From assembly GCA_018650165.1 (NCBI GenBank), contig JABIGM010000018.1, positions 2,552-66,551 on the forward strand: 64,000 bases of DNA, in the 5' to 3' direction. Of this stretch, positions 1-64,000 are shown piece after piece; position 1 is the first letter of the stretch; each line of letters starts with the position of its first letter. A program made the translations under genes and the position numbers. This stretch comes from Methanobacteriota archaeon (GTDB taxonomy: Archaea > Thermoplasmatota > Poseidoniia > Poseidoniales > Poseidoniaceae). The notes beneath the pieces are model-generated. The model was not told where the DNA came from. It ran no database searches and was given only the letters and a program-made list of their open reading frames with translations.

Positions 1-30
1 TACGGGTACATTAGATACATATCACACAAT

Positions 31-834
31 CTAACTCAGATTGAATGACATCCCTTCTTTGCCTACTTTCCAACCTAATTCAGTAACTGGTGTTTCATCT
101 CTACACAGAGGATTTGTGTGATTTAGGTGGATGAATACTATTTCTCCATCTCCTTCTCTGCGCTCACCAATCATCTGCAGTGTTTGTTCAACTGGTGGGT
201 GAGGCACCTCACTCTGGTCTCGGTGCTTGAGTTCATCAGAACTGTAGAATGTGCCATCGATAAGGGCGATGTCGACCTCGAAGTGGTTGAGCCAAGCTCT
301 CAAGTCGTGACCACGAAGAGTTTCTTGCCAGGTATCGTGATCTGGTAGGAAAAGCAGAGTTTTCTCGGCTTTGATAAGATAGGCATGCATGTCAGAAAGT
401 TCCGCTCGGTGCGGAACTTCGATGGCTTCAACCGTTACACCCGGTAATTGATACAAGGATGCAACCCTTGGAATGAAGACACCTTCAGAAAGTAGGTTGG
501 ACCAATGTGGAGTTCTTTCTATCAACTCAACCATTGATTTTGAGCAGTATAGATTGACTCCTTTTGCAGCCATAGTTTCCTTTCCAAATAGCCCTAGACC
601 ATCGACATGACCAATATGAGCATGAGTGAGGAAGACAGAATCAACTTCGGTACAACCCCACAAACGCAATTGCTCACCAAGGTGGCGGGTTGCCTCGAAC
701 AGGTGCTTCCCACCATCTGCATCGGTTAATCCCAAAGATACAGGATACCTTTGTGTCAAGTTAGAACAACATTCGCAACCAACCTGTGGAACACCACCGT
801 CCTGAGCCGTGCCCAGTAAGGTTACCGATACCAT
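31..834 (-). CDS. PqqB-like metallo-beta-lactamase fold hydrolase
   Basis: LLGTAQDGGVPQxGC N-terminus, THAHIGH, VPHR, DGTFY and FIHLNHTNP motifs; ATG at 834 after a GAGGGA SD-like sequence; no other pqq genes in window. Confidence 0.8.
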   Translation of the reverse strand: MVSVTLLGTAQDGGVPQVGCECCSNLTQRYPVSLGLTDADGGKHLFEATRHLGEQLRLWGCTEVDSVFLTHAHIGHVDGLGLFGKETMAAKGVNLYCSKSMVELIERTPHWSNLLSEGVFIPRVASLYQLPGVTVEAIEVPHRAELSDMHAYLIKAEKTLLFLPDHDTWQETLRGHDLRAWLNHFEVDIALIDGTFYSSDELKHRDQSEVPHPPVEQTLQMIGERREGDGEIVFIHLNHTNPLCRDETPVTELGWKVGKEGMSFNLS

Positions 835-865
835 CAAATTCCCTCAATTTACAATAATCGCGGTT

Positions 866-3800
866 TCAAGTTCGCTGCCAATCGGCACCATTCCACCATA
901 GTGTACTTCCATCACTCATGGACCTCCAGGTGTGCCCATTGGCATCAGTCCACTGTTGAACAACTGTTGGCTCAGGCGAAACCACTTGTTGAGGTGCAAT
1001 TTCCATGTTGCCAGGAAGACTGGAAAGTGCAGGGCCTGTATGTTGAGGTTGTACATGCTGTGAATATAATCCCTGATTTACAGGCATAGCATTCATGTTT
1101 GGCATTTCAGGAATTGTATTTCCTTGGGACCAAATCTTGTCATCTTCATCCGAATCCATTCTACGCATAATTAGTAATCCAATCACAATTACAACCACTA
1201 ATACGCCGATTCCGATTCCCCCGTATGTGAGAATGCTGCTCCCTGATGAGTCAACAATTACTTCTTCGCAACCATTTTCCTTGGCTACTCCTGCAACTTC
1301 GGGACATTTGTCAGCATCTCTGCCATTCGGATTATCGCCAAACCCATCTTCGTCTGAATCATTCCATTGGGTTGGTTCTGTTGAGAATTTATCGATAATA
1401 TCCGCCCAACCATCGCCATCGGTATCTACACACCCAAGTACATCTCCTTCAAAGGAATAGCCGGCCTCATCAGGACAGAAATCGGGGTTATTTCCAACTG
1501 GGTTATCTCCATACTGGTCTCCATCAGAATTTGCCCATTGTGTCGGGTCCATTGGATTCCAATCTGAGCCAAGTGATGGGTCGCCCCAGCCATCGCCATC
1601 AAAGTCTGGGCATCCTAGAATATCATTTGTTGAATTCCCAGGTACGTCTGGACAGTCATCTGCACCATCCGCTACACCATCCATATCTGAATCCTGATAT
1701 TCATCAGGGTCATTGGGGAACCCATCCATGAAATTTGCCCAACCATCACCATCACTATCCGGGCATCCAAGAATATCTTCCTGCCAAGAAGTCCCAAACA
1801 ATGTAGGACATGCATCTTGGTCTCTTGCATACTGATAATATTCGCCTGGCCAATTAGAATTTCTGTCGAGCCAAGTGAGATTACCAAAATTATCTCCAAA
1901 TCCATCTTCGTCCCAATCTGACCACTGTGTTTCATCTAGTGGGAAGGCGTCTGCACCATTTTCGATTGTCCAATCTTGATCGCCAGAAGAATAACCATCG
2001 CTATCGGGGTCAGGGCAGCCATATCTGTCTAGAACTGATGTTCCTTCCAAATTAATACAAGCATCGGGAGTGTTTCCATCTTGGTTGTCACCATATCCAT
2101 CTCCGTCAGCATCATCCCATTGAGTAGGATCGTTGTCAAAGGCATCATCATCATCAGACCAACCATCACCATCAGTGTCGGGACAGCCAATTGCCCCACC
2201 TAGTGTGGAATTACCTGCAGAATTAGGGCATGTATCTTCAATATCAGCCCAGCCATCATCATCGGAGTCTATGCAACCTTGGTATGCGCCGAGTGTCGAA
2301 TTTCCAGCAATTTTGTTACAGTCATCTGCAGCATCATCATAGCCATCTCCATCATCATCAAGATCCTCGTCAGCATCTCTGCAGCCATCACTATCTATGT
2401 CATTAGAAGTATCTGAAACCCACCAATTTCGTGGTGGAGAATAAGAACTCATACAACCGTCAGAATCATCATCAATTCCATCGTTATCATCATCATCGTC
2501 TTCGCTAGAGTCTTTACATCCATCATTATCGAAGTCGGTTGTTGAATTACTGGTCCAATTCCAAGCTCCGCCACGCGGACAGTCATCACCAGAATTGTCA
2601 GTGATTCCATCATTATCATCATCATAATCGCATTCGTCGCCATTACCATCAAGGTCACTGTCATACTGTAGTGGATTATTGTCATCAGGGCAGTTGTCTG
2701 TGAGATCATTTACTCCATCATTATCTCTGTCAGCATTATTTATTGGGTCAAGACTCCAAATAACCAAATCAAGGCCACCTGAACTCGTTACGGATTGTGT
2801 ACCCTTGTTAATCGTTGATTGGAAAGAGCCTAAAGCGGCTGGTTTATCAGTCATGTTGAGTGCTAAATCTGCAAATAAATCATCGGCAGTTCCCCCAAGA
2901 TTCTCTACCCATTGCCATGTGCCCATGCTGTCGAGTTGTGCAACGTACAAATCCAAACCACCGTTTGTGTTTGTAACATGAATTCCAAAGTCTGCTGAGC
3001 CTCCAATCATTCCACCAGCAATAAAATCACCATTCGAAGTTTCTGCGATTGAATAAACTCTCTCTAAAGAAGAACTTCCACCGGCGCTTGTAGCCCATGA
3101 GGAGGCTCCTGATTTCAGTAACTTGACGACATAACCATCTCCATTACCCTTGTCAGAAAGTGTATTTTGATTTCCAGCATCAAGTGAACCCAAAAATACA
3201 CCTGAAACCACAATATCATCGGTTTGTGTGACTATCAAATCGTGTGGGATATTGATTTCACTGGCAGCACTAGAGAGACCAATTACATCCTGAACTACTC
3301 CCTGTGCACTCCATTTTATCACTACTGTGTCGGCTTGGCTTACTGCCTGGTGAGACTTCCCGTTAGCTGAAAATGTTCCTGATGTGGTTCCTGCTTGCCA
3401 AATAGTTCCCATTGAATCTACACTAACTGGTCCGCCTTCTTCATCACCGATCCCGCCTGCAGTAGTTACCCAATTCAAAATACCAGAATTGGCATCTAAA
3501 CTAGCAATAAATAATTCTGAGTCGGTATTATTTGCGTTTATTCCTCCAAAGTCAGTATAGCCTTTTTGAGTACCAGATACAATAACGTCCCCCGAAAGAG
3601 ATGCTGCTAAGCCAGTAACAATGCTACTGTTGCCTACTGAATTTGTGGCTGTATCAAACGCAACAGCCCACATCCACTGACCCCCAGGGCCAACCTTTGC
3701 AATGAAACCATCACCATATCCATTTTGAGCGCTTAACAGTGTACTACCAAAGTTCACATCGCCAAATATTAATCCGCCAATAAATATGTCACCACCAATC

Positions 3801-4186
3801 GAACTCGTCATCGATGTAACCAAGGTTAACCCTTGAGTTGCATCCGGCATTATTGCCCACAACCAGTTGCCTTGTGAATCAATTGAAGCAACATATGAAT
3901 CTGCATCTAGTTGATTATTGTAAACCGAAGTCGCTTGCAATTGGAATGCACCAAATGTCAACGAATTTCTCGTATCTCCCGAAATTACCCATCCGTTAGG
4001 TGTTGCCTCGATTTGTGATCCATTAACATGCCCTGTTGAGGTACCGGCTTGTACCAGCATTTCGGGTTCTGAATCCGCAAATAGCGTACGCTCTGAATCT
4101 TCGAGAACGGATATATTCGTAACAGGGACTAGACTACCCAGTAGTAGAACAAGTATTGATAGGCTCAATACAGAACGATTGCGCAT
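866..4186 (-). CDS. Membrane-anchored surface protein with beta-propeller-like repeats and thrombospondin type 3 (Ca-binding) repeats
   Basis: Signal peptide; repeated 'DxYVAxLDxxGxWxW' blades; many DxDxDGxxDxxDxCP repeats; C-terminal TM helix then a Trp-rich tail. Confidence 0.85.
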   Translation of the reverse strand: MRNRSVLSLSILVLLLGSLVPVTNISVLEDSERTLFADSEPEMLVQAGTSTGHVNGSQIEATPNGWVISGDTRNSLTFGAFQLQATSVYNNQLDADSYVASIDSQGNWLWAIMPDATQGLTLVTSMTSSIGGDIFIGGLIFGDVNFGSTLLSAQNGYGDGFIAKVGPGGQWMWAVAFDTATNSVGNSSIVTGLAASLSGDVIVSGTQKGYTDFGGINANNTDSELFIASLDANSGILNWVTTAGGIGDEEGGPVSVDSMGTIWQAGTTSGTFSANGKSHQAVSQADTVVIKWSAQGVVQDVIGLSSAASEINIPHDLIVTQTDDIVVSGVFLGSLDAGNQNTLSDKGNGDGYVVKLLKSGASSWATSAGGSSSLERVYSIAETSNGDFIAGGMIGGSADFGIHVTNTNGGLDLYVAQLDSMGTWQWVENLGGTADDLFADLALNMTDKPAALGSFQSTINKGTQSVTSSGGLDLVIWSLDPINNADRDNDGVNDLTDNCPDDNNPLQYDSDLDGNGDECDYDDDNDGITDNSGDDCPRGGAWNWTSNSTTDFDNDGCKDSSEDDDDDNDGIDDDSDGCMSSYSPPRNWWVSDTSNDIDSDGCRDADEDLDDDGDGYDDAADDCNKIAGNSTLGAYQGCIDSDDDGWADIEDTCPNSAGNSTLGGAIGCPDTDGDGWSDDDDAFDNDPTQWDDADGDGYGDNQDGNTPDACINLEGTSVLDRYGCPDPDSDGYSSGDQDWTIENGADAFPLDETQWSDWDEDGFGDNFGNLTWLDRNSNWPGEYYQYARDQDACPTLFGTSWQEDILGCPDSDGDGWANFMDGFPNDPDEYQDSDMDGVADGADDCPDVPGNSTNDILGCPDFDGDGWGDPSLGSDWNPMDPTQWANSDGDQYGDNPVGNNPDFCPDEAGYSFEGDVLGCVDTDGDGWADIIDKFSTEPTQWNDSDEDGFGDNPNGRDADKCPEVAGVAKENGCEEVIVDSSGSSILTYGGIGIGVLVVVIVIGLLIMRRMDSDEDDKIWSQGNTIPEMPNMNAMPVNQGLYSQHVQPQHTGPALSSLPGNMEIAPQQVVSPEPTVVQQWTDANGHTWRSMSDGSTLWWNGADWQRT

Positions 4187-4223
4187 GACCTATGGTCATG
4201 ACACAGACTGATGAAACCTTTGT

Positions 4224-5108
4224 TCACAAGTTTCTGTGAAGAGTTCCTGTTACACCATCAAGAATCCATTTTGATCCAGTACCATCACGACTAATGTGAG
4301 CAGGTACTAACACATCATATGTGTCTACAATGGCTCCTTCATTTTCGAATCTCCACCAACGAAGTAAATCCCCCATTCCATCGGAATGTGCTCGCCGTTC
4401 TGAAAGAATATCTGTGAAATCTGGCTTAGGGTTAATTTCTAAATACTCTTGATTGAGTAATGGTGATTTATCTAGTAATTCTACCTCATGTAGAAGATGG
4501 AGTCCACCACAATTCAATACCCAACGAGAAATTTCATCTTCAGCGGGTCCTTTTAGAAGACCTCTCACATTGTGAATTTTTCCTGGAATCAATACTGGCT
4601 TAGCCATTGAAATATCTAGGCCTTCGCTATCGAGTTGCGTGAAATCATTCCTCGGCTTGAGGGTGAATGGTCCAGTACCTGCAAACATTTCAGGTTCTGT
4701 TTCATTCGTAACTAATTCTTCTTCATCGATTATAACAAGGCTTCCATCAAGTACTGAATGGCCAATAAATGCAGCTAATTCATTCTGAGTCCAAATGGTC
4801 AGATTTCGTTCAACCCGCTGCGGGGTATCCTCTATATTGAAAGTTATTTTACGCTCTGCAATAATCAGGTGATCCCCACGCGGTGCATCAAACAACCATG
4901 TCTCAATGCCTGCTAAATCCAAGGGTGCAAAACCTTGTCCTGAAGTCCACACATCCATTCCATCTGACATTCCCAAATTGAAATGTTCAGGCGATACATC
5001 ATACAGACTGCCCAGCCATGTGATTACACCTGGGGAAGTGACCGGGGCTGAATCAGAATCTAGGCTAACGCCCAAACGCTTCAAAACAGCGACCAAGTCA
5101 AGGGCCAT
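4224..5108 (-). CDS. Hypothetical protein (N-terminal part weakly resembles a degenerate Mrr/restriction-endonuclease-like fold)
   Basis: 294-aa ORF filling the gap; 'LTIWTQNELAAFIG' and C-terminal 'WILDGVTG'. Confidence 0.6.
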   Translation of the reverse strand: MALDLVAVLKRLGVSLDSDSAPVTSPGVITWLGSLYDVSPEHFNLGMSDGMDVWTSGQGFAPLDLAGIETWLFDAPRGDHLIIAERKITFNIEDTPQRVERNLTIWTQNELAAFIGHSVLDGSLVIIDEEELVTNETEPEMFAGTGPFTLKPRNDFTQLDSEGLDISMAKPVLIPGKIHNVRGLLKGPAEDEISRWVLNCGGLHLLHEVELLDKSPLLNQEYLEINPKPDFTDILSERRAHSDGMGDLLRWWRFENEGAIVDTYDVLVPAHISRDGTGSKWILDGVTGTLHRNL

Positions 5109-5138
5109 AGACTTGCGAGAAAACCGATGTCTTTAGTT

Positions 5139-5438
5139 TCACGCTAGATTGCCACTAAGTGTCAGCAATTCTGAATCGCCCGCATCAACGACAGTAATTG
5201 TCGAGACACTGAATGGTTTTCCAGATGCTACACCCAAATCGCGGTTAACCATAACAGTTCGGTGGATGGTTATTCCCGGGTGCTTTGCAGAAAGTTCATC
5301 CACATACTCTTGTGGGCAGTTTGCTGCTAGAATAACGCACTTGGCATCACCCTTAGCACATGCATCTACTGCTTGGCGTTGTCCAAACAATAGTTTTCCG
5401 GTCGTACTTGCAAGCTTCAATTGTCTACTTATATCCAT
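5139..5438 (-). CDS. rpl30e: 50S ribosomal protein L30e
   Basis: TGKLLFG...ILAANCP...DLGVASGKPFSVS...DAGDSEL; canonical position after rpoA2; GAGGA SD. Confidence 0.95.
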   Translation of the reverse strand: MDISRQLKLASTTGKLLFGQRQAVDACAKGDAKCVILAANCPQEYVDELSAKHPGITIHRTVMVNRDLGVASGKPFSVSTITVVDAGDSELLTLSGNLA

Positions 5439-5475
5439 ATTTCATTCCTCCGCGTTATGCATCTCAATGTTGAAT

Positions 5476-7062
5476 TTACTTTTTGCCTTTTTTGGCTTTT
5501 TTGTCTTCTTCTGGGATGTAATATAACTGTACAGACCCAGTACCTAGACTGATCGGCTGTCCTACGATGATATTCTCTGCGACACCTGTTAGGTTGTCAC
5601 GTTCACCAATAATTCCAGCCTTCAATAGGTGGTTTACTGTAACTTCGAATGCTGCACGAGCAAGGATAGAGTGCTTGGTTCCAGACACACCATGGCGTCC
5701 AATAGCACGAACTTCTCCTTCGCTAGTCATTACATCTGCAACCATTAACAAGTGGCGTACGTCAACTTCTAGACGTGCTCCATCAAGTGTGGCTTGCAGT
5801 TCGTCGATAATGGCTTGACGTGCTGCTTCAATTCCAAGATACTCGTAAATTTCGATAATGTTGTTGGTGTAAGTACGTGAACGGTCGATTCCTTCCATGT
5901 CAGAAACTCTCGAAAGGTTACTACCAATCGTCGAAAGATAGTACTCGCCAGTTTTGTCATCAAGTTGAACGTTAGCACGCTCAACATTTGGAACTCCCTT
6001 CAAACGCATGTCTTTGATTTTATCTTCCAATTGAAGTAGTTCAGTGTAAGATGGTGGGTTCTCAGCAAGTGTCTTCAGGTCATCTTCAGTTTGAACACCT
6101 GGTATTAGAGTCAATACTGATGGGTTCTTCTCTTTGTCAGCCTCGACATAGAGTCGAAGTGCACGCTCGAGTTTGTCCTTGACTTCAGCCGGAGTCATTC
6201 CCTTCTGCTTCAAGTTACCTTTCTTCAATTTCAGAACCAGGCGACGCTGAGCGACATCTGTTTCAATATCAGCAATGTTCACTGTGGTTGTAATTTCAAT
6301 TGATGCTGCTAGTTTACGTGCTGCATCTGCAGAGGTACTGTTGGCTCCGTCAAGACGGATTGTCATAGTAGGCGTGTTTGGTACTTTACGTGCGTCAACA
6401 ATCTCGATAATACGCGGTAGACCCTGTGTTACGTTTACAGTTGCAACACCAGCATAGTGGAAAGTACGCATAGTCATCTGAGTACCTGGTTCTCCAATAG
6501 ATTGTGCAGTGATAATTCCTGCAGCCTCGAAAGGATCTATCTTAGCAATTTTCTGTGCTTTACCTGCCTCAACAACTAGTGCCTCAGCCTTTTTCTTAGT
6601 TAACTTTGAAATTTCACGGTCATGTACTGCGACAGTCAAATCGTGGATAGTCATCTGAGAAAATTTCAGGTCCAAAGATTCAGCTGCTGCTTTAATGGAC
6701 TTAAACACCGGGTCATCCGCAAGGTCATCGACATAAGTAGCCAATTTGATTTCAGGGTCATATGGTTCCAAGACCTGTACTGCCTTTGCTGTACGGCGGC
6801 GGCGTGTTCCTCGACGAAGTCGAACAGAAGCAATGTTTGAATTATCGCCACCTGTAGAATCTCTACTCGATGAGGATGCACCAGTAATAATTCCATGTAT
6901 TCGGGCTGCAGTGTCAGAATCGGTTTCACAGAACTGAGCAATTTCTTGTGCTGTCAGTACCTTTACGTCATCCCACTTGCGGTCATCTGCCAACTTGTGA
7001 GCAAATTCTTCAGGTACTAACATGTCCATGAGCTTCTTCTTTGTTGCACTCTTTACTACCAT
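5476..7062 (-). CDS. rpoA2: RNA polymerase subunit Rpo1C (A'') with N-terminal extension
   Basis: [44 protein letters not shown] motifs; ATG overlaps the rpoA1 stop (TGATG). Confidence 0.97.
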
Positions 7063-10000
7063 CACTCAGCACCCCCTGCTGCTGCTTCAGAATCTCCTTC
7101 GCCAATTCCATGGGAGAAGTCCTTATCCTCGCTGTCGCGGTATTCTTCTTCCTTAGTTTTGACTGGTCCATCTGTGCCTAGTGCCTCATCGACTACTACA
7201 TCGATGTTGAAAGGCTTACCATGCACACCACGGCTAGGGTCGATTCCATCCTCCCCATATGAGAATTGTATGATTCGATTTGCAGTATTTCTTACTGACA
7301 AATTTTCATCATTGTAAACCTTCAGATCATCCATTGCGTTAATCAAACGGCGCTGCATGTATCCAGACTTACTTGTTCTGACCGCTGTATCAACAAGTGA
7401 TTCACGTCCAGAAACAGATAGCATAAAGAATTCTGTAGGCTCAAGTCCACGCTTGAAAGAAGAAGAGATGAATCCCTTCTCTGGTGCACCTAGTCCGCCA
7501 CGCTTGAAGTGAGGCAGAACACGCTGGTGGTAACCACGCTCTAATCTTGCACCACGAACCTTTGCTTGTCCAATACTTCCTGCCATCATTGTCAGGTTAT
7601 CCATGGAACCACGTGCTCCAGAGATAGCCATTCCAACCGCAGTATTGTTTCGAGTCAAGAATAGTTCGTCCTTAGCCGCATCTCCTGCAGCTTGCTTACC
7701 AAGATCTAGAATGACCATGATGTTCTCCTCAAGGGTTTCCTTTGGAGTTCGCCCCGGACGTGCTTCATACCCACGACCATCTTTACCGAATTTATCTAAC
7801 TCAACCTGAACTTCAGAACGAGCTTTTGCGTTATGTCCTTCGATTTCGTTTAGGGTCTTTTCAGAAAGGTCTTCATCGTCAATTCCAGTTGTGAAACCAA
7901 GTGAAGTACACGCTGCAATCGATAGACGAGTGAACTCATCTAGGAATTTAGCGCCCTTTGTCGAACCATTTGTCTGTACAATGGCGTCAAGAAGACGACC
8001 GTCTTCAGCACCAATTGCACGCTTATCTAGAGTTCCGGATACCTGACCGTTCTTGACAATAACGTCGTCGTTTGAACGGCTCTTGAAACGTAGATGAATG
8101 TTATTTGGTATGATTACAGAAATCAAATCTTCACCTTTGAAATATTCGCCGCTAGGACCTTTGTGGACCTTTGGTAGTTCACCAGTAAAACCAATGTTAC
8201 CAAGAATCTCTAGACCATTACGCTTTGAGATTTGAGTATCTGGTCTCGATAGAAGGTATGCGCCAGAAATGTGGTCGTGGATTCCACCAATAACTGCTCC
8301 ACCATAACGCGGTGTCAGAATATGTTCTTGTACGCGCATCAAGATTTTAGCTTCTGCACGTGCTTCTTCTCCTTGAATAACGTGCAAGTTCATCTCGTCA
8401 CCATCGAAATCTGCGTTGTAAGGAGTACATACTGCCAGATTGAATCTGAAAGTGTGGCCTTCCATTACGCGAACTTCGTGAACCATCATTGACATACGGT
8501 GCAATGAAGGTTGTCGGTTGAAGATTGCAACATCTCCATCGATTAAGTGTCTCTCTACCAGAAGACCCGGTTTTGGATTACGGTTCATATCAACTGTAGC
8601 CAGGCGATCTTCAACACGAGTTCTCTCATCCCATTCATTGTCTGGACTACCACAGTGTGGACAAGCAACATCTAGATGCTCTGGGTATTCAGAATCAGGA
8701 TTTGCAAGTTCGAACTTCCAGCGGTGGTGTAGAACTGCACGTGGATCATCTTCATCCAAGGGGTTACCATCAACATCTTCTCCACGAAGGTTTGCGATAG
8801 TAGCGGCCTCATCTATAGCATAACTGACGAGTTCTTCGCCACCGGCTACTGCACCTTCACGGGTGATGAATTTCTTGACAACTAATCCAGGCAAGAAGTT
8901 AGGTGCTGGCAGTACTGAATGTAGGTCGAACCTTGTTGTTGTCTCTTCCATACATTCTGGGTTGTGACAACGGTAGCCTGCATTGATTAGACGGCTGCGC
9001 TCATTGATTCTTACACGACGGTTGTCACCACGTATTACGTAGTTTACACCAGGATGTACATCAGGTCCACGAAGGATCATTTGACGCATTTGTTCACGGT
9101 TTCGAGTTGTTACACGAATTGGAACGGTTAGTTCCTTAGCGATCTTAGTTGGAACTCCAACTTCATTGATACCAAGATAAGGATCTGGCGAGATAACAGA
9201 ACGTGCACAGAAGTTAACACGCTTACCAGAAAGGTTGGAACGGAAACGTCCTTCCTTACCCTTTAGACGCTGAGTTAAGGTCTTCAGTGTTCTTCCAGAG
9301 CGGTGTCTTGCAGGAGGAATTCCACTGGTTTGGTTATCGAAGTAAGTAGTAACGTGGTACTGCAACAATTCCCATAGATCTTCAACAATCAACTGAGGTG
9401 CACCTGCATCACGGTTTTCACGTAGACGTTGGTTGATTCTTAGAACGTCAACCAACTTGTGAGTCAAGTCGTCTTCAGAGCGGTCTCCCGAATCCAGAGT
9501 AATTGAGGGTCGTACAGTAATTGGGGGAACTGGTAGAACCTTCAAAATAATCCATTCTGGACGGTTTTCTTTGTGCATTCCAAGGAAAATCAAGTGATCT
9601 TGTGGTATGCCTTGAAGCCATTCACGAATATCACGAGCGTTTAATTTCCTCTCAATTGCTTTGCCGCCACCTTGTGCTGCAATGTTTTCCTTGAAGGTAG
9701 TAGGCTTGTCTAGGACAATCTTTCCTTGCTGGGACTTACAGTGCATACAAATGGTACGCTTAGCTTCCGAAGTTTTCTTCTCAATCTCCTTGATAATCTT
9801 GGAGAATTCAGTTGAACCTACACCGTGCTTTGTGATCAAATCACGGACACGGGCTCGGTAGAAATCTTGCTCAGAAAGTCCGGGATTCGAAGGGTGAGTA
9901 CCTTCAGCATCGTGCAACAGAATCTTGCTACATGAATTACATGTAGCCTTCAATGAAGTCTTTATCAGATTCACGAAACCAATGTGAACTACAGGTAGTT

Positions 10001-10253
10001 CCAATTGGATATGACCGAAGTGACCTGGGCTTTCATCATACTTACAGTTGTCAGTTGGACAAAGAAGACCTGGCTCAATAACACCCATGTGAGGGTCCAT
10101 CAATCCTTGACGGTAAGCGTGACCATCGTCCTTGTAGGTATCTGCAGTCTTAACTTCAACAGATGACATCTTACGAATCTCTGTTGGGTCCATCAATCCA
10201 AAGCGGATGCTAGCGATTCTCTTTGGAATCATTGTTGTGCTATTTCGACTCAT
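7062..10253 (-). CDS. rpoA1: RNA polymerase subunit Rpo1N (A')
   Basis: [10 protein letters not shown] catalytic motif, [39 protein letters not shown]. Confidence 0.98.
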
Positions 10254-13200
10254 CTGCGGTCCTCCAGTTCTAGACGCATTGCCACTCCGAGACTCTTCAT
10301 CTCATCCAGTAGTAGCTTGAATGCATAAGAAGTCTGTACCTTGTAGACTTCTGCTCCATCACCATGAATTGGTGAAACATATGTACGGCGCTTTGGATCA
10401 AACCAAGCAACGTGACCAGATTGTGCGCATACGAACAAGTCGATACCGTCGGACTCGTCCAGCAAACGGTCTTTGATGACCATAGATGCACCATGGGCAA
10501 TCAAACAGTCACGCTCCATTTCACCAAACCTTAGACCGCCTTGTCGGGCACGTCCTTCGGTTGGCTGGCGGGTTAGAATCTGTACACGTCCACGGCTGCG
10601 AGCATGTATCTTTCCAGATACCATGTGGTGTAACTTCTGGTAGTAGATACATCCTACGAAAATATCTGCAGGGTAAGTTTCACCGGTCTCTCCGTTAATC
10701 ATTGGTTCACGGCCAGTATGGTCGTATCCATTTCGAACTAGACTGTCACGTAGACTGCCTTCTTTTTCTCCACGGAATGCTGTACCATCGATTCTTCGCC
10801 CTTCGAGAGAACCGACCTTACCACCAATCATCTCAAGAACGTGAGCTACTGTCATTCGAGACGGAATAGCGTGCGGGTTGATGATTAGGTCTGGAACGAT
10901 TCCATCACGAGTAAATGGTAAGTCTTCAGCATCGACTAGACGACCGATAACTCCCTTTTGTCCGTGGCGTGAAGCGAACTTGTCTCCAACTTCAGGTACC
11001 TTGTGTGAACGGACCATTGTTCGAACAAGACGTCCAGAATCTAGAGATTCTGTTACGAATACGTTCTCGACCCATCCCTTCTCACCATGACGAATAGGCA
11101 TAGATGATTCACGGCGTTCTTGTGCTTGTAGGAATGCTCCTGCACCTGTCTCTTCTAAGAATCGAGGAGGGCTTGTCTTTCCAACAAGTACATCTCCTCC
11201 TTCAAGATACTTTTCTGGGCGTGGCAATCCATCGCCTTCGAGGTGATCATAAGCACCTACAGGCTTCAGACCTTTGACTTCTTCAAGGCCTGTTCCTGGG
11301 ATTTCAATCTCTTCGACCTGTCCACCTGGGAAACGTCGACGTTCAGCATTGTATGTACGGTTGAACGTGGAACGTCCAAGTGCACGCTGAATACTAGAAC
11401 GGTTCATGATTACAGCGTCTTGCATGTTGTAGCCATGCAAACTCATAACTGCAACGATGAAGTTCTGTCCACCTGGGCGGCTATCGAACTTCGTAGTGTC
11501 CATTGCTTGGGTATGAGTAATGGAGCGCTGCGGATAATGCAGGATATGCAGTCTTGTATCTGGGCGCAGACGGTAGTTTGCGCTTGGTAGACCCAAGGAT
11601 TGCTTGACCATTGCTGTTCCACCTGTAACACGGGGTGTAGAGTTGTGTTCGGGGTAAGGAATTAGTGAAGCACATACACCTAGAACCAATTGAGGATCTA
11701 TCTCACAATGTGTGTGCTCTGGGGTGTAAAGCAAGTCTACATCGAATACTGCGGTTGCTTTCGTACCATTTGGCATGGTAATGTTAGCCTGTAGTTTTGC
11801 AGATGTTGCTGCAGGCTCGCCAAGGTTCAACCAAGTAACTGCGGAATGGCTCAATGGCCTTCCTGCGAATTCGTTACCTTCTGGTACAACTTCTGGTAGA
11901 ACATATGGACGAGGTGAGATATAGAGGTCTTCTTCTTCCTCTGCATCTATCCACTCAACTACACCTTCATTGACTAAATCATTGAAAGTAAGTTCTCCGG
12001 ATGAAACCATCTCAAGATGCTTCTGAGTGAGTCTTGGTGCACCATCATATAGAATTAAGACAGGTCGTAGTATTCGTCCCTTATCTGTATTGATGAAGAT
12101 ATCACGGTTTGGTGCATCATATCTGATAGAGACTTCAGGGCGGATTGCACCACGACGGCGCGCATTCTTGAACTGAGTTACAAGATTTTTACCGCGCTTG
12201 TGGATTCCGTAAATGTCACCATTTACGTGAATTCTATCACCATCAGCCCAATCATCGGGTTGGTAAACGTCCATTTCATCCAAGCGTGCTCGGATTTCGG
12301 TTTCTGGTACTGCTTCAGAGACATCGATCATCTGAGCTGCATTCTTTACCAGGCCACAGTTCTGACCTTCCGGGGTCTCGTTAGGACACAAACGTCCCCA
12401 CTGAGTCGGGTGCAGGTCACGTGCTTCGAAGTGAGGTTGGCTTCTAACAAGAGGACTGGTCACTCGGCGCATGTGAGATAGTGCAGATAAGAAAGTAGTT
12501 CGGTCGAGAAGTTGGCTGACACCAGATCTTCCGCCAACCCAGTTTCCAGTTGCTAGAGCATGCATAATTTTGCTTGTTAGAACATCTGGCCTGAGACATG
12601 ATGTGATTTTTAACTCGCGCTTTCGGTTGTGGTGGCGTTCAAGTTGGTACTTCAGATCACGAGCTAGTTGACCCATTGAAACTCGGAACAAGTCTTCAAT
12701 CAAATCTCCTGCAAGACGAACACGCTTGTTTGCATAGTGGTCTTTGTCGTTTGGCTTACGGCTAGTGATAGCCATTTCCAAAACTTGACGAACAATTCTT
12801 CCAAGGAAGATAGCCTTCTTCTTACGATCTTCATATTGGTCACCCAAGTGAGGCAGAAGTTCGCGGTCAAGTAACTGAGTGACACGTGCTTCACGGTATT
12901 CCTTTTGTTGTCCTGCGGCGAATTTCTTTTGTAGCCACTCATGTGCTTCCTCAAGTGAATCAACAGCATATTCTTCATTGTCTTTCAGTTCGTTGATGTT
13001 TGCAACAATGAATTTGAAAGTTTCAGTTGGACCTGCGATAGCTTGGAACAAATCTTGGTCGTTCTCAATTCCTAGTGCTCTCATCAAAAGCACAACTGGG
13101 ATTGCAGTTGTTCCAGCGGTACTAATTTTGACCATTAGCATACCGTCACGGCGCTTTTCTACAGTTAGAGGCTTTCTCATACCATCTTTCTGCGAGAAAA

Positions 13201-13861
13201 TCTTAGCGACCTCTGTCTGCTTTGCATAACGATTGTTGATTTCAACAGTTACACGGTTAGGTGCAAGGTCTTCCATTGAGATTAGAACACGCTCTGTACC
13301 GTTAATGATAAAGTAGCCACCTGGGTCAAGAGGGTCTTCGCCCTTTGTCCTTAGTAGCCCGTCTAACATCTTCCGATCTTCGTCAGAGGTTGTTGCATGA
13401 AGAACACGGTCTCCTGCAATGTGGTTTGAATGTAAGTTACATCTACGGCTGCGAACCATGATTGGCATATTTCCGACCTGCACTCCCTTCTCAGGCTGCC
13501 CAGGTACTCCATTACGGTAGATTGTGAAATCCATACGTACAGGTGACATGTAAGTCAACTTACGTAGACGGCATTCCATTGGTGATGACGGATGGTCACT
13601 TCCATCTGCTTCACGAATCGTCGGTTCACCGAGTTGGATATTCTTCACACGGATGATGATATCTTGGTCGATTACGTCAAGTTTGACTAGACCGCCTTTG
13701 TCATCTTCAACTTCTTCGTCGGTACCTACGCGGATACCACGTACGATTTTCTCCATTCGAGACAGAGAGTTATCTCCAGCAGGAATACAATCATCGTATG
13801 ATGCTAACTGGTGATTAACCAGGCTACGTTCTCTGAAAAAAGATTCAATAATTTCCTTCAT
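10250..13861 (-). CDS. rpoB: RNA polymerase subunit Rpo2 (B, unsplit)
   Basis: GGYFIINGTERV, ETPEGQNCGLVKN, GDKFASRHGQKG, GGLRFGEMERD. Confidence 0.98.
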   Translation of the reverse strand: MKEIIESFFRERSLVNHQLASYDDCIPAGDNSLSRMEKIVRGIRVGTDEEVEDDKGGLVKLDVIDQDIIIRVKNIQLGEPTIREADGSDHPSSPMECRLRKLTYMSPVRMDFTIYRNGVPGQPEKGVQVGNMPIMVRSRRCNLHSNHIAGDRVLHATTSDEDRKMLDGLLRTKGEDPLDPGGYFIINGTERVLISMEDLAPNRVTVEINNRYAKQTEVAKIFSQKDGMRKPLTVEKRRDGMLMVKISTAGTTAIPVVLLMRALGIENDQDLFQAIAGPTETFKFIVANINELKDNEEYAVDSLEEAHEWLQKKFAAGQQKEYREARVTQLLDRELLPHLGDQYEDRKKKAIFLGRIVRQVLEMAITSRKPNDKDHYANKRVRLAGDLIEDLFRVSMGQLARDLKYQLERHHNRKRELKITSCLRPDVLTSKIMHALATGNWVGGRSGVSQLLDRTTFLSALSHMRRVTSPLVRSQPHFEARDLHPTQWGRLCPNETPEGQNCGLVKNAAQMIDVSEAVPETEIRARLDEMDVYQPDDWADGDRIHVNGDIYGIHKRGKNLVTQFKNARRRGAIRPEVSIRYDAPNRDIFINTDKGRILRPVLILYDGAPRLTQKHLEMVSSGELTFNDLVNEGVVEWIDAEEEEDLYISPRPYVLPEVVPEGNEFAGRPLSHSAVTWLNLGEPAATSAKLQANITMPNGTKATAVFDVDLLYTPEHTHCEIDPQLVLGVCASLIPYPEHNSTPRVTGGTAMVKQSLGLPSANYRLRPDTRLHILHYPQRSITHTQAMDTTKFDSRPGGQNFIVAVMSLHGYNMQDAVIMNRSSIQRALGRSTFNRTYNAERRRFPGGQVEEIEIPGTGLEEVKGLKPVGAYDHLEGDGLPRPEKYLEGGDVLVGKTSPPRFLEETGAGAFLQAQERRESSMPIRHGEKGWVENVFVTESLDSGRLVRTMVRSHKVPEVGDKFASRHGQKGVIGRLVDAEDLPFTRDGIVPDLIINPHAIPSRMTVAHVLEMIGGKVGSLEGRRIDGTAFRGEKEGSLRDSLVRNGYDHTGREPMINGETGETYPADIFVGCIYYQKLHHMVSGKIHARSRGRVQILTRQPTEGRARQGGLRFGEMERDCLIAHGASMVIKDRLLDESDGIDLFVCAQSGHVAWFDPKRRTYVSPIHGDGAEVYKVQTSYAFKLLLDEMKSLGVAMRLELEDRR

Positions 13862-13875
13862 GATACCACCTCAGC

Positions 13876-14496
13876 TCAGCTGCCCTCCACTATCAGTCGA
13901 TAAGCAACTGATTTACCAGCAGATGGTGATTTACGAATAACCTTGAGTACACGGTCAGATAGCCATCCTGCGGGAAGAGGGGTAATTTCTTCATCGCCTT
14001 CAGACTCTTTTTCTCGTGCTGACTCAACGGTTTCCTTAATCACTTGGACAACTGGATCGGTAATGAGAATCTTCGGAAGAAGTTCTTTTGCAAGGCGTGG
14101 TTCGCCAGTTTCTTCGTCGGTAGCAAGAAGACCCCATGGGGCAAGGGCTTCTTCTTCATCCTCTACGGGTACAAGTTCCTGGTGAGGAACGAGAATGTGA
14201 TTTAGTGCATTGAATTTTGTTGCAGCCAAATTCATATCATCATCATCAAGAGCTTTCTTTGAGATGGTAATTTTACGACTACGGCGCTTTTGACGGCGGT
14301 TTCCAAGTTCTGCAAGAGCATTCATTGCACCAGTGAAAATTTCGTCATCCTTCGAAACTCCAAGACACGAGGCAATTTCATCCGCCGGCATGGCTTTTAT
14401 GTCCGTCATATTACGGTCAGTAGCCAATTTGTGAGCGTATTCCTCAGCAATTCCCATTTCCATCAAGCGCTTCTTGGTTGCCGACTTAACTACCAA
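13876..14496 (-). CDS. rpoH: RNA polymerase subunit Rpo5 (H) with ~90-aa N-terminal extension
   Basis: HILVPHQEL, LPKILITDPV, KVIRKSPSAGKSVAYRLI; TTG start after a GGGGGA SD; first gene of the rpo operon. Confidence 0.92.
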   Translation of the reverse strand: MVVKSATKKRLMEMGIAEEYAHKLATDRNMTDIKAMPADEIASCLGVSKDDEIFTGAMNALAELGNRRQKRRSRKITISKKALDDDDMNLAATKFNALNHILVPHQELVPVEDEEEALAPWGLLATDEETGEPRLAKELLPKILITDPVVQVIKETVESAREKESEGDEEITPLPAGWLSDRVLKVIRKSPSAGKSVAYRLIVEGS

Positions 14497-14545
14497 ATAA
14501 ATTCCCCCATAAGCCCGCCATACACCGGTCCTGCTTCTTGTCAGG

Positions 14546-14619
14546 CGGGCCTGACGGGGTTCGAACCCGCGACCGTCCGGTTAAAAGCCGGACGCTCTAC
14601 CTGACTAAGCTACAGGCCC
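14546..14619 (-). tRNA. tRNA-Lys (anticodon UUU), no intron, CCA not fully encoded
   Basis: Reverse complement GGGCCTGTAGCTTAGTCAGGTAGAGCGTCCGGCTTTTAACCGGACGGTCGCGGGTTCGAACCCCGTCAGGCCCG folds into a cloverleaf; anticodon stem TCCGG/CCGGA, loop CTTTTAA; GTTCGAA T-loop. Confidence 0.97.
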
Positions 14620-14658
14620 AAATGTATGTCTTGGGCTTTGTGGCCGACCTGCAAGTGG

Positions 14659-14672
14659 TTCTTAAAGCCTCC
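14659..14672 (-). promoter_or_regulatory. Putative TATA box (TTTAAG) for tRNA-Lys and possibly the rpo operon
   Basis: GGAGGCTTTAAGAA on the minus strand ~40 nt upstream of the tRNA 5' end. Confidence 0.5.
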
Positions 14673-14792
14673 GCCATCCATAATTACCATCTAAAGGCAA
14701 GACTCGTAGGGAATGCAAGTCCGACTCTTTACAGTATTGTGGTTAGAGCCAAGAGGCATAAAGGCTTCGGCACAGACGGAGGGGTGGGGCAC

Positions 14793-16145
14793 ATGGCGGA
14801 AAGGGAAGTATTTACTGCCGAAGATGCGGCATTAGAGGTTGGACGCCTTGAGCGAGCCCCCAGTACATCTTTTTGGTCACCGCGTGAGGGCTTCAACTTC
14901 AAATTAATCATACCCCCAACTGTTTATCCACCAAGAGAAGATACTAACCTTTTAGCAAAGAGAATCGTGGCATTAGGCCCAGGACGAGGTAGAACATTTC
15001 TTGAGATTGGAAGCGGTTCTGGCGCACTTTGCGTACTTGCATCTTCTATGGGATGGAAAGTGAGCGGGTGCGACATTAACCCCTTCGCCGTAGCCGCCAC
15101 TAGAGGCAATTTGGAGAACAATGGTTTTACAGGAGAAATTCGCGAAGGAGGGGTTGGCCCAGAACCATTTCCCTTTGAGAAATCATATGATTTGATAATT
15201 TGGAATTTACCATATATTGTGCCACAAGAAATCGAACAGGTTCTAGGGCCGATGGAAGAAGCTGCGCTAATCGATACTGATGACCAGGGGTTGGGTAATA
15301 GGTTTCTATGTAGCATCACCAGTAACCACTTACTCGCCCCGAAGGGTAGAGTTCTTGCATTAGGCAGAGAAAATTCAGTAGTTGATACAAAATATTTAGC
15401 ACACCGCGTTTGGGATGAAATTGAATTTGAAGATGGAGAAAGGTTGGAATTAACATGCTATTGGCGGCCATTCGAAGGAGCCACTAGCACATTCCTGGAA
15501 AGCACGGGTTCTACCAATGAAGATCTCTTTGCTAAAACAGGAATCGGCACCCACATTTCTACGAGTTGGCAAACGGCAGGCAGAGGGAGAAGAGGGCGGA
15601 CTTGGACCTCTATAGAAGGTTCTTATGCGGGGTCATGGATTGTCGCAGAAGGTTCGGAAATTAATCCCGGGCACCTACAATTATCCGGTGGCTTAGCTGT
15701 ACTAAAATCTCTAAATAAAAGTGAATTAAGATTGAAATGGCCAAATGACATATTAATCGGTAAAAGAAAGGTTTGTGGTGTTTTAGCAGAAGGGAGAACT
15801 TTCGAAGATGGAACACGAGTAGTGCTTGGTTTTGGAATTAATCTCAAATCAGGGGAACATAACGTTGATGTAGAAATTGCAACACTTGAGGAAATAATTA
15901 ATATCGAGCATAATGAATTTGATGGAAGGTTAAATTGTGAACTCGCATCCTTACTCGAATCTTTAGATGACATCCCCCCAATACGGTATTCGGAAATACG
16001 AAGTGAAGTATTGAAAGAGATGCGCCGTATGGGCAAACCAATGTTCAAGGGTGAAATTTATGATGATTTCAATTTGAATAATTCTGGTGAATTAATTCTT
16101 GGAACTAATATTGTGGATGATGGTGAAGAGATTTCTTGGAACTAA
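14793..16145 (+). CDS. Fusion of HemK/PrmC-like SAM methyltransferase and biotin-protein ligase (BirA catalytic domain)
   Basis: VYPPREDT, LEIGSGSG, DINP, WNLPY (MTase); STNED, QTAGRGRRGRTW, LKWPNDI, KVCGVL, GFGINL (BPL); start moved to ATG 14793 because the longer ORF overlaps the tRNA. Confidence 0.85.
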   Translation: MAEREVFTAEDAALEVGRLERAPSTSFWSPREGFNFKLIIPPTVYPPREDTNLLAKRIVALGPGRGRTFLEIGSGSGALCVLASSMGWKVSGCDINPFAVAATRGNLENNGFTGEIREGGVGPEPFPFEKSYDLIIWNLPYIVPQEIEQVLGPMEEAALIDTDDQGLGNRFLCSITSNHLLAPKGRVLALGRENSVVDTKYLAHRVWDEIEFEDGERLELTCYWRPFEGATSTFLESTGSTNEDLFAKTGIGTHISTSWQTAGRGRRGRTWTSIEGSYAGSWIVAEGSEINPGHLQLSGGLAVLKSLNKSELRLKWPNDILIGKRKVCGVLAEGRTFEDGTRVVLGFGINLKSGEHNVDVEIATLEEIINIEHNEFDGRLNCELASLLESLDDIPPIRYSEIRSEVLKEMRRMGKPMFKGEIYDDFNLNNSGELILGTNIVDDGEEISWN

Positions 16146-16609
16146 TCTTCCAACACCGCTTCAATCGGATCATCTTTCGCAAGTGCGACTTTCTTCCAAA
16201 TTCCAAATGCAAGGATTGCAGTCCCGATTACATATGGCAGCAAATCAAAAATAATGCCACGGGTCACTGAATATTCGATTGATGAATCTTCATTTCCTAA
16301 TATGATAAATGAATGCACGCCTGACTCTTGTGCGGTAAATTCCCAGTTCGAGTCAACATCGCTGTACTGTTCTAACTCCCCCGAAGGCAGCACGACTGTA
16401 GGCCTAACTTGGCCATCTAATACTTCAAGCGAAAAGGTGTCCCCTTCAGATAAATCATACTTGATGACGAATTCGTTATCATCCCCTTCGTTGATTGTTG
16501 TTGGAACTGACCAAGTTTGTATAATGAACATCACTAATATTATCGAAGCCCCAACGAGAATCATGACATCCTGGCCCCTGACAGGTGGTGCCTCTCCGCT
16601 TGCGCCCAT
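16142..16609 (-). CDS. Membrane protein with two TM helices flanking a beta-rich extracellular domain
   Basis: Hydrophobic N- and C-terminal segments; ATG 16609 has TTGAAG 30 nt upstream. Confidence 0.65.
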   Translation of the reverse strand: MGASGEAPPVRGQDVMILVGASIILVMFIIQTWSVPTTINEGDDNEFVIKYDLSEGDTFSLEVLDGQVRPTVVLPSGELEQYSDVDSNWEFTAQESGVHSFIILGNEDSSIEYSVTRGIIFDLLPYVIGTAILAFGIWKKVALAKDDPIEAVLED

Positions 16610-16635
16610 ATGGTGATGGAGTTGACTAAGGCACT

Positions 16636-16920
16636 TCAACGCTTTCTTGGCCTTCTAGTGAAACCCATGCGCTCTCTTACCAATCTAATCTTGCCACTTG
16701 CGGTCTGGCTGATTACTCTACCGCTAGACAATGATTCCTTTACAGAATCATAATTTGTTAGTCCTACAACAATAATGCATTTGTCATTTTCGAAGTCATA
16801 TATTTTGACTGGTAATTCGGAAAGATGCTTCTCAAGTTCGCTCCTTGAGTTAAAATCTTGACAAATACAACCAATCCACCGACGCTTACCTCGTAACGCC
16901 TTGGTCAATTTCTTCGCCAT
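16636..16920 (-). CDS. rnp2: Ribonuclease P protein component Pop5/Rpp14 (divergent)
   Basis: LRGKRRWI N-terminal motif and TASGKIRLVR C-terminal motif match the Pop5 'R.K.RYI...SGTI++' pattern. Confidence 0.65.
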   Translation of the reverse strand: MAKKLTKALRGKRRWIGCICQDFNSRSELEKHLSELPVKIYDFENDKCIIVVGLTNYDSVKESLSSGRVISQTASGKIRLVRERMGFTRRPRKR

Positions 16921-16982
16921 ATTGCTCCCTGAGAGCATTGTCTTAACATAATGCCGTTGCTCGCGTTACGAAGGCGAGTGAA

Positions 16983-18269
16983 ATGTCCGATGAATCCGAA
17001 CCCCGATTTTCGCAAGCCGGAATTTTACAACTAATCAAAAATATGCTCTCACCACGTACTATTCCTCACATCATAATGATCGCACTGATTTCTATAACAT
17101 TGCTATTCTTAGTCAAATCACAGGAAGTATTTGTCGCAATGATGTTTATTTCATTGGCTATTTCTTATTCACTCATTGCAATTTTTGCAAATAAAGAAAT
17201 GGTCCAGAGCCTGACTATACTTCCAAAAGAGAGCGGGGATGCTGCCCTTATAGTTCGGTTTTTATTTAGTTTTCGAATAACAATTGTCCCATTGCTTCTT
17301 GCAACTGTGATAACAGGGTTGATGTGGACTATGCTTGGTGGACAGAGTAATACCTGGGTTGCTCCAATTTTAGCTTCATTATTCATTGTCTGGTCCATAG
17401 CACAAGCCGCATCATTTAGGACTGGAATGGTCGAGTGGTTAGCAAATGGTTTAGGTGATGCTAAACTTCACAGTTATCGCGAAAAACTTTCCACAGCCTC
17501 ACAAATTATTCTTGTCCAGAGTTTTGCATTTCTAATTATTTGGATTGGTCAAATGATTACTGAAGTAGAACAAATGTCATTTGGAGAAGCCCTATTGGGG
17601 GGATTGCTATTTTTAGCAATTAGTGCCTCTCTACAAGCCTTTACAATATGGTTAACCCGAGATGAAAGACAATCCGCTGGAAATGAAAAGGGGTTGGCTG
17701 GCTTTTCTTTCAAATGGATGACTGTTGCGCAACTATTCATCACATGGCACGCATTTAGCATCTATCGAAGGGCCATGATGGAACCATCTGAAACATCAAC
17801 ATTGGTTGAAGAAGGCATACTCATGGCGTTTACTGTAATTTTTGCTGTTTGGTCACTCACGACTTACACGGTAAGAGATGGTAAGAGACTGATATCTGAA
17901 AATTCGGCACTACCGCTAGGGATCTCATTTGGTTATGCCTATGCAGGTTCTGTAGCAATGCTCGTTGGAACATTTGAAAGTTTACGAGAAGTGATGATTT
18001 TTGGCCACGTGATATCAATTTGTGCAATGATGCTGCTGCTGCGTCCGACATTACGCACCAGTCGAATCTCAACCGACATACTCGACTATGCCAAAACTGT
18101 TGAAATCACTTCAAAAGAAAAGGTGGAGGATAGTGAAGATGAAGACAGTGATAAATCAGTGGAATCCAAAGAAACTTGGCAGGATGACAAGGATTTAGAT
18201 TGGGAAAAGGGCTCCGAAATCTCAGAGGATGTCGAATGGGGTTCTGATGATAAATCAGATGAGGCTTAA
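16983..18269 (+). CDS. Polytopic membrane protein with acidic C-terminal tail
   Basis: About 10 hydrophobic helices; D/E-rich tail. Confidence 0.75.
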   Translation: MSDESEPRFSQAGILQLIKNMLSPRTIPHIIMIALISITLLFLVKSQEVFVAMMFISLAISYSLIAIFANKEMVQSLTILPKESGDAALIVRFLFSFRITIVPLLLATVITGLMWTMLGGQSNTWVAPILASLFIVWSIAQAASFRTGMVEWLANGLGDAKLHSYREKLSTASQIILVQSFAFLIIWIGQMITEVEQMSFGEALLGGLLFLAISASLQAFTIWLTRDERQSAGNEKGLAGFSFKWMTVAQLFITWHAFSIYRRAMMEPSETSTLVEEGILMAFTVIFAVWSLTTYTVRDGKRLISENSALPLGISFGYAYAGSVAMLVGTFESLREVMIFGHVISICAMMLLLRPTLRTSRISTDILDYAKTVEITSKEKVEDSEDEDSDKSVESKETWQDDKDLDWEKGSEISEDVEWGSDDKSDEA

Positions 18270-19184
18270 TCCTGAAGTTTCATCTAGTCCAGAAACTACT
18301 GCGACCACACGTATCCTGCCTTGTAAGTCATCGCTTACTCGAGCACCTAGAATAACTTGGGCGTCCTCATCAAAGCGTGCAGTAAAAGCATCTGCAATTA
18401 GGCCAACTTGGCCTACGGTCATCCCAGGACCTCCTTCGATTTGTAGCAAACAAGCCTTTGCACCTTCCAACGAAAGGTTAGCGAGAGGAGCTCCCAATGC
18501 ATCTTCCAATAACGAGTTTGCATCATCTGGGTTTCCTTGCCCAACCATCAAAGTCGAGCCCCCCGCATGACCAACTATCGTCTTGAGATCCATCATGTCA
18601 AGGTTGATCAAGCCAAGTCGCATCAAAGTTCGAACGAGACCATCTACGAATTCCTCGACCCATGAAGCACCCAATCTCCAATCTATCCCGCGCTCTCGGG
18701 CTTGCCATGCCAAACGGTCAAGTTCTAAGCGTACACAGACATCTGAATTTGCCTCAAGTTTTGGTAAGCCTTCACGGCTAACTTTGACTCGTGTTTCTTG
18801 TGCTTCAAATGGAATTGCTGCGATGGATATCACAATCGCTCCAGACAACCTCGCCTGTCTGGCAAACTCCGGGCCAGCACCTGTACCGGTCCCGCCACCT
18901 AAGCCTGTAAGTAAAATCACCATTTCCACACCCTCCAAAAGGGTACGTGTCACGCCAGCAGCTTGACGCATTCGCTGTTCACCGAGTGGTGGTAATGCCG
19001 CACAACCGGCTGAGTCGAGATCCTTTCCCAAACGGATAACATGAGCATTGGGGGAGTCAAACGAATTTTCATCTGCGTCGATGAGAACTAAATCGATATC
19101 ATGACCGGTCTTTGAGTGGGCCCGTTGAGCCCATGCACAACCCAAACCACCGATGCCGGCGATGAGAATCTGTGCTCCATCCAT
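18255..19184 (-). CDS. ftsZ: FtsZ/tubulin family GTPase (divergent FtsZ paralogue)
   Basis: GIGGLG, GLGGGTGTG tubulin signature, PFEAQ, LINLDMMD T7 loop, VVAVVSGL end. Confidence 0.8.
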   Translation of the reverse strand: MDGAQILIAGIGGLGCAWAQRAHSKTGHDIDLVLIDADENSFDSPNAHVIRLGKDLDSAGCAALPPLGEQRMRQAAGVTRTLLEGVEMVILLTGLGGGTGTGAGPEFARQARLSGAIVISIAAIPFEAQETRVKVSREGLPKLEANSDVCVRLELDRLAWQARERGIDWRLGASWVEEFVDGLVRTLMRLGLINLDMMDLKTIVGHAGGSTLMVGQGNPDDANSLLEDALGAPLANLSLEGAKACLLQIEGGPGMTVGQVGLIADAFTARFDEDAQVILGARVSDDLQGRIRVVAVVSGLDETSGLSLI

Positions 19185-19209
19185 ACAAGGTCCTTACATT
19201 GGAGGTTAT

Positions 19210-19515
19210 TCAATCTCTGCCCACATATCGTAGGTAACGTCGACGAGCATCTCGTGCCCAAGAGTTGTCAGGTTCGAGTTGCAACACTTTGTTATACAGT
19301 TCAACAGCCTTTTCGAAATCGGAAAAATGTCGACCGTATAGGTGCGCTAAATTGTTCAAAACCGGGATGCAGTCTTCTTCTTCATCCAGCATAGCTAGAA
19401 GCATATCTTCGGCCCGTCCAAGATTATTTCTCAGCATTTCTGCTTCAGCCTCATCTAATTTCTCCAATTGTTCATTCGAGAGGTCATATGTATTCTCGAA
19501 TGGGTGGTCTGACAT
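19210..19515 (-). CDS. Tetratricopeptide repeat protein
   Basis: LNNLAHLY...FEKAVELYNKVLQLEPDNSWA TPR pattern; GAGGA SD before ATG 19515. Confidence 0.85.
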   Translation of the reverse strand: MSDHPFENTYDLSNEQLEKLDEAEAEMLRNNLGRAEDMLLAMLDEEEDCIPVLNNLAHLYGRHFSDFEKAVELYNKVLQLEPDNSWARDARRRYLRYVGRD

Positions 19516-19669
19516 GTACAGTCCTCGGTGCGTTTTCACATATGTTTTGTCATTATATGATTAGTACAAAAAAACTGCCGAATTGTAACACTGCAAGACC
19601 CCCTATCGTAGATAGGGCACGAACGATTATAGGCGCAATGCAAGTCGCCCAAATCAGTTGGGATAGGCT

Positions 19670-20458
19670 ATGGGCATGTCACGGGTTTTCATCCGAAGTT
19701 TGCTACCCCTAATCCTAGTGTCATTAATGCTTTTACCGGGGCTTAGTGAAGCCTACCCAGATGGTATTGGCGGTGAACAAAGCAATGCTGGTGAAACTAT
19801 TGATGATGTTGCCAAAGAAGGTTGTCTTTGCCATGGTGGCGAAGCAAGTAATTCCGTAATGGTAATTCTTGTCGACGTACCGCACTCTTGGACTCCAGGA
19901 GATGCCTACACAATGAGACTAGAAATCATCGGCGGACCCGATTCAGACAAGGGTGGATTTTCTGCCCGAGTTAGCGCTGGTGAGTTATCTGGTGATGGAC
20001 AATCGTGGGAGGAGGACTCGATGTCAAGGACACATTCGTCCTCTGCAACCAGAATTTTCGAACTTATTTGGACACCTCCTGCCGAGGGAACAGGCACAGT
20101 AGATTTCTGGATCTCGGCTAATGCCGTGAATGGTGCAGATGGACCAGTGGGAGATAATTGGAATCAACTGGTTTTCAATTTGGTCGAAGTTGCAGAAGAT
20201 GATGGTCGTGGCACACGCAGTTTGATTGCAGGTAGCGGGACTCCTGAAGCACCAGCTGCCGATGCCGGAGCAGTTGACTTACATTCGATGGGAGCGCCTT
20301 TCCGTGCGCACTGGCTAGGTTTACTTGGATTTGGAGCAGTTATCTGTGTAATTATATTCTGTGGGTTCCTCCTTAGATACGGATTTTCGACATCCTACAA
20401 GGGACGTAGTAACGTTTTGAGACTGCGATACAAGATTAACAGGAGAGGTGACCAGTGA
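19670..20458 (+). CDS. Secreted, C-terminally anchored Reeler/choice-of-anchor V-like protein with GCLCHG motif
   Basis: Signal peptide, AYPDG, GCLCHG, GGFS, WTPP..GTGTVDFWISANAVNG..G..GD.W, C-terminal TM. Confidence 0.75.
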   Translation: MGMSRVFIRSLLPLILVSLMLLPGLSEAYPDGIGGEQSNAGETIDDVAKEGCLCHGGEASNSVMVILVDVPHSWTPGDAYTMRLEIIGGPDSDKGGFSARVSAGELSGDGQSWEEDSMSRTHSSSATRIFELIWTPPAEGTGTVDFWISANAVNGADGPVGDNWNQLVFNLVEVAEDDGRGTRSLIAGSGTPEAPAADAGAVDLHSMGAPFRAHWLGLLGFGAVICVIIFCGFLLRYGFSTSYKGRSNVLRLRYKINRRGDQ

Positions 20459-20910
20459 TGGCCAAGGATACAATCACCCGTCTTCTGGAGCAGGTCGCAT
20501 CAGGCGATGTTAGTATCAAGGATGCTCGAAAGGCACTAGAAGATGCAACGCTAACAGAAGACCAAATGGATTCAGCAATCAATCACGGGGTATTCAACCC
20601 TGCTGAACCAGGAACTATTATTTCAGCATCTCTTGCTCCATCGGGCTCATCTGCGCTGGCTTTATTCTTCTTCGGATGGGGCATATTCTGGACAATTTAT
20701 TGGTTTGGAACTATGCTTTACGGGTTCCTAAATGGCTCATCATGGGACCAACAACAACTCTCATACCATCTGGCAATGGGAATTTCAACTCTTATTATGA
20801 TGGGGATAGTCTACATGAAGTGGGTTCTTCCAGACAAAATTATTGTTAAGCACAGGCGAAATAAGTACATCCCTGAGCATCCAAAGGATTGGAGAGAGTA
20901 TAATTGGTGA
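20455..20910 (+). CDS. Two-TM membrane protein in the Rieske/cyt b operon
   Basis: N-terminal 'LLEQVASGDVSIKDA' helix pair, two TM helices; GGAGAGGTGA SD; overlaps neighbours. Confidence 0.75.
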   Translation: MMAKDTITRLLEQVASGDVSIKDARKALEDATLTEDQMDSAINHGVFNPAEPGTIISASLAPSGSSALALFFFGWGIFWTIYWFGTMLYGFLNGSSWDQQQLSYHLAMGISTLIMMGIVYMKWVLPDKIIVKHRRNKYIPEHPKDWREYNW

Positions 20911-21764
20911 GTTCTATGGATGATATGAAGTTGAGACCAGCACCAACTCCCGAGAGTGCTTTATTGTCGTCAATACAAACGACTTCGATTAATCGAAGAC
21001 AATTCTTGCGATATGGATTCAATGCTGCTGGAGGAGTTCTTGCTGCAACACTTGGAGCTCTTGGATTCGCTTCAATCTTGATGCCGCCTGGCGAAGGTGG
21101 CGGAGGAGATTCGTCTGTCCTATTCTGGGCCAAAGGTCGTGAAGAAGAAGCATGGTATGGTGCAAAACATTTGCAACCAATGCTAAAGTCGGATTTCGTG
21201 ACTGAATCTGCTAATTCTAATATTGGAATGGCTGGAGCGCAAGGTGTTTGGAATGGTTTACCAGTTGTGGTCAATTATGTCCCACACGCACAAAACTCAG
21301 ACTCTCCTATCGCTGACAACTCACCACGATTCCAAGAAATGGCTGGCTATGATATCGGCAAGAACTACGTTGGCCATGCTACTGAATATCTACTTGGCAA
21401 TCCTGATGTCTTTGACCCTAGTGGCAATTTAGTTATGATCTTCTCTCGTTGTACTCACTTATGCTGCATACCAGGATGGCAACTTGTTTCAAACTCATTT
21501 ACTGCAGATAATTGGACCCCTGGAGGGGCAGATGATGGTGGTAGCAAACTGTTCTGTATATGCCATTCAAGTCGTTTCGACCCTACTGCGATTGAAGTAA
21601 ACCGAAACATAAACCGTTCAAATGGTGCTACATTCGACTACCTCGGAATACGTCGCGCAGGTGGCCCTGCCCCAGTAGGGTTACCGATAATTCCGATAAT
21701 AATGAATGGCGACTCCATCGGGGCGTCAAGTGAATACACGGGCTGGCTGACCTATTGCGATTGA
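20904..21764 (+). CDS. petC: Rieske [2Fe-2S] subunit of a Rieske/cytochrome b complex
   Basis: Tat motif NRRQFL plus TM anchor; CTHLCC and CICHSSRFD boxes; GPAP.GLP C-terminal motif. Confidence 0.93.
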   Translation: MVSSMDDMKLRPAPTPESALLSSIQTTSINRRQFLRYGFNAAGGVLAATLGALGFASILMPPGEGGGGDSSVLFWAKGREEEAWYGAKHLQPMLKSDFVTESANSNIGMAGAQGVWNGLPVVVNYVPHAQNSDSPIADNSPRFQEMAGYDIGKNYVGHATEYLLGNPDVFDPSGNLVMIFSRCTHLCCIPGWQLVSNSFTADNWTPGGADDGGSKLFCICHSSRFDPTAIEVNRNINRSNGATFDYLGIRRAGGPAPVGLPIIPIIMNGDSIGASSEYTGWLTYCD

Positions 21765-21765
21765 G

Positions 21766-22641
21766 GTGATTATCATGAATACAATATTTTGGGTACTCTG
21801 GTTCTTTATCGCTTTCATCACTGTGTTGATCGCATTCACACTTCGTAAAGAAAACGAAGACATTCCTCGTCGTGAAATTCTTCGGGCTGTAGAAACCAGT
21901 GGTAAAATGGGCTTTGCTGAAAGAACATTCCTTTGGGTGTTCTCATTCCTCGATACAAGATTCAGAATTCAAGATTACTGGAATATGAGTAAGGGCGCCT
22001 ACTACAATATGCACAGACAAATGCCGCTTACACATGCAGAGAAGTACAAACTCCGAATCATTTGGTATTGGTACCCATTGTACTGTCTTGGTGGCATATC
22101 ATTCCTTTCGTTCATTATTCTTGTAATCACAGGTACTGTTCTTGGTATCTATTATGTCCCAGGTGGAGAAGGTGACCCTTCCCCTGCGTATGCGAGTATG
22201 GAATTCATCATGACTCAATTACCATTTGGATATATTATCAGAGCTGTTCACCATTGGGGAACTCACTTCATGGTAGCATCTGTATTCCTCCATATGTGTC
22301 GTGTTTACTTTACAGGCGCATACCGCAACCCTCGTGAATTGAATTGGTTAATTGGTGTTGCACTCATGGCTCTGACAATTGTATTCGGATATTCGGGCTA
22401 TCTATTGCCATGGGATAGCCTTGCATTTGGCGCTGCCACTATTGGGATTAACATGGCTAACTCAACGCCGTTAATTGGAAAATATGTTTCGACATTACTG
22501 TTCTCCGGCTCATCGCTGTCTCACAGGGCTGTGACTCGAATGTATTTCATTCACGTATTCATATTGCCAGTTATTGTTACAACTTTGATCATCATACATT
22601 TGTTCATAGTTTGGGTTCAAGGAATTGCGGAGCCGCATTGA
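21766..22641 (+). CDS. petB: Cytochrome b6-type (split) cytochrome b
   Basis: YCLGG, heme-ligand His pairs RAVHHW...FLHMCR and FIHV...IIHL, PRELNW, GYSGYLLPWD, C-terminal QGIAEP. Confidence 0.95.
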   Translation: MIIMNTIFWVLWFFIAFITVLIAFTLRKENEDIPRREILRAVETSGKMGFAERTFLWVFSFLDTRFRIQDYWNMSKGAYYNMHRQMPLTHAEKYKLRIIWYWYPLYCLGGISFLSFIILVITGTVLGIYYVPGGEGDPSPAYASMEFIMTQLPFGYIIRAVHHWGTHFMVASVFLHMCRVYFTGAYRNPRELNWLIGVALMALTIVFGYSGYLLPWDSLAFGAATIGINMANSTPLIGKYVSTLLFSGSSLSHRAVTRMYFIHVFILPVIVTTLIIIHLFIVWVQGIAEPH

Positions 22642-22650
22642 TATGGAGGT

Positions 22651-25461
22651 ATGAATATGGGTCTAATTGAGAATCTTGGTGCTGTTGCTTCATCCTATAT
22701 GGATGAGAAAGAAAATCTTCAGACCACTGATGAAAGGCGTGTACGCACTATGGCAGGACATGGTTTCTGGCCGCATGAAGTGCTACGTGACACACTTATT
22801 TTCGGATTTTTAGCTGCAGTATTGTTGTTTTATGCTTGGCTCATCCCACCACCACTACACAGTGCAGCAGACCCCTTTGCCCAGGCTGGTTTCGTATTCC
22901 CTGACTGGTATGTTCTATTCTCATATGGTTACCTAAGGTGGGGTGAATATCTACCTCAGTTCTCTGTCCCTCTTGGGCCAGTGGGTGAATTCTTCGGCCA
23001 GCCATCTTTCCCATGGAACGCTGCATGGTGGGGTGCTTTCCTTACAGGAATCCCAGTTGGAATTCTAGCACTTCCACCTTTCCTAGGTGGACGTGAAAAG
23101 AGACCTGTAGAAGACCCCTGGTTTGCGAGTGCAGGTGTAGTTTATCTTGCACATATTTGGTTTATCTCAGTATTCTCAATCAATATCTTCCTAGAATTAT
23201 ATGGGAAGAACCGGAGTGATTTCTGTAAATTAGACAGTCACGGAGATTTGGTCTGTGGCGCACGAGCACCATGGATTGCTGATTTATTCAATGCCATACC
23301 ATGGATCATGACAGGTATTCTGTTATGGATTGTCATCTACTTTGTAGCAAAATGGTTGTTCAATAATGCATGGGGTGCGAAATTTACTCCCGCCCATGGA
23401 AAGAAATTAATTGTAGGCGCCTTCATTGTTGCAACCGCAGCAAGTGTAGTCTCTTACCCTGTTTATGACAATGGTTTCTGGGATGCAAAAGGATTACTCA
23501 CAATAGAAGACTATGGCGAATTAGAGGACATGCGTTCTCAACCTCTAGATGTTCATGTTCACGAGCACAATGAGCACATGACTGACCAAGGATTCGAAGG
23601 TGATATAGTTCCAGCATCCGCCTGGATGCAATGGAACATATACCAACCCGCAAGATATTATTTAATTGATTTTGCCGATAGTAATGGGCATCAAAACCTA
23701 GATACTGGGGTCAATGGAGCAAGCGGACTCGAGACCTATTCAGGTGATGAAACTGCAGGTGAGTCAGGTTACTTCAACATCTCAAATAATCACTGGCCAG
23801 AAAATGTTGAATTTACAACTGTACCTGTCGATGCAACCTGTGCAACAAGAGCCAGTGAAGTCATTATCGATGGAGGAGTTCCGACCTCGGCAATGATGCA
23901 ATCAAGCCTCATAATTACTGACCATAAAACCGGTGAAGTTGTGATTGACACAGACTGTTCTACTGGAGAAACTGGTGTTGAGTTAGGCGCTGGCCTTTAC
24001 CACTATGAATTCCGTGCTTACTCTACAGATGCCCTTGCTGCTAACGAAAGCGTCACTGTTGAAACTCAATTCACAATCAAAGCTTACCAACCACTGCTAT
24101 TGTATGGTGAAGACGCAGGCAATGGACTTGCAGGACATGCAGTTAATTTGTCGAATTCACTGGACATCGAATTAGAAGGAGACGAGATGGGCGTTGTTGT
24201 TAATCCAACATACCATGCCAATCCAAAGGCTCTAGATGCTAAATTGACCTATGCTATGTTTATCCCATGTTTGACAGCAGGCGCTGTTGTATTCATCCTG
24301 CTACGTAATATGGCAAGAGGATATGAATTTGAAATGAACAAGTGTTACGGCTGTGATCTTTGTGACGATGCATGTCCTGTGCGTCTGTTTAATGCTGGTG
24401 ACAAGTTGAACATCATTTACAATTCATGGAACAATGAAGATGATGGTGTGCCTATGTATTCCTGTCTCACTTGTACCGCATGTACAAATGCGTGCCCACA
24501 ACTAGTCGACTATGACTCATATGTTGACATCCGTCGCTCACTCATCGTCGGTGGACCTGCTGCTGAAATTCCTCACACTGTGCTACAAGCAGTTCTAGCT
24601 GCTGAGGCCGAAGAAGAGAGTGATGCAGACTTTGTACCTGTCAAAGAATATCCTATCGATTCAAACATTGGCTATTACCCAGGTTGTGTCGACTACCTCG
24701 ACCAAGAAATGGTATTTAGCCACCTCAATGAGGGTGATATGAATCTTGGAGATTCTACCAATTCAGCATTCACCCTGTTTGAAGAAATGGGTGCTGAAGT
24801 GTCATACCTTGGACGCGACTTCCTCAAGTGCTGTGGCCATGACCAAAAATGGCAGGGATTGGATGAAGTGTTTGACAAGTTAAAGTCATACAACCAGAAG
24901 AAGATTGAGGCATCTGGAATCGACACATTGGTTTCATCCTGTGCTGAATGTTTCCGAACCTTTGCACGTGACTATGAATTAGAAGGTGTCAAAGTAATGC
25001 ATACTACAGAATTCCTTATCGAAAATGGCTTCGATATGGAGATGAAGGTTGAAGACGAATTGACAGTAACCTATCACGACCCTTGTCGCTTAGGTCGCCA
25101 GATGGGAATCTATGACGAGCCTCGTGACTTGGTCAACAGTGTTGAAGGTGTCAAACTGGTTGAGATGGAGCACAGTGGCGAAGATGCAATGTGCTGTGGA
25201 GTCTCTAGCATGATGTCTTGTAATGAAAATGCACGCTCCTTGAGAGTTTCAAGGATGGAAGAAATTCGTAACACTGGAGCAGATATGATGATTACATCAT
25301 GTCCAAAGTGTGTGTCTCACTTCGAATGTCTGAAGTTTGAAGATGATGAGAAGTATGACATCGAGATCCTAGATGTTGTCTCCTTCCTTGCACGCCAAGT
25401 AGAAGCAAAGAAGCAGGTCCATTCTGAGCCTGTATCTACGCATGTACCTGCAGAAGCTTAA
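22651..25461 (+). CDS. Cytochrome b6 subunit IV fused to an extracellular domain and an HdrD/GlpC-like 2x[4Fe-4S] + 2xCCG domain
   Basis: FWP, ADP, PDWY (PEWY) of subunit IV; CYGCDLCDDACP and CLTCTACTNACP; YPGC/CCG/CAEC and HDPC/CCG/CPKC. Confidence 0.9.
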   Translation: MNMGLIENLGAVASSYMDEKENLQTTDERRVRTMAGHGFWPHEVLRDTLIFGFLAAVLLFYAWLIPPPLHSAADPFAQAGFVFPDWYVLFSYGYLRWGEYLPQFSVPLGPVGEFFGQPSFPWNAAWWGAFLTGIPVGILALPPFLGGREKRPVEDPWFASAGVVYLAHIWFISVFSINIFLELYGKNRSDFCKLDSHGDLVCGARAPWIADLFNAIPWIMTGILLWIVIYFVAKWLFNNAWGAKFTPAHGKKLIVGAFIVATAASVVSYPVYDNGFWDAKGLLTIEDYGELEDMRSQPLDVHVHEHNEHMTDQGFEGDIVPASAWMQWNIYQPARYYLIDFADSNGHQNLDTGVNGASGLETYSGDETAGESGYFNISNNHWPENVEFTTVPVDATCATRASEVIIDGGVPTSAMMQSSLIITDHKTGEVVIDTDCSTGETGVELGAGLYHYEFRAYSTDALAANESVTVETQFTIKAYQPLLLYGEDAGNGLAGHAVNLSNSLDIELEGDEMGVVVNPTYHANPKALDAKLTYAMFIPCLTAGAVVFILLRNMARGYEFEMNKCYGCDLCDDACPVRLFNAGDKLNIIYNSWNNEDDGVPMYSCLTCTACTNACPQLVDYDSYVDIRRSLIVGGPAAEIPHTVLQAVLAAEAEEESDADFVPVKEYPIDSNIGYYPGCVDYLDQEMVFSHLNEGDMNLGDSTNSAFTLFEEMGAEVSYLGRDFLKCCGHDQKWQGLDEVFDKLKSYNQKKIEASGIDTLVSSCAECFRTFARDYELEGVKVMHTTEFLIENGFDMEMKVEDELTVTYHDPCRLGRQMGIYDEPRDLVNSVEGVKLVEMEHSGEDAMCCGVSSMMSCNENARSLRVSRMEEIRNTGADMMITSCPKCVSHFECLKFEDDEKYDIEILDVVSFLARQVEAKKQVHSEPVSTHVPAEA

Positions 25462-25508
25462 CTACAAACTAGAGTCTTACTCTGGAATCTGTTGTAACTT
25501 ATAGTGAA

Positions 25509-25670
25509 CTAAATATTTAATTTGCGATTTAGTAAGTCAATTATTTCAGTAAATTGGGTCGAAAGTTCCAATCCAGTAATCGCTCCCCATGCAGCCATAA
25601 CTGTCATCAAAACAATTAGATAAATCACCATCAACAATCCTTCAAAGTATTCAATAATCCATGACATCAT
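25509..25670 (-). CDS. Small single-TM protein (53 aa), absent from ORF track
   Basis: Read manually: MMSWIIEYFEGLLMVIYLIVLMTVMAAWGAITGLELSTQFTEIIDLLNRKLNI*; TATA-like AT-rich upstream region; fills an otherwise empty gap. Confidence 0.55.
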   Translation of the reverse strand: MMSWIIEYFEGLLMVIYLIVLMTVMAAWGAITGLELSTQFTEIIDLLNRKLNI

Positions 25671-25732
25671 AGTTTTTCACTATGCTAAAGAAATTTGATT
25701 ATAGTTATAATGATAATCCCGGATTTGACCCA

Positions 25733-26014
25733 CTAAGATTGCTCTTTGTCGTCTTCCATCCCTCGAATCTCATAGTTAGATGGGAATAGAGCCACGATAA
25801 CTCCTGCAATTAAGAAGCCGAGACCCAAAGCAAATCTCTGCTCTACGAAAAGAAATTCTAGAGCGAAAACCACTAACAATAATCCGCCAATATTTGAAAT
25901 CCAAACTAGTGCTTTGAAAGTTGAAAGTGAGACTCCTGTGGTATTGGCTCCTCTGGAGGGGCCGAATTCTCCACCGAATCTTTGTGCTCCGTCATGGTCT
26001 GGTTGGTCACTCAT
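25733..26014 (-). CDS. Small two-TM membrane protein
   Basis: AGGTGA SD; two hydrophobic helices. Confidence 0.7.
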   Translation of the reverse strand: MSDQPDHDGAQRFGGEFGPSRGANTTGVSLSTFKALVWISNIGGLLLVVFALEFLFVEQRFALGLGFLIAGVIVALFPSNYEIRGMEDDKEQS

Positions 26015-26018
26015 ATTC

Positions 26019-26351
26019 TCACCTATCTATCATTGTAATCGCATCGGTTGGACACGCTAGAACACAAAGCCTGCACCCAGTACAGGCATCTCGAATAATT
26101 TTGGCTTTGCGATTACTAGGTACTTCGAGTAAAGGTGAGGCCATTTCTTTGAAGTATAATTCAATTGCATCATCATCACAAACTATTGTGCACTGATCAC
26201 AACCAATGCACAATTTCTCAGTAACCCAAGCAACGGTCCCTTCGCCACCTTTTGTCATAGCACGTCGCTCACCCTTTTGCCTAGCAAGAGAGATCGCTAT
26301 CCGTTCAGCCTCCACTGCACGGCGCTTTGACAGGTCCTCTGGAGATGTCAT
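26019..26351 (-). CDS. 2x[4Fe-4S] ferredoxin
   Basis: CIGCDQCTIVC and CTGCRLCVLACP; GGAGGTGA SD. Confidence 0.9.
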   Translation of the reverse strand: MTSPEDLSKRRAVEAERIAISLARQKGERRAMTKGGEGTVAWVTEKLCIGCDQCTIVCDDDAIELYFKEMASPLLEVPSNRKAKIIRDACTGCRLCVLACPTDAITMIDR

Positions 26352-27004
26352 TCAGTCACCTCCAATGGGTGCTCACCTTCAAACTTCGCGACAGACAGAT
26401 TCACTAACACATCTCCCAAACAGTAGAATGCACCAACCAATAGAGGCGGATTCCAAGCTGTTAATCCGGTCCAAGGTACTTCATTCGACCAAGTCCAATT
26501 GGCAAGATAAGTCCCCCATAATTCCATCAGTAAAGCCGCCCATGCCATTGTGGCATAAAGTGACGGTTGCGGGCCCCATTTAGTAAAGGCAAGAACTAAA
26601 ATTAGTAAAAATAAACCCGATGTATCTCCGCCAGTCCACACACCATAAGCCACTAATGGAATAAATGGAATAAGTGAAAACATTGCTTTCTTTACCGGTA
26701 AATGTGTTGCAATTCTACGACCTGCATCAAACAAAAACCAGTGGCCTACTGGAACAAATAAGGGCATTAGACCGCGTTGATATTCATAGATGAGCCATAC
26801 TTCACTGAAAAATAACTCCATCGGAGTTGCGAATGCTAGAACTGTAATCATTTCAATGCGTTCACGTCTTTCAGCTTGGCTAAAGAGGTACATGAATAGT
26901 CCTATGCAACCAATATTTACAGGCCATTCACCATATTTTGCACTTACAAATAATCCTATACCAATTGTTAATGCATAAAGAAAAACTCTCTTCATACAAA
27001 TCAA
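26348..27004 (-). CDS. Polytopic membrane protein
   Basis: About 7 hydrophobic helices; repeated 'E....W.Y' / 'E..GT....W.W' motifs. Confidence 0.7.
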   Translation of the reverse strand: MICMKRVFLYALTIGIGLFVSAKYGEWPVNIGCIGLFMYLFSQAERRERIEMITVLAFATPMELFFSEVWLIYEYQRGLMPLFVPVGHWFLFDAGRRIATHLPVKKAMFSLIPFIPLVAYGVWTGGDTSGLFLLILVLAFTKWGPQPSLYATMAWAALLMELWGTYLANWTWSNEVPWTGLTAWNPPLLVGAFYCLGDVLVNLSVAKFEGEHPLEVTE

Positions 27005-27008
27005 CTCA

Positions 27009-27995
27009 TTAAGATTGTAATTCGATTGACACGCCTTCTGAGCGCATTACTTCAATCACTAATTCGATTACATCATTCGGCAAATCTTCCGGTGCGTGTA
27101 CACCCGACGGAAGCATTTCAGGTCGGTCAACCCAGGCAATAGCACAACATGCAGTTACGAGTCCTGTCGTTCTTGCCATACTAGAATCTCCATCTGAACC
27201 ACTGTCCTCGACAACCCATCTGCGCTCATTATCTCCCGAGGTAATATGTACTTCCATCCAAGTAAACTCTCCGCGCAGTGGGTCGATTTTCCAAGCATCA
27301 ACTAACTCTTCGGGATTAAGTTTAGTCGCCTGATACTTCTGAATATGCCCTGGCCATCTGACAGTATACTCGCCCATCTTTGTTGCAGGAATGTTTAGCA
27401 ACGAGCGTAGCCCATCAGTCAGGAATGCATCCATCTCCCGACCGTTAGCATCTATTGTATGCAGTTCAGTCATAGCAGGAACCTCGCAAACCTCACCGTT
27501 TTCGATGATTCTGGCTTCACGAGTATATTCTGCAATTACATCATGGGGGGAAAATGGTGCCATATACGACCAGTGGTTATCTGGTTCACTGGGATTGCCA
27601 CCTACTTTGATACTCACTTTGTCTAATGTCCCAAATTCACGGTACGCCTGTGAGACGAGCATATTGGAGAGACCTGGTGCGATTCCAACATCCCACAGAA
27701 TCTTGCTTTGAACATTTTCTAATCGATCTGGAGTTATTTCGCTAAAGGAAAGGTCTACTATTTTTTGTCCCGAATTTTTTAGCATACTGGTTGCCTTGTG
27801 GCCCAGTGACCCCGGCAGCATATTGATGATTAAATCCGCAGAACTGTGGTCCGCTTCCAAGGCGCTACCTAAATGGAAAGTTGCATCGGTTTCTCTCTCG
27901 ACAATATCGAATAAATGCACTTCGAAATTTGCATCCACCAAACGTCGTGTGACAAATAAGCCAACCAGGCCCCCTCCTAGGCAGTGTACCCGCAT
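27009..27995 (-). CDS. Saccharopine dehydrogenase / lysine 6-dehydrogenase family oxidoreductase
   Basis: LGGGLVG Rossmann, DVGIAPGLSN, AFLTDGLRSL, YTVRWPGH, SMARTTG. Confidence 0.85.
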   Translation of the reverse strand: MRVHCLGGGLVGLFVTRRLVDANFEVHLFDIVERETDATFHLGSALEADHSSADLIINMLPGSLGHKATSMLKNSGQKIVDLSFSEITPDRLENVQSKILWDVGIAPGLSNMLVSQAYREFGTLDKVSIKVGGNPSEPDNHWSYMAPFSPHDVIAEYTREARIIENGEVCEVPAMTELHTIDANGREMDAFLTDGLRSLLNIPATKMGEYTVRWPGHIQKYQATKLNPEELVDAWKIDPLRGEFTWMEVHITSGDNERRWVVEDSGSDGDSSMARTTGLVTACCAIAWVDRPEMLPSGVHAPEDLPNDVIELVIEVMRSEGVSIELQS

Positions 27996-29203
27996 TAATT
28001 CTTCACCATCTGCTTTTGAGATTCCGCACCCATTGCTAGCATTGACAACTCAGCAACCAGAGCATGCCATCCATGTGCATGCTCACCATATGTGCCACCT
28101 ACTTCACTGTAAGGGAGAAATATCGCAGATGGGGAATTCAAATTTTCAATCTCACCTTTCTTTGGATTTATTCGATAAAACCATGATGCTGCTTCACCAT
28201 CTACCAAGTAGACAACTGGTTCAACAGAATAGCCTTCACTCGACTTTAGAGTGGTGGGTACGCCTTCCTGTATCAGGAAGTTTTCAACATCGACCCCTCC
28301 TTTTGAGTACATTAGTCGTTTGAATTTTCGATTTGAAAGATTCAGAAGTTGGTTACCACTCGTTACTGCCATAATCCCTAAGCCATAGGTGCCCCTATCG
28401 TTTTTGACAAAAGCAACTGGCTCTCTTTCAATGCCCAATGCTTGATATCTAACAGCGATTTTAGCCAAGAACTCATCTATTTCTACTGCAAGGGCTTGGC
28501 GGCAAGTTTCCTTTTCCAAACATTTGTTTTCACTTACAAACCAGTCAGTTAGAAGGTGCCACGGATCAATATCCAATACCTCTGCAATCTCGTTGACATA
28601 TTCTTGTAAACAAGCATAGTGTTCGGACTTTCTTCTTCTCTGCCAACCCATATGAGGCGGTGGTGAAACTTGGTGGGCAGCAATTCCCGGAACAACACCT
28701 TCAGTTAAATCATTATTCAGCATTATAAGGTCAGGGCTATTTCCATCAATCATTAATGAATCGTTGACGAGTTTGACTTGGTCTAATACCAGTGGTCCTG
28801 TGATTCCATCAATAGAACCGTGCCCACCCAACTCTGGTGAACCGACAGTGCAGCGGAAACCTCCATCAATTAATAGACGCTTGATTGTTGAAACATTTTC
28901 AGCATAACCGGGATTCCTCGTGTGGGATTCTGGATATAGATGGACCCATTTACATTCTGGCTGCTGTCGAATAATATGTTCGCGCAGTAATATAGAAAGT
29001 CGTTCTTCATCCTCGCTTGACACATTATTGAATCCTGCAGGAAAATGGTTTGCATCGACTACTGCTATTTTCCACCCACAGTCACGAATGTCGACGCTAC
29101 CATAGATTGGAATTGGTACCTGTGAACGCTTTTTAGCCATCCACTCAGTGATCAATTCACGATTGGCTTCAAGATGTTTGGTGAGGTCATGTACTGCGGT
29201 CAT
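27995..29203 (-). CDS. gshA: Glutamate--cysteine ligase, GshA ATP-grasp type
   Basis: YGSVDIRDCGWKIAVVDANHFPAGFNN, PESHTRN, LNNDL, KNDRGTYGLGIM, IQEGVPT, ENLNS. Confidence 0.85.
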   Translation of the reverse strand: MTAVHDLTKHLEANRELITEWMAKKRSQVPIPIYGSVDIRDCGWKIAVVDANHFPAGFNNVSSEDEERLSILLREHIIRQQPECKWVHLYPESHTRNPGYAENVSTIKRLLIDGGFRCTVGSPELGGHGSIDGITGPLVLDQVKLVNDSLMIDGNSPDLIMLNNDLTEGVVPGIAAHQVSPPPHMGWQRRRKSEHYACLQEYVNEIAEVLDIDPWHLLTDWFVSENKCLEKETCRQALAVEIDEFLAKIAVRYQALGIEREPVAFVKNDRGTYGLGIMAVTSGNQLLNLSNRKFKRLMYSKGGVDVENFLIQEGVPTTLKSSEGYSVEPVVYLVDGEAASWFYRINPKKGEIENLNSPSAIFLPYSEVGGTYGEHAHGWHALVAELSMLAMGAESQKQMVKN

Positions 29204-30915
29204 GATACCACTTCCTCAAGCAGCGAAGTGAGATCCCCACTGCGCTTACTTATTCCGCCATCCAATATGTGCATCGATTCAAACAACCCTAGACCTATGG
29301 CGATTTCTGGCTGCTTTATTAAGGCGCGTTTCAGACGCGGATAACGATTAGCAATTGGCTCGACAAAGTAGTTTAATTCATCTAAGACCGAATCTATCAT
29401 TCGGGGTGATGTTGCCCTACCTGCTGGCATTTTAGGTCGACGAACAATTTCAGTCGGTAGGTTGGTCAATTCTGCAGCTGAACGTAAAGCAGCCTTCTCA
29501 TCATGAGATGGAGGGAGCCTCCAATCCATTGGCAATTTGTTTGAATCTTCGCGGTGCCTACTCCCTAAAAATGGCACCCGAACCTCGAGGCTATGAGCCA
29601 TTGAGTGCCGGTCTACTAACCGCAGTTGAAAATTAGATAATTGACCATGCTCTAGTTCAAATTGTAAAAAATCCTCAAGTGATTTCGTATGTGCTTCAGG
29701 TGTTAGGTCGTCACTCCACCACGAATCTCCTTGAAGATTTGTAAGGCTGCAGTCCATATCACTCAAACGTGATCTAATCAATTTCGAATGACCCTCTAAA
29801 TCTCGGTATCTTGGGTAACCCGCATGTAACTCATCAGCACCTTGACCACATAGGCCTACGGTCACAGACTCCGCCATCTTAGCAAAAAGTGGTTGGAAAA
29901 ATAGTACAGTGACATCTAAGTCCTCTCCATGCCATGCTAAATCTGGTAATTTGGAATGAAATGAATCGGGCTCGAGTATGTGCTGGTGGTGTTTGAGGTC
30001 TAGACTCGATGCTACAAGTTCTGCTGCTTGCCAGTCAGGATTGTCTTCGCTCTCGGCTACTGTCCAACATTCTGGTACATCTTGTTCCGCAATCTCTGCT
30101 GCCTGCCGTGCAACTGCACATACAAGGCTTGAATCGAGTCCCCCCGACAATACAATGCCAACAGGTACATCGGCCATCAATCTATCACTCACACTCAAAG
30201 TAAACGAGTCCAGTAAGCCTTCTGGGTCATTCCAATCACTAGTTGGGAGAACTTTCTGGATTTCAAATCGCGACGAACTTGTCATTCTAGGCTTTCCATC
30301 AATCAATTCCCAGACCTCGACACTACCTGGTCTAACGTTATGGACATCTGCAAAGAGAGTGGTTGCGTCTAGGGGGTACTCCCATGCAATTCTAGCTTGC
30401 ATTGCAAAATCATCGATCTGTGGAATATATGATTCATGCGCCCTTAGTGCCTTAGCTTCGGATGAAAACAGAAGACAGTCGTCAACAATAGTTCGCATTA
30501 AGGGCTTGATGCCAACGGGGTCTCGGGCCAAAATTAGTTGGCCATTTGACCATAGTGCAAATGCAAACATTCCATCTAATTTAGATATCCATTTCGCATG
30601 ATCATTCGCATTACCTTTACCAGTATGCAACGATAGAATAACTTCGCTGTCCCCATTGGTAGAATAATTGTAAGAGTTACTTTTCAAATCAAGATGGTTG
30701 TAAAACTCACCATTGACTACTGCAACTTTACCAGGACCACGCAATGGCTGAGGTGAACCAACTAAATCTAAGATGGCAAGTCTTGCATGGGCTAAGCCAC
30801 AAAAATCATCTTCATAGGTGCCGCGTCCATCAGGACCGCGATGTTCCATGAGGTCAATCATGCGCGATAGTACAACCTTGTCAGGTTGTCCAAGCATGCC
30901 ACCTATGCCACACAT
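29200..30915 (-). CDS. asnB: Asparagine synthase (glutamine-hydrolysing) family amidotransferase
   Basis: MCGI N-terminus, HRGPD, NGEFYN, RDPVGIKPL, LSGGLDSS, GQGADELHAGY, EVRVPFL. Confidence 0.9.
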   Translation of the reverse strand: MCGIGGMLGQPDKVVLSRMIDLMEHRGPDGRGTYEDDFCGLAHARLAILDLVGSPQPLRGPGKVAVVNGEFYNHLDLKSNSYNYSTNGDSEVILSLHTGKGNANDHAKWISKLDGMFAFALWSNGQLILARDPVGIKPLMRTIVDDCLLFSSEAKALRAHESYIPQIDDFAMQARIAWEYPLDATTLFADVHNVRPGSVEVWELIDGKPRMTSSSRFEIQKVLPTSDWNDPEGLLDSFTLSVSDRLMADVPVGIVLSGGLDSSLVCAVARQAAEIAEQDVPECWTVAESEDNPDWQAAELVASSLDLKHHQHILEPDSFHSKLPDLAWHGEDLDVTVLFFQPLFAKMAESVTVGLCGQGADELHAGYPRYRDLEGHSKLIRSRLSDMDCSLTNLQGDSWWSDDLTPEAHTKSLEDFLQFELEHGQLSNFQLRLVDRHSMAHSLEVRVPFLGSRHREDSNKLPMDWRLPPSHDEKAALRSAAELTNLPTEIVRRPKMPAGRATSPRMIDSVLDELNYFVEPIANRYPRLKRALIKQPEIAIGLGLFESMHILDGGISKRSGDLTSLLEEVVS

Positions 30916-30956
30916 ATCCAGTCCAATTACTTGTAGTTCAAGAGCCCTTGCTTTGC

Positions 30957-31067
30957 TCAGAAAATCGAGTAAACAAACATTGTAACAATCATGATTACAA
31001 ATGAAAGAATAAATGTCACCAAGTAGGCACTTTGGGGTGGGTCTTGGGGTGGTACTTCGTCAGTCAT
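30957..31067 (-). CDS. Small single-TM protein (36 aa), absent from ORF track
   Basis: Read manually: MTDEVPPQDPPQSAYLVTFILSFVIMIVTMFVYSIF*; AGGTGA SD 6 nt before ATG. Confidence 0.65.
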   Translation of the reverse strand: MTDEVPPQDPPQSAYLVTFILSFVIMIVTMFVYSIF

Positions 31068-31119
31068 TGGGTCTCACCTATACTATGGGGAGTTGAGGCG
31101 CCATTTCAACATAATGGTC

Positions 31120-31740
31120 TCACAACCACGGTGCTAGTAAAATAATTGCTGCTAATGGAATTAGCAACATCGTGGCATTATCATCAATCCACCTTAGTCG
31201 TGGCCACTCAGCAGCCACGCACAATGGGCCCATTACGAAAGCTAACCAAATTGGAGTCTCTAATTGAGACCAAGCAGCAACCCAAATCAATGCTATGAAA
31301 ATTGAACCAAATATGAAGACGTTTTTACTTTCCACACCCTTCCGTCTAATCTCTCCCAAGAAAGGGTCTCCTAACGACAACGATAGAATTAGCGGCCAAA
31401 CGAGTTCGGGAGCCTCTGCAAGTGTCATGAATGTCAAACCAATTGCAAAACCACCCCACGCTAAAGCACTGACTTGTTTGGACTCATAGTCGCGTTGACC
31501 AAAAATGGTTATTCCTAATTTTAGCCGTATACCTTCAGCAAACACAATTGTAAATGTCAGAAAAGAAACTACCTGTAATACCGTGATTGAAAAGTAGTCA
31601 GCGATGTTTTTTGAATATTCAAAGAAGATGAATGGTATTATTGACATACCGATGTGAAAGCCTCTGCGGAACAGGTGCCCATAAAATCCTCCGACTGAAT
31701 GTTTAACCGGATCTGTAAGTTCAACTTGCTCACTCATCAA
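31120..31740 (-). CDS. Dolichol/phytol kinase-like (CTP-dependent polyprenol kinase family) membrane protein
   Basis: RRGFH, RDYE, LSLGDP, E......DDNATM motifs. Confidence 0.75.
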   Translation of the reverse strand: MMSEQVELTDPVKHSVGGFYGHLFRRGFHIGMSIIPFIFFEYSKNIADYFSITVLQVVSFLTFTIVFAEGIRLKLGITIFGQRDYESKQVSALAWGGFAIGLTFMTLAEAPELVWPLILSLSLGDPFLGEIRRKGVESKNVFIFGSIFIALIWVAAWSQLETPIWLAFVMGPLCVAAEWPRLRWIDDNATMLLIPLAAIILLAPWL

Positions 31741-32551
31741 ATTCCCTCAATGCGTCTTCGATGCTTAACCCTTCTTCAGACATGCGGTCGATAATAGCCT
31801 CAAAGGCGGGATTTCGGACCAGGACATTCTCATGCGCCATCAATAATTGCTGACGAACTCTGGCGCGACGGGAAGAAACCCTTTCCTCTAAGGATAGGAT
31901 TTTTTCCGATAATTCATCCAATCCTACCCCTTCAGTAGCACTTGCTAGAATAATTGGAGGGGCATCATTAGTCAAAGTTAGAGAGACGGTTAGGTCATTG
32001 ACAACTTTACTTGCACCTTCCAAATCACTTTTGTTCACCACTATCAAATCAGCTAATTCTAGCAAACCTGCTTTTTCTGCTTGTACTCCATCTCCACGTG
32101 AAGGTCCTTCAACAACAATAATTCGATTTGCAATTGCGGCGCATCGCATTTCTGATTGCCCTGCACCAACAGTTTCTATGATTACTAAATCGAAATTACT
32201 TGCCAATAAATGGTTTGCAAGGTCACTAACTATAGAAGGGATTGAACCACTCGAAGAACGGGTGGCAATACTTCGAACGTATATTGAATCCGACTTTTCT
32301 GCATCATCTAGTACACTTAACCTAATCCGGTCCCCAAGTAAGGCACCTCCGCTTATTGGAGAAGTAGGATCTATTGCCAGTACTGCAACTTTGTGTTTTG
32401 GTGCAAGTCGGTGAAGTATCCCATCTACAAGACATGACTTTCCGACACCGGGTGGGCCTGTGATTGCAACAATCAGTCCTTCTGTTTTTACAACTTGCAA
32501 CTCACCATTCTCTATAGCTGAAAGTTGACGAGCAAGTTGCCTACGCTCCAA
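31730..32551 (-). CDS. meaB: MeaB/ArgK GTPase, methylmalonyl-CoA mutase chaperone
   Basis: GPPGVGKS, DPTSPISGGALLGDRIR, ETVGAGQSE, VNKSD. Confidence 0.92.
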   Translation of the reverse strand: MERRQLARQLSAIENGELQVVKTEGLIVAITGPPGVGKSCLVDGILHRLAPKHKVAVLAIDPTSPISGGALLGDRIRLSVLDDAEKSDSIYVRSIATRSSSGSIPSIVSDLANHLLASNFDLVIIETVGAGQSEMRCAAIANRIIVVEGPSRGDGVQAEKAGLLELADLIVVNKSDLEGASKVVNDLTVSLTLTNDAPPIILASATEGVGLDELSEKILSLEERVSSRRARVRQQLLMAHENVLVRNPAFEAIIDRMSEEGLSIEDALREFDE

Positions 32552-32989
32552 TCACTCACCCCAGTGCCACTCATCTGGTGAACCGACTCCACAATTAAGA
32601 CCGGAAGCGAACTCTACAAATTCGAGAATTTCAGTTGAAGGTGTACCTGGTCCAAATATTGCTCGGACTCCAGCATCAAATAGTTGTGAGCGGTCGTCTT
32701 CAGGAATAATCCCTCCTCCAAAAACGACTACATCATCTAAGCCCGCCTCGCGTAAGAGATTGCAAACTTTCGGGAAGAGGTGGCTGTGAGCACCAGAAAG
32801 AGAAGATAGGCCGACGAAACGTGCATCTTCATCCATTACTGTTCTGACAATTTGGTCTGGAGTCCTTCGAAGACCAGTATAGATCACCTCATGACCTCCA
32901 TCACGTAATGCCCGGGCTACGACCTTGGCTCCACGGTCATGACCATCAAGTCCCGGCTTGGCTATGACAATACGTTGTCGGGCTCCCAT
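32552..32989 (-). CDS. Methylmalonyl-CoA mutase cobalamin-binding (small) subunit
   Basis: [32 protein letters not shown]. Confidence 0.92.
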
Positions 32990-33012
32990 ATTCGGCTGTG
33001 TGTAGGAGCGTC

Positions 33013-33018
33013 TATGAA
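33013..33018 (-). promoter_or_regulatory. Putative degenerate TATA box TTCATA, 29 nt before ATG 32989
   Basis: Same spacing; head of a divergent operon. Confidence 0.45.
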
Positions 33019-33089
33019 GCGGTTGCGGTGTAGAAATGCGCACACAAGCAATAAGGAGGGGCTATTACTGTCTCTGATTGGCGAAAGGC

Positions 33090-34643
33090 ATGATGGGTAC
33101 CGATGAGCGACTACGGGACCTGCGGGCACGAAAGGCACGTGCTGAGGCAGGTGGCGGCCAAGACAGGGTTGCTGGCCAACATAAGAAAGGAAAAATGACT
33201 GCTCGCGAGCGCTTAGAAATGCTACTCGATGAGGGCTCATTCCAAGAAATTGATGCTTTGGTTGAGCACCGTTGCCGAGATTTCGACATGGACAAGAATG
33301 TCATCCCTGGAGATGGTGTTGTCACCGGCCATGGTACTGTAAATGGAAGAGAGATTTTCGCTTTCGCACAAGACTTCACCGTATATGGGGGTAGCCTTGG
33401 TGAGATGCACGGCCTCAAGATTTGCAAAGTACTTGATATGGCCCTCAAAACAGGTAGGCCAGTAATCGGGCTGAACGATAGTGGAGGCGCTAGAATCCAA
33501 GAAGGAGTTGCTAGCCTAGGGTCCTATGCTGAAATTTTCTTCAGAAATGTAAGAGCGAGTGGCGTAGTTCCACAAATAAGCGTCATAATGGGACCATGTG
33601 CAGGAGGCGCTGTTTACTCGCCTGCTATCACAGATTTCGTAATCATGGTCGATAAAACGGCACATATGTTCATCACTGGTCCTGAAGTTATCAAGACTGT
33701 TACAAATGAAGAGGTTTCATTCGAAGATTTAGGTGGAGCCGGGACTCACGGTAGTAAGTCAGGAGTATCTCACTTTACTGCGCAAAACGACCAAGAAGCA
33801 ATTGATCTAGCAAGAGAATTAGTTGATTTTTTGCCATTGAATAATATGGAAATGTCGCCCGAGAAGAAAACCAGTGATCCAGCAAACAGAGTTTGCGAAA
33901 AATTGGATTCAATCGTACCAGAAGACCCAACCAAGCCATATGATGTAAAGGATGTAATTACAGAAATCCTTGATGATGGTGGGTTCCTTGAAGTCCAAGA
34001 AAATTGGGCAGGCAATATTGTCATTGGCTTTGGCCATCTGAATGGAGCAACAGTTGGGGTCGTCGCAAATCAACCCAAGATGTTAGCTGGTTGCCTTGAC
34101 ATTGATGCAAGTGACAAGGCTGCACGCTTCGTAAGGTTCTGTGATGCATTCAATATACCACTGATAACTTTAGAAGATGTTCCGGGATTCCTTCCGGGAA
34201 CCAACCAAGAATGGGGAGGGATAATTCGGCATGGGGCTAAACTCCTCTACGCATATGCAGAAGCTACTGTTCCAAAACTGACTGTCATTTTGCGCAAAGC
34301 GTATGGCGGCGCATATGATGTTATGTCCTCGAAACACATTCGTGGCGATTACAATGTGGCGTGGCCAAGTGCAGAATTGGCAGTTATGGGAGCCGAGGGT
34401 GCAGTACAAATTATTCACCGACGAAGATTACAGAATGCAAGAGACTCAGAGGGTGAAAGAGAAAGACTAATCGATGACTTCCAAGAGACATTTGCTAACC
34501 CTTACAAAGCCGCAGCACTTGGTTATCTAGACGATGTCATCGAACCAAATCAAACCCGTGACCGATTATGCAAGGCTCTTAGCATGCTAACCGATAAAGA
34601 AGAATTACGTCCATCAAGAAAGCATGGAAATATACCGTTGTGA
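33090..34643 (+). CDS. pccB: Acyl-CoA carboxyltransferase (propionyl-CoA carboxylase beta / methylmalonyl-CoA decarboxylase alpha)
   Basis: [49 protein letters not shown]. Confidence 0.93.
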
Positions 34644-34838
34644 GTGGATATTATGGCAGATATTGAAACACTTAGAATGGCAGCCATCGCTGCGGTACTA
34701 GCAGCCTCATCAAGTGGTGAAGACCCAACAAAGATTGGGCGAAAACTTGGAGAGGCATGGGCTCAAGATCACAGAAGGATGAATATGGGAATGTCATCAC
34801 TTATGCACCGAAATAGTTCTCGGTCTACCTGGAGGTGA
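34644..34838 (+). CDS. Small acyl-CoA carboxylase accessory (epsilon/delta-like) subunit
   Basis: AAIAAVLAA helix and C-terminal W..R between carboxyltransferase and biotin carrier. Confidence 0.6.
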   Translation: MDIMADIETLRMAAIAAVLAASSSGEDPTKIGRKLGEAWAQDHRRMNMGMSSLMHRNSSRSTWR

Positions 34839-34839
34839 A

Positions 34840-35250
34840 ATGATGGGTGAAACTCGGAAAGTCATTGTCAATGGAGAAGAATTCGAAGTTGAACTCGAAC
34901 AAAATGGTGACACTTGGACTGCAACTGTCGGCGGTCAAAGTTTTGACATAACAGTTCCAGACGCAGGACCCGCTCCTAAACAGCGAAGAGCTGCTGGCGG
35001 GAAGTCGCAAAAATCAGGAAAGGTAAATGCAAATATTCCGGGAAAGGTTGTTACTGTAGAGGTTGCTCTTGGAGATGAAGTCGAAGAAGGGCAAGTAGTA
35101 ATGATTCTCGAAGCGATGAAGATGCAAAATGAAATTCAAGCACCAATCAGTGGCACTGTTACCGAAATTCATTGTGAAGAAGGCCAATCAATCGAGGCAA
35201 ACATTCCACTATTGGTAATCACTCCTCCTGAAAGTGAAGATGAATCCTGA
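34840..35250 (+). CDS. Biotin carboxyl carrier protein
   Basis: EAMKMQNEI biotinylation motif; GGAGGTGA SD. Confidence 0.93.
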   Translation: MMGETRKVIVNGEEFEVELEQNGDTWTATVGGQSFDITVPDAGPAPKQRRAAGGKSQKSGKVNANIPGKVVTVEVALGDEVEEGQVVMILEAMKMQNEIQAPISGTVTEIHCEEGQSIEANIPLLVITPPESEDES

Positions 35251-35533
35251 TTCATTCCAATGGTTAAAGCGGGATAAGTTTCTAGGCGTCGATATGGGAG
35301 AAGATGCCGTCTGTGATTACCCCGGTTGCGGGGCTGTTGGTGACATCATTTCTCGGCTTTCACCAGAAGGATATCTTGTTGCTACTGGAAAGAAGGCTTA
35401 CTCGTTTCGAGAAGCATACCGTAGGTTCCACTATTGTGGAGACCATCACGAACAATTGATGGGAGGAGTCTGGTCTCGAGTTCGCAAGCCAGATGACAAA
35501 GCAGATGGCCATGCTGCACCTACAGCAATCTGA
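35234..35533 (+). CDS. Hypothetical protein with possible zinc finger
   Basis: CDYPGC...YCGDHH; overlaps the BCCP gene end. Confidence 0.6.
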   Translation: MKMNPDSFQWLKRDKFLGVDMGEDAVCDYPGCGAVGDIISRLSPEGYLVATGKKAYSFREAYRRFHYCGDHHEQLMGGVWSRVRKPDDKADGHAAPTAI

Positions 35534-35559
35534 TTTATGTTGAATTTCCTCAGTGAAAT

Positions 35560-36633
35560 ATGCCAGTGCTGAATCACCCCGTCGTTGGGGAAAAATTTAG
35601 TCAACGGCTAGGACATATTGATTCGTTACGCGGCCTGGCTGTATTGCTAATGATAATGGTCCATGCTGCAGCGACCTGGAATCCTTTTTCTAATTCTGAA
35701 ATCTCAACTCTTGCATATGTTGTATCCGGCCTGGGAGGTTTGGCCGCACCATTATTTGTAACCTTACTAGGATGGGGATTACTGCAAACAGAATCAACTC
35801 GACGCAAACGAATTTCAAGAGCGACTTTTTTGTTGGCCATGCAAATAGTAGTAAATTTGTTTGCACCACACTTATTCGCTCCATTTACACCAGGGGTTCT
35901 TTCTTTATTCGCTCTACTAATTATTAGTGAACCGATATGGTCTTCGCCTTTTAGGTCATCTAAATTATTACCTCAAACTGTATTTTCACTATTGCTCTTT
36001 TTGACGGTCATTGGACTGTACTTTGGATCGGGCTTCCAAGGCTCAGATAAATGGACAGATAGGACAACTACTGCATCGATTCAAACCTTGATTTTACATC
36101 TCCTACTAACCGGAACATATCCACTGTTCCCTTGGATGATTTTTGCTGTATTTGGTGCATTTATTGCCAAAATAACATCTATTGATTCGAAAATAAATGT
36201 CCTAAAATTGACTACTACTTCAATTGTTTTCGGACTGATATTTTGTGTTACGTCCCTCGTTTGGTCAATTCACAATGATTCGGCATGGGCACTACCCTCT
36301 GGTGAGGCTGTCCTTACATTTTTCCCACCAAATTATCCTTTCATACTTGCAGCATTAACCGGAGTTCTACTGCTGTGGGCATTAATCTACAAAATGCCAC
36401 AAGTTAGCTTCCTAGAAGATACGGGGAGATGCTCACTTACCCTATATGTCGTCCACTTCATTCCTTTCGCACTCTTTCACAAGGCTGAAACTACCTATGG
36501 TTGGAGCCTTACAATCTCCTGTCTAGTCGTCATAGGATACACCATCGCCTGGATCCCTATTGCAAAATTGTGGAGAAGTAAATTTCCGAGTTACACACTT
36601 GAGAAATTAATGCGTAATTTGTCTGAAGTCTAG
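35560..36633 (+). CDS. Heparan-alpha-glucosaminide N-acetyltransferase-like (DUF1624/DUF418) membrane protein
   Basis: RLGHIDSLRGLAVLLMIMVH, AAPLF, YPLFPW, GRCSLTLYVVH. Confidence 0.8.
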   Translation: MPVLNHPVVGEKFSQRLGHIDSLRGLAVLLMIMVHAAATWNPFSNSEISTLAYVVSGLGGLAAPLFVTLLGWGLLQTESTRRKRISRATFLLAMQIVVNLFAPHLFAPFTPGVLSLFALLIISEPIWSSPFRSSKLLPQTVFSLLLFLTVIGLYFGSGFQGSDKWTDRTTTASIQTLILHLLLTGTYPLFPWMIFAVFGAFIAKITSIDSKINVLKLTTTSIVFGLIFCVTSLVWSIHNDSAWALPSGEAVLTFFPPNYPFILAALTGVLLLWALIYKMPQVSFLEDTGRCSLTLYVVHFIPFALFHKAETTYGWSLTISCLVVIGYTIAWIPIAKLWRSKFPSYTLEKLMRNLSEV

Positions 36634-36986
36634 TATCCACTAAATGTGAAATATAATAATACAAAAAACATACCAAACAGAAGTAATCCTGCAATGAATA
36701 GACCAATTCCAACCCATGCACAAATGTGTGCTGCTTTAGCAACTCCTGCATCCGGGTGATTTGGAAATTGATTTGTAATTTTCAATGCACCATTAGCCAG
36801 AATGAGCCCTGGAATCGCGAAAAGGATTCCGATTCCGTAGAAAAGAGTCGCAACAATTCCAATGATAGACAGAATCAATGCAGTAGTCGCGTTTGTGGGT
36901 GGCATCATTGCCATGGCTTGATTGCCAAGTTGCCCTTGAGCCAAGCCCGCAGGTGAATAATAAATTGGCTGGGGTGCTGGCTGCAT
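36630..36986 (-). CDS. DUF4190-like membrane protein
   Basis: Pro/Gln-rich N-terminus, 'TNATTALILSIIG' and 'G.AKAA.IC..VG'; TATATA ~28 nt upstream. Confidence 0.7.
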   Translation of the reverse strand: MQPAPQPIYYSPAGLAQGQLGNQAMAMMPPTNATTALILSIIGIVATLFYGIGILFAIPGLILANGALKITNQFPNHPDAGVAKAAHICAWVGIGLFIAGLLLFGMFFVLLYFTFSGY

Positions 36987-37052
36987 GCAACTGCCCTATG
37001 ATTTGACATATATATGCAATTAGACGGTTTTTCCAATTGGGAAATCTATCAA

Positions 37053-39443
37053 TCATGCACCGCAACTTAGACAGTCATCAGGTGTGTCTAGAGAACATGC
37101 AATTGCTTCGAGACTTGTAGCCTCATCGGCTCTAACCGCTAATCCATCAACCGTTTCATCGCCGACCTTTTGCTCAACCGTGAACTGAATCGCATCCGCT
37201 GCAGCCTTTGTACGCAGGTAGTACATTCCAGTCTTGAGTCCTCTTCTCCATCCGTGGAAGTGCATCGAAGTTACCTTAGCCGGATTTGCATCGGTCATGT
37301 GGATGTTCATAGATTGGCTTTGATCGATGTAAGCTCCACGGTCAGCAGCCATGTCGATGACAATACGTTGCTTAATTTCCCAGGTCGTCTTATACAATTC
37401 TTTCAAATCTTCTGGAATACCATCGATTAACTGTACACTTCCTTTGTGACGTAGAATTTCATTCTTCATTTCAAGTGACCAGAGGTTGCGGCTAATTAAA
37501 TCGTTAACAAGATGCTTGTTTAGCACAATGAATTCGCCAGAAAGTGTTCTTCTGACGTATAGGTTAGAAGTGAACGCCTCAAAACATTCGTTGTTTCCAA
37601 GTATCTGACTTGTAGAAGCAGTTGGCATCGGTGCGACCATCAAAGAGTTGCGAAGACCATGCTCGATAATGTCTGCTTTCAGAGTATCCCAATCCCAGCG
37701 ACCAGAGTGTTCAGTGACACCCCAAAGGTCAGGCTGTAGGATTCCTTGGCTGGCAGGAGAACCTTCGAAGGTAGAGTAAGGCCCTTCTTCCTTTGCCGCA
37801 TCCATACTTGCACTGCAAGATGCGAAGTAAATGGTCTCGAAGATTTCACGATTCAATTTGCGTGCCTGTTCGGATTCGAAAGGTAGTTTTAGCATTGCAA
37901 AGGTATCTGCTAATCCCTGCACACCTAGTCCGATTGGTCTGTGGCGCATGTTGGAGTTTCTTGCTTCGGGAACTGGGTAGAAATTGACATCAATAACTCG
38001 GTTCAGATTTCCGGTAGCGTGGTATGTGACATCGAATAATTTCTGATGATCAAAGGAACCTTCCTCCAGGTTTACGTATTTTGGCAGTGCGATTGAAGCC
38101 AGATTACAAACCGCTACCTCATCAGGAGCAGTATACTCCATGATTTCAGTACAAAGGTTTGAAGAACGAATTGTTCCTAGATTCTTCTGGTTTGATTTTT
38201 CATTACATGCATCCTTGTAGAGCATGTAAGGAGTTCCTGTCTCTATTTGCGATTGTGTAATTGCATCCCATAAGTCACGGGCTTTGAGTGTCCTACGAGC
38301 AAGCCCAGAGGATTCGTATTTTGAATATAGAGCACGGAACTCATCACCATATGAGTCATGAAGACCAGGGCATTCGTTGGGGCAGAATAGTGACCATTCA
38401 CCATTTGCTTCTACACGTTCCATGAACAAGTCTGGGGTCCAAAGCGCATAGAATAAATCACGAGCTCTCATCTCTTCTTTCCCATGGTTCTTACGCAAGT
38501 CTAGGAATTCGAAGATGTCAGGGTGCCAAGGCTCTAGGTAAATTGCAATACTTCCTTTACGCTTTCCGCCTCCTTGGTCGACATAGCGTGCTGTGTCGTT
38601 GAACACACGAAGCATTGGCACTAGTCCATTGGAATGGCCATTGGTACCTTTGATGTATGATCCCTTAGAACGAATTTGGTGAATCGATAAACCGATTCCG
38701 CCTGCGGACTTTGAAATTCTAGCGCACTGCTTCAATGTGTCATAGATTCCATCCAACGAATCTTCTTGCATTGTAAGAAGGAAACATGAGGACATCTGGG
38801 GGGTTGGTGTTCCTGAATTGAATAAAGTAGGTGTAGCGTGTGTAAACCACCCTTCGCTCATCAAATCATATGATTCCAATGCTTTTGCGATGTTACCATG
38901 ATGGATGCCCACTGCGACACGCATTAACATATGTTGTGGCCTCTCAACCACCTCGCCATTAAGTCGGAGTAGGTAGGAGCGCTCAAGTGTCTTAAACCCG
39001 AAATAATCGTAATTATGGTCGCGATTGTAATCGATGTGTGAATCTAGAACATCCTTGTTCGCCATAATTATCTCATATACTTCTTCTGAAATAAGAGGTG
39101 CATGCTTTCCCGATTCTGGGTCAATGAAATGCCTCAAGTCTGAAACGACTTCACTGAAGACGCCCTTTGTAGAGCGGTGTAGATTGTCAACACAAATACG
39201 TGCTGCCAATTTTGAATAATCGGGGTGATGTGACGCAAGGGATGCTGCTGTCTCAGCAGCTAATTCATCGAGTTCAGATGTTGTAACACCATCATAAAGA
39301 CCTTCGATGACCAATTTGGTAACCATTCCTGGATCTACCCAAGTCTCATGCAATCCTGCTGAGAGATTTGTTAACTTCTCCTGAATCGCATCGAAACGAA
39401 CATCTTCTTTGTCTCCATTCCTCTTAACCACTTGTAGACCCAT
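37053..39443 (-). CDS. nrdA: Class Ia ribonucleoside-diphosphate reductase alpha subunit with ATP cone
   Basis: VVKRNG ATP cone, [34 protein letters not shown]-terminal CLSC. Confidence 0.96.
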
Positions 39444-39506
39444 ATTCTTTGTCCTCCTGTATCATATCATTTGAGTGTGCAACATCCGTCCTGCTACGCG
39501 GGCGGT

Positions 39507-40541
39507 TTAGAAGTCTTCCTCCATTGAGAAGCGCTGCTGGACCGCTCCTAGGCTTGATGAGCCCATTACGCCAGCCTTCTGGTATTCCCCAACTCTCTTT
39601 TCGAAGAAGTTGGTTTTTCCTTGCATCGAAATCATTTCCATCCAAGGGAAAGGATTCTCTGCATTGTAGAGTTTAGTAGCGCCAAGAGAAATTAGTAGAC
39701 GGTCAGCGACGAAATGGATGTATTGCTGCATCAAGTCCGAATTCATTCCAATCAATGAAACTGGAAGTGCACTAGTTACGAATTCGATTTCGATTTCAAC
39801 AGCCTCCGAAATAATCTGGTGTATCTTCATTTCACCAGCACCACGTACTAGGTTTGAATGTAGGAGGCAAGCAAAGTCACAATGCAATCCTTCATCACGA
39901 CTAATCAATTCATTTGAGAATGTCAAACCAGGCATTAATCCGCGCTTCTTCAGCCAGAAGATTGCACAAAAGGAGCCGGAGAAGAATATTCCTTCAACAG
40001 CGGCAAAGGCTACTAATCTCTCAGCAAATGATGCACGCTTTCTATCTAGCCACCGTAATGCCCAAGTTCCCTTTTTCTCAACAGATGGCACGGTTTCTAG
40101 AGCCTTGAATAAGTGATCTTTCTCATTTGGGTCCTTGATGTATGTATCAATCAGTAACGAATAGGTTTCGGCATGGATATTTTCCATCATAATCTGGAAC
40201 CCGTAGAATGCACGGGCTTCAGCCCACTGTACTTCATTTGCGAAATTGACTACAAGATTTTCATTTACAATTCCATCAGATGCTGCAAAGAATGCCAATA
40301 CATGTTTTAGGAAATGTTGCTCATCCGCAGAGAGAGAAGCCCAATCTTTAGCATCTTCAGCCAAATCTATTTCCTCAGCCGTCCAGAAAGAAGCAGCATG
40401 TTGCTTGTACATGTCCCAAATCTCTGAATGCTCTATAGGAAATAGGACAAAACGGTCTAGAGATTCCTTAAGCATCGGTTCTGAAAATTCAGAAGTTAGA
40501 TCTAAATCAAAGCCGTCTGTATTGTGTGATTGTGGCTCCAT
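39507..40541 (-). CDS. nrdB: Class Ia ribonucleotide reductase beta subunit
   Basis: [51 protein letters not shown]. Confidence 0.96.
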
Positions 40542-40771
40542 TTTCTCTCCCTCCCATATTTCACTCGCAGTGGATTTTGTATGCCGTATAAACTGGCCTA
40601 TAATGTTGCTTAATCAACCACCCCAGTTGAGGCCGGTTCTTGAGCAAGATTGCAGACTGTCAGGCTCACCTAGATGGGCGTCGGAGGTTTATCATCTCTG
40701 TCATTAAGTCTAAATTGAAGATTTGTAAGTTAGTCAGCCGTTACATGTAGGCCGTGACACAACCAAAGGCC

Positions 40772-40777
40772 TTGAGA
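40772..40777 (+). promoter_or_regulatory. Putative degenerate TATA box TTGAGA, 29 nt before dut ATG
   Basis: Same spacing as the other boxes; no SD between box and ATG. Confidence 0.45.
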
Positions 40778-40800
40778 GCCCCCTACCCTTCGGGTCAAAC

Positions 40801-41253
40801 ATGATGAGGCCGAATGTGGAAGTACTCTTCGCCAAACTAGATTCCGAGGCATCACAGCCAACACAAGGTACCAAATCAGCCGCCGGCTGGGATTTGCGCG
40901 CACTTGAGTCGACTGTTGTTACAAAGGGCAAGTCGACCAAAATTCGAACTGGATTAGCTGTTGCGATTCCCGAGGGATGGGAAGGTCAAATCAGATCACG
41001 TTCATCTTTGGGTGCAAAGGGTATGATTATGCCTAATGGTGTTGGAACCATAGATTCAGATTATCGCGGAGAATTGATGGTCTTAGCAACATGGATTGGA
41101 GAAGGCGATTGTATCGAGTTAGCGAAAGGCGAACGTATTGCTCAAATGCTAATCGCTCCAGTTCCAATAACGACATACAGAGAAGTTAGTTTTGAAGAAT
41201 TATCAACCACTGAAAGAGGCGAAGGCGGATTTGGAAGCAGTGGCCGTTTTTGA
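40801..41253 (+). CDS. dut: dUTP diphosphatase (trimeric)
   Basis: AGWDL, RSRSSL, GTIDSDYRGE, ERIAQ, RGEGGFGSSG. Confidence 0.95.
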   Translation: MMRPNVEVLFAKLDSEASQPTQGTKSAAGWDLRALESTVVTKGKSTKIRTGLAVAIPEGWEGQIRSRSSLGAKGMIMPNGVGTIDSDYRGELMVLATWIGEGDCIELAKGERIAQMLIAPVPITTYREVSFEELSTTERGEGGFGSSGRF

Positions 41254-41262
41254 GGTATTAAT

Positions 41263-41889
41263 ATGCGCCCTTTGCACATCAATAATCTCGGAGTAGTCTC
41301 CCACTCAAGTGCAGATGAGTTGATGCGTGTAATGCAATCTAAGCGAATCGATGATGAAATCGAAGATACGATTCTCGTTTGTCAGCATGAAGAAATTGTC
41401 ACCGTTGGCCCTAGGGCACGTAATGATGGAATTAGCCCCCCAATAGGGTATGATACATCATCTGTTGACAGGGGCGGAGGCTTAACTTGGCATGGCCCAG
41501 GACAATTGGTAGTATACCCAATTATCAAATGGGATAAAGATGGTGAATCTAATGTCAAAGCTGTAATTGCAATTTTAGAAGAGTGGGTGATTTCTGCACT
41601 TGCACAATTAGGAGTAGAGGGCAGAAGAGATACGAGAATGCAGGGCGTGTGGGTTGGAGAGAACAAAATCTGTTCAATCGGACTATCGTTCCTGCGATGG
41701 ACTAGTCGCCATGGACTAACTGTGAATTGTAATACACCCCCCGGTAGAGTCGAGATGGTTAGCGGATGCGGTTTAGGACAGGATACTACAACAAGTTTAG
41801 CTGCGTTAGGCCATAATATAACTACAGAAATGGTTCTCAATGCACTCATTTCCAATGCAAATTGCCTTTCTAGAGAAATAAGCAATTGA
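41263..41889 (+). CDS. lipB: Lipoyl(octanoyl) transferase
   Basis: DRGGGLTWHGPGQLVVYPI, GVWV, KICSIG, HGLTVN, CG. Confidence 0.9.
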   Translation: MRPLHINNLGVVSHSSADELMRVMQSKRIDDEIEDTILVCQHEEIVTVGPRARNDGISPPIGYDTSSVDRGGGLTWHGPGQLVVYPIIKWDKDGESNVKAVIAILEEWVISALAQLGVEGRRDTRMQGVWVGENKICSIGLSFLRWTSRHGLTVNCNTPPGRVEMVSGCGLGQDTTTSLAALGHNITTEMVLNALISNANCLSREISN

Positions 41890-41929
41890 AATGTGAAGTC
41901 TATTAGATGGCTGCTGTACATGTCGCCCT

Positions 41930-43042
41930 ATGGCAGGATACTATCCAGAGGCAGGAGGTCCTGCCCGTGGCTCAATGATTCCGCCTGTTGCTTATCTTAA
42001 GTGGTATATACCTCGATTAAAGGAACAACGACCGCACAATCTTTCTTTTTCCGGCCTACAATTCCCATGGGAACTCGGTCAAGTGCCAGATGTTTGGAGA
42101 GACCACAGGGGCCCGGGTATTGATGAGCGGGATGTAGTCAGCGAAATGTATGCCATCCCAGTGGAGAATATCCACCTCTGCTTAGGAGCGACTCAAGGAA
42201 TAAATCTCGCAATCTCAGCCGCATCACGTGGTGGCAAGGTAGCGGTAGAAATGCCATCTTATGGACCGGTTAGCCAGGCTGCTAGAATTCTCGGACTAGA
42301 AACAATTGCAGTACATAGACTGCCGACTTCGGGTGCTTGGATAATCGATCGTAACGAATGGGAAACCACCCTCTCGAATGTCGATTTATTGATGGTAACC
42401 CCGCAACTGAACCCAGTCGGTTGGTCATTTACCGATGATGACAGAAACTGGTTAGTCGAAAAGTGCAAAGAGATGGATGTTCGGATAATTAGTGATGAAG
42501 TCTATGCAGCAGCTGATAGAGGATGGAAACCAATGTTTACTGAAGGGGAGCACTGTATCTCATTATCCTCGTTGACAAAAATCCATGGACTTGGTGTCCT
42601 TCGATATGGGTGGATTATTGCAAGTGAAGAAATAATTTCGAATGTGGCAAATGCATTTCATAATATGGAGGGGATGATGTCTTCACCAACGATTCGTATT
42701 GTTGACCATATTCGTAACAGGCTGGATGAGCCAGTTCAATTGATTGAGAAATATCGGGAACAAAATATTCCAGTACTAAAAAAGGCACTGGAACGACTGG
42801 AAATTGAATGGACACCACCGCCCTCGGGAGTGTTTGGAGCATTCAGGGTTCCCGGAGTGAACACTCTCGAAATGATAGATACTATCGGAAAAGAGCATGG
42901 ACTACTTGCAGTGCCCGGATGTATGTTTGGACAGGGGATGGACGAATGGCTTAGAGTCGGCTGGTCTATAGACCCTACTTCCTTCACTAAAGCAGTAGAT
43001 GTATTGGAAACGGTACTTCGCACAGCCATGGACATACCTTGA
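41930..43042 (+). CDS. PLP-dependent aminotransferase class I/II
   Basis: PSY, NPVG, SDEVY, SSLTKIHGLGVLRYGW, VPGCMF. Confidence 0.88.
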   Translation: MAGYYPEAGGPARGSMIPPVAYLKWYIPRLKEQRPHNLSFSGLQFPWELGQVPDVWRDHRGPGIDERDVVSEMYAIPVENIHLCLGATQGINLAISAASRGGKVAVEMPSYGPVSQAARILGLETIAVHRLPTSGAWIIDRNEWETTLSNVDLLMVTPQLNPVGWSFTDDDRNWLVEKCKEMDVRIISDEVYAAADRGWKPMFTEGEHCISLSSLTKIHGLGVLRYGWIIASEEIISNVANAFHNMEGMMSSPTIRIVDHIRNRLDEPVQLIEKYREQNIPVLKKALERLEIEWTPPPSGVFGAFRVPGVNTLEMIDTIGKEHGLLAVPGCMFGQGMDEWLRVGWSIDPTSFTKAVDVLETVLRTAMDIP

Positions 43043-43045
43043 TAC

Positions 43046-43636
43046 ATGATTCCATACGAGAATTGTTTGATGGGCGAGATTGTGTTGGTAATTTCTGGCG
43101 CTTCTGGCGCAGCATATGGCGTGCGTCTTGCTGAAATCCTTGGAAGTACTGCCCGGCTGGTTGTAACAGACTCCGGTCGCCTTACAATGTCTCATGAATG
43201 TGAGGGGCTAACACCTGAAGTTTTAGCGAAAAGAACTGGCGCTATTCTAGAAAGTAATGATGACATTGCGGCCAAGTCAGCATCTGGTTCTGCAGAAATA
43301 GATGCGGTAGTGATATGCCCATGCAGTGGTTCGACACTTGGAAAACTCGCAGCCGGCATTGGCGATAACCTTGCAACTAGATCTGCAATTGTTGCTCTAA
43401 AGGAAAGAAGAAAACTGATAATTGTACCACGAGAAGCACCATATGCGACTATTCATTTAGAAAACATGGCAAAAATATCTAGTTGGGGAGTAATCGTAAT
43501 GCCAGCATCGCCTGGATTCTACAATCTACCAAAGACAATGGAGGATTTGGTTGATTTCATAGTTTCACGCATTCTTGACCACCTGGGAAAGGATAACAAA
43601 TTGACTAAACGTTGGACTGGAGAGGAATTGCAATGA
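43046..43636 (+). CDS. ubiX: Flavin prenyltransferase UbiX
   Basis: SGASGAAYG, ASGS, PCS..TL, LKERRKL..PRE.P, PASPGFY; start may be ATG 43070. Confidence 0.92.
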   Translation: MIPYENCLMGEIVLVISGASGAAYGVRLAEILGSTARLVVTDSGRLTMSHECEGLTPEVLAKRTGAILESNDDIAAKSASGSAEIDAVVICPCSGSTLGKLAAGIGDNLATRSAIVALKERRKLIIVPREAPYATIHLENMAKISSWGVIVMPASPGFYNLPKTMEDLVDFIVSRILDHLGKDNKLTKRWTGEELQ

Positions 43637-45249
43637 GTGCTAGCGATGACATCATTTCTGCTGAAGTTGTAGAGGATTGGGCAGAGGCAAAAAACCGACG
43701 ATCGGCACTTGAATTCTTCCAAAGCACAACTGCAATGGCAATCGTACTAGTTGTGCTATTCATTTCATCATCACTTCTTTACTTCATGCTCGATGATGAT
43801 CCTGTAGACTATGGGGCGTCTATGGTGTTTGAACAAGACCGTGCAAGAGGCTATGCTGAGGATTTAGTGAATCTTGGGCACCCAGACTGGAAAGGACGGA
43901 TGAGTGGTTCTGCAGAAGAACAGGCTGCTGCAGAATACATTGCAAATACATTCGAAGAATTGGGCTATCAATCGACTCTTCATACCTATGAAGTTCCGAT
44001 GCACAGCATAAACAGCGAACCAAGTTTGAGAGTATGTGTACCAGGAGCTGTTGGTGGCATCGGAGTCGTACCTTGTTCCACCGCGGATGTAGGTCAGCAG
44101 ATTACCTCATTTAACCACAGAATCGATTACGTAATCCAAGGGTTTTCAGGTGAGTCGTCTATTATGTTTGGACAGGACATGGAAGTTGTTCACTTAGGAA
44201 ACGGGTCTGATGATGCACTTTGGTCATCGGCTGCTGGCAAGGTTGGTTATATCGAAGGCGGCGGTACTAAAACCGGTAATACATTCATCATGACTAGCGC
44301 TATAGAATATGGCCTTGATGCGATTATTCGCGTTAACAAGGACTACAATTGTGGCAAAATCGAGGGCAATGATTGCGTACCAATATTCAAAGGAACAGGT
44401 TATGATGCCATTGTGGAAGCAAATGGTGGCTCTGCACCATCACAATTGGCATTCATCGCTATGAGTAAAGATGCTGGAGAGATTTTAGAATCTGTTGTCA
44501 TTAATGGCAGTGGCAGACTCGAGATGATAATCGATGTCACCAATAATCAAGAATTGACTATCAGAGTTCCATGTGGAACATATTACGGGACTAGTGACGA
44601 ATTACTGATTGTCGGTGGCCACCATGATACTGTATATCACGGACCTGGAGCAATCGACGACACATCTGGAACTGCATCTGTTTTGGAAATGGCTACAATG
44701 TTTTCCGAGTATATCATTGAAAACGGTGAGCCAGAGCGAACATTACGCTTTTGCACATGGGGTGGAGAAGAAGAGGGATTGTGGGGTTCAACTGCATATG
44801 TTGACGAAATGAATCAAGATTTAGCAATGAACCTGAGACTCTATGTTAATCTAGACATGAATCATGTCGACATCGACCAAAGTCGATCCGACTCAGTAAC
44901 CCTCTTTGCAAACCATCCCGAAGATTATGGCCACATTGAAAGATTGGCTGAGGAATACAAAGTTGCTAATCCACAAATGGCTTCTAAGTACACCATCAAT
45001 TTAGGATTGTATGATGGCGCCAAGGGTGATTCTGATGGAATGCCGTGTAATTCCGACCACTGCCCGTTCGTGTACGACCTTGATGGTGGTGACACTGTAG
45101 GAAGGGCCGCTGTGTGCTACGGGAGTGGCTCATGGGAATACCATACCTACCTTGATGACCTTACTCGGTTTAACGAGGAGAGTCTTGGAATCTCTGTGAC
45201 GATTTATGGAAACTATGTCAAGTACCTCGCATGGAATCTTGACGCCTGA
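43633..45249 (+). CDS. Membrane-anchored M28 family zinc aminopeptidase with PA domain
   Basis: N-terminal TM; GGHHDT, GAIDDTSG, GGEEEGLWGS, NLDM, SDH, YHT; ATGA overlap with ubiX. Confidence 0.9.
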   Translation: MSASDDIISAEVVEDWAEAKNRRSALEFFQSTTAMAIVLVVLFISSSLLYFMLDDDPVDYGASMVFEQDRARGYAEDLVNLGHPDWKGRMSGSAEEQAAAEYIANTFEELGYQSTLHTYEVPMHSINSEPSLRVCVPGAVGGIGVVPCSTADVGQQITSFNHRIDYVIQGFSGESSIMFGQDMEVVHLGNGSDDALWSSAAGKVGYIEGGGTKTGNTFIMTSAIEYGLDAIIRVNKDYNCGKIEGNDCVPIFKGTGYDAIVEANGGSAPSQLAFIAMSKDAGEILESVVINGSGRLEMIIDVTNNQELTIRVPCGTYYGTSDELLIVGGHHDTVYHGPGAIDDTSGTASVLEMATMFSEYIIENGEPERTLRFCTWGGEEEGLWGSTAYVDEMNQDLAMNLRLYVNLDMNHVDIDQSRSDSVTLFANHPEDYGHIERLAEEYKVANPQMASKYTINLGLYDGAKGDSDGMPCNSDHCPFVYDLDGGDTVGRAAVCYGSGSWEYHTYLDDLTRFNEESLGISVTIYGNYVKYLAWNLDA

Positions 45250-45258
45250 GGTGAAAAT

Positions 45259-45546
45259 ATGGTTAATCCGAGTGCACATGCAAGCCACATCCTTGTGAAG
45301 AGTAAGGGAGAAGCAACTCAATTAGCTGCTAATATCAAGAAATTCAAAGACTTTCAAAAGACTGCAAGGAAGAAGTCGGATTGCCCTTCGGGTCAAAAAG
45401 GCGGCGACCTTGGTTGGTTTCGTAAAGGACAAATGGTCAATGAATTCGAAGAAGCGGTTTGGTCTACTCCTCTAAAGACAGTCTCAAGCCCTATCAAAAC
45501 TAAATTTGGCTATCATCTGATTTGGGTCCATGAAAGAGGAGAGTGA
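45259..45546 (+). CDS. ppiC: Parvulin-type peptidyl-prolyl isomerase
   Basis: ASHILVK, SDCPSGQKGGDLGWF..GQMV, TKFGYHLI. Confidence 0.92.
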   Translation: MVNPSAHASHILVKSKGEATQLAANIKKFKDFQKTARKKSDCPSGQKGGDLGWFRKGQMVNEFEEAVWSTPLKTVSSPIKTKFGYHLIWVHERGE

Positions 45547-45911
45547 TTTCTTTGGTCACCCGTGTTGGTCTCGAATCATATGAAGTGATGGCGTCACATG
45601 GAGCCTATGATTTTGAACGAGAACAAGTTCAGCCTTTTATTATCTCAATTTGGGCAACCTTGGCAAATGATGTACAGGAAGATGACCTAGACTTGACACT
45701 GAATTATGCAGATTTACAATCTGCTGTAGATGCGGAAGTCGTCAACTCAGAGCCGGTTAAACTAATGGAAACACTATGTGATATGCTAGCAAAAAACATT
45801 AGTAAAAATGCAATTGTCCAGTCCATATCAATACGTATGGAAAAGCCCGATGCACCATTCCCTCACCCTGGCGGATTAGCAGTAGTAGAGTATGAGTGGA
45901 CGAGGGGTTGA
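45543..45911 (+). CDS. folB: Dihydroneopterin aldolase
   Basis: HG...FE...Q.F, DDL..TLNY, LMETL, KP motif. Confidence 0.8.
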   Translation: MISLVTRVGLESYEVMASHGAYDFEREQVQPFIISIWATLANDVQEDDLDLTLNYADLQSAVDAEVVNSEPVKLMETLCDMLAKNISKNAIVQSISIRMEKPDAPFPHPGGLAVVEYEWTRG

Positions 45912-45937
45912 AGGGCTACCACTTGACAGCACACTCC

Positions 45938-46423
45938 ATGACAGCCCCCTCGCGTGTCTTCGTGCCCTCGGTTACCGAAGAGGACGGAGGAGCGATTGGC
46001 TTAGGGGTTTTTTCGAGTGAGGAGACTGCTTGGAAGGTACTTCGTCGCTTCTTACGAAAGTCGCATTTGATGTCACTGAAGCGTTCTGACCTCGTGATTT
46101 GGGAAGTCGATCAGGTTGGCGAAGACGGTATGACAGTCCTCACAAGTATGCATTGTAGAGATTGCCCAGTTTGTAAAAGACGTACTTTTTGGGTTGACCT
46201 CGATACCTTTTCTGCAATGTGTACTGGACACTCCTGTGAGGCTTGGATAGAGGAATCTACAATTGAACCCGGTATTATTGACCTAGGTTGGCCACCGACA
46301 AGATTCCTAAAACAGGCAGAGAACCTTGAAGATGCCATTTCAGAACTGAATAAAATCGGTGCGCAACTCGAGGCCGCCGGGAGAACACCAGATACTGTAT
46401 TCACATCGACTCTAGAGGAATGA
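45938..46423 (+). CDS. Hypothetical protein with zinc ribbon
   Basis: CPVC...C....C; ATG 45938 has TTGAAG 30 nt upstream. Confidence 0.65.
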   Translation: MTAPSRVFVPSVTEEDGGAIGLGVFSSEETAWKVLRRFLRKSHLMSLKRSDLVIWEVDQVGEDGMTVLTSMHCRDCPVCKRRTFWVDLDTFSAMCTGHSCEAWIEESTIEPGIIDLGWPPTRFLKQAENLEDAISELNKIGAQLEAAGRTPDTVFTSTLEE

Positions 46424-48119
46424 TCCCAACACCAATCATTCCAGAGCAAAGCATCTCTCTTGCTTTTTCGCTAACTGCGAAATTGAATTCATCAACGACT
46501 CCGTCTTTAACAACATGGCAGTCACGATAGAATGAATTGTAGGATGTAGCAAGTTCAAGCAAATACAGTGCAAAAGTATGCGGCTTATTCTCCTTGACAG
46601 AATGACTCAACTTATCCACAAAACAAGCCATTGTTCGTAATAAATCATGCATAGCAGGAGGGATTTCTCCTTTACTATCGGCGATTGGACCTCTCCCTAC
46701 TCGTTTAGCAATTGAGCATGCACGTGTGTGTGAATACATGATGAATGGTGCACTTTCTCCTTCAAATGAAAGTGCTTCTTCCCAACGGAATGTGAAGCCT
46801 TTGTCGGGGCTAACTTTTGTAATATTATATCGAACTGCAGAAACACCAACCGCCTCTGCGATTTTGGTTACCTCATCCATCCCGAGTTCAGGTCGTAGTT
46901 CCTTTACAACAGACGCTGCTTGGGCTTGTGCTTCCTCGAGAAGGTCGTCCATGAATACAACGTTACCGCGTCTTGTACTCATCTTGCCTTCAGGTAATTT
47001 GATGAATGCATAGAACATCACTTCTGGCACTTTCTCTCCCAATTCTTGTAGCGTCATGCTAACCTGTTTAGCTTGTAATTTATGATCTTCACCAAGAACA
47101 TTGATTAATTCATCACATTGCTGCCATTTCCACATGTGATAAGCGATATCTCTAGTAGCATATAGTGAAGACCCATCTCCTCTTCTATAGAAGAATTCGG
47201 TTTTGCCTTTTAGCCCTCTTTGGCCCAAATCCAAAAAGTGTGCGCCGTTATCTGCCATGCCATGAATTTCTAGACCAGCAAGTCTTTCCATTAGTTTGGA
47301 AACCGTACCTTCAACAACAAATTTGGATTCTTTTGTGAAGGTATCAAAATCAATACCTAGGCGAGAAAGTGTCTCAAGCATACCGTCCAGAACAGGTTGG
47401 TATGCATCTTCAAACTGCTTTAGAACAGAATCATCGCCATGCTCAGATGCATGAACTAATTTACCAATCGCCTCTTCAATAACAGGATCTTTATCTTCAC
47501 GCATAAGTTGTGCTGCTTGGTACCAACGAACCATTTCATGGTCTGGTTTTCCATTCCAACGGGGATTTACACCATCTTTCCCTTCAAGAAGTGAATCTAC
47601 TTGGTCCTTTGACAGATTAGCAATCGCCCATGCTAGAACACCTACTTGTTTTCCCATATCATCAACATAGTATTCAGCACGAACCTCGTTACCATACATG
47701 CGGTTCAACCGAACCAGTGTGTCGCCTAAGATGGCATTCCTTGCTCGGCCTACGTGGAATGGCCCGTTTGGATTAGCACTTGTGTGTTCGATTAGGACGT
47801 TCTTTGTACCTGGCATTTCAGAAGCTGGCATTACTTTGGAACAAAGCCAATCCGGCTTTGCACTAAAATTCAGGTAACCACCTGCAGTTGAAATATCGTA
47901 ATCCCCTGATAGAAGAGTGGATAATTCGGTTGCAATATCGGCCGGATTACGCCCCAGTTGCTTTGCAAATGGGAAACAGGGCAATGACAAGTCACCTTGG
48001 TCACGTTCTCGACTGGGACCCAAGGCTTTCTTCCAAAAATCACCTTTTACTCCAACTTTTTCAAGAGCAGTTTCTAATGAAGGTTCAATGATTGCTCGAA
48101 GAATTTCCATTAATATCAC
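46401..48119 (-). CDS. argS: Arginine--tRNA ligase
   Basis: EHTSANPNGPFHVGRARN, YATRDIAY, KMSTRRG, YSHTRACS. Confidence 0.95.
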   Translation of the reverse strand: MILMEILRAIIEPSLETALEKVGVKGDFWKKALGPSRERDQGDLSLPCFPFAKQLGRNPADIATELSTLLSGDYDISTAGGYLNFSAKPDWLCSKVMPASEMPGTKNVLIEHTSANPNGPFHVGRARNAILGDTLVRLNRMYGNEVRAEYYVDDMGKQVGVLAWAIANLSKDQVDSLLEGKDGVNPRWNGKPDHEMVRWYQAAQLMREDKDPVIEEAIGKLVHASEHGDDSVLKQFEDAYQPVLDGMLETLSRLGIDFDTFTKESKFVVEGTVSKLMERLAGLEIHGMADNGAHFLDLGQRGLKGKTEFFYRRGDGSSLYATRDIAYHMWKWQQCDELINVLGEDHKLQAKQVSMTLQELGEKVPEVMFYAFIKLPEGKMSTRRGNVVFMDDLLEEAQAQAASVVKELRPELGMDEVTKIAEAVGVSAVRYNITKVSPDKGFTFRWEEALSFEGESAPFIMYSHTRACSIAKRVGRGPIADSKGEIPPAMHDLLRTMACFVDKLSHSVKENKPHTFALYLLELATSYNSFYRDCHVVKDGVVDEFNFAVSEKAREMLCSGMIGVGIIPLESM

Positions 48120-49367
48120 CTATGCCATCGGGTAGCGAAGCACAGCAGCAAGGCCACCAAATCCAGAGTCTAGTTGCGCGCCTTCTTCGGTGTCTGTAGA
48201 AATGAATTTCACTTCAGAACGTCCCTTAGCAGCCAGTAATGAGAATTCGTCAATCAATGATATTGAACTTACTTCAATCAAATCATCACCATCGGATTTA
48301 CATTTTGGACACGCAGGTAAAGCATCCATGCGACCAATTGTAACCGACCACTCGTTTGAACAAGATTTACATTCAATTTCTACTGAATTCTTACGCATCC
48401 CTTCACTGATAAGTAATTTAGATACAGCCCCTTGCTCTAATGCTTGACGGATCATTACCTCGCCATATGTAGCCTTTGGATGTGATTTCACTAGTTCCTC
48501 TAAGAATTCGGTTACGACTTTTCGCTCGGTATCAAGTTCAATCTCGCTCATCAGTCCGCCTGCATTGTCGACAAGTTCTCGAACGCCACTTTCATTTGAA
48601 TAGCCAACATCAAATGTAGTTTTAGCAATCTTCTTTGCGATTTCATGATGGAAGTAGTCGTTCTTTACAACGTAGTCTTTGGTCGCACCGGGTCCGCCAA
48701 TTATTATCGCCTGGATGTTTTCCAATTCAGGTAACCAGTATGAACAAGCGTGCTCAGAAGCACGTTTGAAGAAATTATGAGCTGCTTCTTCAATAAGCCT
48801 TTCGAATCTTTGCGCTGACTGACCCCCTTGCCTGTGCTTACCCATAATGTTGGAAACAAGTGTTTCTTGAACATGTATGCGTTTACCACTGGCAATTCCA
48901 TATGCAGCTTCAGCACGGTCGATTACGAACAAGCCATAGGATTTTTTGTCAACCAACATATCTTCTAATTGCGATAACTCAAACTTAGAATCACAGCGGT
49001 ATCGGAATGAGATTAGTGCCTGGGGTGGATCATCGATAATTACAGTAGTATGGCGCGTTTTATTGTTGCCAACAATAATTGCTCCAGTGAATAGGGCAAG
49101 TCCTCTTTCGCCGGCATCACGGTATTTTGAGAGTAATGAAATTGCAGATTCAATCGCACCCTGTACGTTCTTTTTTGTTGATTTAGACTTGATATTAGCC
49201 GCTTGCCCGTGCTCGTTTTGAAGCATCTGTCTCGCATCAGAAACCTGTCGGTCAGGCGGAATAATTACTGTAACTAACTCTGTCCCCGAACCCTTCATCT
49301 CTCGAAGGTCCTCGAGTGCCAGTTTCAACTTGAGTCGGCGGGTCGCCTGTTCTGCGTCATCACTCAT
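48120..49367 (-). CDS. prf1: Peptide chain release factor aRF1
   Basis: GTELV, NIKS, YRCDSKF, GGQS, FGGLAAVLRY; zinc ribbon CKSC/CPKC. Confidence 0.97.
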   Translation of the reverse strand: MSDDAEQATRRLKLKLALEDLREMKGSGTELVTVIIPPDRQVSDARQMLQNEHGQAANIKSKSTKKNVQGAIESAISLLSKYRDAGERGLALFTGAIIVGNNKTRHTTVIIDDPPQALISFRYRCDSKFELSQLEDMLVDKKSYGLFVIDRAEAAYGIASGKRIHVQETLVSNIMGKHRQGGQSAQRFERLIEEAAHNFFKRASEHACSYWLPELENIQAIIIGGPGATKDYVVKNDYFHHEIAKKIAKTTFDVGYSNESGVRELVDNAGGLMSEIELDTERKVVTEFLEELVKSHPKATYGEVMIRQALEQGAVSKLLISEGMRKNSVEIECKSCSNEWSVTIGRMDALPACPKCKSDGDDLIEVSSISLIDEFSLLAAKGRSEVKFISTDTEEGAQLDSGFGGLAAVLRYPMA

Positions 49368-49455
49368 ACAGCTCTCCCCCAGCCCTAAGGGCTGAGGCGG
49401 GGACTTTCAAGCCTTCTGAGAAGGAAGCATCATCAATGGTCGACATTACGCAGTA

Positions 49456-50163
49456 ATGATGACGACCCACATCATTGCTCTGGGAGGCTCACTTCTACGT
49501 CCTGAAGAAGCAGAGCAGAGAACTCAGTGGTTCGGTCAGTTGAGACAATTAGCGGTGCATCTGGAAGGAAACGGAAGGCGTCTGGGAATTGTTGTGGGTG
49601 GAGGTCTGCCCGCAAGAGAGGGCATCACCTTGGCACGCCAATCATTCTCCGAGCCCTATAGACTAGATACCGTCGGCATTGCTGCTACAAGACTTAATGC
49701 AACAATTTTACAGCAATCACTACTTGATACCGGATGTAATGTCTGCCCAATTATTCCAAATTCCACCGAAGAGGCTGCAGATTTACTCACTGAACACAAC
49801 TTTGTGATTATGGGAGGTACATCTCCGGGCCACACGACTGATGCTGTAGCTGTTGCTTTGGCAAGAGACTGCGGAGCACCTCACTGTGTCATCGCTACAA
49901 ATGTCACACATGTTCACGATAGCGACCCCCGCCTCAACGATGATGCTAAGCCAATCGAAGAGATGACTTTGACTGAATTAGCAAGAATCACTGGAACCGA
50001 ACCTCTAGAGCCTGGTGAATCAGCAGCAGTAGACCCGGTGGCAGTAAAGTGGGCAATTGAGGCCAATGTTAAGTTAGCAGTATTGGACGGACGGAATCTG
50101 TCATTACTTGAGGATGCAATCGAAGGAAGGCCGTTTGTTGGCACACTGGTTCGAACGGAGTGA
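49456..50163 (+). CDS. pyrH: UMP kinase (archaeal type)
   Basis: LGGSL, VVGGG, ATRLNA, GGTSPGHTTDAVA, ATNV, DPR. Confidence 0.93.
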   Translation: MMTTHIIALGGSLLRPEEAEQRTQWFGQLRQLAVHLEGNGRRLGIVVGGGLPAREGITLARQSFSEPYRLDTVGIAATRLNATILQQSLLDTGCNVCPIIPNSTEEAADLLTEHNFVIMGGTSPGHTTDAVAVALARDCGAPHCVIATNVTHVHDSDPRLNDDAKPIEEMTLTELARITGTEPLEPGESAAVDPVAVKWAIEANVKLAVLDGRNLSLLEDAIEGRPFVGTLVRTE

Positions 50164-50444
50164 GAAATATGGTAGATGCAAAAGCGATTAGAGATAAAGT
50201 AAACAAAAAAATAAACTCACCTCGCTCAAAGATTTCTTCTAATCTCCCCTCTCACAAGCATTGTAGAATGTGTGGTATCGAGATTGATGTCAAAACCGAC
50301 CCTCGTATTTGTAAAAACGAAGAGTGCGTAACTAAACTAGAAAAGCAGAGCAAACAAGATAAAATGATGCGAATTATGTTCTTCATATTCTTCATTGCGA
50401 TAGTTGCACCTGTCGCATTGCAATTATTTGGCTTTGGACGTTAA
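50160..50444 (+). CDS. DUF2116 family zinc-ribbon membrane protein
   Basis: HKHCRMCG...C...C then C-terminal TM; follows pyrH. Confidence 0.75.
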   Translation: MRNMVDAKAIRDKVNKKINSPRSKISSNLPSHKHCRMCGIEIDVKTDPRICKNEECVTKLEKQSKQDKMMRIMFFIFFIAIVAPVALQLFGFGR

Positions 50445-51541
50445 TTCCTGTACCAGCCGTCTGGAAGTTCCATCGGGTCTGTAGCCATATTCGCTTTACA
50501 GCGCCTAACCATCTCCAGTCTAAGTGCGATTACACCAACTTCTTCTTGCGCTGAAATTGTAACGCACCCTTCCTCATCAATTAGCACTGGCAAATCGGGT
50601 TCACCCTCACCATCCCATTCGGATTCAAATTTCTTCACTTCATCCCAATTAACAGGTAGTGGATCCATCAAGTCACCTTTTGAGACAACTACAATCATAT
50701 CGATTTCTGGAAGAAGCTCCTTGACTTCGGCCAAAAGATTGTTTTGGTCTTCGACACTAGTACCACATTTTTCTGAAATATCCATCAAGAAAATGCACAG
50801 GCTACCAACATGCTGAATCGCTGCGATTGCTTGCAATTCAATTGTATTACGGTCATACATTGGCCGGTCAAGTAGTCCAGGTGTGTCGACCATCTGGTGA
50901 GGGACGCGACGGTGCTTGAAATGGCCAACGTGAAGTTGTTTAGTTGTGAATGGGTAATGGTTTACTTCCATATTTCCACTTGAAAGTGAAGAAATGAATG
51001 CACTCTTTCCAACATTTGGAGCACCGCATACAACAATTGTGGGACACAGTTGGTCAATAACTGGCAGTTTACGCAAGATTTGTCTGCTTTGGTGAAGCCA
51101 TTCAAGTGATGGACTAATTCGACGCATGATGCTTGAAAGGCGACCATATGCCTCTTTCCGCGCATCGTGCATTATCTCGAATCTTGCGCTACGAATGATT
51201 TTCATCGTATTTTGCTTTGCGATTTTTCGCATCTGCTTTGCACCCCAGCCAAGCATCGAAAGATGGTGACGATAATCATCGCATCCAACACAAGCATCGA
51301 CCATGGCTTTATCGAACAGAGGCATTCTATCGAGGCTTGGCCATGACTTTTCAGTATCTTCCAAGTATTGTGACATAACATCCGCAGATGTTTGAACCAT
51401 TCTAGTCAACTGTTTACGGACACGAAATACCTTGACTGGGTCGTCGACGCGGTCAGCGGCTTTCTTGCCGCGACTGAAACCTTTGTCGAGAACCTCCTCT
51501 TCTGTAAGGACGGTTGTCAGGTCTCGCCATACTACCTTCAT
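50441..51541 (-). CDS. NOG1 family GTP-binding protein
   Basis: GAPNVGKS, YPFTTK, DTPGLLDRP..RN.IE.QAI.A. Confidence 0.92.
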   Translation of the reverse strand: MKVVWRDLTTVLTEEEVLDKGFSRGKKAADRVDDPVKVFRVRKQLTRMVQTSADVMSQYLEDTEKSWPSLDRMPLFDKAMVDACVGCDDYRHHLSMLGWGAKQMRKIAKQNTMKIIRSARFEIMHDARKEAYGRLSSIMRRISPSLEWLHQSRQILRKLPVIDQLCPTIVVCGAPNVGKSAFISSLSSGNMEVNHYPFTTKQLHVGHFKHRRVPHQMVDTPGLLDRPMYDRNTIELQAIAAIQHVGSLCIFLMDISEKCGTSVEDQNNLLAEVKELLPEIDMIVVVSKGDLMDPLPVNWDEVKKFESEWDGEGEPDLPVLIDEEGCVTISAQEEVGVIALRLEMVRRCKANMATDPMELPDGWYRN

Positions 51542-51641
51542 CGGAATGCCTCTGATTCAATCGGGTCGGCTCCTATTCTTCAATTCGTAGGTTCATTTTG
51601 AAAGCGTCAGACCTTAGAAGGAGGAGCCCCGACACTCCCAT

Positions 51642-52067
51642 ATGTCGGACCTACCGGATTGGGCGCGGAGCATGTTGGAAGAACTTGGTTCTCCAAAACT
51701 TGATGAAATTGCTAGCGTTCACACTGGCGATTTGATGGAACGTCGCCATGGTCTAAGGAAAGATGACCTTGTGAAAATTCAATTAGATGCAAGAGCACTT
51801 AGTGAGGGAGAAGACACTTGGGTGTACGGGAGATTATTATCTTCTGGTAAATCTTCAATCGAGTTACTTAACACGGATGGAGAGCATGTTTACATCGCGA
51901 GAGAAGTAGTGGTCAGAGTTGTTCTAGTCACTCATACACGCCCCGCATATATCGATGATAAGAAATTGCTAGAATTCGAGAGAGCGGACCAAAAAAGGCG
52001 ATCAAATCTTCACGAGAAGGTCGAAAAAGAAACCAAAGGCAGCGACGACTCTCATATTTGGGGCTGA
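51642..52067 (+). CDS. Hypothetical protein (possible Sm/LSm-like beta barrel)
   Basis: 141-aa ORF; strand pattern VKIQL...VYGRL...IELL...VYI...VVRV. Confidence 0.65.
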   Translation: MSDLPDWARSMLEELGSPKLDEIASVHTGDLMERRHGLRKDDLVKIQLDARALSEGEDTWVYGRLLSSGKSSIELLNTDGEHVYIAREVVVRVVLVTHTRPAYIDDKKLLEFERADQKRRSNLHEKVEKETKGSDDSHIWG

Positions 52068-52071
52068 GAAC

Positions 52072-52317
52072 GTGTCATGGGCGGTTATTGACAACCACCA
52101 TTTGGAAAAATCATTTGTATTCCCAGACTTTACTTCCGCACTAGAATTTGTGAATATTGCTGGAAATATTTGTGAGGAACAGGACCACCATGCAGAATTT
52201 ATTTTGACTTGGGGTTCAGTCTTAATCAAGACATGGAGTCATGATGTCGATTCGATTACAGAGCGCGACCATAAACTCGCCAAAGCGATAGATGAGGTTG
52301 TTTCGAATGGATCCTAA
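52072..52317 (+). CDS. Pterin-4a-carbinolamine dehydratase
   Basis: F.DF..A..FVN, EEQDHH, SHD...IT..D..LA..ID. Confidence 0.9.
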   Translation: MSWAVIDNHHLEKSFVFPDFTSALEFVNIAGNICEEQDHHAEFILTWGSVLIKTWSHDVDSITERDHKLAKAIDEVVSNGS

Positions 52318-52639
52318 AGGAATATCTAGCCCCGGATACAGAATGCATGCCTTCGTGTGTGGACATACGCGTCCCGAGGGTGCTGCGCGTGGTTGCTGTA
52401 ATGACAAGGGGTCACTGGATTTGATGAAGCAATTCAAGCAAATGGCAAAGGATTCGGGAATAAAGGATGTACGCGTACAGAAATCTGGATGCTTAGATTT
52501 CTGTGAAAGTGGGCCAACATGCGTAATATATCCAAGTGGCAACTGGTTCAAAATCACCAGTGAATCGATTCCAAGTCTTGTCAAATACCTTGATGATGGG
52601 ACTTTGCCAAGTGAATTTCTACTGGACCTCAAAGCTTGA
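52307..52639 (+). CDS. Thioredoxin-like [2Fe-2S] ferredoxin
   Basis: HAFVC...GCC, SGCLDFCESGPTCVIYP.G.W. Confidence 0.88.
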   Translation: MDPKGISSPGYRMHAFVCGHTRPEGAARGCCNDKGSLDLMKQFKQMAKDSGIKDVRVQKSGCLDFCESGPTCVIYPSGNWFKITSESIPSLVKYLDDGTLPSEFLLDLKA

Positions 52640-53039
52640 CGGGGCGAGTAGCACCACATGCCTGGCACTTTAGCAAGGTTGTTCGATCCTGCCTGATGAA
52701 ATTAGTATCTGGTGCATTACATTGTCCGCACTTGATGTATGTGTTGACATAATTGACAATGGTCTTTTTGATACGCTTCGGAGGAATTCTACCTTTGAAT
52801 CGAATACGAGGCCCATCTCTGGACCCAGCAGTTCCAAGTTCATTTAGCATGAATTGGTATACGTGGTTTTCATCTCTTTCCATGTGATTGACGACTTCTG
52901 CGAAATTACGGAAAATCGTGTTTGAACCTTCAATCATAATCTGAGGATCAGGTAGTGTCCAACGAGCACGATTCGAGATTTCTTCAGGAATATTTGACCT
53001 TGCGCGGTCTAGCAAAGACTCGTATTTGAAGTCGGACAT
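52629..53039 (-). CDS. eif2b: Translation initiation factor aIF-2 beta
   Basis: YESLLDRA, NF, ELGTAG, CGQCNAPDT...CQACGA. Confidence 0.93.
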   Translation of the reverse strand: MSDFKYESLLDRARSNIPEEISNRARWTLPDPQIMIEGSNTIFRNFAEVVNHMERDENHVYQFMLNELGTAGSRDGPRIRFKGRIPPKRIKKTIVNYVNTYIKCGQCNAPDTNFIRQDRTTLLKCQACGATRPVKL

Positions 53040-53136
53040 CAAACCACTCGCCGAGTCCGCTCCATTTGAGGGTTTCCGCCTCCTAGCGCATTTTGTCAAC
53101 GATGGTTTGATGTCTGAGAGACAACCCGAATCTAAC

Positions 53137-53724
53137 ATGGAGACCGGAATGAGTATAGAGGAACTGCGTGGAATGGCAGCAAACCTTCGCAAAGAAGGTT
53201 TGAATTCTCAGCAAATTGCAGATGAACTTTCACTATCACAAGATACAATTTCATGGCTACTTGCCGGCAGCACTGCTGAAGAGATGCCACGTGACGTTAG
53301 AATCGGGTGGAGAACGATTGGAGTACGCCCTCAAAGAGTAGCAGCAATTGGCGCGATTATGGCTGATGTCGTAGCTGAAGAATGCGGAGATGGTATCGAT
53401 ACCGTTGTTGGAATCTCGATTAATGGCGTTCTGTTTGCAAATGAAGTCGCCAACCAGTTAGATTGCGAAGTTGCGATTCACCGAAATGTAGACGGGGGAC
53501 CAGGTAAAGGTTCTCTTTCCAATAAGTATGGACAAGTTTCTGGCAAACGAATCGTAATTGTCGATGACGTGCTGTCCACAGGTGTAACCATGAGGCGTAC
53601 AATAGATTCCATGCGAGAGGCTGGAGCAGAAGTCGCTCTTTGCATGGTCCTAGTTAACAAAACAGTACGAAATGAAGTGGACGAAGTTCCATTGCGTGGT
53701 ATAATTCGCGCAGCTGTTGTTTGA
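53137..53724 (+). CDS. gfcR: GfcR / orotate phosphoribosyltransferase-like protein with N-terminal HTH
   Basis: GL...QIADELSLS..T..WLL HTH; W..IG; VIVDDVLSTG PRPP loop. Confidence 0.8.
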   Translation: METGMSIEELRGMAANLRKEGLNSQQIADELSLSQDTISWLLAGSTAEEMPRDVRIGWRTIGVRPQRVAAIGAIMADVVAEECGDGIDTVVGISINGVLFANEVANQLDCEVAIHRNVDGGPGKGSLSNKYGQVSGKRIVIVDDVLSTGVTMRRTIDSMREAGAEVALCMVLVNKTVRNEVDEVPLRGIIRAAVV

Positions 53725-53735
53725 GGTGAGCATAG

Positions 53736-55241
53736 ATGCATTGGGCTGATTTTGCGGCACAGACATTGTCGCAAAGAGGTGGAAAGCACATTATTGCATC
53801 TGGAATTACTCCAAGCGGTGAATTCCATATTGGCCATCTCAGAGAAATTCTCACTGGTGACATGGTTACTAGAGCGTGTCGCAACGCGGGAATTGATGCT
53901 GAATCTGTTTTCATAGTAGATTCGGCAGACCCTTTACGCAAAGTGTACCCCTTCCTGTCAGATGAATATGAGAAGTACATCGGCTGCCCTCTAGCAACAA
54001 TTCCTGCCCCTGATGAAAATGGCAATCCGACTATAGATGGTAGAAGTTATGCACAGCATTTCCTCGAGCCATTCCTCGCTGCATTAGAGCAAATCGATGT
54101 CAGACCACGTATTATTGACAACTATACATCCTATTCAAATGGAGAATTTGCAGAAAAGTCACGCATAGCGTGCGAAAAAGCCGAAGAAATACGAGAAATT
54201 ATCGAACGTGTTAGTGGGAGAGAACTTGCTCCTGATTGGTTTCCATTCAATCCATACGGGCATAATGGAAGTCTCGATGGAGTCACAGTAACTGGATATG
54301 AATGGCCTTACGTTCACTGGGTACAAGATGGAGTTGTCGGCAAATCAGATTTGAACAAGGCTGAAGGGAAACTCCCGTGGCGAATTGACTGGCCAGCCAG
54401 ATGGGGATGGATTGGAATCACTTGTGAGCCATTTGGTAAAGATCATGGAGCAGCAGGTGGTTCATATTCAACCGGTAAAGAAATCTCAAAGTTATTCGGT
54501 GATATGCCCCCTCATCCACTGGTGTATGAATGGATTTCTTTGAGAGGACAAGGCGCAATGTCTTCATCCACTGGTAATACGGTCGGTCCGCTGGAAGCTC
54601 TAGAACTTGTACCACCGGAAATTCTCAGATTTCTAATTGCATCAAACAAGCCAAAGAAGGCGATTACATTCGATGCAGGAATGTCACTGGTAGAACTCGC
54701 AGATGAATTTGAGCGCTTACTTTCTCGAGACATCGTTTCTGAACTTGCAGATGAAAACCTATCACGGCGACAGAAGGTTGCGGTTGAAGATGCAGAAGGC
54801 GCTCTACGCATGAGTAAAATTCACGACTCAGAACATTCTAACATGACATTTAGACATCTGGCTATGCTGTCTCAGGTAAAGAGTGATTTAGAGATACTGC
54901 AATCATTTGGACAGGATTTATCCGATAGGCTAGCACGTATGCACAATTGGATTAACGGCCCTCATTTCCCAGAGGAATTGCGCATAAGTGTACTCGAAGA
55001 ACCAAAGGGTGGGCTTAACCAAAACATAACCGGTGCTCTTGCCAATTCACTAGCAGAATGCGAGTGGAATAACAAAGCGATTGGAGAGTGTATCTCATTG
55101 ACATTCAAGTCAGATGAAATCAATATTAAAGATGGTTATAGAACCCTATATCTCGCAATCTTAGGTGCCGAAAAGGGCCCAAGGTTATCTCCGATTCTAG
55201 CGGAATTAGATCGGATGCATGTTCTAAAACTACTCGGCTAG
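53736..55241 (+). CDS. lysS: Lysine--tRNA ligase, class I
   Basis: MHWAD, SGITPSG..HIGH, KLPWRIDWPARW, EPFGKDH, MSSSTG, GPRL. Confidence 0.95.
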   Translation: MHWADFAAQTLSQRGGKHIIASGITPSGEFHIGHLREILTGDMVTRACRNAGIDAESVFIVDSADPLRKVYPFLSDEYEKYIGCPLATIPAPDENGNPTIDGRSYAQHFLEPFLAALEQIDVRPRIIDNYTSYSNGEFAEKSRIACEKAEEIREIIERVSGRELAPDWFPFNPYGHNGSLDGVTVTGYEWPYVHWVQDGVVGKSDLNKAEGKLPWRIDWPARWGWIGITCEPFGKDHGAAGGSYSTGKEISKLFGDMPPHPLVYEWISLRGQGAMSSSTGNTVGPLEALELVPPEILRFLIASNKPKKAITFDAGMSLVELADEFERLLSRDIVSELADENLSRRQKVAVEDAEGALRMSKIHDSEHSNMTFRHLAMLSQVKSDLEILQSFGQDLSDRLARMHNWINGPHFPEELRISVLEEPKGGLNQNITGALANSLAECEWNNKAIGECISLTFKSDEINIKDGYRTLYLAILGAEKGPRLSPILAELDRMHVLKLLG

Positions 55242-55289
55242 AGGCACAGTTGCCAAAATTAGCATAATACTCGCCATCCGACCGTTCGA

Positions 55290-55295
55290 TTGAAA
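55290..55295 (+). promoter_or_regulatory. Putative degenerate TATA box TTGAAA, 30 nt before ATG 55320
   Basis: One of at least 11 similar boxes at 29-30 nt spacing in this window (see findings). Confidence 0.5.
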
Positions 55296-55319
55296 GGGGC
55301 CAAGGGTTGTTGGGGTAAC

Positions 55320-56522
55320 ATGGGCGGGGTCTATTGTCCGGGATGTGAGGCTGGTGTCGAACCAGCATCAAAGTTCTGCCTTTCCTGTGGTAACGACCTA
55401 ACTGTCAGGGGACCAATCACTGCTACAGGTCATGATTTGAATCAACTGAAAGATGTTATCCGTACTCGAGATGACCTCTCGATGGCTGAAAAATTCGATA
55501 TGATTGCTAAAGTTGAAGATGGGGCAAACCCAATTCTGCTTGGCATCGCCGCTCCTGCCGATGGTGATGACGTAGATATTGCTGAAGCATTCGCTGCAGG
55601 AGAAGGTAGTGAAGACGAAACTAATGTATTCACAGATTACCAATTTGGTGAATCTGCAGCAGCAGCGGCAGCAGTTCGTGCGACGGTACGTGGCACTGAT
55701 GGCTGGGTTCTTGTTCAGAAAGGAACTCTAGACCTTTCGGAAGGATTGTTTAGAGATGCAATGAATCTTGGTATGGAAGCAAGTACTCACATTCACGATG
55801 TATCGAGTGGTGAGCATGAAGGAATTGACCCTGAGGCTATGCGTTCGATTCCTGTACTGAAGCCGCCGAAGAGATCATTCTGCCCTAAGTGTGGCTCAGA
55901 TATCCATGCAAACACAATGCTGCAATGGAGAAAATGGAGAGATTCATCCGGAGATGTAGTATCAATGCAACTCGAAGCAAGTATGGAAACTGCACTCATT
56001 CAAGTTGCTTCACACTATCTTACTGTCATTGAAAAGATGAAGGGCGATGCATCATCAGTAGATGAGGAAGCCATCATCAAGAAATTAGAAACCGAAATTC
56101 GCAAGGAACTCGAAAATGAGATGGATGGCCGTACCGCTGCATCAAAAAGTGGAGCTAAAGAGGAAAAGAAAGCCGGCGCTTCCAGCAAAAAGAAGAGCAC
56201 ACCTCAGAAGTCTAATACTACTGCACCAAAGAAGAAGGGCGGAGGAATGTTTGGAGCAAAGCGCCCCAAGAAAACATTCGAAGGTAAGGCTGGAGACAAG
56301 GCTGATTGGTTCTTAGCAGAGGCATTGGATACAATCTTCGACCCACATGGAACAGGAAAAGTCCTGAAACCTAAGACCATTGTCGCAAGATCTAGTGAAG
56401 GGAATGTGCGTGTACAGGACGTAGTACGCGTCTATGATGCTGAAGGAAAAGATGGCATAAGTGAACTTGCTTGGACAAGCCCGTTCACAGAATATATCAT
56501 TGAAGCATACGATGCTTGTTGA
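55320..56522 (+). CDS. Hypothetical protein with zinc ribbons and Lys-rich linker
   Basis: CPGC...FCLSCG double zinc ribbon; FCPKCG; coiled-coil and K-rich segment. Confidence 0.7.
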   Translation: MGGVYCPGCEAGVEPASKFCLSCGNDLTVRGPITATGHDLNQLKDVIRTRDDLSMAEKFDMIAKVEDGANPILLGIAAPADGDDVDIAEAFAAGEGSEDETNVFTDYQFGESAAAAAAVRATVRGTDGWVLVQKGTLDLSEGLFRDAMNLGMEASTHIHDVSSGEHEGIDPEAMRSIPVLKPPKRSFCPKCGSDIHANTMLQWRKWRDSSGDVVSMQLEASMETALIQVASHYLTVIEKMKGDASSVDEEAIIKKLETEIRKELENEMDGRTAASKSGAKEEKKAGASSKKKSTPQKSNTTAPKKKGGGMFGAKRPKKTFEGKAGDKADWFLAEALDTIFDPHGTGKVLKPKTIVARSSEGNVRVQDVVRVYDAEGKDGISELAWTSPFTEYIIEAYDAC

Positions 56523-59500
56523 TCAGTAGTTAACTTTGAGCCGCATAGGCTGCAAGTCTACTTCCCTCATTGCTCTGATAGCAGATACTTCCATCTTTGC
56601 ACCTGACATTGTAGTGACCAATGGGATATTCATCTCGACTGCTAGTCTTCGCATCATATTACCATCTCTAACTGCTCCTCCTGAAATTGTAGGGACATTT
56701 ACGATAAATGAAACCTCTCCCTTGCGCATCAAATCCAGAGCATCTGGATGCTTTCTATCTGTTATTCTATAGACTGTTTCGACATCTACATCACCTCCCC
56801 TAATCACATCGGCAGTACCCGGGGTTGCATAAATTGTGAATCCCATGTCCGAGAGGTCGTGAGCAACATCCACGAGGCTTTGTTTGTCCTCGTCACGTAC
56901 GGTTAGATATGCGCCCCCTGCTGAAGCAACCGGTATCTCAGTTGCTAATCTCGCTTTGAGATAAGCAACATCTGCTCGCAAATCTGAGCCATATACTTCG
57001 CCTGTAGATTTCATTTCTGGACCTGGTGCTGGATCTAATCCTTGTAATTTGATGAAAGGGAATACCGGTGCTTTTACCGCTACATGCCCAGATGTGGGAA
57101 CTGGAATCTCTTGTGAGGCAAGTGGTATACCAATCGTAATTCTTGCCGCTATTCGGGCCATTGGGACTCCTGTTGCTTTAGCAACAAACGGAACGGTCCT
57201 ACTGCTACGGGGATTTACTTCAAGGCAATACAAATCATCACCTTGTATTGCAAATTGAATATTGTAACAACCATAGATGTTCAAACCCAATCCGATATTC
57301 TTGGTTTGTTCTCGCACCCTTGCAAGCATATCCTCAGAGATATTTTGGGTTGGGATAAAGCAGGTTGAGTCTCCTGAATGTATTCCTGCTTCTTCGAGGT
57401 GCTCCATAACAGCTCCAATCAGCACCTCCTTTCCGTCAGATGCCGCATCGACATCCAGTTCGATTGCATGTCCAAGATATTCATCAACAAGAAGTGGTTT
57501 ATCTGGAGCAAGATATGCTTCTGTCAGATAGGCATCTAATTGCTTTTGATTGGAAAGTATCTCCATTCCTCTTCCCCCGAGAACATAGGATGGTCTAATC
57601 AATACAGGGAACCCGATTACCTCTACCGCTTCTCGCACATCATCGGCACTAGTTCCCGTAGCACCTCTCGGCATCTTGAGACCTATCCTTTCTGCAAAGG
57701 ATTCGAATCGCTCTCTATCACTAGCCTCATCAATTGCATCACAAGAGGTTCCTAGAATCTCTAACTGCAGGTTCAAATCCTCTATTCTCGATTCTAATGG
57801 TAATGCGAGATTTATCGCAGTTTGACCACCAAATTGTAGTAAGATTCCGTGGGATTCTTCTCTAAGCAGTACTTCAGTGACACATTCCAAAGTAAGTGGC
57901 TCAAAGTACAAACGATCTGATGTGTCGAAATCAGTTGAAACCGTTTCGGGATTGTTATTCATCAAAATAGCATCCATTCCGGCTTCCCTAATTGCTTTCA
58001 CAGCATGAACGCACCCATAATCAAATTCAATTCCTTGTCCAATTCGGATTGGCCCAGAACCAATTACCACCTGGCGTTTCTTATTTCGATTTGCAAGGTC
58101 TGGTAGCAAATCAATCCCGTAGTTACCATTTGGTTCATATGTTGAATAATAATAGGGGGTTTTTGCAGCAAATTCTGCTGCACATGAATCAACCATACGG
58201 AAAATTGGATGCACTGATAAGGAATGCCTCTTCTTCATCACAGCAGATTCTCCACGGCTTGCAGTAATCTCTTTCAAGCCTAATACAGGGAATCCAGAAA
58301 GGGCATCAGCGATATGAGCGTCACTAAAACCGAAGCTCTTCCAACGACGTAAATCATCTGCTGAAATATCATTTGGAGAACATGACTTTCTAACAATTTC
58401 ATTTTCTATTTCGGCTAAGTTCTGGAATCCATAAAGGAACCACCTTGTGATTCTCGTTATTTCGTGAACCCTTTCGATACTCCAGCCACGTCTAAATGCT
58501 TCAATTACCGCGCCCATTCTACGGTCGGTAGCAATCCTTAGCCAATCGATTAACACACTATCAGGCAACTCTTCATTGGCTCTTTCAGCCATTCCTTCGC
58601 CTTCCGACTCATCTGCCCTAGTTAGTGGCCTTGGATAGTGAGCCCCTTGCTCTAGAGAAGCCCAAGCCTTCAGGAATGCCTCTTCGAAACAACGGCCAAT
58701 AGCCATCACCTCGCCAGTCGATTTCATCGAAGTTCCAAGAGTACGGTCTGCAGTACGGAATTTGTCGAAAGGCCAACGTGGAATCTTAACCACACAATAA
58801 TCCAGTGTTGGTTCGAATGCGGCAGTAGTTCCTTCCCCTGTAATCGGATTAGGTAATTCATCAAGAGTATATCCAACTGCTATTTTTGCAGCCATCCTCG
58901 CAATTGGATATCCGGTAGCTTTGGAGGCGAGTGCTGATGAGCGAGAAACTCGAGGGTTTACTTCGATGACGCGTACTTCACCTGTAGACTGATTTACAGC
59001 AAATTGTACATTACATCCGCCCTTAATATTCAATTTACGGATCAGTGAAAGTGACATATCTCTTAATTCCATGTGGTCCCTATCAGAAAGTGATTGAACA
59101 GGTGCTACCACAGTTGATTCACCAGTATGCACTCCCATAGGGTCAATGTTTTCCATGGTACAAACAATTGTGGCATTGTCTGCACCATCACGCATAACTT
59201 CGTATTCGTACTCCTGCCATCCGAGAATACTCTCTTCGATTAGGACCTGTCCAATTCTACTGTTTCTCAGCCCTAATGTTGCTATTTCAACCAATTGCCC
59301 AGTATTCCATGCAGTTCCTCCACCCAGGCCACCAAGAGTAAATGCTGGACGGATAAGAATTGGCCAACTCCCAATTTGTTCTGCAGCTGAAAGTACATCT
59401 GCTATTGAATTACAAGCGATTGCATCAGATATCGGCAGATCTATTTCGAGACACACTCGATTGAACAAATCTCTGTCCTCTGCCTTGTCGATTGCATCAA

Positions 59501-59858
59501 GGTCAGAACCAATCAATTCAATGCCCAATTCATCCAATACTCCCGCATGTGCTAATTCACTTGCAATATTTAGAGCGGTTTGACCACCCATGCCCGCAAG
59601 AAGAGCATCTGGTCGCTCAATCTCCATAATTCGCTTTATTGTATCTGGAAGCAGCGGTTCGATGTAGACCTTATCTGCCATCTCAGGGTCGTTTTGAATT
59701 GTAGCAGGGTTCGAATTGACAAGAATTACTTTGTATCCATCTTCACGCAAAGCTTGCACTGCTTGTGAACCAGAGAAATCGAATTCTGCGGCTTGACCGA
59801 TTTTAATTGGTCCGGAACCAAGAACTAAAATTGTCTTCAAGTCATCTCTTCGAGGCAT
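56523..59858 (-). CDS. carB: Carbamoyl-phosphate synthase large subunit
   Basis: GSGPIKIGQAAEFDFSG, two ATP-grasp halves, EVNPRVSRSS, C-terminal MGS domain. Confidence 0.97.
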   Translation of the reverse strand: MPRRDDLKTILVLGSGPIKIGQAAEFDFSGSQAVQALREDGYKVILVNSNPATIQNDPEMADKVYIEPLLPDTIKRIMEIERPDALLAGMGGQTALNIASELAHAGVLDELGIELIGSDLDAIDKAEDRDLFNRVCLEIDLPISDAIACNSIADVLSAAEQIGSWPILIRPAFTLGGLGGGTAWNTGQLVEIATLGLRNSRIGQVLIEESILGWQEYEYEVMRDGADNATIVCTMENIDPMGVHTGESTVVAPVQSLSDRDHMELRDMSLSLIRKLNIKGGCNVQFAVNQSTGEVRVIEVNPRVSRSSALASKATGYPIARMAAKIAVGYTLDELPNPITGEGTTAAFEPTLDYCVVKIPRWPFDKFRTADRTLGTSMKSTGEVMAIGRCFEEAFLKAWASLEQGAHYPRPLTRADESEGEGMAERANEELPDSVLIDWLRIATDRRMGAVIEAFRRGWSIERVHEITRITRWFLYGFQNLAEIENEIVRKSCSPNDISADDLRRWKSFGFSDAHIADALSGFPVLGLKEITASRGESAVMKKRHSLSVHPIFRMVDSCAAEFAAKTPYYYSTYEPNGNYGIDLLPDLANRNKKRQVVIGSGPIRIGQGIEFDYGCVHAVKAIREAGMDAILMNNNPETVSTDFDTSDRLYFEPLTLECVTEVLLREESHGILLQFGGQTAINLALPLESRIEDLNLQLEILGTSCDAIDEASDRERFESFAERIGLKMPRGATGTSADDVREAVEVIGFPVLIRPSYVLGGRGMEILSNQKQLDAYLTEAYLAPDKPLLVDEYLGHAIELDVDAASDGKEVLIGAVMEHLEEAGIHSGDSTCFIPTQNISEDMLARVREQTKNIGLGLNIYGCYNIQFAIQGDDLYCLEVNPRSSRTVPFVAKATGVPMARIAARITIGIPLASQEIPVPTSGHVAVKAPVFPFIKLQGLDPAPGPEMKSTGEVYGSDLRADVAYLKARLATEIPVASAGGAYLTVRDEDKQSLVDVAHDLSDMGFTIYATPGTADVIRGGDVDVETVYRITDRKHPDALDLMRKGEVSFIVNVPTISGGAVRDGNMMRRLAVEMNIPLVTTMSGAKMEVSAIRAMREVDLQPMRLKVNY

Positions 59859-61141
59859 TATTGCATACCCCCATAATGAATATCGACTACTTCTCTAAAT
59901 CTAGCAAATAGTGGGTAAGCATCGTGAGGACCAGGTGCTGCCTCAGGGTGGAATTGAACTGTGAATACGGGCCGTCCTACTAGGTCTAAACCCTCGACTG
60001 TACGGTCATTTGCATTGACGAAACGAACTTTCGCCTGTGCTCCGTGAAGATTCTCACCGGGAGGTGAGCAGGCCCCCGAAGGGTGGGCTGCTAGCATTCC
60101 GTTCTCAGGGTCTGCCACTGCAAAACCATGGTTTTGGCTTGTAATCCAAACACGACCATTTTCCAAATCAACACAGGGTTGATTTGCACCACGGTGACCA
60201 TATCTCATCTTGTAGGTCTGTAGGCCACTTGCTAGACCTAGCAATTGGTGGCCTAAGCAAATTCCCATAACGGGAATGTTTGCTTTTACTGCTTCTGCAA
60301 GAGTGTTACGTGCCATTGTTGCTTTTCCCGGATGTGCTGGATCACCGGGTCCGTTTGAACAAAATAAGGCCGCCACACCATAGGATTCTACCTGTGAAAA
60401 CGTCGTATTGGGAGGGCACCATATCACTTCAAAGTGGCAGCACAAACTACGCAAAATATTGTATTTAATGCCACAATCTATCGCTGCTATACGGGGTAAT
60501 GGATTGCCAAGGTTATCTGTAGCACCTTCATTGATAATCACGGCTTCATTAATCGAAACTTGGTCGACAAGGTCTTCCAGTTCGGGCGACGATAACTGAG
60601 CTAAATGTTGCTTTAGGTTTTCTTCCTCTTCAATTGGCCCAAATACGCATAAGACACAACCATGCTCCCTGACCCTTCTAGTGATTGCCCTAGTATCGAT
60701 TGCTTCTATTCCCGGTACGCTATGGAACGCAAGGAAGTCGCTCAGATTTGATATTGAATCACGGTGATCTGGCCGAGCCATTGCATGACGGACTACAACG
60801 CCACGAGGCCACACGCCAGCAGATTCACTAGTACCTGCATGTATACCATAATTTCCAATCAAAGGGTAAGTGAAAGTGAGGACTTGGCCAGCGAATGAAG
60901 GGTCGGTTAACGATTCTTGATAGCCAGTCATACCTGTAGTGAATACTAGTTCGCCTTCACCCCAAGTCTTCGCCCCGAATAATTGGCCCGTAAAACGACT
61001 ACCATCGGCCAACAGCAGCACCCCTTGACCCGATGCTGATTCAGGAATTATTCCCCCCTCAACAATGCCATCGGTGGCATCAACCAATCGCAAACGGTCT
61101 CCGGGAGAAGTATCTCCTTTCTGAGACCACTCGCCCGACAT
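59858..61141 (-). CDS. carA: Carbamoyl-phosphate synthase small subunit
   Basis: GELVFTTGMTGYQESLTDPS, SNGPGDP, GICLGHQ, QFHPEA.PGP; start set at ATG 61141 (uncertain). Confidence 0.95.
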   Translation of the reverse strand: MSGEWSQKGDTSPGDRLRLVDATDGIVEGGIIPESASGQGVLLLADGSRFTGQLFGAKTWGEGELVFTTGMTGYQESLTDPSFAGQVLTFTYPLIGNYGIHAGTSESAGVWPRGVVVRHAMARPDHRDSISNLSDFLAFHSVPGIEAIDTRAITRRVREHGCVLCVFGPIEEEENLKQHLAQLSSPELEDLVDQVSINEAVIINEGATDNLGNPLPRIAAIDCGIKYNILRSLCCHFEVIWCPPNTTFSQVESYGVAALFCSNGPGDPAHPGKATMARNTLAEAVKANIPVMGICLGHQLLGLASGLQTYKMRYGHRGANQPCVDLENGRVWITSQNHGFAVADPENGMLAAHPSGACSPPGENLHGAQAKVRFVNANDRTVEGLDLVGRPVFTVQFHPEAAPGPHDAYPLFARFREVVDIHYGGMQ

Positions 61142-61266
61142 CGAAAATGCTGATTGTATAGGGGTCATAATCATTGGCAACGGCGCCAATAAACTCGCGC
61201 GAACACACACGCACACGAGGGTTTTATTCTAAATAGCGTACTGCGAATAAGTAAAGAGATGCATAC

Positions 61267-61809
61267 TTACTCTTCTTCATCTGAAGAATCATGAACTAAC
61301 TTTCCACCGTTGATTCCTTCGATAACTAGCCGAGCACCATCAAATGTCCGCTCGCTACCCGATTCTCCAAACCAAGCATCCATGAAAAGTGCAAGAGCAG
61401 CAACTTCCGAATGGGGTTGATTACCCACTGCAACATTGTGCTGACATAATTTGTAAACATCACCTGGCACTTTCGCACCTCCCACAACGATTAGAATTGG
61501 TTTATCCCTACGGATCTTTGGAATTGCTGTTCGGAATGGCTCACCATACATTGTAAGGTGAACGGCGACCCCTCCGTTCTCTACATGCTTACGGAGATGT
61601 CCAAGGCCACTAACGTGCTCTGTATCTAATACTCCGCCAAATCTGTCACTAACAGATTCGAGATTCTTGAACATCCCGACATCCTCATCACCGGCTAACA
61701 GAAACCCATCAGCACCTAATGCTCGTGCAACTAACGCTAGATGTGTTGTTATTCTGGGGTCACGGCCCATGCGGTAGCCTAGACGTAGGACATCTAGTCT
61801 CTCGCTCAT
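61267..61809 (-). CDS. trm56: tRNA (cytidine(56)-2'-O)-methyltransferase
   Basis: RD.RITTH..LVARALGA, VHLTMYG, VG..KVP, VGNQPHSEVAALA. Confidence 0.93.
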   Translation of the reverse strand: MSERLDVLRLGYRMGRDPRITTHLALVARALGADGFLLAGDEDVGMFKNLESVSDRFGGVLDTEHVSGLGHLRKHVENGGVAVHLTMYGEPFRTAIPKIRRDKPILIVVGGAKVPGDVYKLCQHNVAVGNQPHSEVAALALFMDAWFGESGSERTFDGARLVIEGINGGKLVHDSSDEEE

Positions 61810-61834
61810 GATATAGGCGAAGTGGTATTGCGTT

Positions 61835-62482
61835 TCAAGCCTCGGTTTCATTCTGTGCTTCTTCATGATGGAGAGAATCAACATCTGAAGGTGCAACAAT
61901 TCCTGCCAAAGGATATTTCTTAAGTCGTGATTGTAAGTAAAGTAAGAGTACTGCATCGATTAGTAATTTTGCAGCGACATAAATTGTAGAACACAGTATC
62001 ACTAGTCGACCAGACATCCACAATGCGTCGCCCATATCGGTGCTTCCAACCAAGCCCATGATTGCGGGTTCAGAAGCGTACAAAAACGCAAGAACAAGTG
62101 AAATACCGCTAATTAAACCTGGAATTAATTGCCCATGCTCTCTACTCAAAGCTCCCAACAAGGAGCCCAGGAATACTAAGCAGGGTGCGATGATTGTCAC
62201 TGTCATAAATGTTGGATCGAAAAAAATCGAGTTGAAATCAGACTTGCCATTTGCCTTTAGAACAGTTAGCCACCAAAAAACCGCATAACCAGTTATTATT
62301 GCTCCAACAACTTTACCTTTTGCATGAATCATTTTAGGGATAGATTCTGCTGAATCGACATTAAGTCTTGCAGTGATACTTTCCATCAACAAACCCTCTG
62401 TTGGACTTGGTTCTGGCTCGACTAATTGTCTAGAAACGGGGGTTTCTGTGACCTCATTAATCACACCTGCTCCTTCAGACAT
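61835..62482 (-). CDS. Hypothetical membrane protein (about 4 TM)
   Basis: Four hydrophobic helices; TTTATG box 29 nt before ATG 62482. Confidence 0.65.
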   Translation of the reverse strand: MSEGAGVINEVTETPVSRQLVEPEPSPTEGLLMESITARLNVDSAESIPKMIHAKGKVVGAIITGYAVFWWLTVLKANGKSDFNSIFFDPTFMTVTIIAPCLVFLGSLLGALSREHGQLIPGLISGISLVLAFLYASEPAIMGLVGSTDMGDALWMSGRLVILCSTIYVAAKLLIDAVLLLYLQSRLKKYPLAGIVAPSDVDSLHHEEAQNETEA

Positions 62483-62536
62483 ACTAGCACCTGCACTCCA
62501 CATCTCATAAAACCTGCCGCAGACAGGGGGTTCAAC

Positions 62537-63331
62537 ATGGCAGTCTGCGAGGAGGGTGATTGGAGCCGCCCTCAAATCATGGGCATCATCAATGCAACCC
62601 CCGATTCATTCCATCCAGCCTCTCGTTATGGGAGCCTTAAAAGAGCAATTAAAATGCTCTCAGATGGAGCCGATTGGATTGATGTAGGAGGGGAATCAAC
62701 TCGACCTGGCGCTGAAATTATTTCTATAGAAGAAGAGATTAAGAGAGTGATACCTCTTGTAAAGGAAATATCAAAGCATGGTGATGTGTCAATCGATACA
62801 CGAAATGTAAAGGTTGCGAAATTAGCACTTGAAGCGGGTGCTAAAATGATTAACGATGTCAGTGGTCTTAGAGATCCTGAGATGATGGAATTGGTGATTC
62901 AGTCAGAATGTTATGTCTGCATTATGCATATGCTAGGAGAACCGGGCAATATGCAAAGTAATCCCGAATATACTAACGTTGTCAGTGAAGTAAACCAGTT
63001 ATTGATTTCAAAAGCCCGAGAACTGGTTGATAGAGGTCATTCAATGGATAAAATATTCTTAGATCCGGGAATTGGTTTCGGAAAAACTCTACCACACAAT
63101 ATTGAATTATTACAATCGAGTGAACACTTGCGCCCTTATTCGGTTCTATGGGGGGTCTCTCGCAAATCTATGATTGGGGAAATTTGCAACCAACCTGACA
63201 CCTGTAACCGGCTAGCTGGCAGCCTAGCCATTGCTGCTAAAGCATTCTACCAAGGGATCGATATTGTCCGCGTACATGATGTTCGTGAGCATAACGATTT
63301 ATTCTCAGTACTGGAAACATTGGAGGGCTGA
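62537..63331 (+). CDS. folP: Dihydropteroate synthase
   Basis: MGIINATPDSF, DVGGESTRPG, SIDT, INDVSG, DPGIGFGK, GVSRKS, RVHDV. Confidence 0.95.
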   Translation: MAVCEEGDWSRPQIMGIINATPDSFHPASRYGSLKRAIKMLSDGADWIDVGGESTRPGAEIISIEEEIKRVIPLVKEISKHGDVSIDTRNVKVAKLALEAGAKMINDVSGLRDPEMMELVIQSECYVCIMHMLGEPGNMQSNPEYTNVVSEVNQLLISKARELVDRGHSMDKIFLDPGIGFGKTLPHNIELLQSSEHLRPYSVLWGVSRKSMIGEICNQPDTCNRLAGSLAIAAKAFYQGIDIVRVHDVREHNDLFSVLETLEG

Positions 63332-63333
63332 AT

Positions 63334-64000
63334 TTGTTTCTTATTTTTGGCTCCGACCCTTTGGCAATACGTCTAGCTGAATGGATTGGTGCACGTTCTC
63401 GAGTTCGAATTATTGGACTCGCAGACCAAATGGTCGGAATGCCTGATGCAGAAATTGTGGCTTTACCTACTGAAATGGAATTACATGAAATGCCGTTACC
63501 TGAAGTCACTCCTACCACGATTTTACTGTTGGAAGAAATAATTTGTGACGATGACCCAGTACAGGAATTACGCAACCATTGGCCAAATACCCCCATACTA
63601 TCAACAATAGATATCGCAGGTGCGGAACGAATTTCTGTTGAAGACCTGACCATTTCTGCAATCCAAGATAGATTAAGGTCCATCGACAGAAAACAAGGTG
63701 CAAGTGAAGTACTGAGAAGGCTAAATGAAGAAACTAATGCTAAAGTTCTGATTGTATGCCACGATAACCCTGACCCTGATGCTCTGGCTAGCGCATTAGC
63801 GATGAAGCATCTTTGTGAGACTATTGGCCACGAACCAACTATTATTCATGGTGGGATGATTGAACATCAACAGAACCGTGCCATGGTAAAATTATTGGAA
63901 ATGGATATCCGCAAATTGATTCTTGATTGGGAAGTTGAAGACTTGCTAAAAGAATCTGATTTGGTTATCTGCGTTGATTTCAGCCACCCGGGAGCAAATA
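63334..64000 (+). CDS. DHH family phosphoesterase (NrnA-like) with degenerate N-terminal TrkA-like domain; truncated by window end
   Basis: Read manually from TTG 63334 after GGAGG: MFLIFGSDPLA...CHDNPDPDALASALA...GGMIEHQQNRAMV...ICVDFS; no stop before 64000. Confidence 0.85.
   Translation, partial: MFLIFGSDPLAIRLAEWIGARSRVRIIGLADQMVGMPDAEIVALPTEMELHEMPLPEVTPTTILLLEEIICDDDPVQELRNHWPNTPILSTIDIAGAERISVEDLTISAIQDRLRSIDRKQGASEVLRRLNEETNAKVLIVCHDNPDPDALASALAMKHLCETIGHEPTIIHGGMIEHQQNRAMVKLLEMDIRKLILDWEVEDLLKESDLVICVDFSHPGAN

What the first reader, a model, noticed from the sequence alone, without database searches (positions are those of the whole stretch)
6880..14496. Same novel N-terminal domain on two RNA polymerase subunits (Rpo5 and Rpo1C)
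Seen: Rpo5 starts [42 protein letters not shown] (14496 downward) and Rpo1C starts [42 protein letters not shown] (7062 downward), 27/42 identical by hand count. Each is followed by an Arg-rich tract ([19 protein letters not shown]). Established: archaeal Rpo5 is normally ~75-85 aa, lacks the eukaryotic Rpb5 jaw domain, and sits next to Rpo1C near downstream DNA. Inference: a duplicated small helical (HhH/SAM-like) domain that may dimerise between the subunits or grip downstream DNA, i.e. an independently evolved jaw module. The codons differ at synonymous sites, which argues for protein-level selection rather than an assembly repeat.
Basis: partly seen in the sequence, partly recalled or inferred. 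Interest (0 to 1): 0.8.

Follow-up and report, generated by a model that had tools for sequence, protein, structure and literature searches.

The report
Twin tethered helical arms on RNA polymerase
In this Marine Group II archaeon, two neighbouring RNA polymerase subunits each begin with a copy of the same small five-helix domain on a floppy, positively charged tether; no paper found here describes it, and many unrelated unknown proteins in seawater DNA start with the same piece.

Summary
Rpo5/RpoH (13876-14496, -) and Rpo1C/A'' (5476-7062, -) share an N-terminal domain of about 65 residues (BLASTP 32/62 identical, E 7e-14). Behind it lies an Arg/Lys-rich tether predicted to be disordered. The similarity is at protein level: 12 of the 27 identical residues use different codons.

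Nearly every Poseidoniales genome searched has exactly two copies. The sister families of the class and the rest of the phylum sample gave no credible match. One old duplication explains the two copies.

AlphaFold gives a five-helix domain. Its structural neighbours are almost all SAM or (HhH)2 domains, at modest scores (Z 6-8). No Pfam, NCBIfam or PDB sequence family matches.

The first ~34 residues are the most constrained part. They also head at least 12 unrelated families of unknown proteins and sit inside a defence-type ATPase. These proteins occur only in raw marine metagenomes.

My best reading is a docking handle on two flexible arms at the DNA-entry jaw. Direct DNA gripping and arm-to-arm pairing are the rivals. 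The pairing test could not be run because the queue stayed full.

This scan has already found the same module on a dozen other Poseidoniales genomes. My literature searches found no description of it.

The parts
14302..14496 (-). Rpo5/RpoH residues 1-65: N-terminal five-helix module. The most constrained part, residues 1-34, is 14395-14496. TTG start at 14496.
   Evidence: BLASTP against Rpo1C. AF2 helices 5-13, 18-24, 30-34, 38-45, 52-65 with block pLDDT 82-84. No Pfam hit at E<=1. Identity between families: 0.69 for residues 1-34 and 0.28 for 35-65.
14200..14301 (-). Rpo5 residues 66-99: basic tether holding RRQKRRSRK and a conserved I-T-I motif.
   Evidence: pLDDT under 50 for residues 68-79, 86-91 and 93-98. 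pI 11.0, with 10 K+R in 34 residues. I76, T77 and I78 are invariant in 23 orthologues.
13876..14199 (-). Rpo5 residues 100-206 plus the stop codon: canonical subunit H / Rpb5 C-terminal assembly domain, carrying lineage-specific insertions.
   Evidence: PF01191, 40.9 bits against a cut-off of 23.5, residues 95-202. NF007129, residues 93-204. Foldseek matches to archaeal H chains, E 2.7e-5 and TMt 0.74-0.78.
10250..13861 (-). rpoB (Rpo2), unsplit, 1203 aa. It lies between the two tagged genes.
   Evidence: ORF list. I identified it from its sequence and its place in the operon; no family scan was run on it.
7062..10253 (-). rpoA' (Rpo1N), 1063 aa. Its stop codon overlaps the Rpo1C start.
   Evidence: Pfam Rpb1 domains 1-5. 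ORF list.
6871..7062 (-). Rpo1C/A'' residues 1-64: the second copy of the five-helix module.
   Evidence: BLASTP. AF2 model with pLDDT 81.7 and helices 6-13, 18-25, 30-34, 38-45, 49-64. VIA-align best hits are SAM and (HhH)2 domains, Z 6-8 over 57-66 of 66 residues.
6667..6870 (-). Rpo1C residues 65-132: Ser-rich then Arg-rich tether ([10 protein letters not shown]) leading into the canonical A''.
   Evidence: Translation. Residues 65-120 hold 10 K+R and have pI 8.2. The TIGR02389 A'' model starts matching only at residue 139.
5476..6666 (-). Rpo1C residues 133-528 plus the stop codon: canonical subunit A''.
   Evidence: TIGR02389, 425.7 bits against a cut-off of 420.65, residues 139-514. PF04998, E 2.1e-49.
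14544..14619 (-). tRNA-Lys (UUU) directly upstream of rpo5 (context only).
   Evidence: ARAGORN.

Best explanation
The RNA polymerase of Poseidoniales (Marine Group II) carries two flexible arms. Rpo5 (H) and Rpo1C (A'') are neighbours in the lower jaw, where DNA enters the enzyme. Each begins with a five-helix domain of about 65 residues of the SAM/(HhH)2 fold class. Each domain hangs on a tether of about 35-70 residues that is Arg/Lys-rich and predicted to be disordered. The two copies come from one duplication at the base of the order.

I read the module as a docking handle. Its contact surface would be the first ~34 residues: a short basic N-terminal tail plus the first helix-hairpin-helix. 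It would bind one common partner. Candidates are a site on the polymerase itself, another copy of the module, or another host factor. The basic tethers could touch downstream DNA. Unrelated proteins that start with the same ~34 residues would use them to reach, or compete for, the same partner.

Shown here: the domain, its two copies, their age and conservation, the fold class, the disorder and charge of the tethers, and the spread of the handle to other proteins.

Inferred: the position on the enzyme (from published structures and cross-links of other archaea), the docking function, and the identity of the partner.
For: 1. Two copies per genome across the order.
- 39 of 41 order genomes have exactly two matches. 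G008 has three, one being a second assembly copy. G035 has one.
- In the class search, f1 gave 65/65 and f3 gave 40/40. f2 gave 2/2.
- The profile finds exactly two in each of five genomes that earlier seemed to have more.

2. One old duplication and no later gene conversion. The Rpo1C and Rpo5 copies split with support 100/99, and each clade mirrors the family structure.

3. The constraint is concentrated in residues 1-34. Identity of Rpo5 between families is 0.69 there, against 0.58 for the polymerase-binding core and 0.28 for residues 35-65.

4. The profile of the module finds 205 proteins at E<=0.001 among 1.84 billion.
- The best 150 comprise 54 short fragments, 12 Rpo1C, 10 Rpo5 and 74 others.
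- The 74 others fall into 14 multi-member clusters plus 28 singletons.
- By eye, two clusters look like Rpo1C tether fragments. That leaves 12 families whose tails are 27-90% identical within a family and unrelated to the polymerase.
- In 51 such proteins, positions 1-28 are strongly conserved and conservation fades after about position 34.
- In 139 of the 150, the handle starts at residue 1.
- One carrier is an 851-aa ATPase of defence-system type (NsnB 2e-38, plus AriA- and GajA-like hits).

5. The folded part is acidic (pI 4.9 and 5.5) and the tethers are basic (pI 11.0 and 8.2). The hydrophobic M-V-V start is invariant. Both fit a protein interface better than a DNA-backbone clamp.

6. Several fold neighbours work by pairing with a like domain, as the entry titles show: FANCM-FAAP24, XPF-ERCC1, Scm-Sfmbt SAM, and NusA-AR2 with alphaCTD.

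7. H is strongly associated with A'' and cross-links to DNA at +10 to +20 (passages of PMC2847245).
Against: - No binding of any kind was tested.
- The complex prediction never ran.
- The fold scores are modest: Z at most 8.0, and best Foldseek E 0.26. The tool warns that such values can reflect a common helical arrangement.
- HhH motifs are classical DNA binders, and the handle holds eight conserved K/R residues.
- The genomic home of the other carriers is unknown. No match was confirmed in IMG/VR, in GenBank phages or in GTDB species genomes. No full-length copy was found in 301-401 order genomes.
- So 'mobile element' is a guess that rests on absence and on one contig of ORFans.
- Some of the 28 singleton carriers may be frameshifted polymerase fragments or assembly chimeras.
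Confidence: 0.45

Rival explanations
1. DNA grip. Each module is a non-specific duplex-DNA binder of the helix-hairpin-helix kind. Together with the Arg-rich tethers, the two arms hold downstream DNA. This would be an independently evolved counterpart of the eukaryotic Rpb5 jaw or of Sulfolobales Rpo13. The other carrier proteins would simply be DNA-binding proteins that use the same module.
For: - The fold neighbours include DNA-binding (HhH)2 domains: FANCM with dsDNA, XPF, Hef, DisA, topoisomerase V, UvrC and ligase A.
- The first hairpin fits G-h-[G/A]-x-x-x-A-x-x-h-h. This is my reading of alignment A2 against a recalled consensus.
- Two of 32 members touch Pfam HHH_5 at E 0.049.
- The tethers are strongly basic.
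- H cross-links to DNA at +10 to +20 (PMC2847245 passages).
- Rpo13 sets a precedent for a small helical element beside Rpo5 with a basic tail in the DNA channel (PMC2675907 passages).
Against: - The folded domain is net acidic.
- In the window's own genus the hairpin glycine of Rpo1C is replaced (D-M-L-V-P instead of D-L-G-I), with no loss of the rest.
- Backbone binders usually tolerate more sequence drift than is seen in residues 1-28 across unrelated carriers.
- No Pfam HhH family reaches its threshold.
Confidence: 0.27
2. Arm-to-arm pairing. The Rpo5 and Rpo1C copies bind each other, as the paired (HhH)2 domains of XPF-ERCC1 do. This would add a strap across the lower jaw that stabilises assembly or closes the DNA channel. 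Foreign carriers would insert themselves by pairing with one arm.
For: - There are two copies per enzyme, on subunits that touch each other (PMC2847245 passages).
- Both paralogues have been kept for the whole history of the order, with different second halves, as expected for a heterodimer.
- Many fold neighbours are obligate pairs.
Against: - Untested here.
- The most conserved part (residues 1-34) is nearly the same in both copies, which suggests that both see the same partner rather than each other.
- The sister families manage with a different long Rpo1C extension and a plain 81-aa Rpo5.
Confidence: 0.15
3. A passive, lineage-specific decoration. The extension is a leftover of the domain accretion that is common on Rpo1C in this phylum and has no specific role at the jaw. 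The resemblance in other proteins would come from recombination with the polymerase genes.
For: - Open frames that hold Rpo1C range from 357 to 970 aa in a sample of 61 genomes of the phylum.
- The sister families carry a different N-terminal extension of about 370-430 aa.
- That extension aligns only weakly to the module, N-terminus to N-terminus (hhalign E 0.0017, probability 15%).
Against: - Residues 1-34 are more conserved than the subunit's own core.
- Both copies are kept in every sufficiently complete order genome searched.
- Identical residues use different codons.
- The carrier families have diverged tails together with a conserved handle.
Confidence: 0.08
4. Annotation artefact. The true starts lie downstream (for example Met12 of Rpo5), and the shared stretch is untranslated.
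For: Rpo5 starts with TTG here. Fifteen of the 120 listed homologues were called at 195-198 aa, that is from the internal Met.
Against: - Amino-acid conservation starts at residue 1 in both paralogues and in 23 of 23 orthologues. ATG stands at that codon in 19 of 23.
- The changes between the copies are synonymous-type.
- The Rpo1C start overlaps the rpoA' stop.
- Contigs of RNA libraries from 3 studies cover the region. Those of two runs extend past the TTG. This is weak evidence, because contigs cannot show transcript starts and DNA carry-over is possible.
Confidence: 0.02

Closest known systems
Bacterial RNA polymerase alpha-subunit C-terminal domain (alphaCTD)
   Same: A small helical domain of the HhH type. 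There are two copies per enzyme. Each hangs on a flexible linker and serves as a docking point for regulators and as a DNA contact (recalled knowledge). An entry that holds alphaCTD bound to NusA-AR2 is among the fold neighbours (2jzb, Z 6.7).
   Different: alphaCTD sits at the C-terminus of one subunit type, on the upstream, promoter-facing side. Here the copies sit at the N-termini of two different subunits at the downstream jaw. There is no sequence relation: Pfam gave no family at threshold. Which chain of 2jzb matched was not resolved.
Eukaryotic Rpb5 N-terminal 'jaw' domain
   Same: An extra N-terminal domain on the same subunit, at the lower jaw near downstream DNA. It is also used to bind regulators (passages of PMC2847245).
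   Different: The fold and sequence differ. No Rpb5 N-domain family was hit at E<=1. Foldseek aligns eukaryotic Rpb5 to only about 100-107 columns of the model; from the TM-scores, and because the isolated N-module finds no Rpb5, I take these to be the C-terminal domain (one search prints no ranges). The module here is tethered rather than packed, and it is duplicated on Rpo1C.
Rpo13 of Sulfolobales/Desulfurococcales RNA polymerase
   Same: A lineage-specific small helical element lodged beside Rpo5, with a highly basic tail that reaches into the DNA entry channel (abstract and passages of PMC2675907).
   Different: Rpo13 is a separate subunit with a helix-turn-helix core, present as a single copy in another phylum. 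Here the element is fused to two subunits. No sequence comparison with Rpo13 was made.
Paired (HhH)2 and SAM domains (XPF-ERCC1, FANCM-FAAP24, Hef, NusA AR1/AR2, Scm-Sfmbt SAM)
   Same: A five-helix architecture that aligns over 57-66 of 66 residues at Z 6.3-8.0 and rmsd 1.8-3.0 A. Several of these act by pairing with a like domain. The NusA repeats are acidic protein-docking modules (recalled).
   Different: No sequence family membership: HHH_5 was touched by 2/32 members at E 0.049 and SAM_1 by 1/32 at E 0.13. The Z values lie in the range the tool calls possibly generic. The strictly N-terminal position and the invariant first nine residues have no counterpart that I know of.

Membership tests
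Archaeal RNA polymerase subunit H / Rpo5 (PF01191, NF007129) | Rpb5 C-terminal assembly domain | tested here: met
   PF01191 scores 40.9 bits against a cut-off of 23.5, residues 95-202. Foldseek to solved H chains gives E 2.7e-5 to 9e-4. NF007129 matches residues 93-204 but scores 46 bits, below its equivalog cut-off of 83. The lineage-specific insertions probably explain this.
Archaeal RNA polymerase subunit H / Rpo5 | Small size (about 75-80 aa) with no N-terminal domain | tested here: not met
   The protein is 206 aa with about 92 extra N-terminal residues. Solved H chains have 74-78 residues. It is an H orthologue with an added module, not a canonical H.
Archaeal RNA polymerase subunit A'' / Rpo1C (TIGR02389) | Full-length match to the A'' equivalog model | tested here: met
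   425.7 bits against a cut-off of 420.65. Residues 139-514 match profile positions 7-365 of 367. The first ~132 residues lie outside the model.
Helix-hairpin-helix / (HhH)2 domains (Pfam HHH_5 and relatives) | Sequence match to an HhH family at its threshold | tested here: not met
   Two of 32 members touch HHH_5, best E 0.049. The first member has no family at E<=10.
Helix-hairpin-helix / (HhH)2 domains | Five-helix fold with two hairpins related by pseudo-symmetry | tested here: inconclusive
   Five helices are predicted in both copies. VIA-align gives Z 7.9 to FANCM, 7.6 to NusA and 7.5 to XPF over 63-66 residues. The tool states that Z under 8 may be a common arrangement. Best Foldseek E is 0.26.
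SAM (sterile alpha motif) domains | Sequence match or a clear fold match | tested here: inconclusive
   SAM_1 is touched by 1/32 members at E 0.13. The best structural hit overall is the Scm/Sfmbt SAM entry, Z 8.0, rmsd 2.0 A, 63 residues.
Eukaryotic Rpb5 N-terminal jaw domain | Sequence or fold match of the N-terminal extension | tested here: not met
   No such Pfam family at E<=1 on the whole protein. Matches to eukaryotic Rpb5 chains span only about 100-107 columns; I infer the C-terminal domain, as the listing gives no ranges. The isolated module finds no Rpb5 chain in the rows listed.
Rpo13 | Sequence or fold relation to Sulfolobales Rpo13 | not tested
   No Rpo13 sequence was compared. 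The resemblance is one of position and charge only, taken from passages of PMC2675907.

The most novel reading that the evidence does not exclude
The first ~34 residues would be an address tag for the Poseidoniales transcription machinery. The polymerase wears two copies. Viruses, plasmids or defence islands of these uncultured archaea would have copied the tag onto at least a dozen unrelated effector families. Those effectors could then dock on the host RNA polymerase, or displace its arms. That would be a modular host-takeover or surveillance system with no described counterpart in archaea.
Probability: 0.3. Interest if true: 0.85.

Novelty: new variant of a known kind. Interest (0 to 1): 0.7.

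Why it matters
Marine Group II archaea are among the most abundant microbes of the surface ocean and remain uncultured (recalled). Nothing is known about how their transcription differs from that of model archaea.

The papers I consulted state that archaeal subunit H has no N-terminal domain (PMC2847245 passages; PMC3906176 abstract). Here a whole order carries one, duplicated onto the neighbouring A'' subunit. This would be a third solution, besides the eukaryotic Rpb5 jaw and Sulfolobales Rpo13, to decorating the DNA-entry face of the enzyme.

If the handle really is shared with mobile-element proteins, it gives a sequence-searchable marker. That marker could be used to find the viruses or plasmids of these archaea and the proteins they aim at the host polymerase.

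Tried and rejected
Pairing test
It was never queued because the queue was full. Arm-to-arm pairing therefore remains untested.

Sequence families for the module
- Pfam at E<=10, NCBIfam and PDB sequences gave nothing credible. The PDB search's only hit under E 0.01 is a designed repeat protein matched on 16 residues.
- Six of 32 members touch Sigma70_r4_2 (best E 0.0033). That is below threshold and is not backed by the fold search.
- The BFVD viral fold library gave a best E of 0.81.

Home of the non-polymerase carriers
- IMG/VR scans with the module alignment, P0103, P0076 and alignment A3: no confirmed match.
- GenBank phages, tblastn with P0085: none.
- GTDB species genomes with the tails-only alignment A5: 35 pattern hits, none confirmed.
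- Profile A3 on 301 order genomes: none of the 150 listed matches reaches beyond profile position 76, and all lie in Rpo1C-type frames, a few cut short at contig ends. A further 199 matches were not listed.
- P0138 on 401 order genomes: 0 at E<=1e-22. There was no positive control.
- ESM Atlas with P0103: no usable hit.
- PHROGs and Pfam on the one carrier contig obtained (L088): ThiF, otherwise ORFans or sub-threshold hits.
- The 616-aa neighbour on L088 has one homologue in 401 order genomes (G475). There is no synteny, and GC is 55% against 42.5%.
- I therefore do not call the carriers viral.

Sister-family link
- hhalign of the module against the long Rpo1C extension of families f4/f5 gives E 0.0017 but probability 15%. 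I treat this as a lead only.

Long Rpo1C frames elsewhere in the phylum
- They were not inspected. Some could be inteins; the 860-position A'' model may reflect an intein-containing form, which is recalled, not checked.

RNA contigs
- They cover the 5' part of rpo5 but cannot show transcript ends or exclude DNA carry-over.

Full report
**What is there**

The minus strand of the window carries tRNA-Lys (14544-14619), rpo5/rpoH (13876-14496), an unsplit rpoB (10250-13861), rpoA' (7062-10253) and rpoA''/rpo1C (5476-7062). An L7Ae/L30e-family gene follows.

Rpo5 is 206 aa. Its Rpb5-type assembly domain fills only residues ~93-204. Rpo1C is 528 aa, and the A'' equivalog model starts to match only at residue 139.

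The two N-termini are alike: BLASTP finds 32/62 identical, E 7e-14. Both Arg-rich tracts are present. Over residues 1-45 the DNA is only 87/135 identical, and 12 of the 27 identical residues use different codons. The likeness is therefore held at protein level and is not a DNA repeat. The genome holding the window (80% complete) has only these two copies.

**Is the long Rpo5 start real?**

This genome uses TTG. Fifteen of the 120 listed homologues were called from the internal Met12.

Against that, residues 1-11 are conserved in all 23 aligned orthologues. Nineteen of the 23 have ATG at this codon. The Rpo1C copy begins at the same register, with its ATG overlapping the rpoA' stop.

Contigs from RNA libraries of three studies cover the region, and two run past the TTG. 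This is weak support only.

**Spread**

Source names of close homologues say Candidatus Poseidoniales, that is Marine Group II.

- With the Rpo5 module as query, 41 of 41 order genomes match. Thirty-nine have exactly two matches, one has three (a second assembly copy) and one has one.
- In the class-wide search, f1 gave 65/65 and f3 gave 40/40. The sister family f4 gave only 4/43, at E 0.19-0.75, and f5 gave 0/2. f2 gave 2/2.
- A profile of the module finds exactly two copies in each of five genomes re-examined.
- In a sample of 61 genomes of the phylum, it finds two copies in each of the nine order members. Elsewhere it finds only two marginal hits unrelated to the polymerase (E 0.02 and 0.04).
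- In a tree, the Rpo1C and Rpo5 copies separate with 100/99 support, and each clade repeats the family structure. This means one duplication before the order diversified and no later gene conversion.

The sister families have a plain 81-aa Rpo5. Their Rpo1C is 758-860 aa, with a different N-terminal extension of about 370-430 aa. That extension aligns only weakly to the module, N-terminus to N-terminus (hhalign E 0.0017, probability 15%). Frames holding Rpo1C range from 357 to 970 aa across the phylum sample. I did not inspect those frames further.

**Fold**

AlphaFold2 with alignments predicts five helices in both copies. The Rpo5 model has block pLDDT 82-84 in the module and under 50 in the tether. 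The isolated Rpo1C module has mean pLDDT 81.7.

Foldseek against the PDB gives nothing below E 0.26. Its best rows are FANCM (HhH)2, NusA repeats, SAM domains, Hef and XPF. The Foldseek-independent search gives Z 8.0 to a SAM heterodimer entry, 7.9 to FANCM, 7.6 to NusA and 7.5 to XPF. These cover 63-66 of 66 residues at 2.0-2.6 A. Nearly all of the 50 rows are SAM or (HhH)2 domains. The tool warns that such Z values can be generic for helical models. I therefore call the fold class likely, not proven.

No Pfam, NCBIfam or PDB sequence family matches. The whole-protein model matches solved H and Rpb5 chains over about 100-112 columns only; from the TM-scores I take this to be its C-terminal domain.

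**Where the constraint lies**

Identity of Rpo5 between the two large families is:
- 0.69 for residues 1-34
- 0.28 for residues 35-65
- 0.47 for the tether
- 0.58 for the assembly domain

The folded part is acidic (pI 4.9 and 5.5). The tethers are basic (pI 11.0 and 8.2).

**The same handle on other proteins**

The profile finds 205 proteins at E<=0.001 among 1.84 billion representatives.

- The best 150 comprise 54 fragments of at most 110 aa, 12 Rpo1C, 10 Rpo5 and 74 others.
- The tails of these 74 form 14 multi-member clusters and 28 singletons.
- By eye, two clusters are Rpo1C tether fragments. Twelve are families with diverged but related tails and no likeness to the polymerase.
- None of the representatives I scanned from five of these families, nor six further carriers, has a Pfam or PHROGs family at threshold.
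- In 51 such proteins the first 28 positions are strongly conserved, and conservation fades after about position 34.
- In 139 of the 150 the handle begins at residue 1.
- P0092 (851 aa) carries the handle internally, in front of an ATPase of the defence-system type.
- P0059 replaces the polymerase-binding half of an Rpo5-like protein with a Cys-rich tail. It lies on a contig of ORFans.

I could not place these carriers. No match was confirmed in IMG/VR, GenBank phages or GTDB species genomes. No full-length copy was found in 301 or 401 order genomes. 'Mobile element' is therefore an inference from absence, not a finding.

**Position on the enzyme (not tested here)**

Passages of PMC2847245 state three things. 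Archaeal H lacks the N-terminal domain of Rpb5. H is strongly associated with A''. H cross-links to downstream DNA at +10 to +20.

The abstract and passages of PMC2675907 describe Rpo13. [quoted passage not shown]

Both arms should therefore emerge at the DNA-entry face.

**Reading**

I favour a docking handle on two flexible arms (0.45). The reasons are these:
- The most conserved part is a short N-terminal piece that is nearly identical in both subunits and in unrelated carriers.
- It includes an invariant hydrophobic start.
- It sits on an acidic domain.

Direct DNA gripping (0.27) and arm-to-arm pairing (0.15) remain open. The pairing test could not be run, because the queue was full.

**Literature and earlier notes**

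- Searches for Marine Group II or Poseidoniales together with RNA polymerase terms returned nothing, or papers whose titles and listed abstracts concern other topics; I did not open them.
- A search on archaeal subunit H with 'N-terminal extension' found no description of this module.
- Subscription journals and supplements were not searched.
- This scan had already noted the same module on other Poseidoniales genomes, with similar readings.
- I saw those notes after forming my own reading. From them I took only the Rpo13 comparison, which I then checked in the paper.

Noticed in passing
window 8620-8990 (-), inside rpoA' (residues ~425-545): RpoA' is 1063 aa. Its Pfam Rpb1 domain 2 match is split in two. 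Between the pieces lies a stretch of about 120-130 residues with Cys pairs (C-x-N-P-E-C near residue 429, C-P-H-C at 531) and weak zinc-ribbon hits. It looks like a lineage-specific insertion.
   Followed up: partly
L065-L069 (sister families f4/f5 of the same class): Rpo1C is 758-860 aa there. Its N-terminal extension of about 370-430 aa holds an N-terminal HhH-like start, a conserved middle domain with no family hit that looks beta-rich from its sequence, and a second HhH-like stretch (HHH_5, E 0.0037, in L069). Rpo5 is a plain 81 aa.
   Followed up: partly
phylum sample: Open frames holding Rpo1C range from 357 to 970 aa across 61 genomes of the phylum. Extensions, or possibly inteins, on this subunit therefore seem common. 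Their nature was not examined.
   Followed up: no
window 14793-16145 (+): One ORF joins a small methyltransferase domain (MTS/PrmA-like) to a biotin/lipoate protein ligase domain.
   Followed up: no
window 4224-5108 (-): The 294-aa ORF directly after the L7Ae/L30e-family gene has no Pfam family. It lies at the end of the polymerase operon, where I recall other archaea have nusA.
   Followed up: no
L088 10001-11239 (+) (protein P0059): The first ~88 residues resemble an Rpo5 module plus tether (75% identical to a metagenomic Rpo5). The polymerase-binding domain is replaced by a Cys-rich tail of about 325 residues. The neighbours are ORFans plus a ThiF-family gene.
   Followed up: partly
window 13876-14199 (-), Rpo5 core: The Rpb5-type domain spans about 112 residues against a model of 73-80 positions. 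One family of the order (f1, excluding this genus) has a further 9- to 10-residue insert. So the core itself carries lineage-specific insertions.
   Followed up: no

What the first reader, a model, noticed from the sequence alone, without database searches (positions are those of the whole stretch)
19670..25461. Rieske/cyt b6 complex whose subunit IV is fused to a cytoplasmic HdrD/GlpC-like Fe-S/CCG enzyme
Seen: five tightly coupled genes (CxCH surface protein, 2-TM protein, Tat Rieske, split cyt b6, 936-aa fusion). The fusion starts as subunit IV (FWP, ADP, PDWY). It continues with two extra TM helices, a ~260-aa soluble domain, one more TM, two CxxCxxCxxxCP motifs (from 24343) and two complete CCG domains. 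Established: this Fe-S + CCG set is the architecture of HdrD and GlpC/GlcF, and in anammox planctomycetes some Rieske/cyt b complexes carry extra NAD(P) oxidoreductase modules. Inference: counting helices from the outside-facing PEWY loop puts the HdrD-like module in the cytoplasm, near the Qi site. The complex could then couple quinol oxidation to thiol/disulfide or organic-acid redox chemistry (a modified Q-cycle or electron bifurcation). I do not know of a characterised complex with this architecture.
Basis: partly seen in the sequence, partly recalled or inferred. Interest (0 to 1): 0.9.

Follow-up and report, generated by a model that had tools for sequence, protein, structure and literature searches.

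The report
Complex III fused to HdrD module
Marine Group II archaea carry a respiratory Rieske/cytochrome b6 complex whose subunit IV is fused to a cytoplasmic iron-sulfur (HdrD-type) module, which probably connects a small ferredoxin directly to the quinone cycle.

Summary
Window 19670-25461 holds five tightly coupled + strand genes: a Reeler-like surface protein with an invariant GCxCH, a 2-TM protein, a Tat Rieske protein, a cytochrome b6 with four His ligands and the heme-ci Cys, and a 936-aa fusion. The fusion reads subunit IV (PDWY), two TMs, an acidic 260-aa outside domain, one TM, two [4Fe-4S] motifs and two complete CCG domains.

The fusion is real. It was found in 151 of 151 sampled Poseidoniales genomes. 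Charge distribution puts the Fe-S/CCG module in the cytoplasm.

New findings:
- Shorter 4-TM versions occur in other archaea, always directly after cyt b6. There they are usually followed by HdrA-like and MvhD genes.
- MGII lacks HdrA and MvhD. It keeps a 110-aa 2x[4Fe-4S] ferredoxin, the "orphan RnfB" of the literature, beside the cluster.
- Complex prediction docks this ferredoxin on the CCG domains (0.79 against 0.01 for controls).
- A separate true EtfD orthologue argues against an ETF role.

Best reading: an n-side electron wire between ferredoxin and the Qi/heme ci site. The direction of flow and any disulfide chemistry are unresolved. A 2022 paper noted hdrD-like and rnfB-like genes beside complex III in Angelarchaeales. 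I rate this a new variant of a known kind.

The parts
19670..20458 (+). g1: signal peptide, Reeler-like beta-sandwich with invariant G51-C52-x-C54-H55, C-terminal TM anchor and a conserved basic cytoplasmic tail. Candidate outer-face subunit; cofactor unknown.
   Evidence: NCBIfam choice_anch_V 1.6e-23. Nearest Atlas cluster 'putative Reelin domain-containing protein', score 0.96. AF2 pLDDT 74.9. Best Foldseek hit is the F-spondin reeler domain, 1.6e-4. Invariant columns in 32 sequences. Gene order conserved in 5 of 5 loci with enough flank.
20455..20910 (+). g2: 151-aa protein with two TM helices. Small subunit conserved with this kind of complex.
   Evidence: Weak DUF7318 hit, 0.0052, below cut-off. 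tblastn relatives lie upstream of Rieske/cyt b6 in 5 of 11 non-MGII loci and in 5 of 5 MGII loci with enough flank.
20904..21764 (+). g3: Tat-exported Rieske [2Fe-2S] protein (RRQFLR; CTHLCC and CICHSS boxes).
   Evidence: NCBIfam TIGR01416 7.6e-10 and TAT signal 0.015, both below cut-off. Motifs read. No PDB hit by phmmer.
21766..22641 (+). g4: cytochrome b6 (4-TM core) with one extra N-terminal TM helix. It has four His heme ligands and the YCLGG Cys that binds heme ci/cn.
   Evidence: PF00033 2.9e-41. Alignment to 1vf5_A, 1.5e-42, residues 105-290 against 33-214, with the Cys and His columns conserved.
22651..23196 (+). g5 residues 1-182: subunit IV part (helices E, F, G; PDWY 84-87).
   Evidence: Profile hits to cyt b C-terminal halves and to b6f subunit IV. 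PF00032 over cut-off in 7 of 9 shorter relatives. Invariant P84 D85 W86 Y87.
23197..23463 (+). g5 residues 183-271: MGII-specific insertion. It comprises an outside loop with invariant C192 and C202, TM4, a basic inside loop and TM5.
   Evidence: Absent from the seven 4-TM relatives in alignment A1. Charge and Cys counts.
23464..24243 (+). g5 residues 272-531: acidic, beta-rich extracytoplasmic domain of unknown function, specific to MGII.
   Evidence: Mean 42 D+E against 11 K+R. AF2 block pLDDT about 86-97 over residues 281-530. No Pfam hit. No usable Atlas hit.
24244..24300 (+). g5 residues 532-550: last TM helix. It aligns with the fourth TM of the short fusions, and 14 residues follow before the first cluster Cys.
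24316..24525 (+). g5 residues 556-625: two cubane [4Fe-4S] motifs (C565, C568, C571, C575; C605, C608, C611, C615).
   Evidence: Fer4_8, Fer4_9 and Fer4_10. Of the eight Cys, seven are invariant and C565 is nearly invariant (90% or more) in 83 sequences.
24673..24960 (+). g5 CCG domain 1 (C679, C727, C728, C764, C767). Predicted docking surface for the ferredoxin.
   Evidence: PF02754. Cys conservation. Interface residues 639-723.
25066..25329 (+). g5 CCG domain 2 (C812, C848, C849, C884, C887).
   Evidence: PF02754 best stretch 806-891..
26019..26351 (-). 110-aa 2x[4Fe-4S] ferredoxin with a conserved N-terminal helix (the 'orphan RnfB'). Proposed redox partner of the HdrD module.
   Evidence: Fer4_21 1.7e-13. 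rnfB subfamily 48.9 bits, below the 68.7 cut-off. JGI name RnfB. Present in 147 of 151 genomes. Synteny. Complex prediction 0.79 against 0.01. It is the only own-genome match to the ferredoxin part of an HdrA-like protein.
25733..26014 (-). 93-aa protein with two hydrophobic helices that travels with the ferredoxin.
   Evidence: No Pfam family. Adjacent to the ferredoxin in 7 of 8 MGII loci examined.

Best explanation
This is the Marine Group II (Poseidoniales) form of an archaeal Rieske/cytochrome b6 complex. Its subunit IV is fused to a cytoplasmic HdrD-type module: two cubane [4Fe-4S] clusters plus two CCG-domain clusters. Shown or well supported: the Rieske protein and cyt b6 (hemes bL, bH and ci) form an ordinary Qo/Qi core; the fused module sits on the cytoplasmic (n) side, 14 residues after the last TM helix. 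Inferred: its four clusters form an electron wire between the n-side hemes/Qi site and a dedicated 110-aa 2x[4Fe-4S] ferredoxin, which docks on the CCG domains. The most likely direction is from ferredoxin reduced by 2-oxoacid:ferredoxin oxidoreductase, through the wire, to quinone at Qi. Complex III would then be an entry point for low-potential electrons, much as ferredoxin is thought to feed heme cn in b6f cyclic flow. The MGII form derives from ancestors in which HdrA-like flavoprotein and MvhD genes follow the fusion. MGII kept only a ferredoxin-sized piece and gained an outside domain. My confidence in the architecture and topology is about 0.9, in the ferredoxin partner about 0.6, and in the direction about 0.4. 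The figure given is for the whole statement.
For: Architecture: (see observation check).

Reality and conservation: the fusion was found in 151 of 151 genomes and 22 of 22 genera. Identical pieces of all five genes occur in contigs of marine RNA libraries; X1 covers 25 of 30 bins.

Topology: K+R density alternates 0.165, 0.018, 0.188, 0.110, 0.208, 0.043, 0.214 from the N-terminus to the stretch after TM6. The 260-aa domain carries 42 acidic residues. C192 and C202 are invariant in an outside loop.

Wider family: 11 of 11 non-MGII loci with a full-length 4-TM fusion have cyt b6 directly upstream. In 10 of 11, HdrA-like genes follow. In 8 of 11, MvhD follows; two of the other three loci end first. 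All 28 fusion HdrD modules form one clade (SH-aLRT 99), with MGII nested inside.

Ferredoxin partner: an orthologue was found in 147 of 151 genomes. Comparing the coordinates, it lies directly downstream on the same strand in 67 of 67 genomes of families f3 and f2. In f1 it lies within 3.7 kb in 58 of 65 genomes. It is the only own-genome match to the ferredoxin part of an HdrA-like protein.

Complex prediction: score 0.79, best of 3 controls 0.01. The mark was reached by 58 of 80 solved complexes and 2 of 110 mismatched pairs. The runs agree in at least 80% of contacts and the partner pLDDT is at least 77. The interface comprises the CCG domains and the ferredoxin's N-terminal helix and cluster-1 loop.

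HdrD-type modules can act as pure wires, as in EtfD (PMC13083937, sections 8 and 9 read).

The own genome has a 2-oxoacid:ferredoxin oxidoreductase.

The same idea was voiced for Angelarchaeales (PMC9038741, passages read).
Against: No cofactor, activity or structure has been measured.

The complex prediction may pass by likeness to solved HdrA-HdrBC complexes. It used my own alignments, so its calibration holds only roughly.

MGII genomes are broadly syntenic here: the FtsZ-like and TPR genes upstream are conserved too. Adjacency therefore carries limited weight, and kin are not independent. In 7 genomes of genus g2 the ferredoxin lies 14-16 kb away.

Both CCG motifs keep all five Cys, like catalytic HdrB/HdrD and unlike EtfD. 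This fits a disulfide-reducing site as well as a wire.

I could not measure the distance from the first cluster to heme bH/ci.

Nothing shows the direction of flow.

The 11-subunit-type complex I could be the ferredoxin oxidiser instead. NuoF was not found in a genome that is 80% complete.
Confidence: 0.5

Rival explanations
1. The module is a true disulfide reductase, working like HdrDE or DsrMK. Quinol-derived electrons, either directly or as the low-potential branch of the Qo bifurcation, pass from the b hemes through the clusters to reduce a cytoplasmic disulfide at the CCG site. A candidate substrate is the disulfide of a low-molecular-weight thiol such as gamma-glutamylcysteine.
For: Both CCG motifs are complete (C679, C727, C728, C764, C767 and C812, C848, C849, C884, C887), as in catalytic Hdr. 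EtfD, a pure wire, has lost one Cys. The nearest soluble relatives are HdrD genes in hdrD-hdrC-hdrB-hdrA clusters of Methanoperedens, at 44-50% identity. A GshA-type glutamate-cysteine ligase (PF08886, 7.7e-95) lies about 2.5 kb downstream in the window. It is also near the cluster in 3 of the 5 other MGII loci with enough flank.
Against: No NCBIfam Hdr, Dsr or Tfr equivalog reaches its cut-off; the best is TfrB at 120 bits against 385. The predicted ferredoxin docking covers the CCG domains. gshA is on the opposite strand, is absent from the 11 non-MGII loci, and sits in a region of general synteny. No substrate is known for aerobic MGII.
Confidence: 0.2
2. Reverse direction. The complex uses the Qo bifurcation, the membrane potential, or both to push electrons from quinol through heme bH/ci and the wire onto ferredoxin. 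This would make low-potential reductant, as proposed for NAD(P)H formation by anammox Rieske/cyt b complexes.
For: The architecture and partner evidence are the same as for the best explanation. Relatives carry HdrA-like and MvhD genes, which are typical of bifurcating or confurcating systems. The anammox precedent is described in the abstract of PMC12954380 (listing only).
Against: MGII are described as aerobic heterotrophs (PMC6336850, passages read). They already make reduced ferredoxin through a 2-oxoacid oxidoreductase. No obvious sink needing extra reduced ferredoxin was looked for here.
Confidence: 0.15
3. The module is an EtfD-like acceptor for electron-transferring flavoprotein. It would feed beta-oxidation electrons into the quinone pool at complex III.
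For: The best PDB match by sequence profile and by fold is M. smegmatis EtfD (9ojn: 1.7e-39; 5.9e-15). ETF alpha was found in 147 of 151 genomes. ETF-QO/FixX exceeded its cut-off in only 12 of 151.
Against: MGII has a separate protein that matches EtfD far better and over both the membrane and soluble parts: P0271, 678 aa, 6.4e-98. It has the EtfD-like C-S in place of CC in CCG1. The own genome holds a truncated copy at a contig end.
Confidence: 0.05

Closest known systems
Cytochrome b6f and Firmicute-type b6c complexes (split cyt b6 + subunit IV, heme ci/cn)
   Same: A 4-TM cyt b6 with four His ligands and the heme-ci Cys. A separate subunit IV with a PEWY-type motif (PDWY). A Rieske protein. 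The proposed n-side electron entry from ferredoxin resembles cyclic flow to heme cn (recalled knowledge).
   Different: No cytochrome f/c1 gene; a Reeler-like protein stands first instead. Subunit IV continues into three more TM helices, an outside domain and an HdrD-type module. Cyt b6 has an extra N-terminal TM helix.
HdrDE, DsrMK and Hme-type 'membrane cytochrome b + cytoplasmic HdrD-like subunit' enzymes
   Same: A cytoplasmic module with two [4Fe-4S] motifs and two complete CCG domains, attached to a membrane di-heme cytochrome b that talks to the quinone or phenazine pool.
   Different: Those use NarI-type cytochromes b without a Rieske protein or Q cycle (recalled). Here the partner is a bc/b6f-type cytochrome b and the link is a gene fusion to subunit IV. 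No equivalog model reaches its cut-off.
Mycobacterial EtfD (PDB 9ojn; PMC13083937)
   Same: The best structural and sequence match in the PDB. It shows that an HdrD-type cluster chain can act as a wire from a cytoplasmic protein donor to a membrane heme b and quinone.
   Different: EtfD has its own 5-TM heme b domain and a linear [3Fe-4S] cluster, because CCG1 lacks one Cys. The fusion keeps both CC pairs. MGII has a separate EtfD orthologue.
Complex III locus of Ca. Angelarchaeales (Diamond et al. 2022, PMC9038741)
   Same: [quoted passage not shown] The authors suggest that complex III may be an entry point for reduced ferredoxin.
   Different: It is one sentence about one genome. The passages I read say nothing of a fusion to subunit IV, of MGII, of HdrA/MvhD-linked relatives or of topology. 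The supplements could not be opened.
Anammox Rieske/cyt b complexes with NAD(P) oxidoreductase and multiheme modules
   Same: Rieske/cyt b cores extended by extra redox modules on the n side, with proposed non-standard bifurcation.
   Different: The modules differ (FAD/NAD(P) and c hemes), the organisms are bacteria, and there is no CCG or HdrD part (known to me from the abstract and from recall).
HdrABC-MvhD flavin-based bifurcating complexes and QmoABC
   Same: Relatives of the fusion are followed by HdrA-like and MvhD genes. The HdrD part equals HdrB plus HdrC.
   Different: Neither MvhD nor the flavin part of HdrA was found in the window's genome, which is 80% complete. No Rieske/cyt b link is described for those systems (recalled).

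Membership tests
b6f-type Rieske/cytochrome b complex | Four-helix cyt b6 with two His pairs for hemes bL and bH | tested here: met
   Alignment to 1vf5_A, 1.5e-42; the His columns are conserved. PF00033 2.9e-41.
b6f-type Rieske/cytochrome b complex | CxGG Cys for covalent heme ci/cn | tested here: met
   YCLGG aligns with the FYCLGG of the b6f cyt b6. That this Cys is Cys35 is recalled.
b6f-type Rieske/cytochrome b complex | Separate subunit IV with a PEWY-type Qo motif | tested here: met
   PDWY 84-87 is invariant in 26 sequences. Profile hits to subunit IV at 3.5e-7 and to cyt b C-terminal halves at 7.1e-9. The single sequence alone gives only E 0.11.
b6f-type Rieske/cytochrome b complex | Rieske [2Fe-2S] protein with CxH and CxxH boxes, exported by Tat | tested here: met
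   RRQFLR, CTHLCC and CICHSS are read. The models score below cut-off (TIGR01416 39 bits against 97), and there is no PDB hit. This is a divergent member.
b6f-type Rieske/cytochrome b complex | c-type cytochrome (f or c1) as acceptor of the Rieske cluster | tested here: not met
   None of the five proteins has a CxxCH motif. g1 has GCxCH and a Reeler-like fold. The acceptor is unknown.
HdrD (subunit of HdrDE heterodisulfide reductase) | Two [4Fe-4S] ferredoxin motifs followed by two CCG domains with five Cys each | tested here: met
HdrD (subunit of HdrDE heterodisulfide reductase) | Scores as an HdrD-family equivalog | tested here: not met
   The best NCBIfam hit is TfrB, 120 bits against a cut-off of 385. 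DsrK, GlpC, GlcF and HdrB score far lower.
HdrD (subunit of HdrDE heterodisulfide reductase) | Works with a NarI-type cytochrome b (HdrE) and reduces CoM-S-S-CoB | not testable with these tools
   The operon partner is a b6-type cytochrome b. The substrate cannot be read from sequence.
EtfD (ETF:menaquinone oxidoreductase) | Own N-terminal 5-TM heme b domain, and a CCG1 lacking the second Cys (linear 3Fe-4S) | tested here: not met
   The fusion has a subunit IV membrane part and CC in both CCG domains. The true orthologue is P0271.
HdrABC/MvhD bifurcating module | HdrA flavoprotein and MvhD encoded with the HdrB/C-like part | tested here: not met
   Met in relatives: HdrA-like in 10 of 11 loci and MvhD in 8 of 11. 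In the own genome there is no FlpD match, and only the 110-aa ferredoxin matches HdrA. The genome is 80% complete.
RnfB | Scores over the rnfB model cut-off and occurs with RnfACDEG | tested here: not met
   48.9 bits against a cut-off of 68.7. Tully 2019 reports that RnfACDEG is missing in MGII (passage read). I did not search for them myself.

The most novel reading that the evidence does not exclude
One of the most abundant archaeal groups of the surface ocean runs a complex III that also acts as a ferredoxin:quinone oxidoreductase, or in reverse as a quinol-driven ferredoxin reductase, through a fused HdrD wire ending at heme ci. Its relatives in Thermoplasmata, Bathyarchaeia and Geothermarchaeales join the two known electron-bifurcating machines in one membrane assembly: the quinone-based Q cycle and the flavin-based HdrA module.
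Probability: 0.35. Interest if true: 0.85.

Novelty: new variant of a known kind. Interest (0 to 1): 0.72.

Why it matters
MGII papers describe an "MGII-specific complex III" and an orphan RnfB without connecting them (PMC6336850). This work links the two and makes the link testable. It bears on how aerobic archaea that oxidise 2-oxoacids with ferredoxin return those electrons to the respiratory chain. It provides a natural case of an Fe-S wire attached at the n side of a b6-type cytochrome, which is relevant to the long debate on what heme ci/cn is for. The HdrA/MvhD-linked relatives would be a new setting for flavin-based bifurcation with quinone, through a Q-cycle enzyme, as a partner. The gene is universal in a globally abundant group, so it affects models of marine carbon remineralisation energetics.

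Tried and rejected
ETF hypothesis. EtfD was the top PDB match, and ETF is present without ETF-QO in most MGII genomes. I rejected it after finding a separate, much better EtfD orthologue.

Methanoperedens loci (L014-L081). I asked whether these Rieske-bearing ANME archaea carry the fusion. The one locus whose genes I read, L032, holds a soluble HdrD in an mcrD-hdrD-hdrC-hdrB-hdrA context. The other 67 loci match only the HdrD part of the query (roughly residues 110-543).

Outside domain 272-531. There was no Pfam family and no usable Atlas hit. The only weak fold hits were GOLD/Ig-like sandwiches. Its function stays unknown.

g1 as a c-type cytochrome. It has no CxxCH. The Reeler-like fold hits are weak (TM 0.58). 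Its cofactor is unresolved.

Rieske protein against PDB by phmmer: no hit.

gshA neighbourhood as evidence for thiol chemistry. I kept it only as a weak hint, because the whole region is syntenic in MGII.

RNA-library contigs. They show that the sequence is present in metatranscriptome libraries of four studies. They are contigs, so transcription, operon structure and expression level are not shown. Bins without cover mean nothing. One contig joint skipping 79 nt at 21163-21243 in one run was not followed.

Heme to Fe-S distance. It could not be measured because model coordinates are not exposed.

The tree is the quick tree; the careful search did not finish in 300 s. It is midpoint-rooted. 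MGII rows were thinned to 13 of 49. P0183 and P0249 were skipped because they have no CCG part.

Paper searches. None described a subunit IV-HdrD fusion. The library lacks most subscription journals, and supplements were closed. The figures and supplements of Diamond 2022 and Tully 2019 may show more than I could see.

Full report
**What is there.** One search lists five + strand ORFs with overlapping or nearly abutting ends: 19670-20458, 20455-20910, 20904-21764, 21766-22641 and 22651-25461. The window is contig C16 of a 1.75-Mb genome that is 80% complete. Homologues carry Poseidoniales or Poseidoniaceae names.

- Gene 4 is a cytochrome b6 (PF00033, 2.9e-41). Its residues 105-290 align with residues 33-214 of the b6f cyt b6 in 1vf5_A (1.5e-42). 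The four His columns and the YCLGG Cys that carries heme ci/cn are kept (residue roles are recalled). About 100 residues precede that aligned core (canonical b6 has 32), and they include one extra TM helix.
- Gene 3 is a divergent Rieske protein. It has RRQFLR, CTHLCC and CICHSS. The models score below cut-off, and phmmer found no PDB hit.
- Gene 5 (P0001, 936 aa) has six hydrophobic helices, PDWY at 84-87, two CxxCxxCxxxCP motifs from C565 and C605, and two CCG domains with five Cys each.

**Is the N-terminus really subunit IV?** Pfam does not see it on this protein. Single-sequence phmmer gives E 0.11 to b6f subunit IV. A profile of 26 family members matches cyt b C-terminal halves (7.1e-9) and subunit IV (3.5e-7) over profile positions 27-151. 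Nine shorter relatives from the representative search all hit PF00032 at E of 0.01 or better, seven of them over the cut-off. P84, D85, W86 and Y87 are invariant. I take the identity as established.

**Is the fusion real?**
- Of the 120 best homologues listed, 115 are 908-969 aa and cover at least 98% of the query at 60-100% identity. The other five are 680-736-aa pieces.
- In a sample of 151 genomes of the order, 151 have it, across 22 of 22 genera. Open frames are about 930-970 aa wherever the contig allows.
- Pieces identical to all five genes occur in contigs of marine metatranscriptome libraries from four studies. These show presence in RNA libraries, not proven transcription.

**Topology.** Subunit IV starts on the n side (recalled from b6f structures). 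K+R density over 19 MGII sequences alternates as follows:

| Segment | K+R density | Note |
|---|---|---|
| N-terminus | 0.165 | |
| E-F loop | 0.018 | |
| F-G loop | 0.188 | |
| G-TM4 loop | 0.110 | C192 and C202 invariant |
| TM4-TM5 loop | 0.208 | no acidic residue |
| 260-aa domain | 0.043 | 42 acidic residues |
| After TM6 | 0.214 | |

Only 14 conserved residues separate the last helix from the first cluster Cys. The AF2 model is confident (pLDDT 84.9, pTM 0.69), but I cannot read its coordinates.

**A wider family.** The representative search and a scan of one genome per species found 4-TM versions of 543-789 aa. They lack TM4, TM5 and the outside domain.
- Eleven loci with full-length versions come from Thermoplasmata MAGs, a Geothermarchaeales MAG, a Bathyarchaeia MAG and unclassified archaea.
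- In 11 of 11, cyt b6 lies directly upstream.
- With a Thermoplasmata Rieske query, a Rieske gene is seen in 10 of 11.
- In L007, cyt b6 is fused to an N-terminal cupredoxin. In L013 it is fused to an Ig-like domain.
- Downstream, 10 of 11 loci have HdrA-like genes and 8 of 11 have MvhD; two of the other three end before that point. NCBIfam reads these as pieces of HdrA2, below cut-off.
- In a phylum sample, a subunit IV-like match was found in 72 of 201 genomes. Of the 36 outside Poseidoniales, 13 lie in frames over 480 aa and 23 in frames of 241-395 aa. These are stop-to-stop frames, not gene calls.
- A quick tree places all 28 fusion HdrD modules in one clade (SH-aLRT 99), next to soluble Methanoperedens HdrD. 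MGII is sister to the L013/P0126 type and nested among HdrA/MvhD-linked forms (for limits see Tried and rejected).

**The MGII partner.** The own genome shows no MvhD. The only match to an HdrA-like protein is a 110-aa 2x[4Fe-4S] ferredoxin at window 26019-26351 on the minus strand, which matches the ferredoxin part.
- JGI names its relatives RnfB. It is most likely the orphan RnfB noted by Tully 2019, a link I infer and did not test.
- An orthologue is present in 147 of 151 genomes.
- I compared the coordinates by eye. In 67 of 67 genomes of families f3 and f2 it lies directly downstream of the fusion on the same strand. In f1 it lies within 3.7 kb in 58 of 65 genomes, mostly inverted as in the window. 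In 7 genomes of genus g2 it is 14-16 kb away.
- A 93-aa two-helix protein travels with it.
- Complex prediction of residues 551-936 with the ferredoxin gave 0.79, 0.77 and 0.79, against a best control of 0.01. The mark was reached by 58 of 80 solved complexes and 2 of 110 mismatched pairs. The runs agree in at least 80% of contacts and the partner pLDDT is at least 77.
- The interface comprises the CCG domains (639-723, 857-862, 893-897) and the ferredoxin's N-terminal helix and cluster-1 loop.
- The pass may owe something to solved HdrA-HdrBC complexes, and my own alignments were used.

**Rivals.**
- *ETF acceptor.* EtfD is the best PDB match. ETF alpha was found in 147 of 151 genomes, while ETF-QO/FixX exceeded its cut-off in only 12 of 151. 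However, MGII has a separate 678-aa protein that matches EtfD at 6.4e-98 over both parts and shares its C-S/C-T substitution in CCG1 (EtfD details from PMC13083937, sections 8 and 9). The ETF role is therefore taken.
- *Disulfide reductase.* The complete CCG motifs, the HdrD kinship and a nearby gshA keep this reading alive, but nothing tests it.
- *Reverse flow onto ferredoxin.* This cannot be excluded.

**Prior knowledge.**
- Tully 2019 notes cyt b plus Rieske without a canonical bc1, and the orphan RnfB (passages read).
- Diamond 2022 notes an hdrD-like and an rnfB-like gene beside complex III in one Angelarchaeales genome, and suggests ferredoxin entry there (passages read).
- Neither paper, in what I could read, describes the fusion to subunit IV, its universality in MGII, the topology or the HdrA/MvhD-linked relatives.
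- Ten searches found nothing further.

**Verdict.** The mechanism I commit to is an n-side Fe-S wire between a dedicated ferredoxin and the Qi/heme ci site, most likely feeding ferredoxin electrons into the quinone pool. Its steps from partner binding onward are inferred, not shown.

Noticed in passing
L007:5092-6942 and L013:30-1892: In relatives, cytochrome b6 carries an N-terminal extracytoplasmic domain fused through one extra TM helix. L007 has a plastocyanin-type cupredoxin (PF00127, 2.5e-19) and L013 an Ig-like Big_5 domain. MGII cyt b6 keeps only the extra helix, which may be a remnant.
   Followed up: partly
window 27995-29203 (-): A GshA-type glutamate-cysteine ligase (PF08886, 7.7e-95) lies near the cluster. 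It is also beside it in L097, L098 and L099. MGII may therefore make gamma-glutamylcysteine as a thiol.
   Followed up: partly
G003:C1 (L093 1477-3513, -) and own genome C41 start (L090 3-803): MGII has a 678-aa EtfD orthologue (5 TM, Fer4, 2 CCG; 6.4e-98 to PDB 9ojn). Most MGII genomes lack ETF-QO/FixX, so this is the likely ETF:quinone link of the group.
   Followed up: yes
window 18255-19184 (-) and 19210-19539 (-): A short FtsZ/tubulin-family protein (309 aa) and a 109-aa TPR protein lie directly upstream. Both are conserved in this position in 5 of 5 MGII loci with enough flank.
   Followed up: no
window 866-4186 (-): A 1106-aa ORF has no Pfam family at E 1e-5. It lies next to the RNA polymerase subunit genes at 5476-13861.
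   Followed up: no
P0183 (336 aa), P0249 (445 aa); phylum sample G176, G309: Some relatives are subunit IV fused to the two-[4Fe-4S] part only, with no CCG domains. The sister order of the class shows frames of 395-493 aa, which may be such forms.
   Followed up: no
window 21163-21243: One contig of one RNA-library run (X1) skips 79 nt inside the Rieske gene. It is probably a strain variant or an assembly effect.
   Followed up: no
window 14538-16145 (+): A 535-aa ORF combines a methyltransferase domain with a biotin/lipoate protein ligase domain.
   Followed up: no
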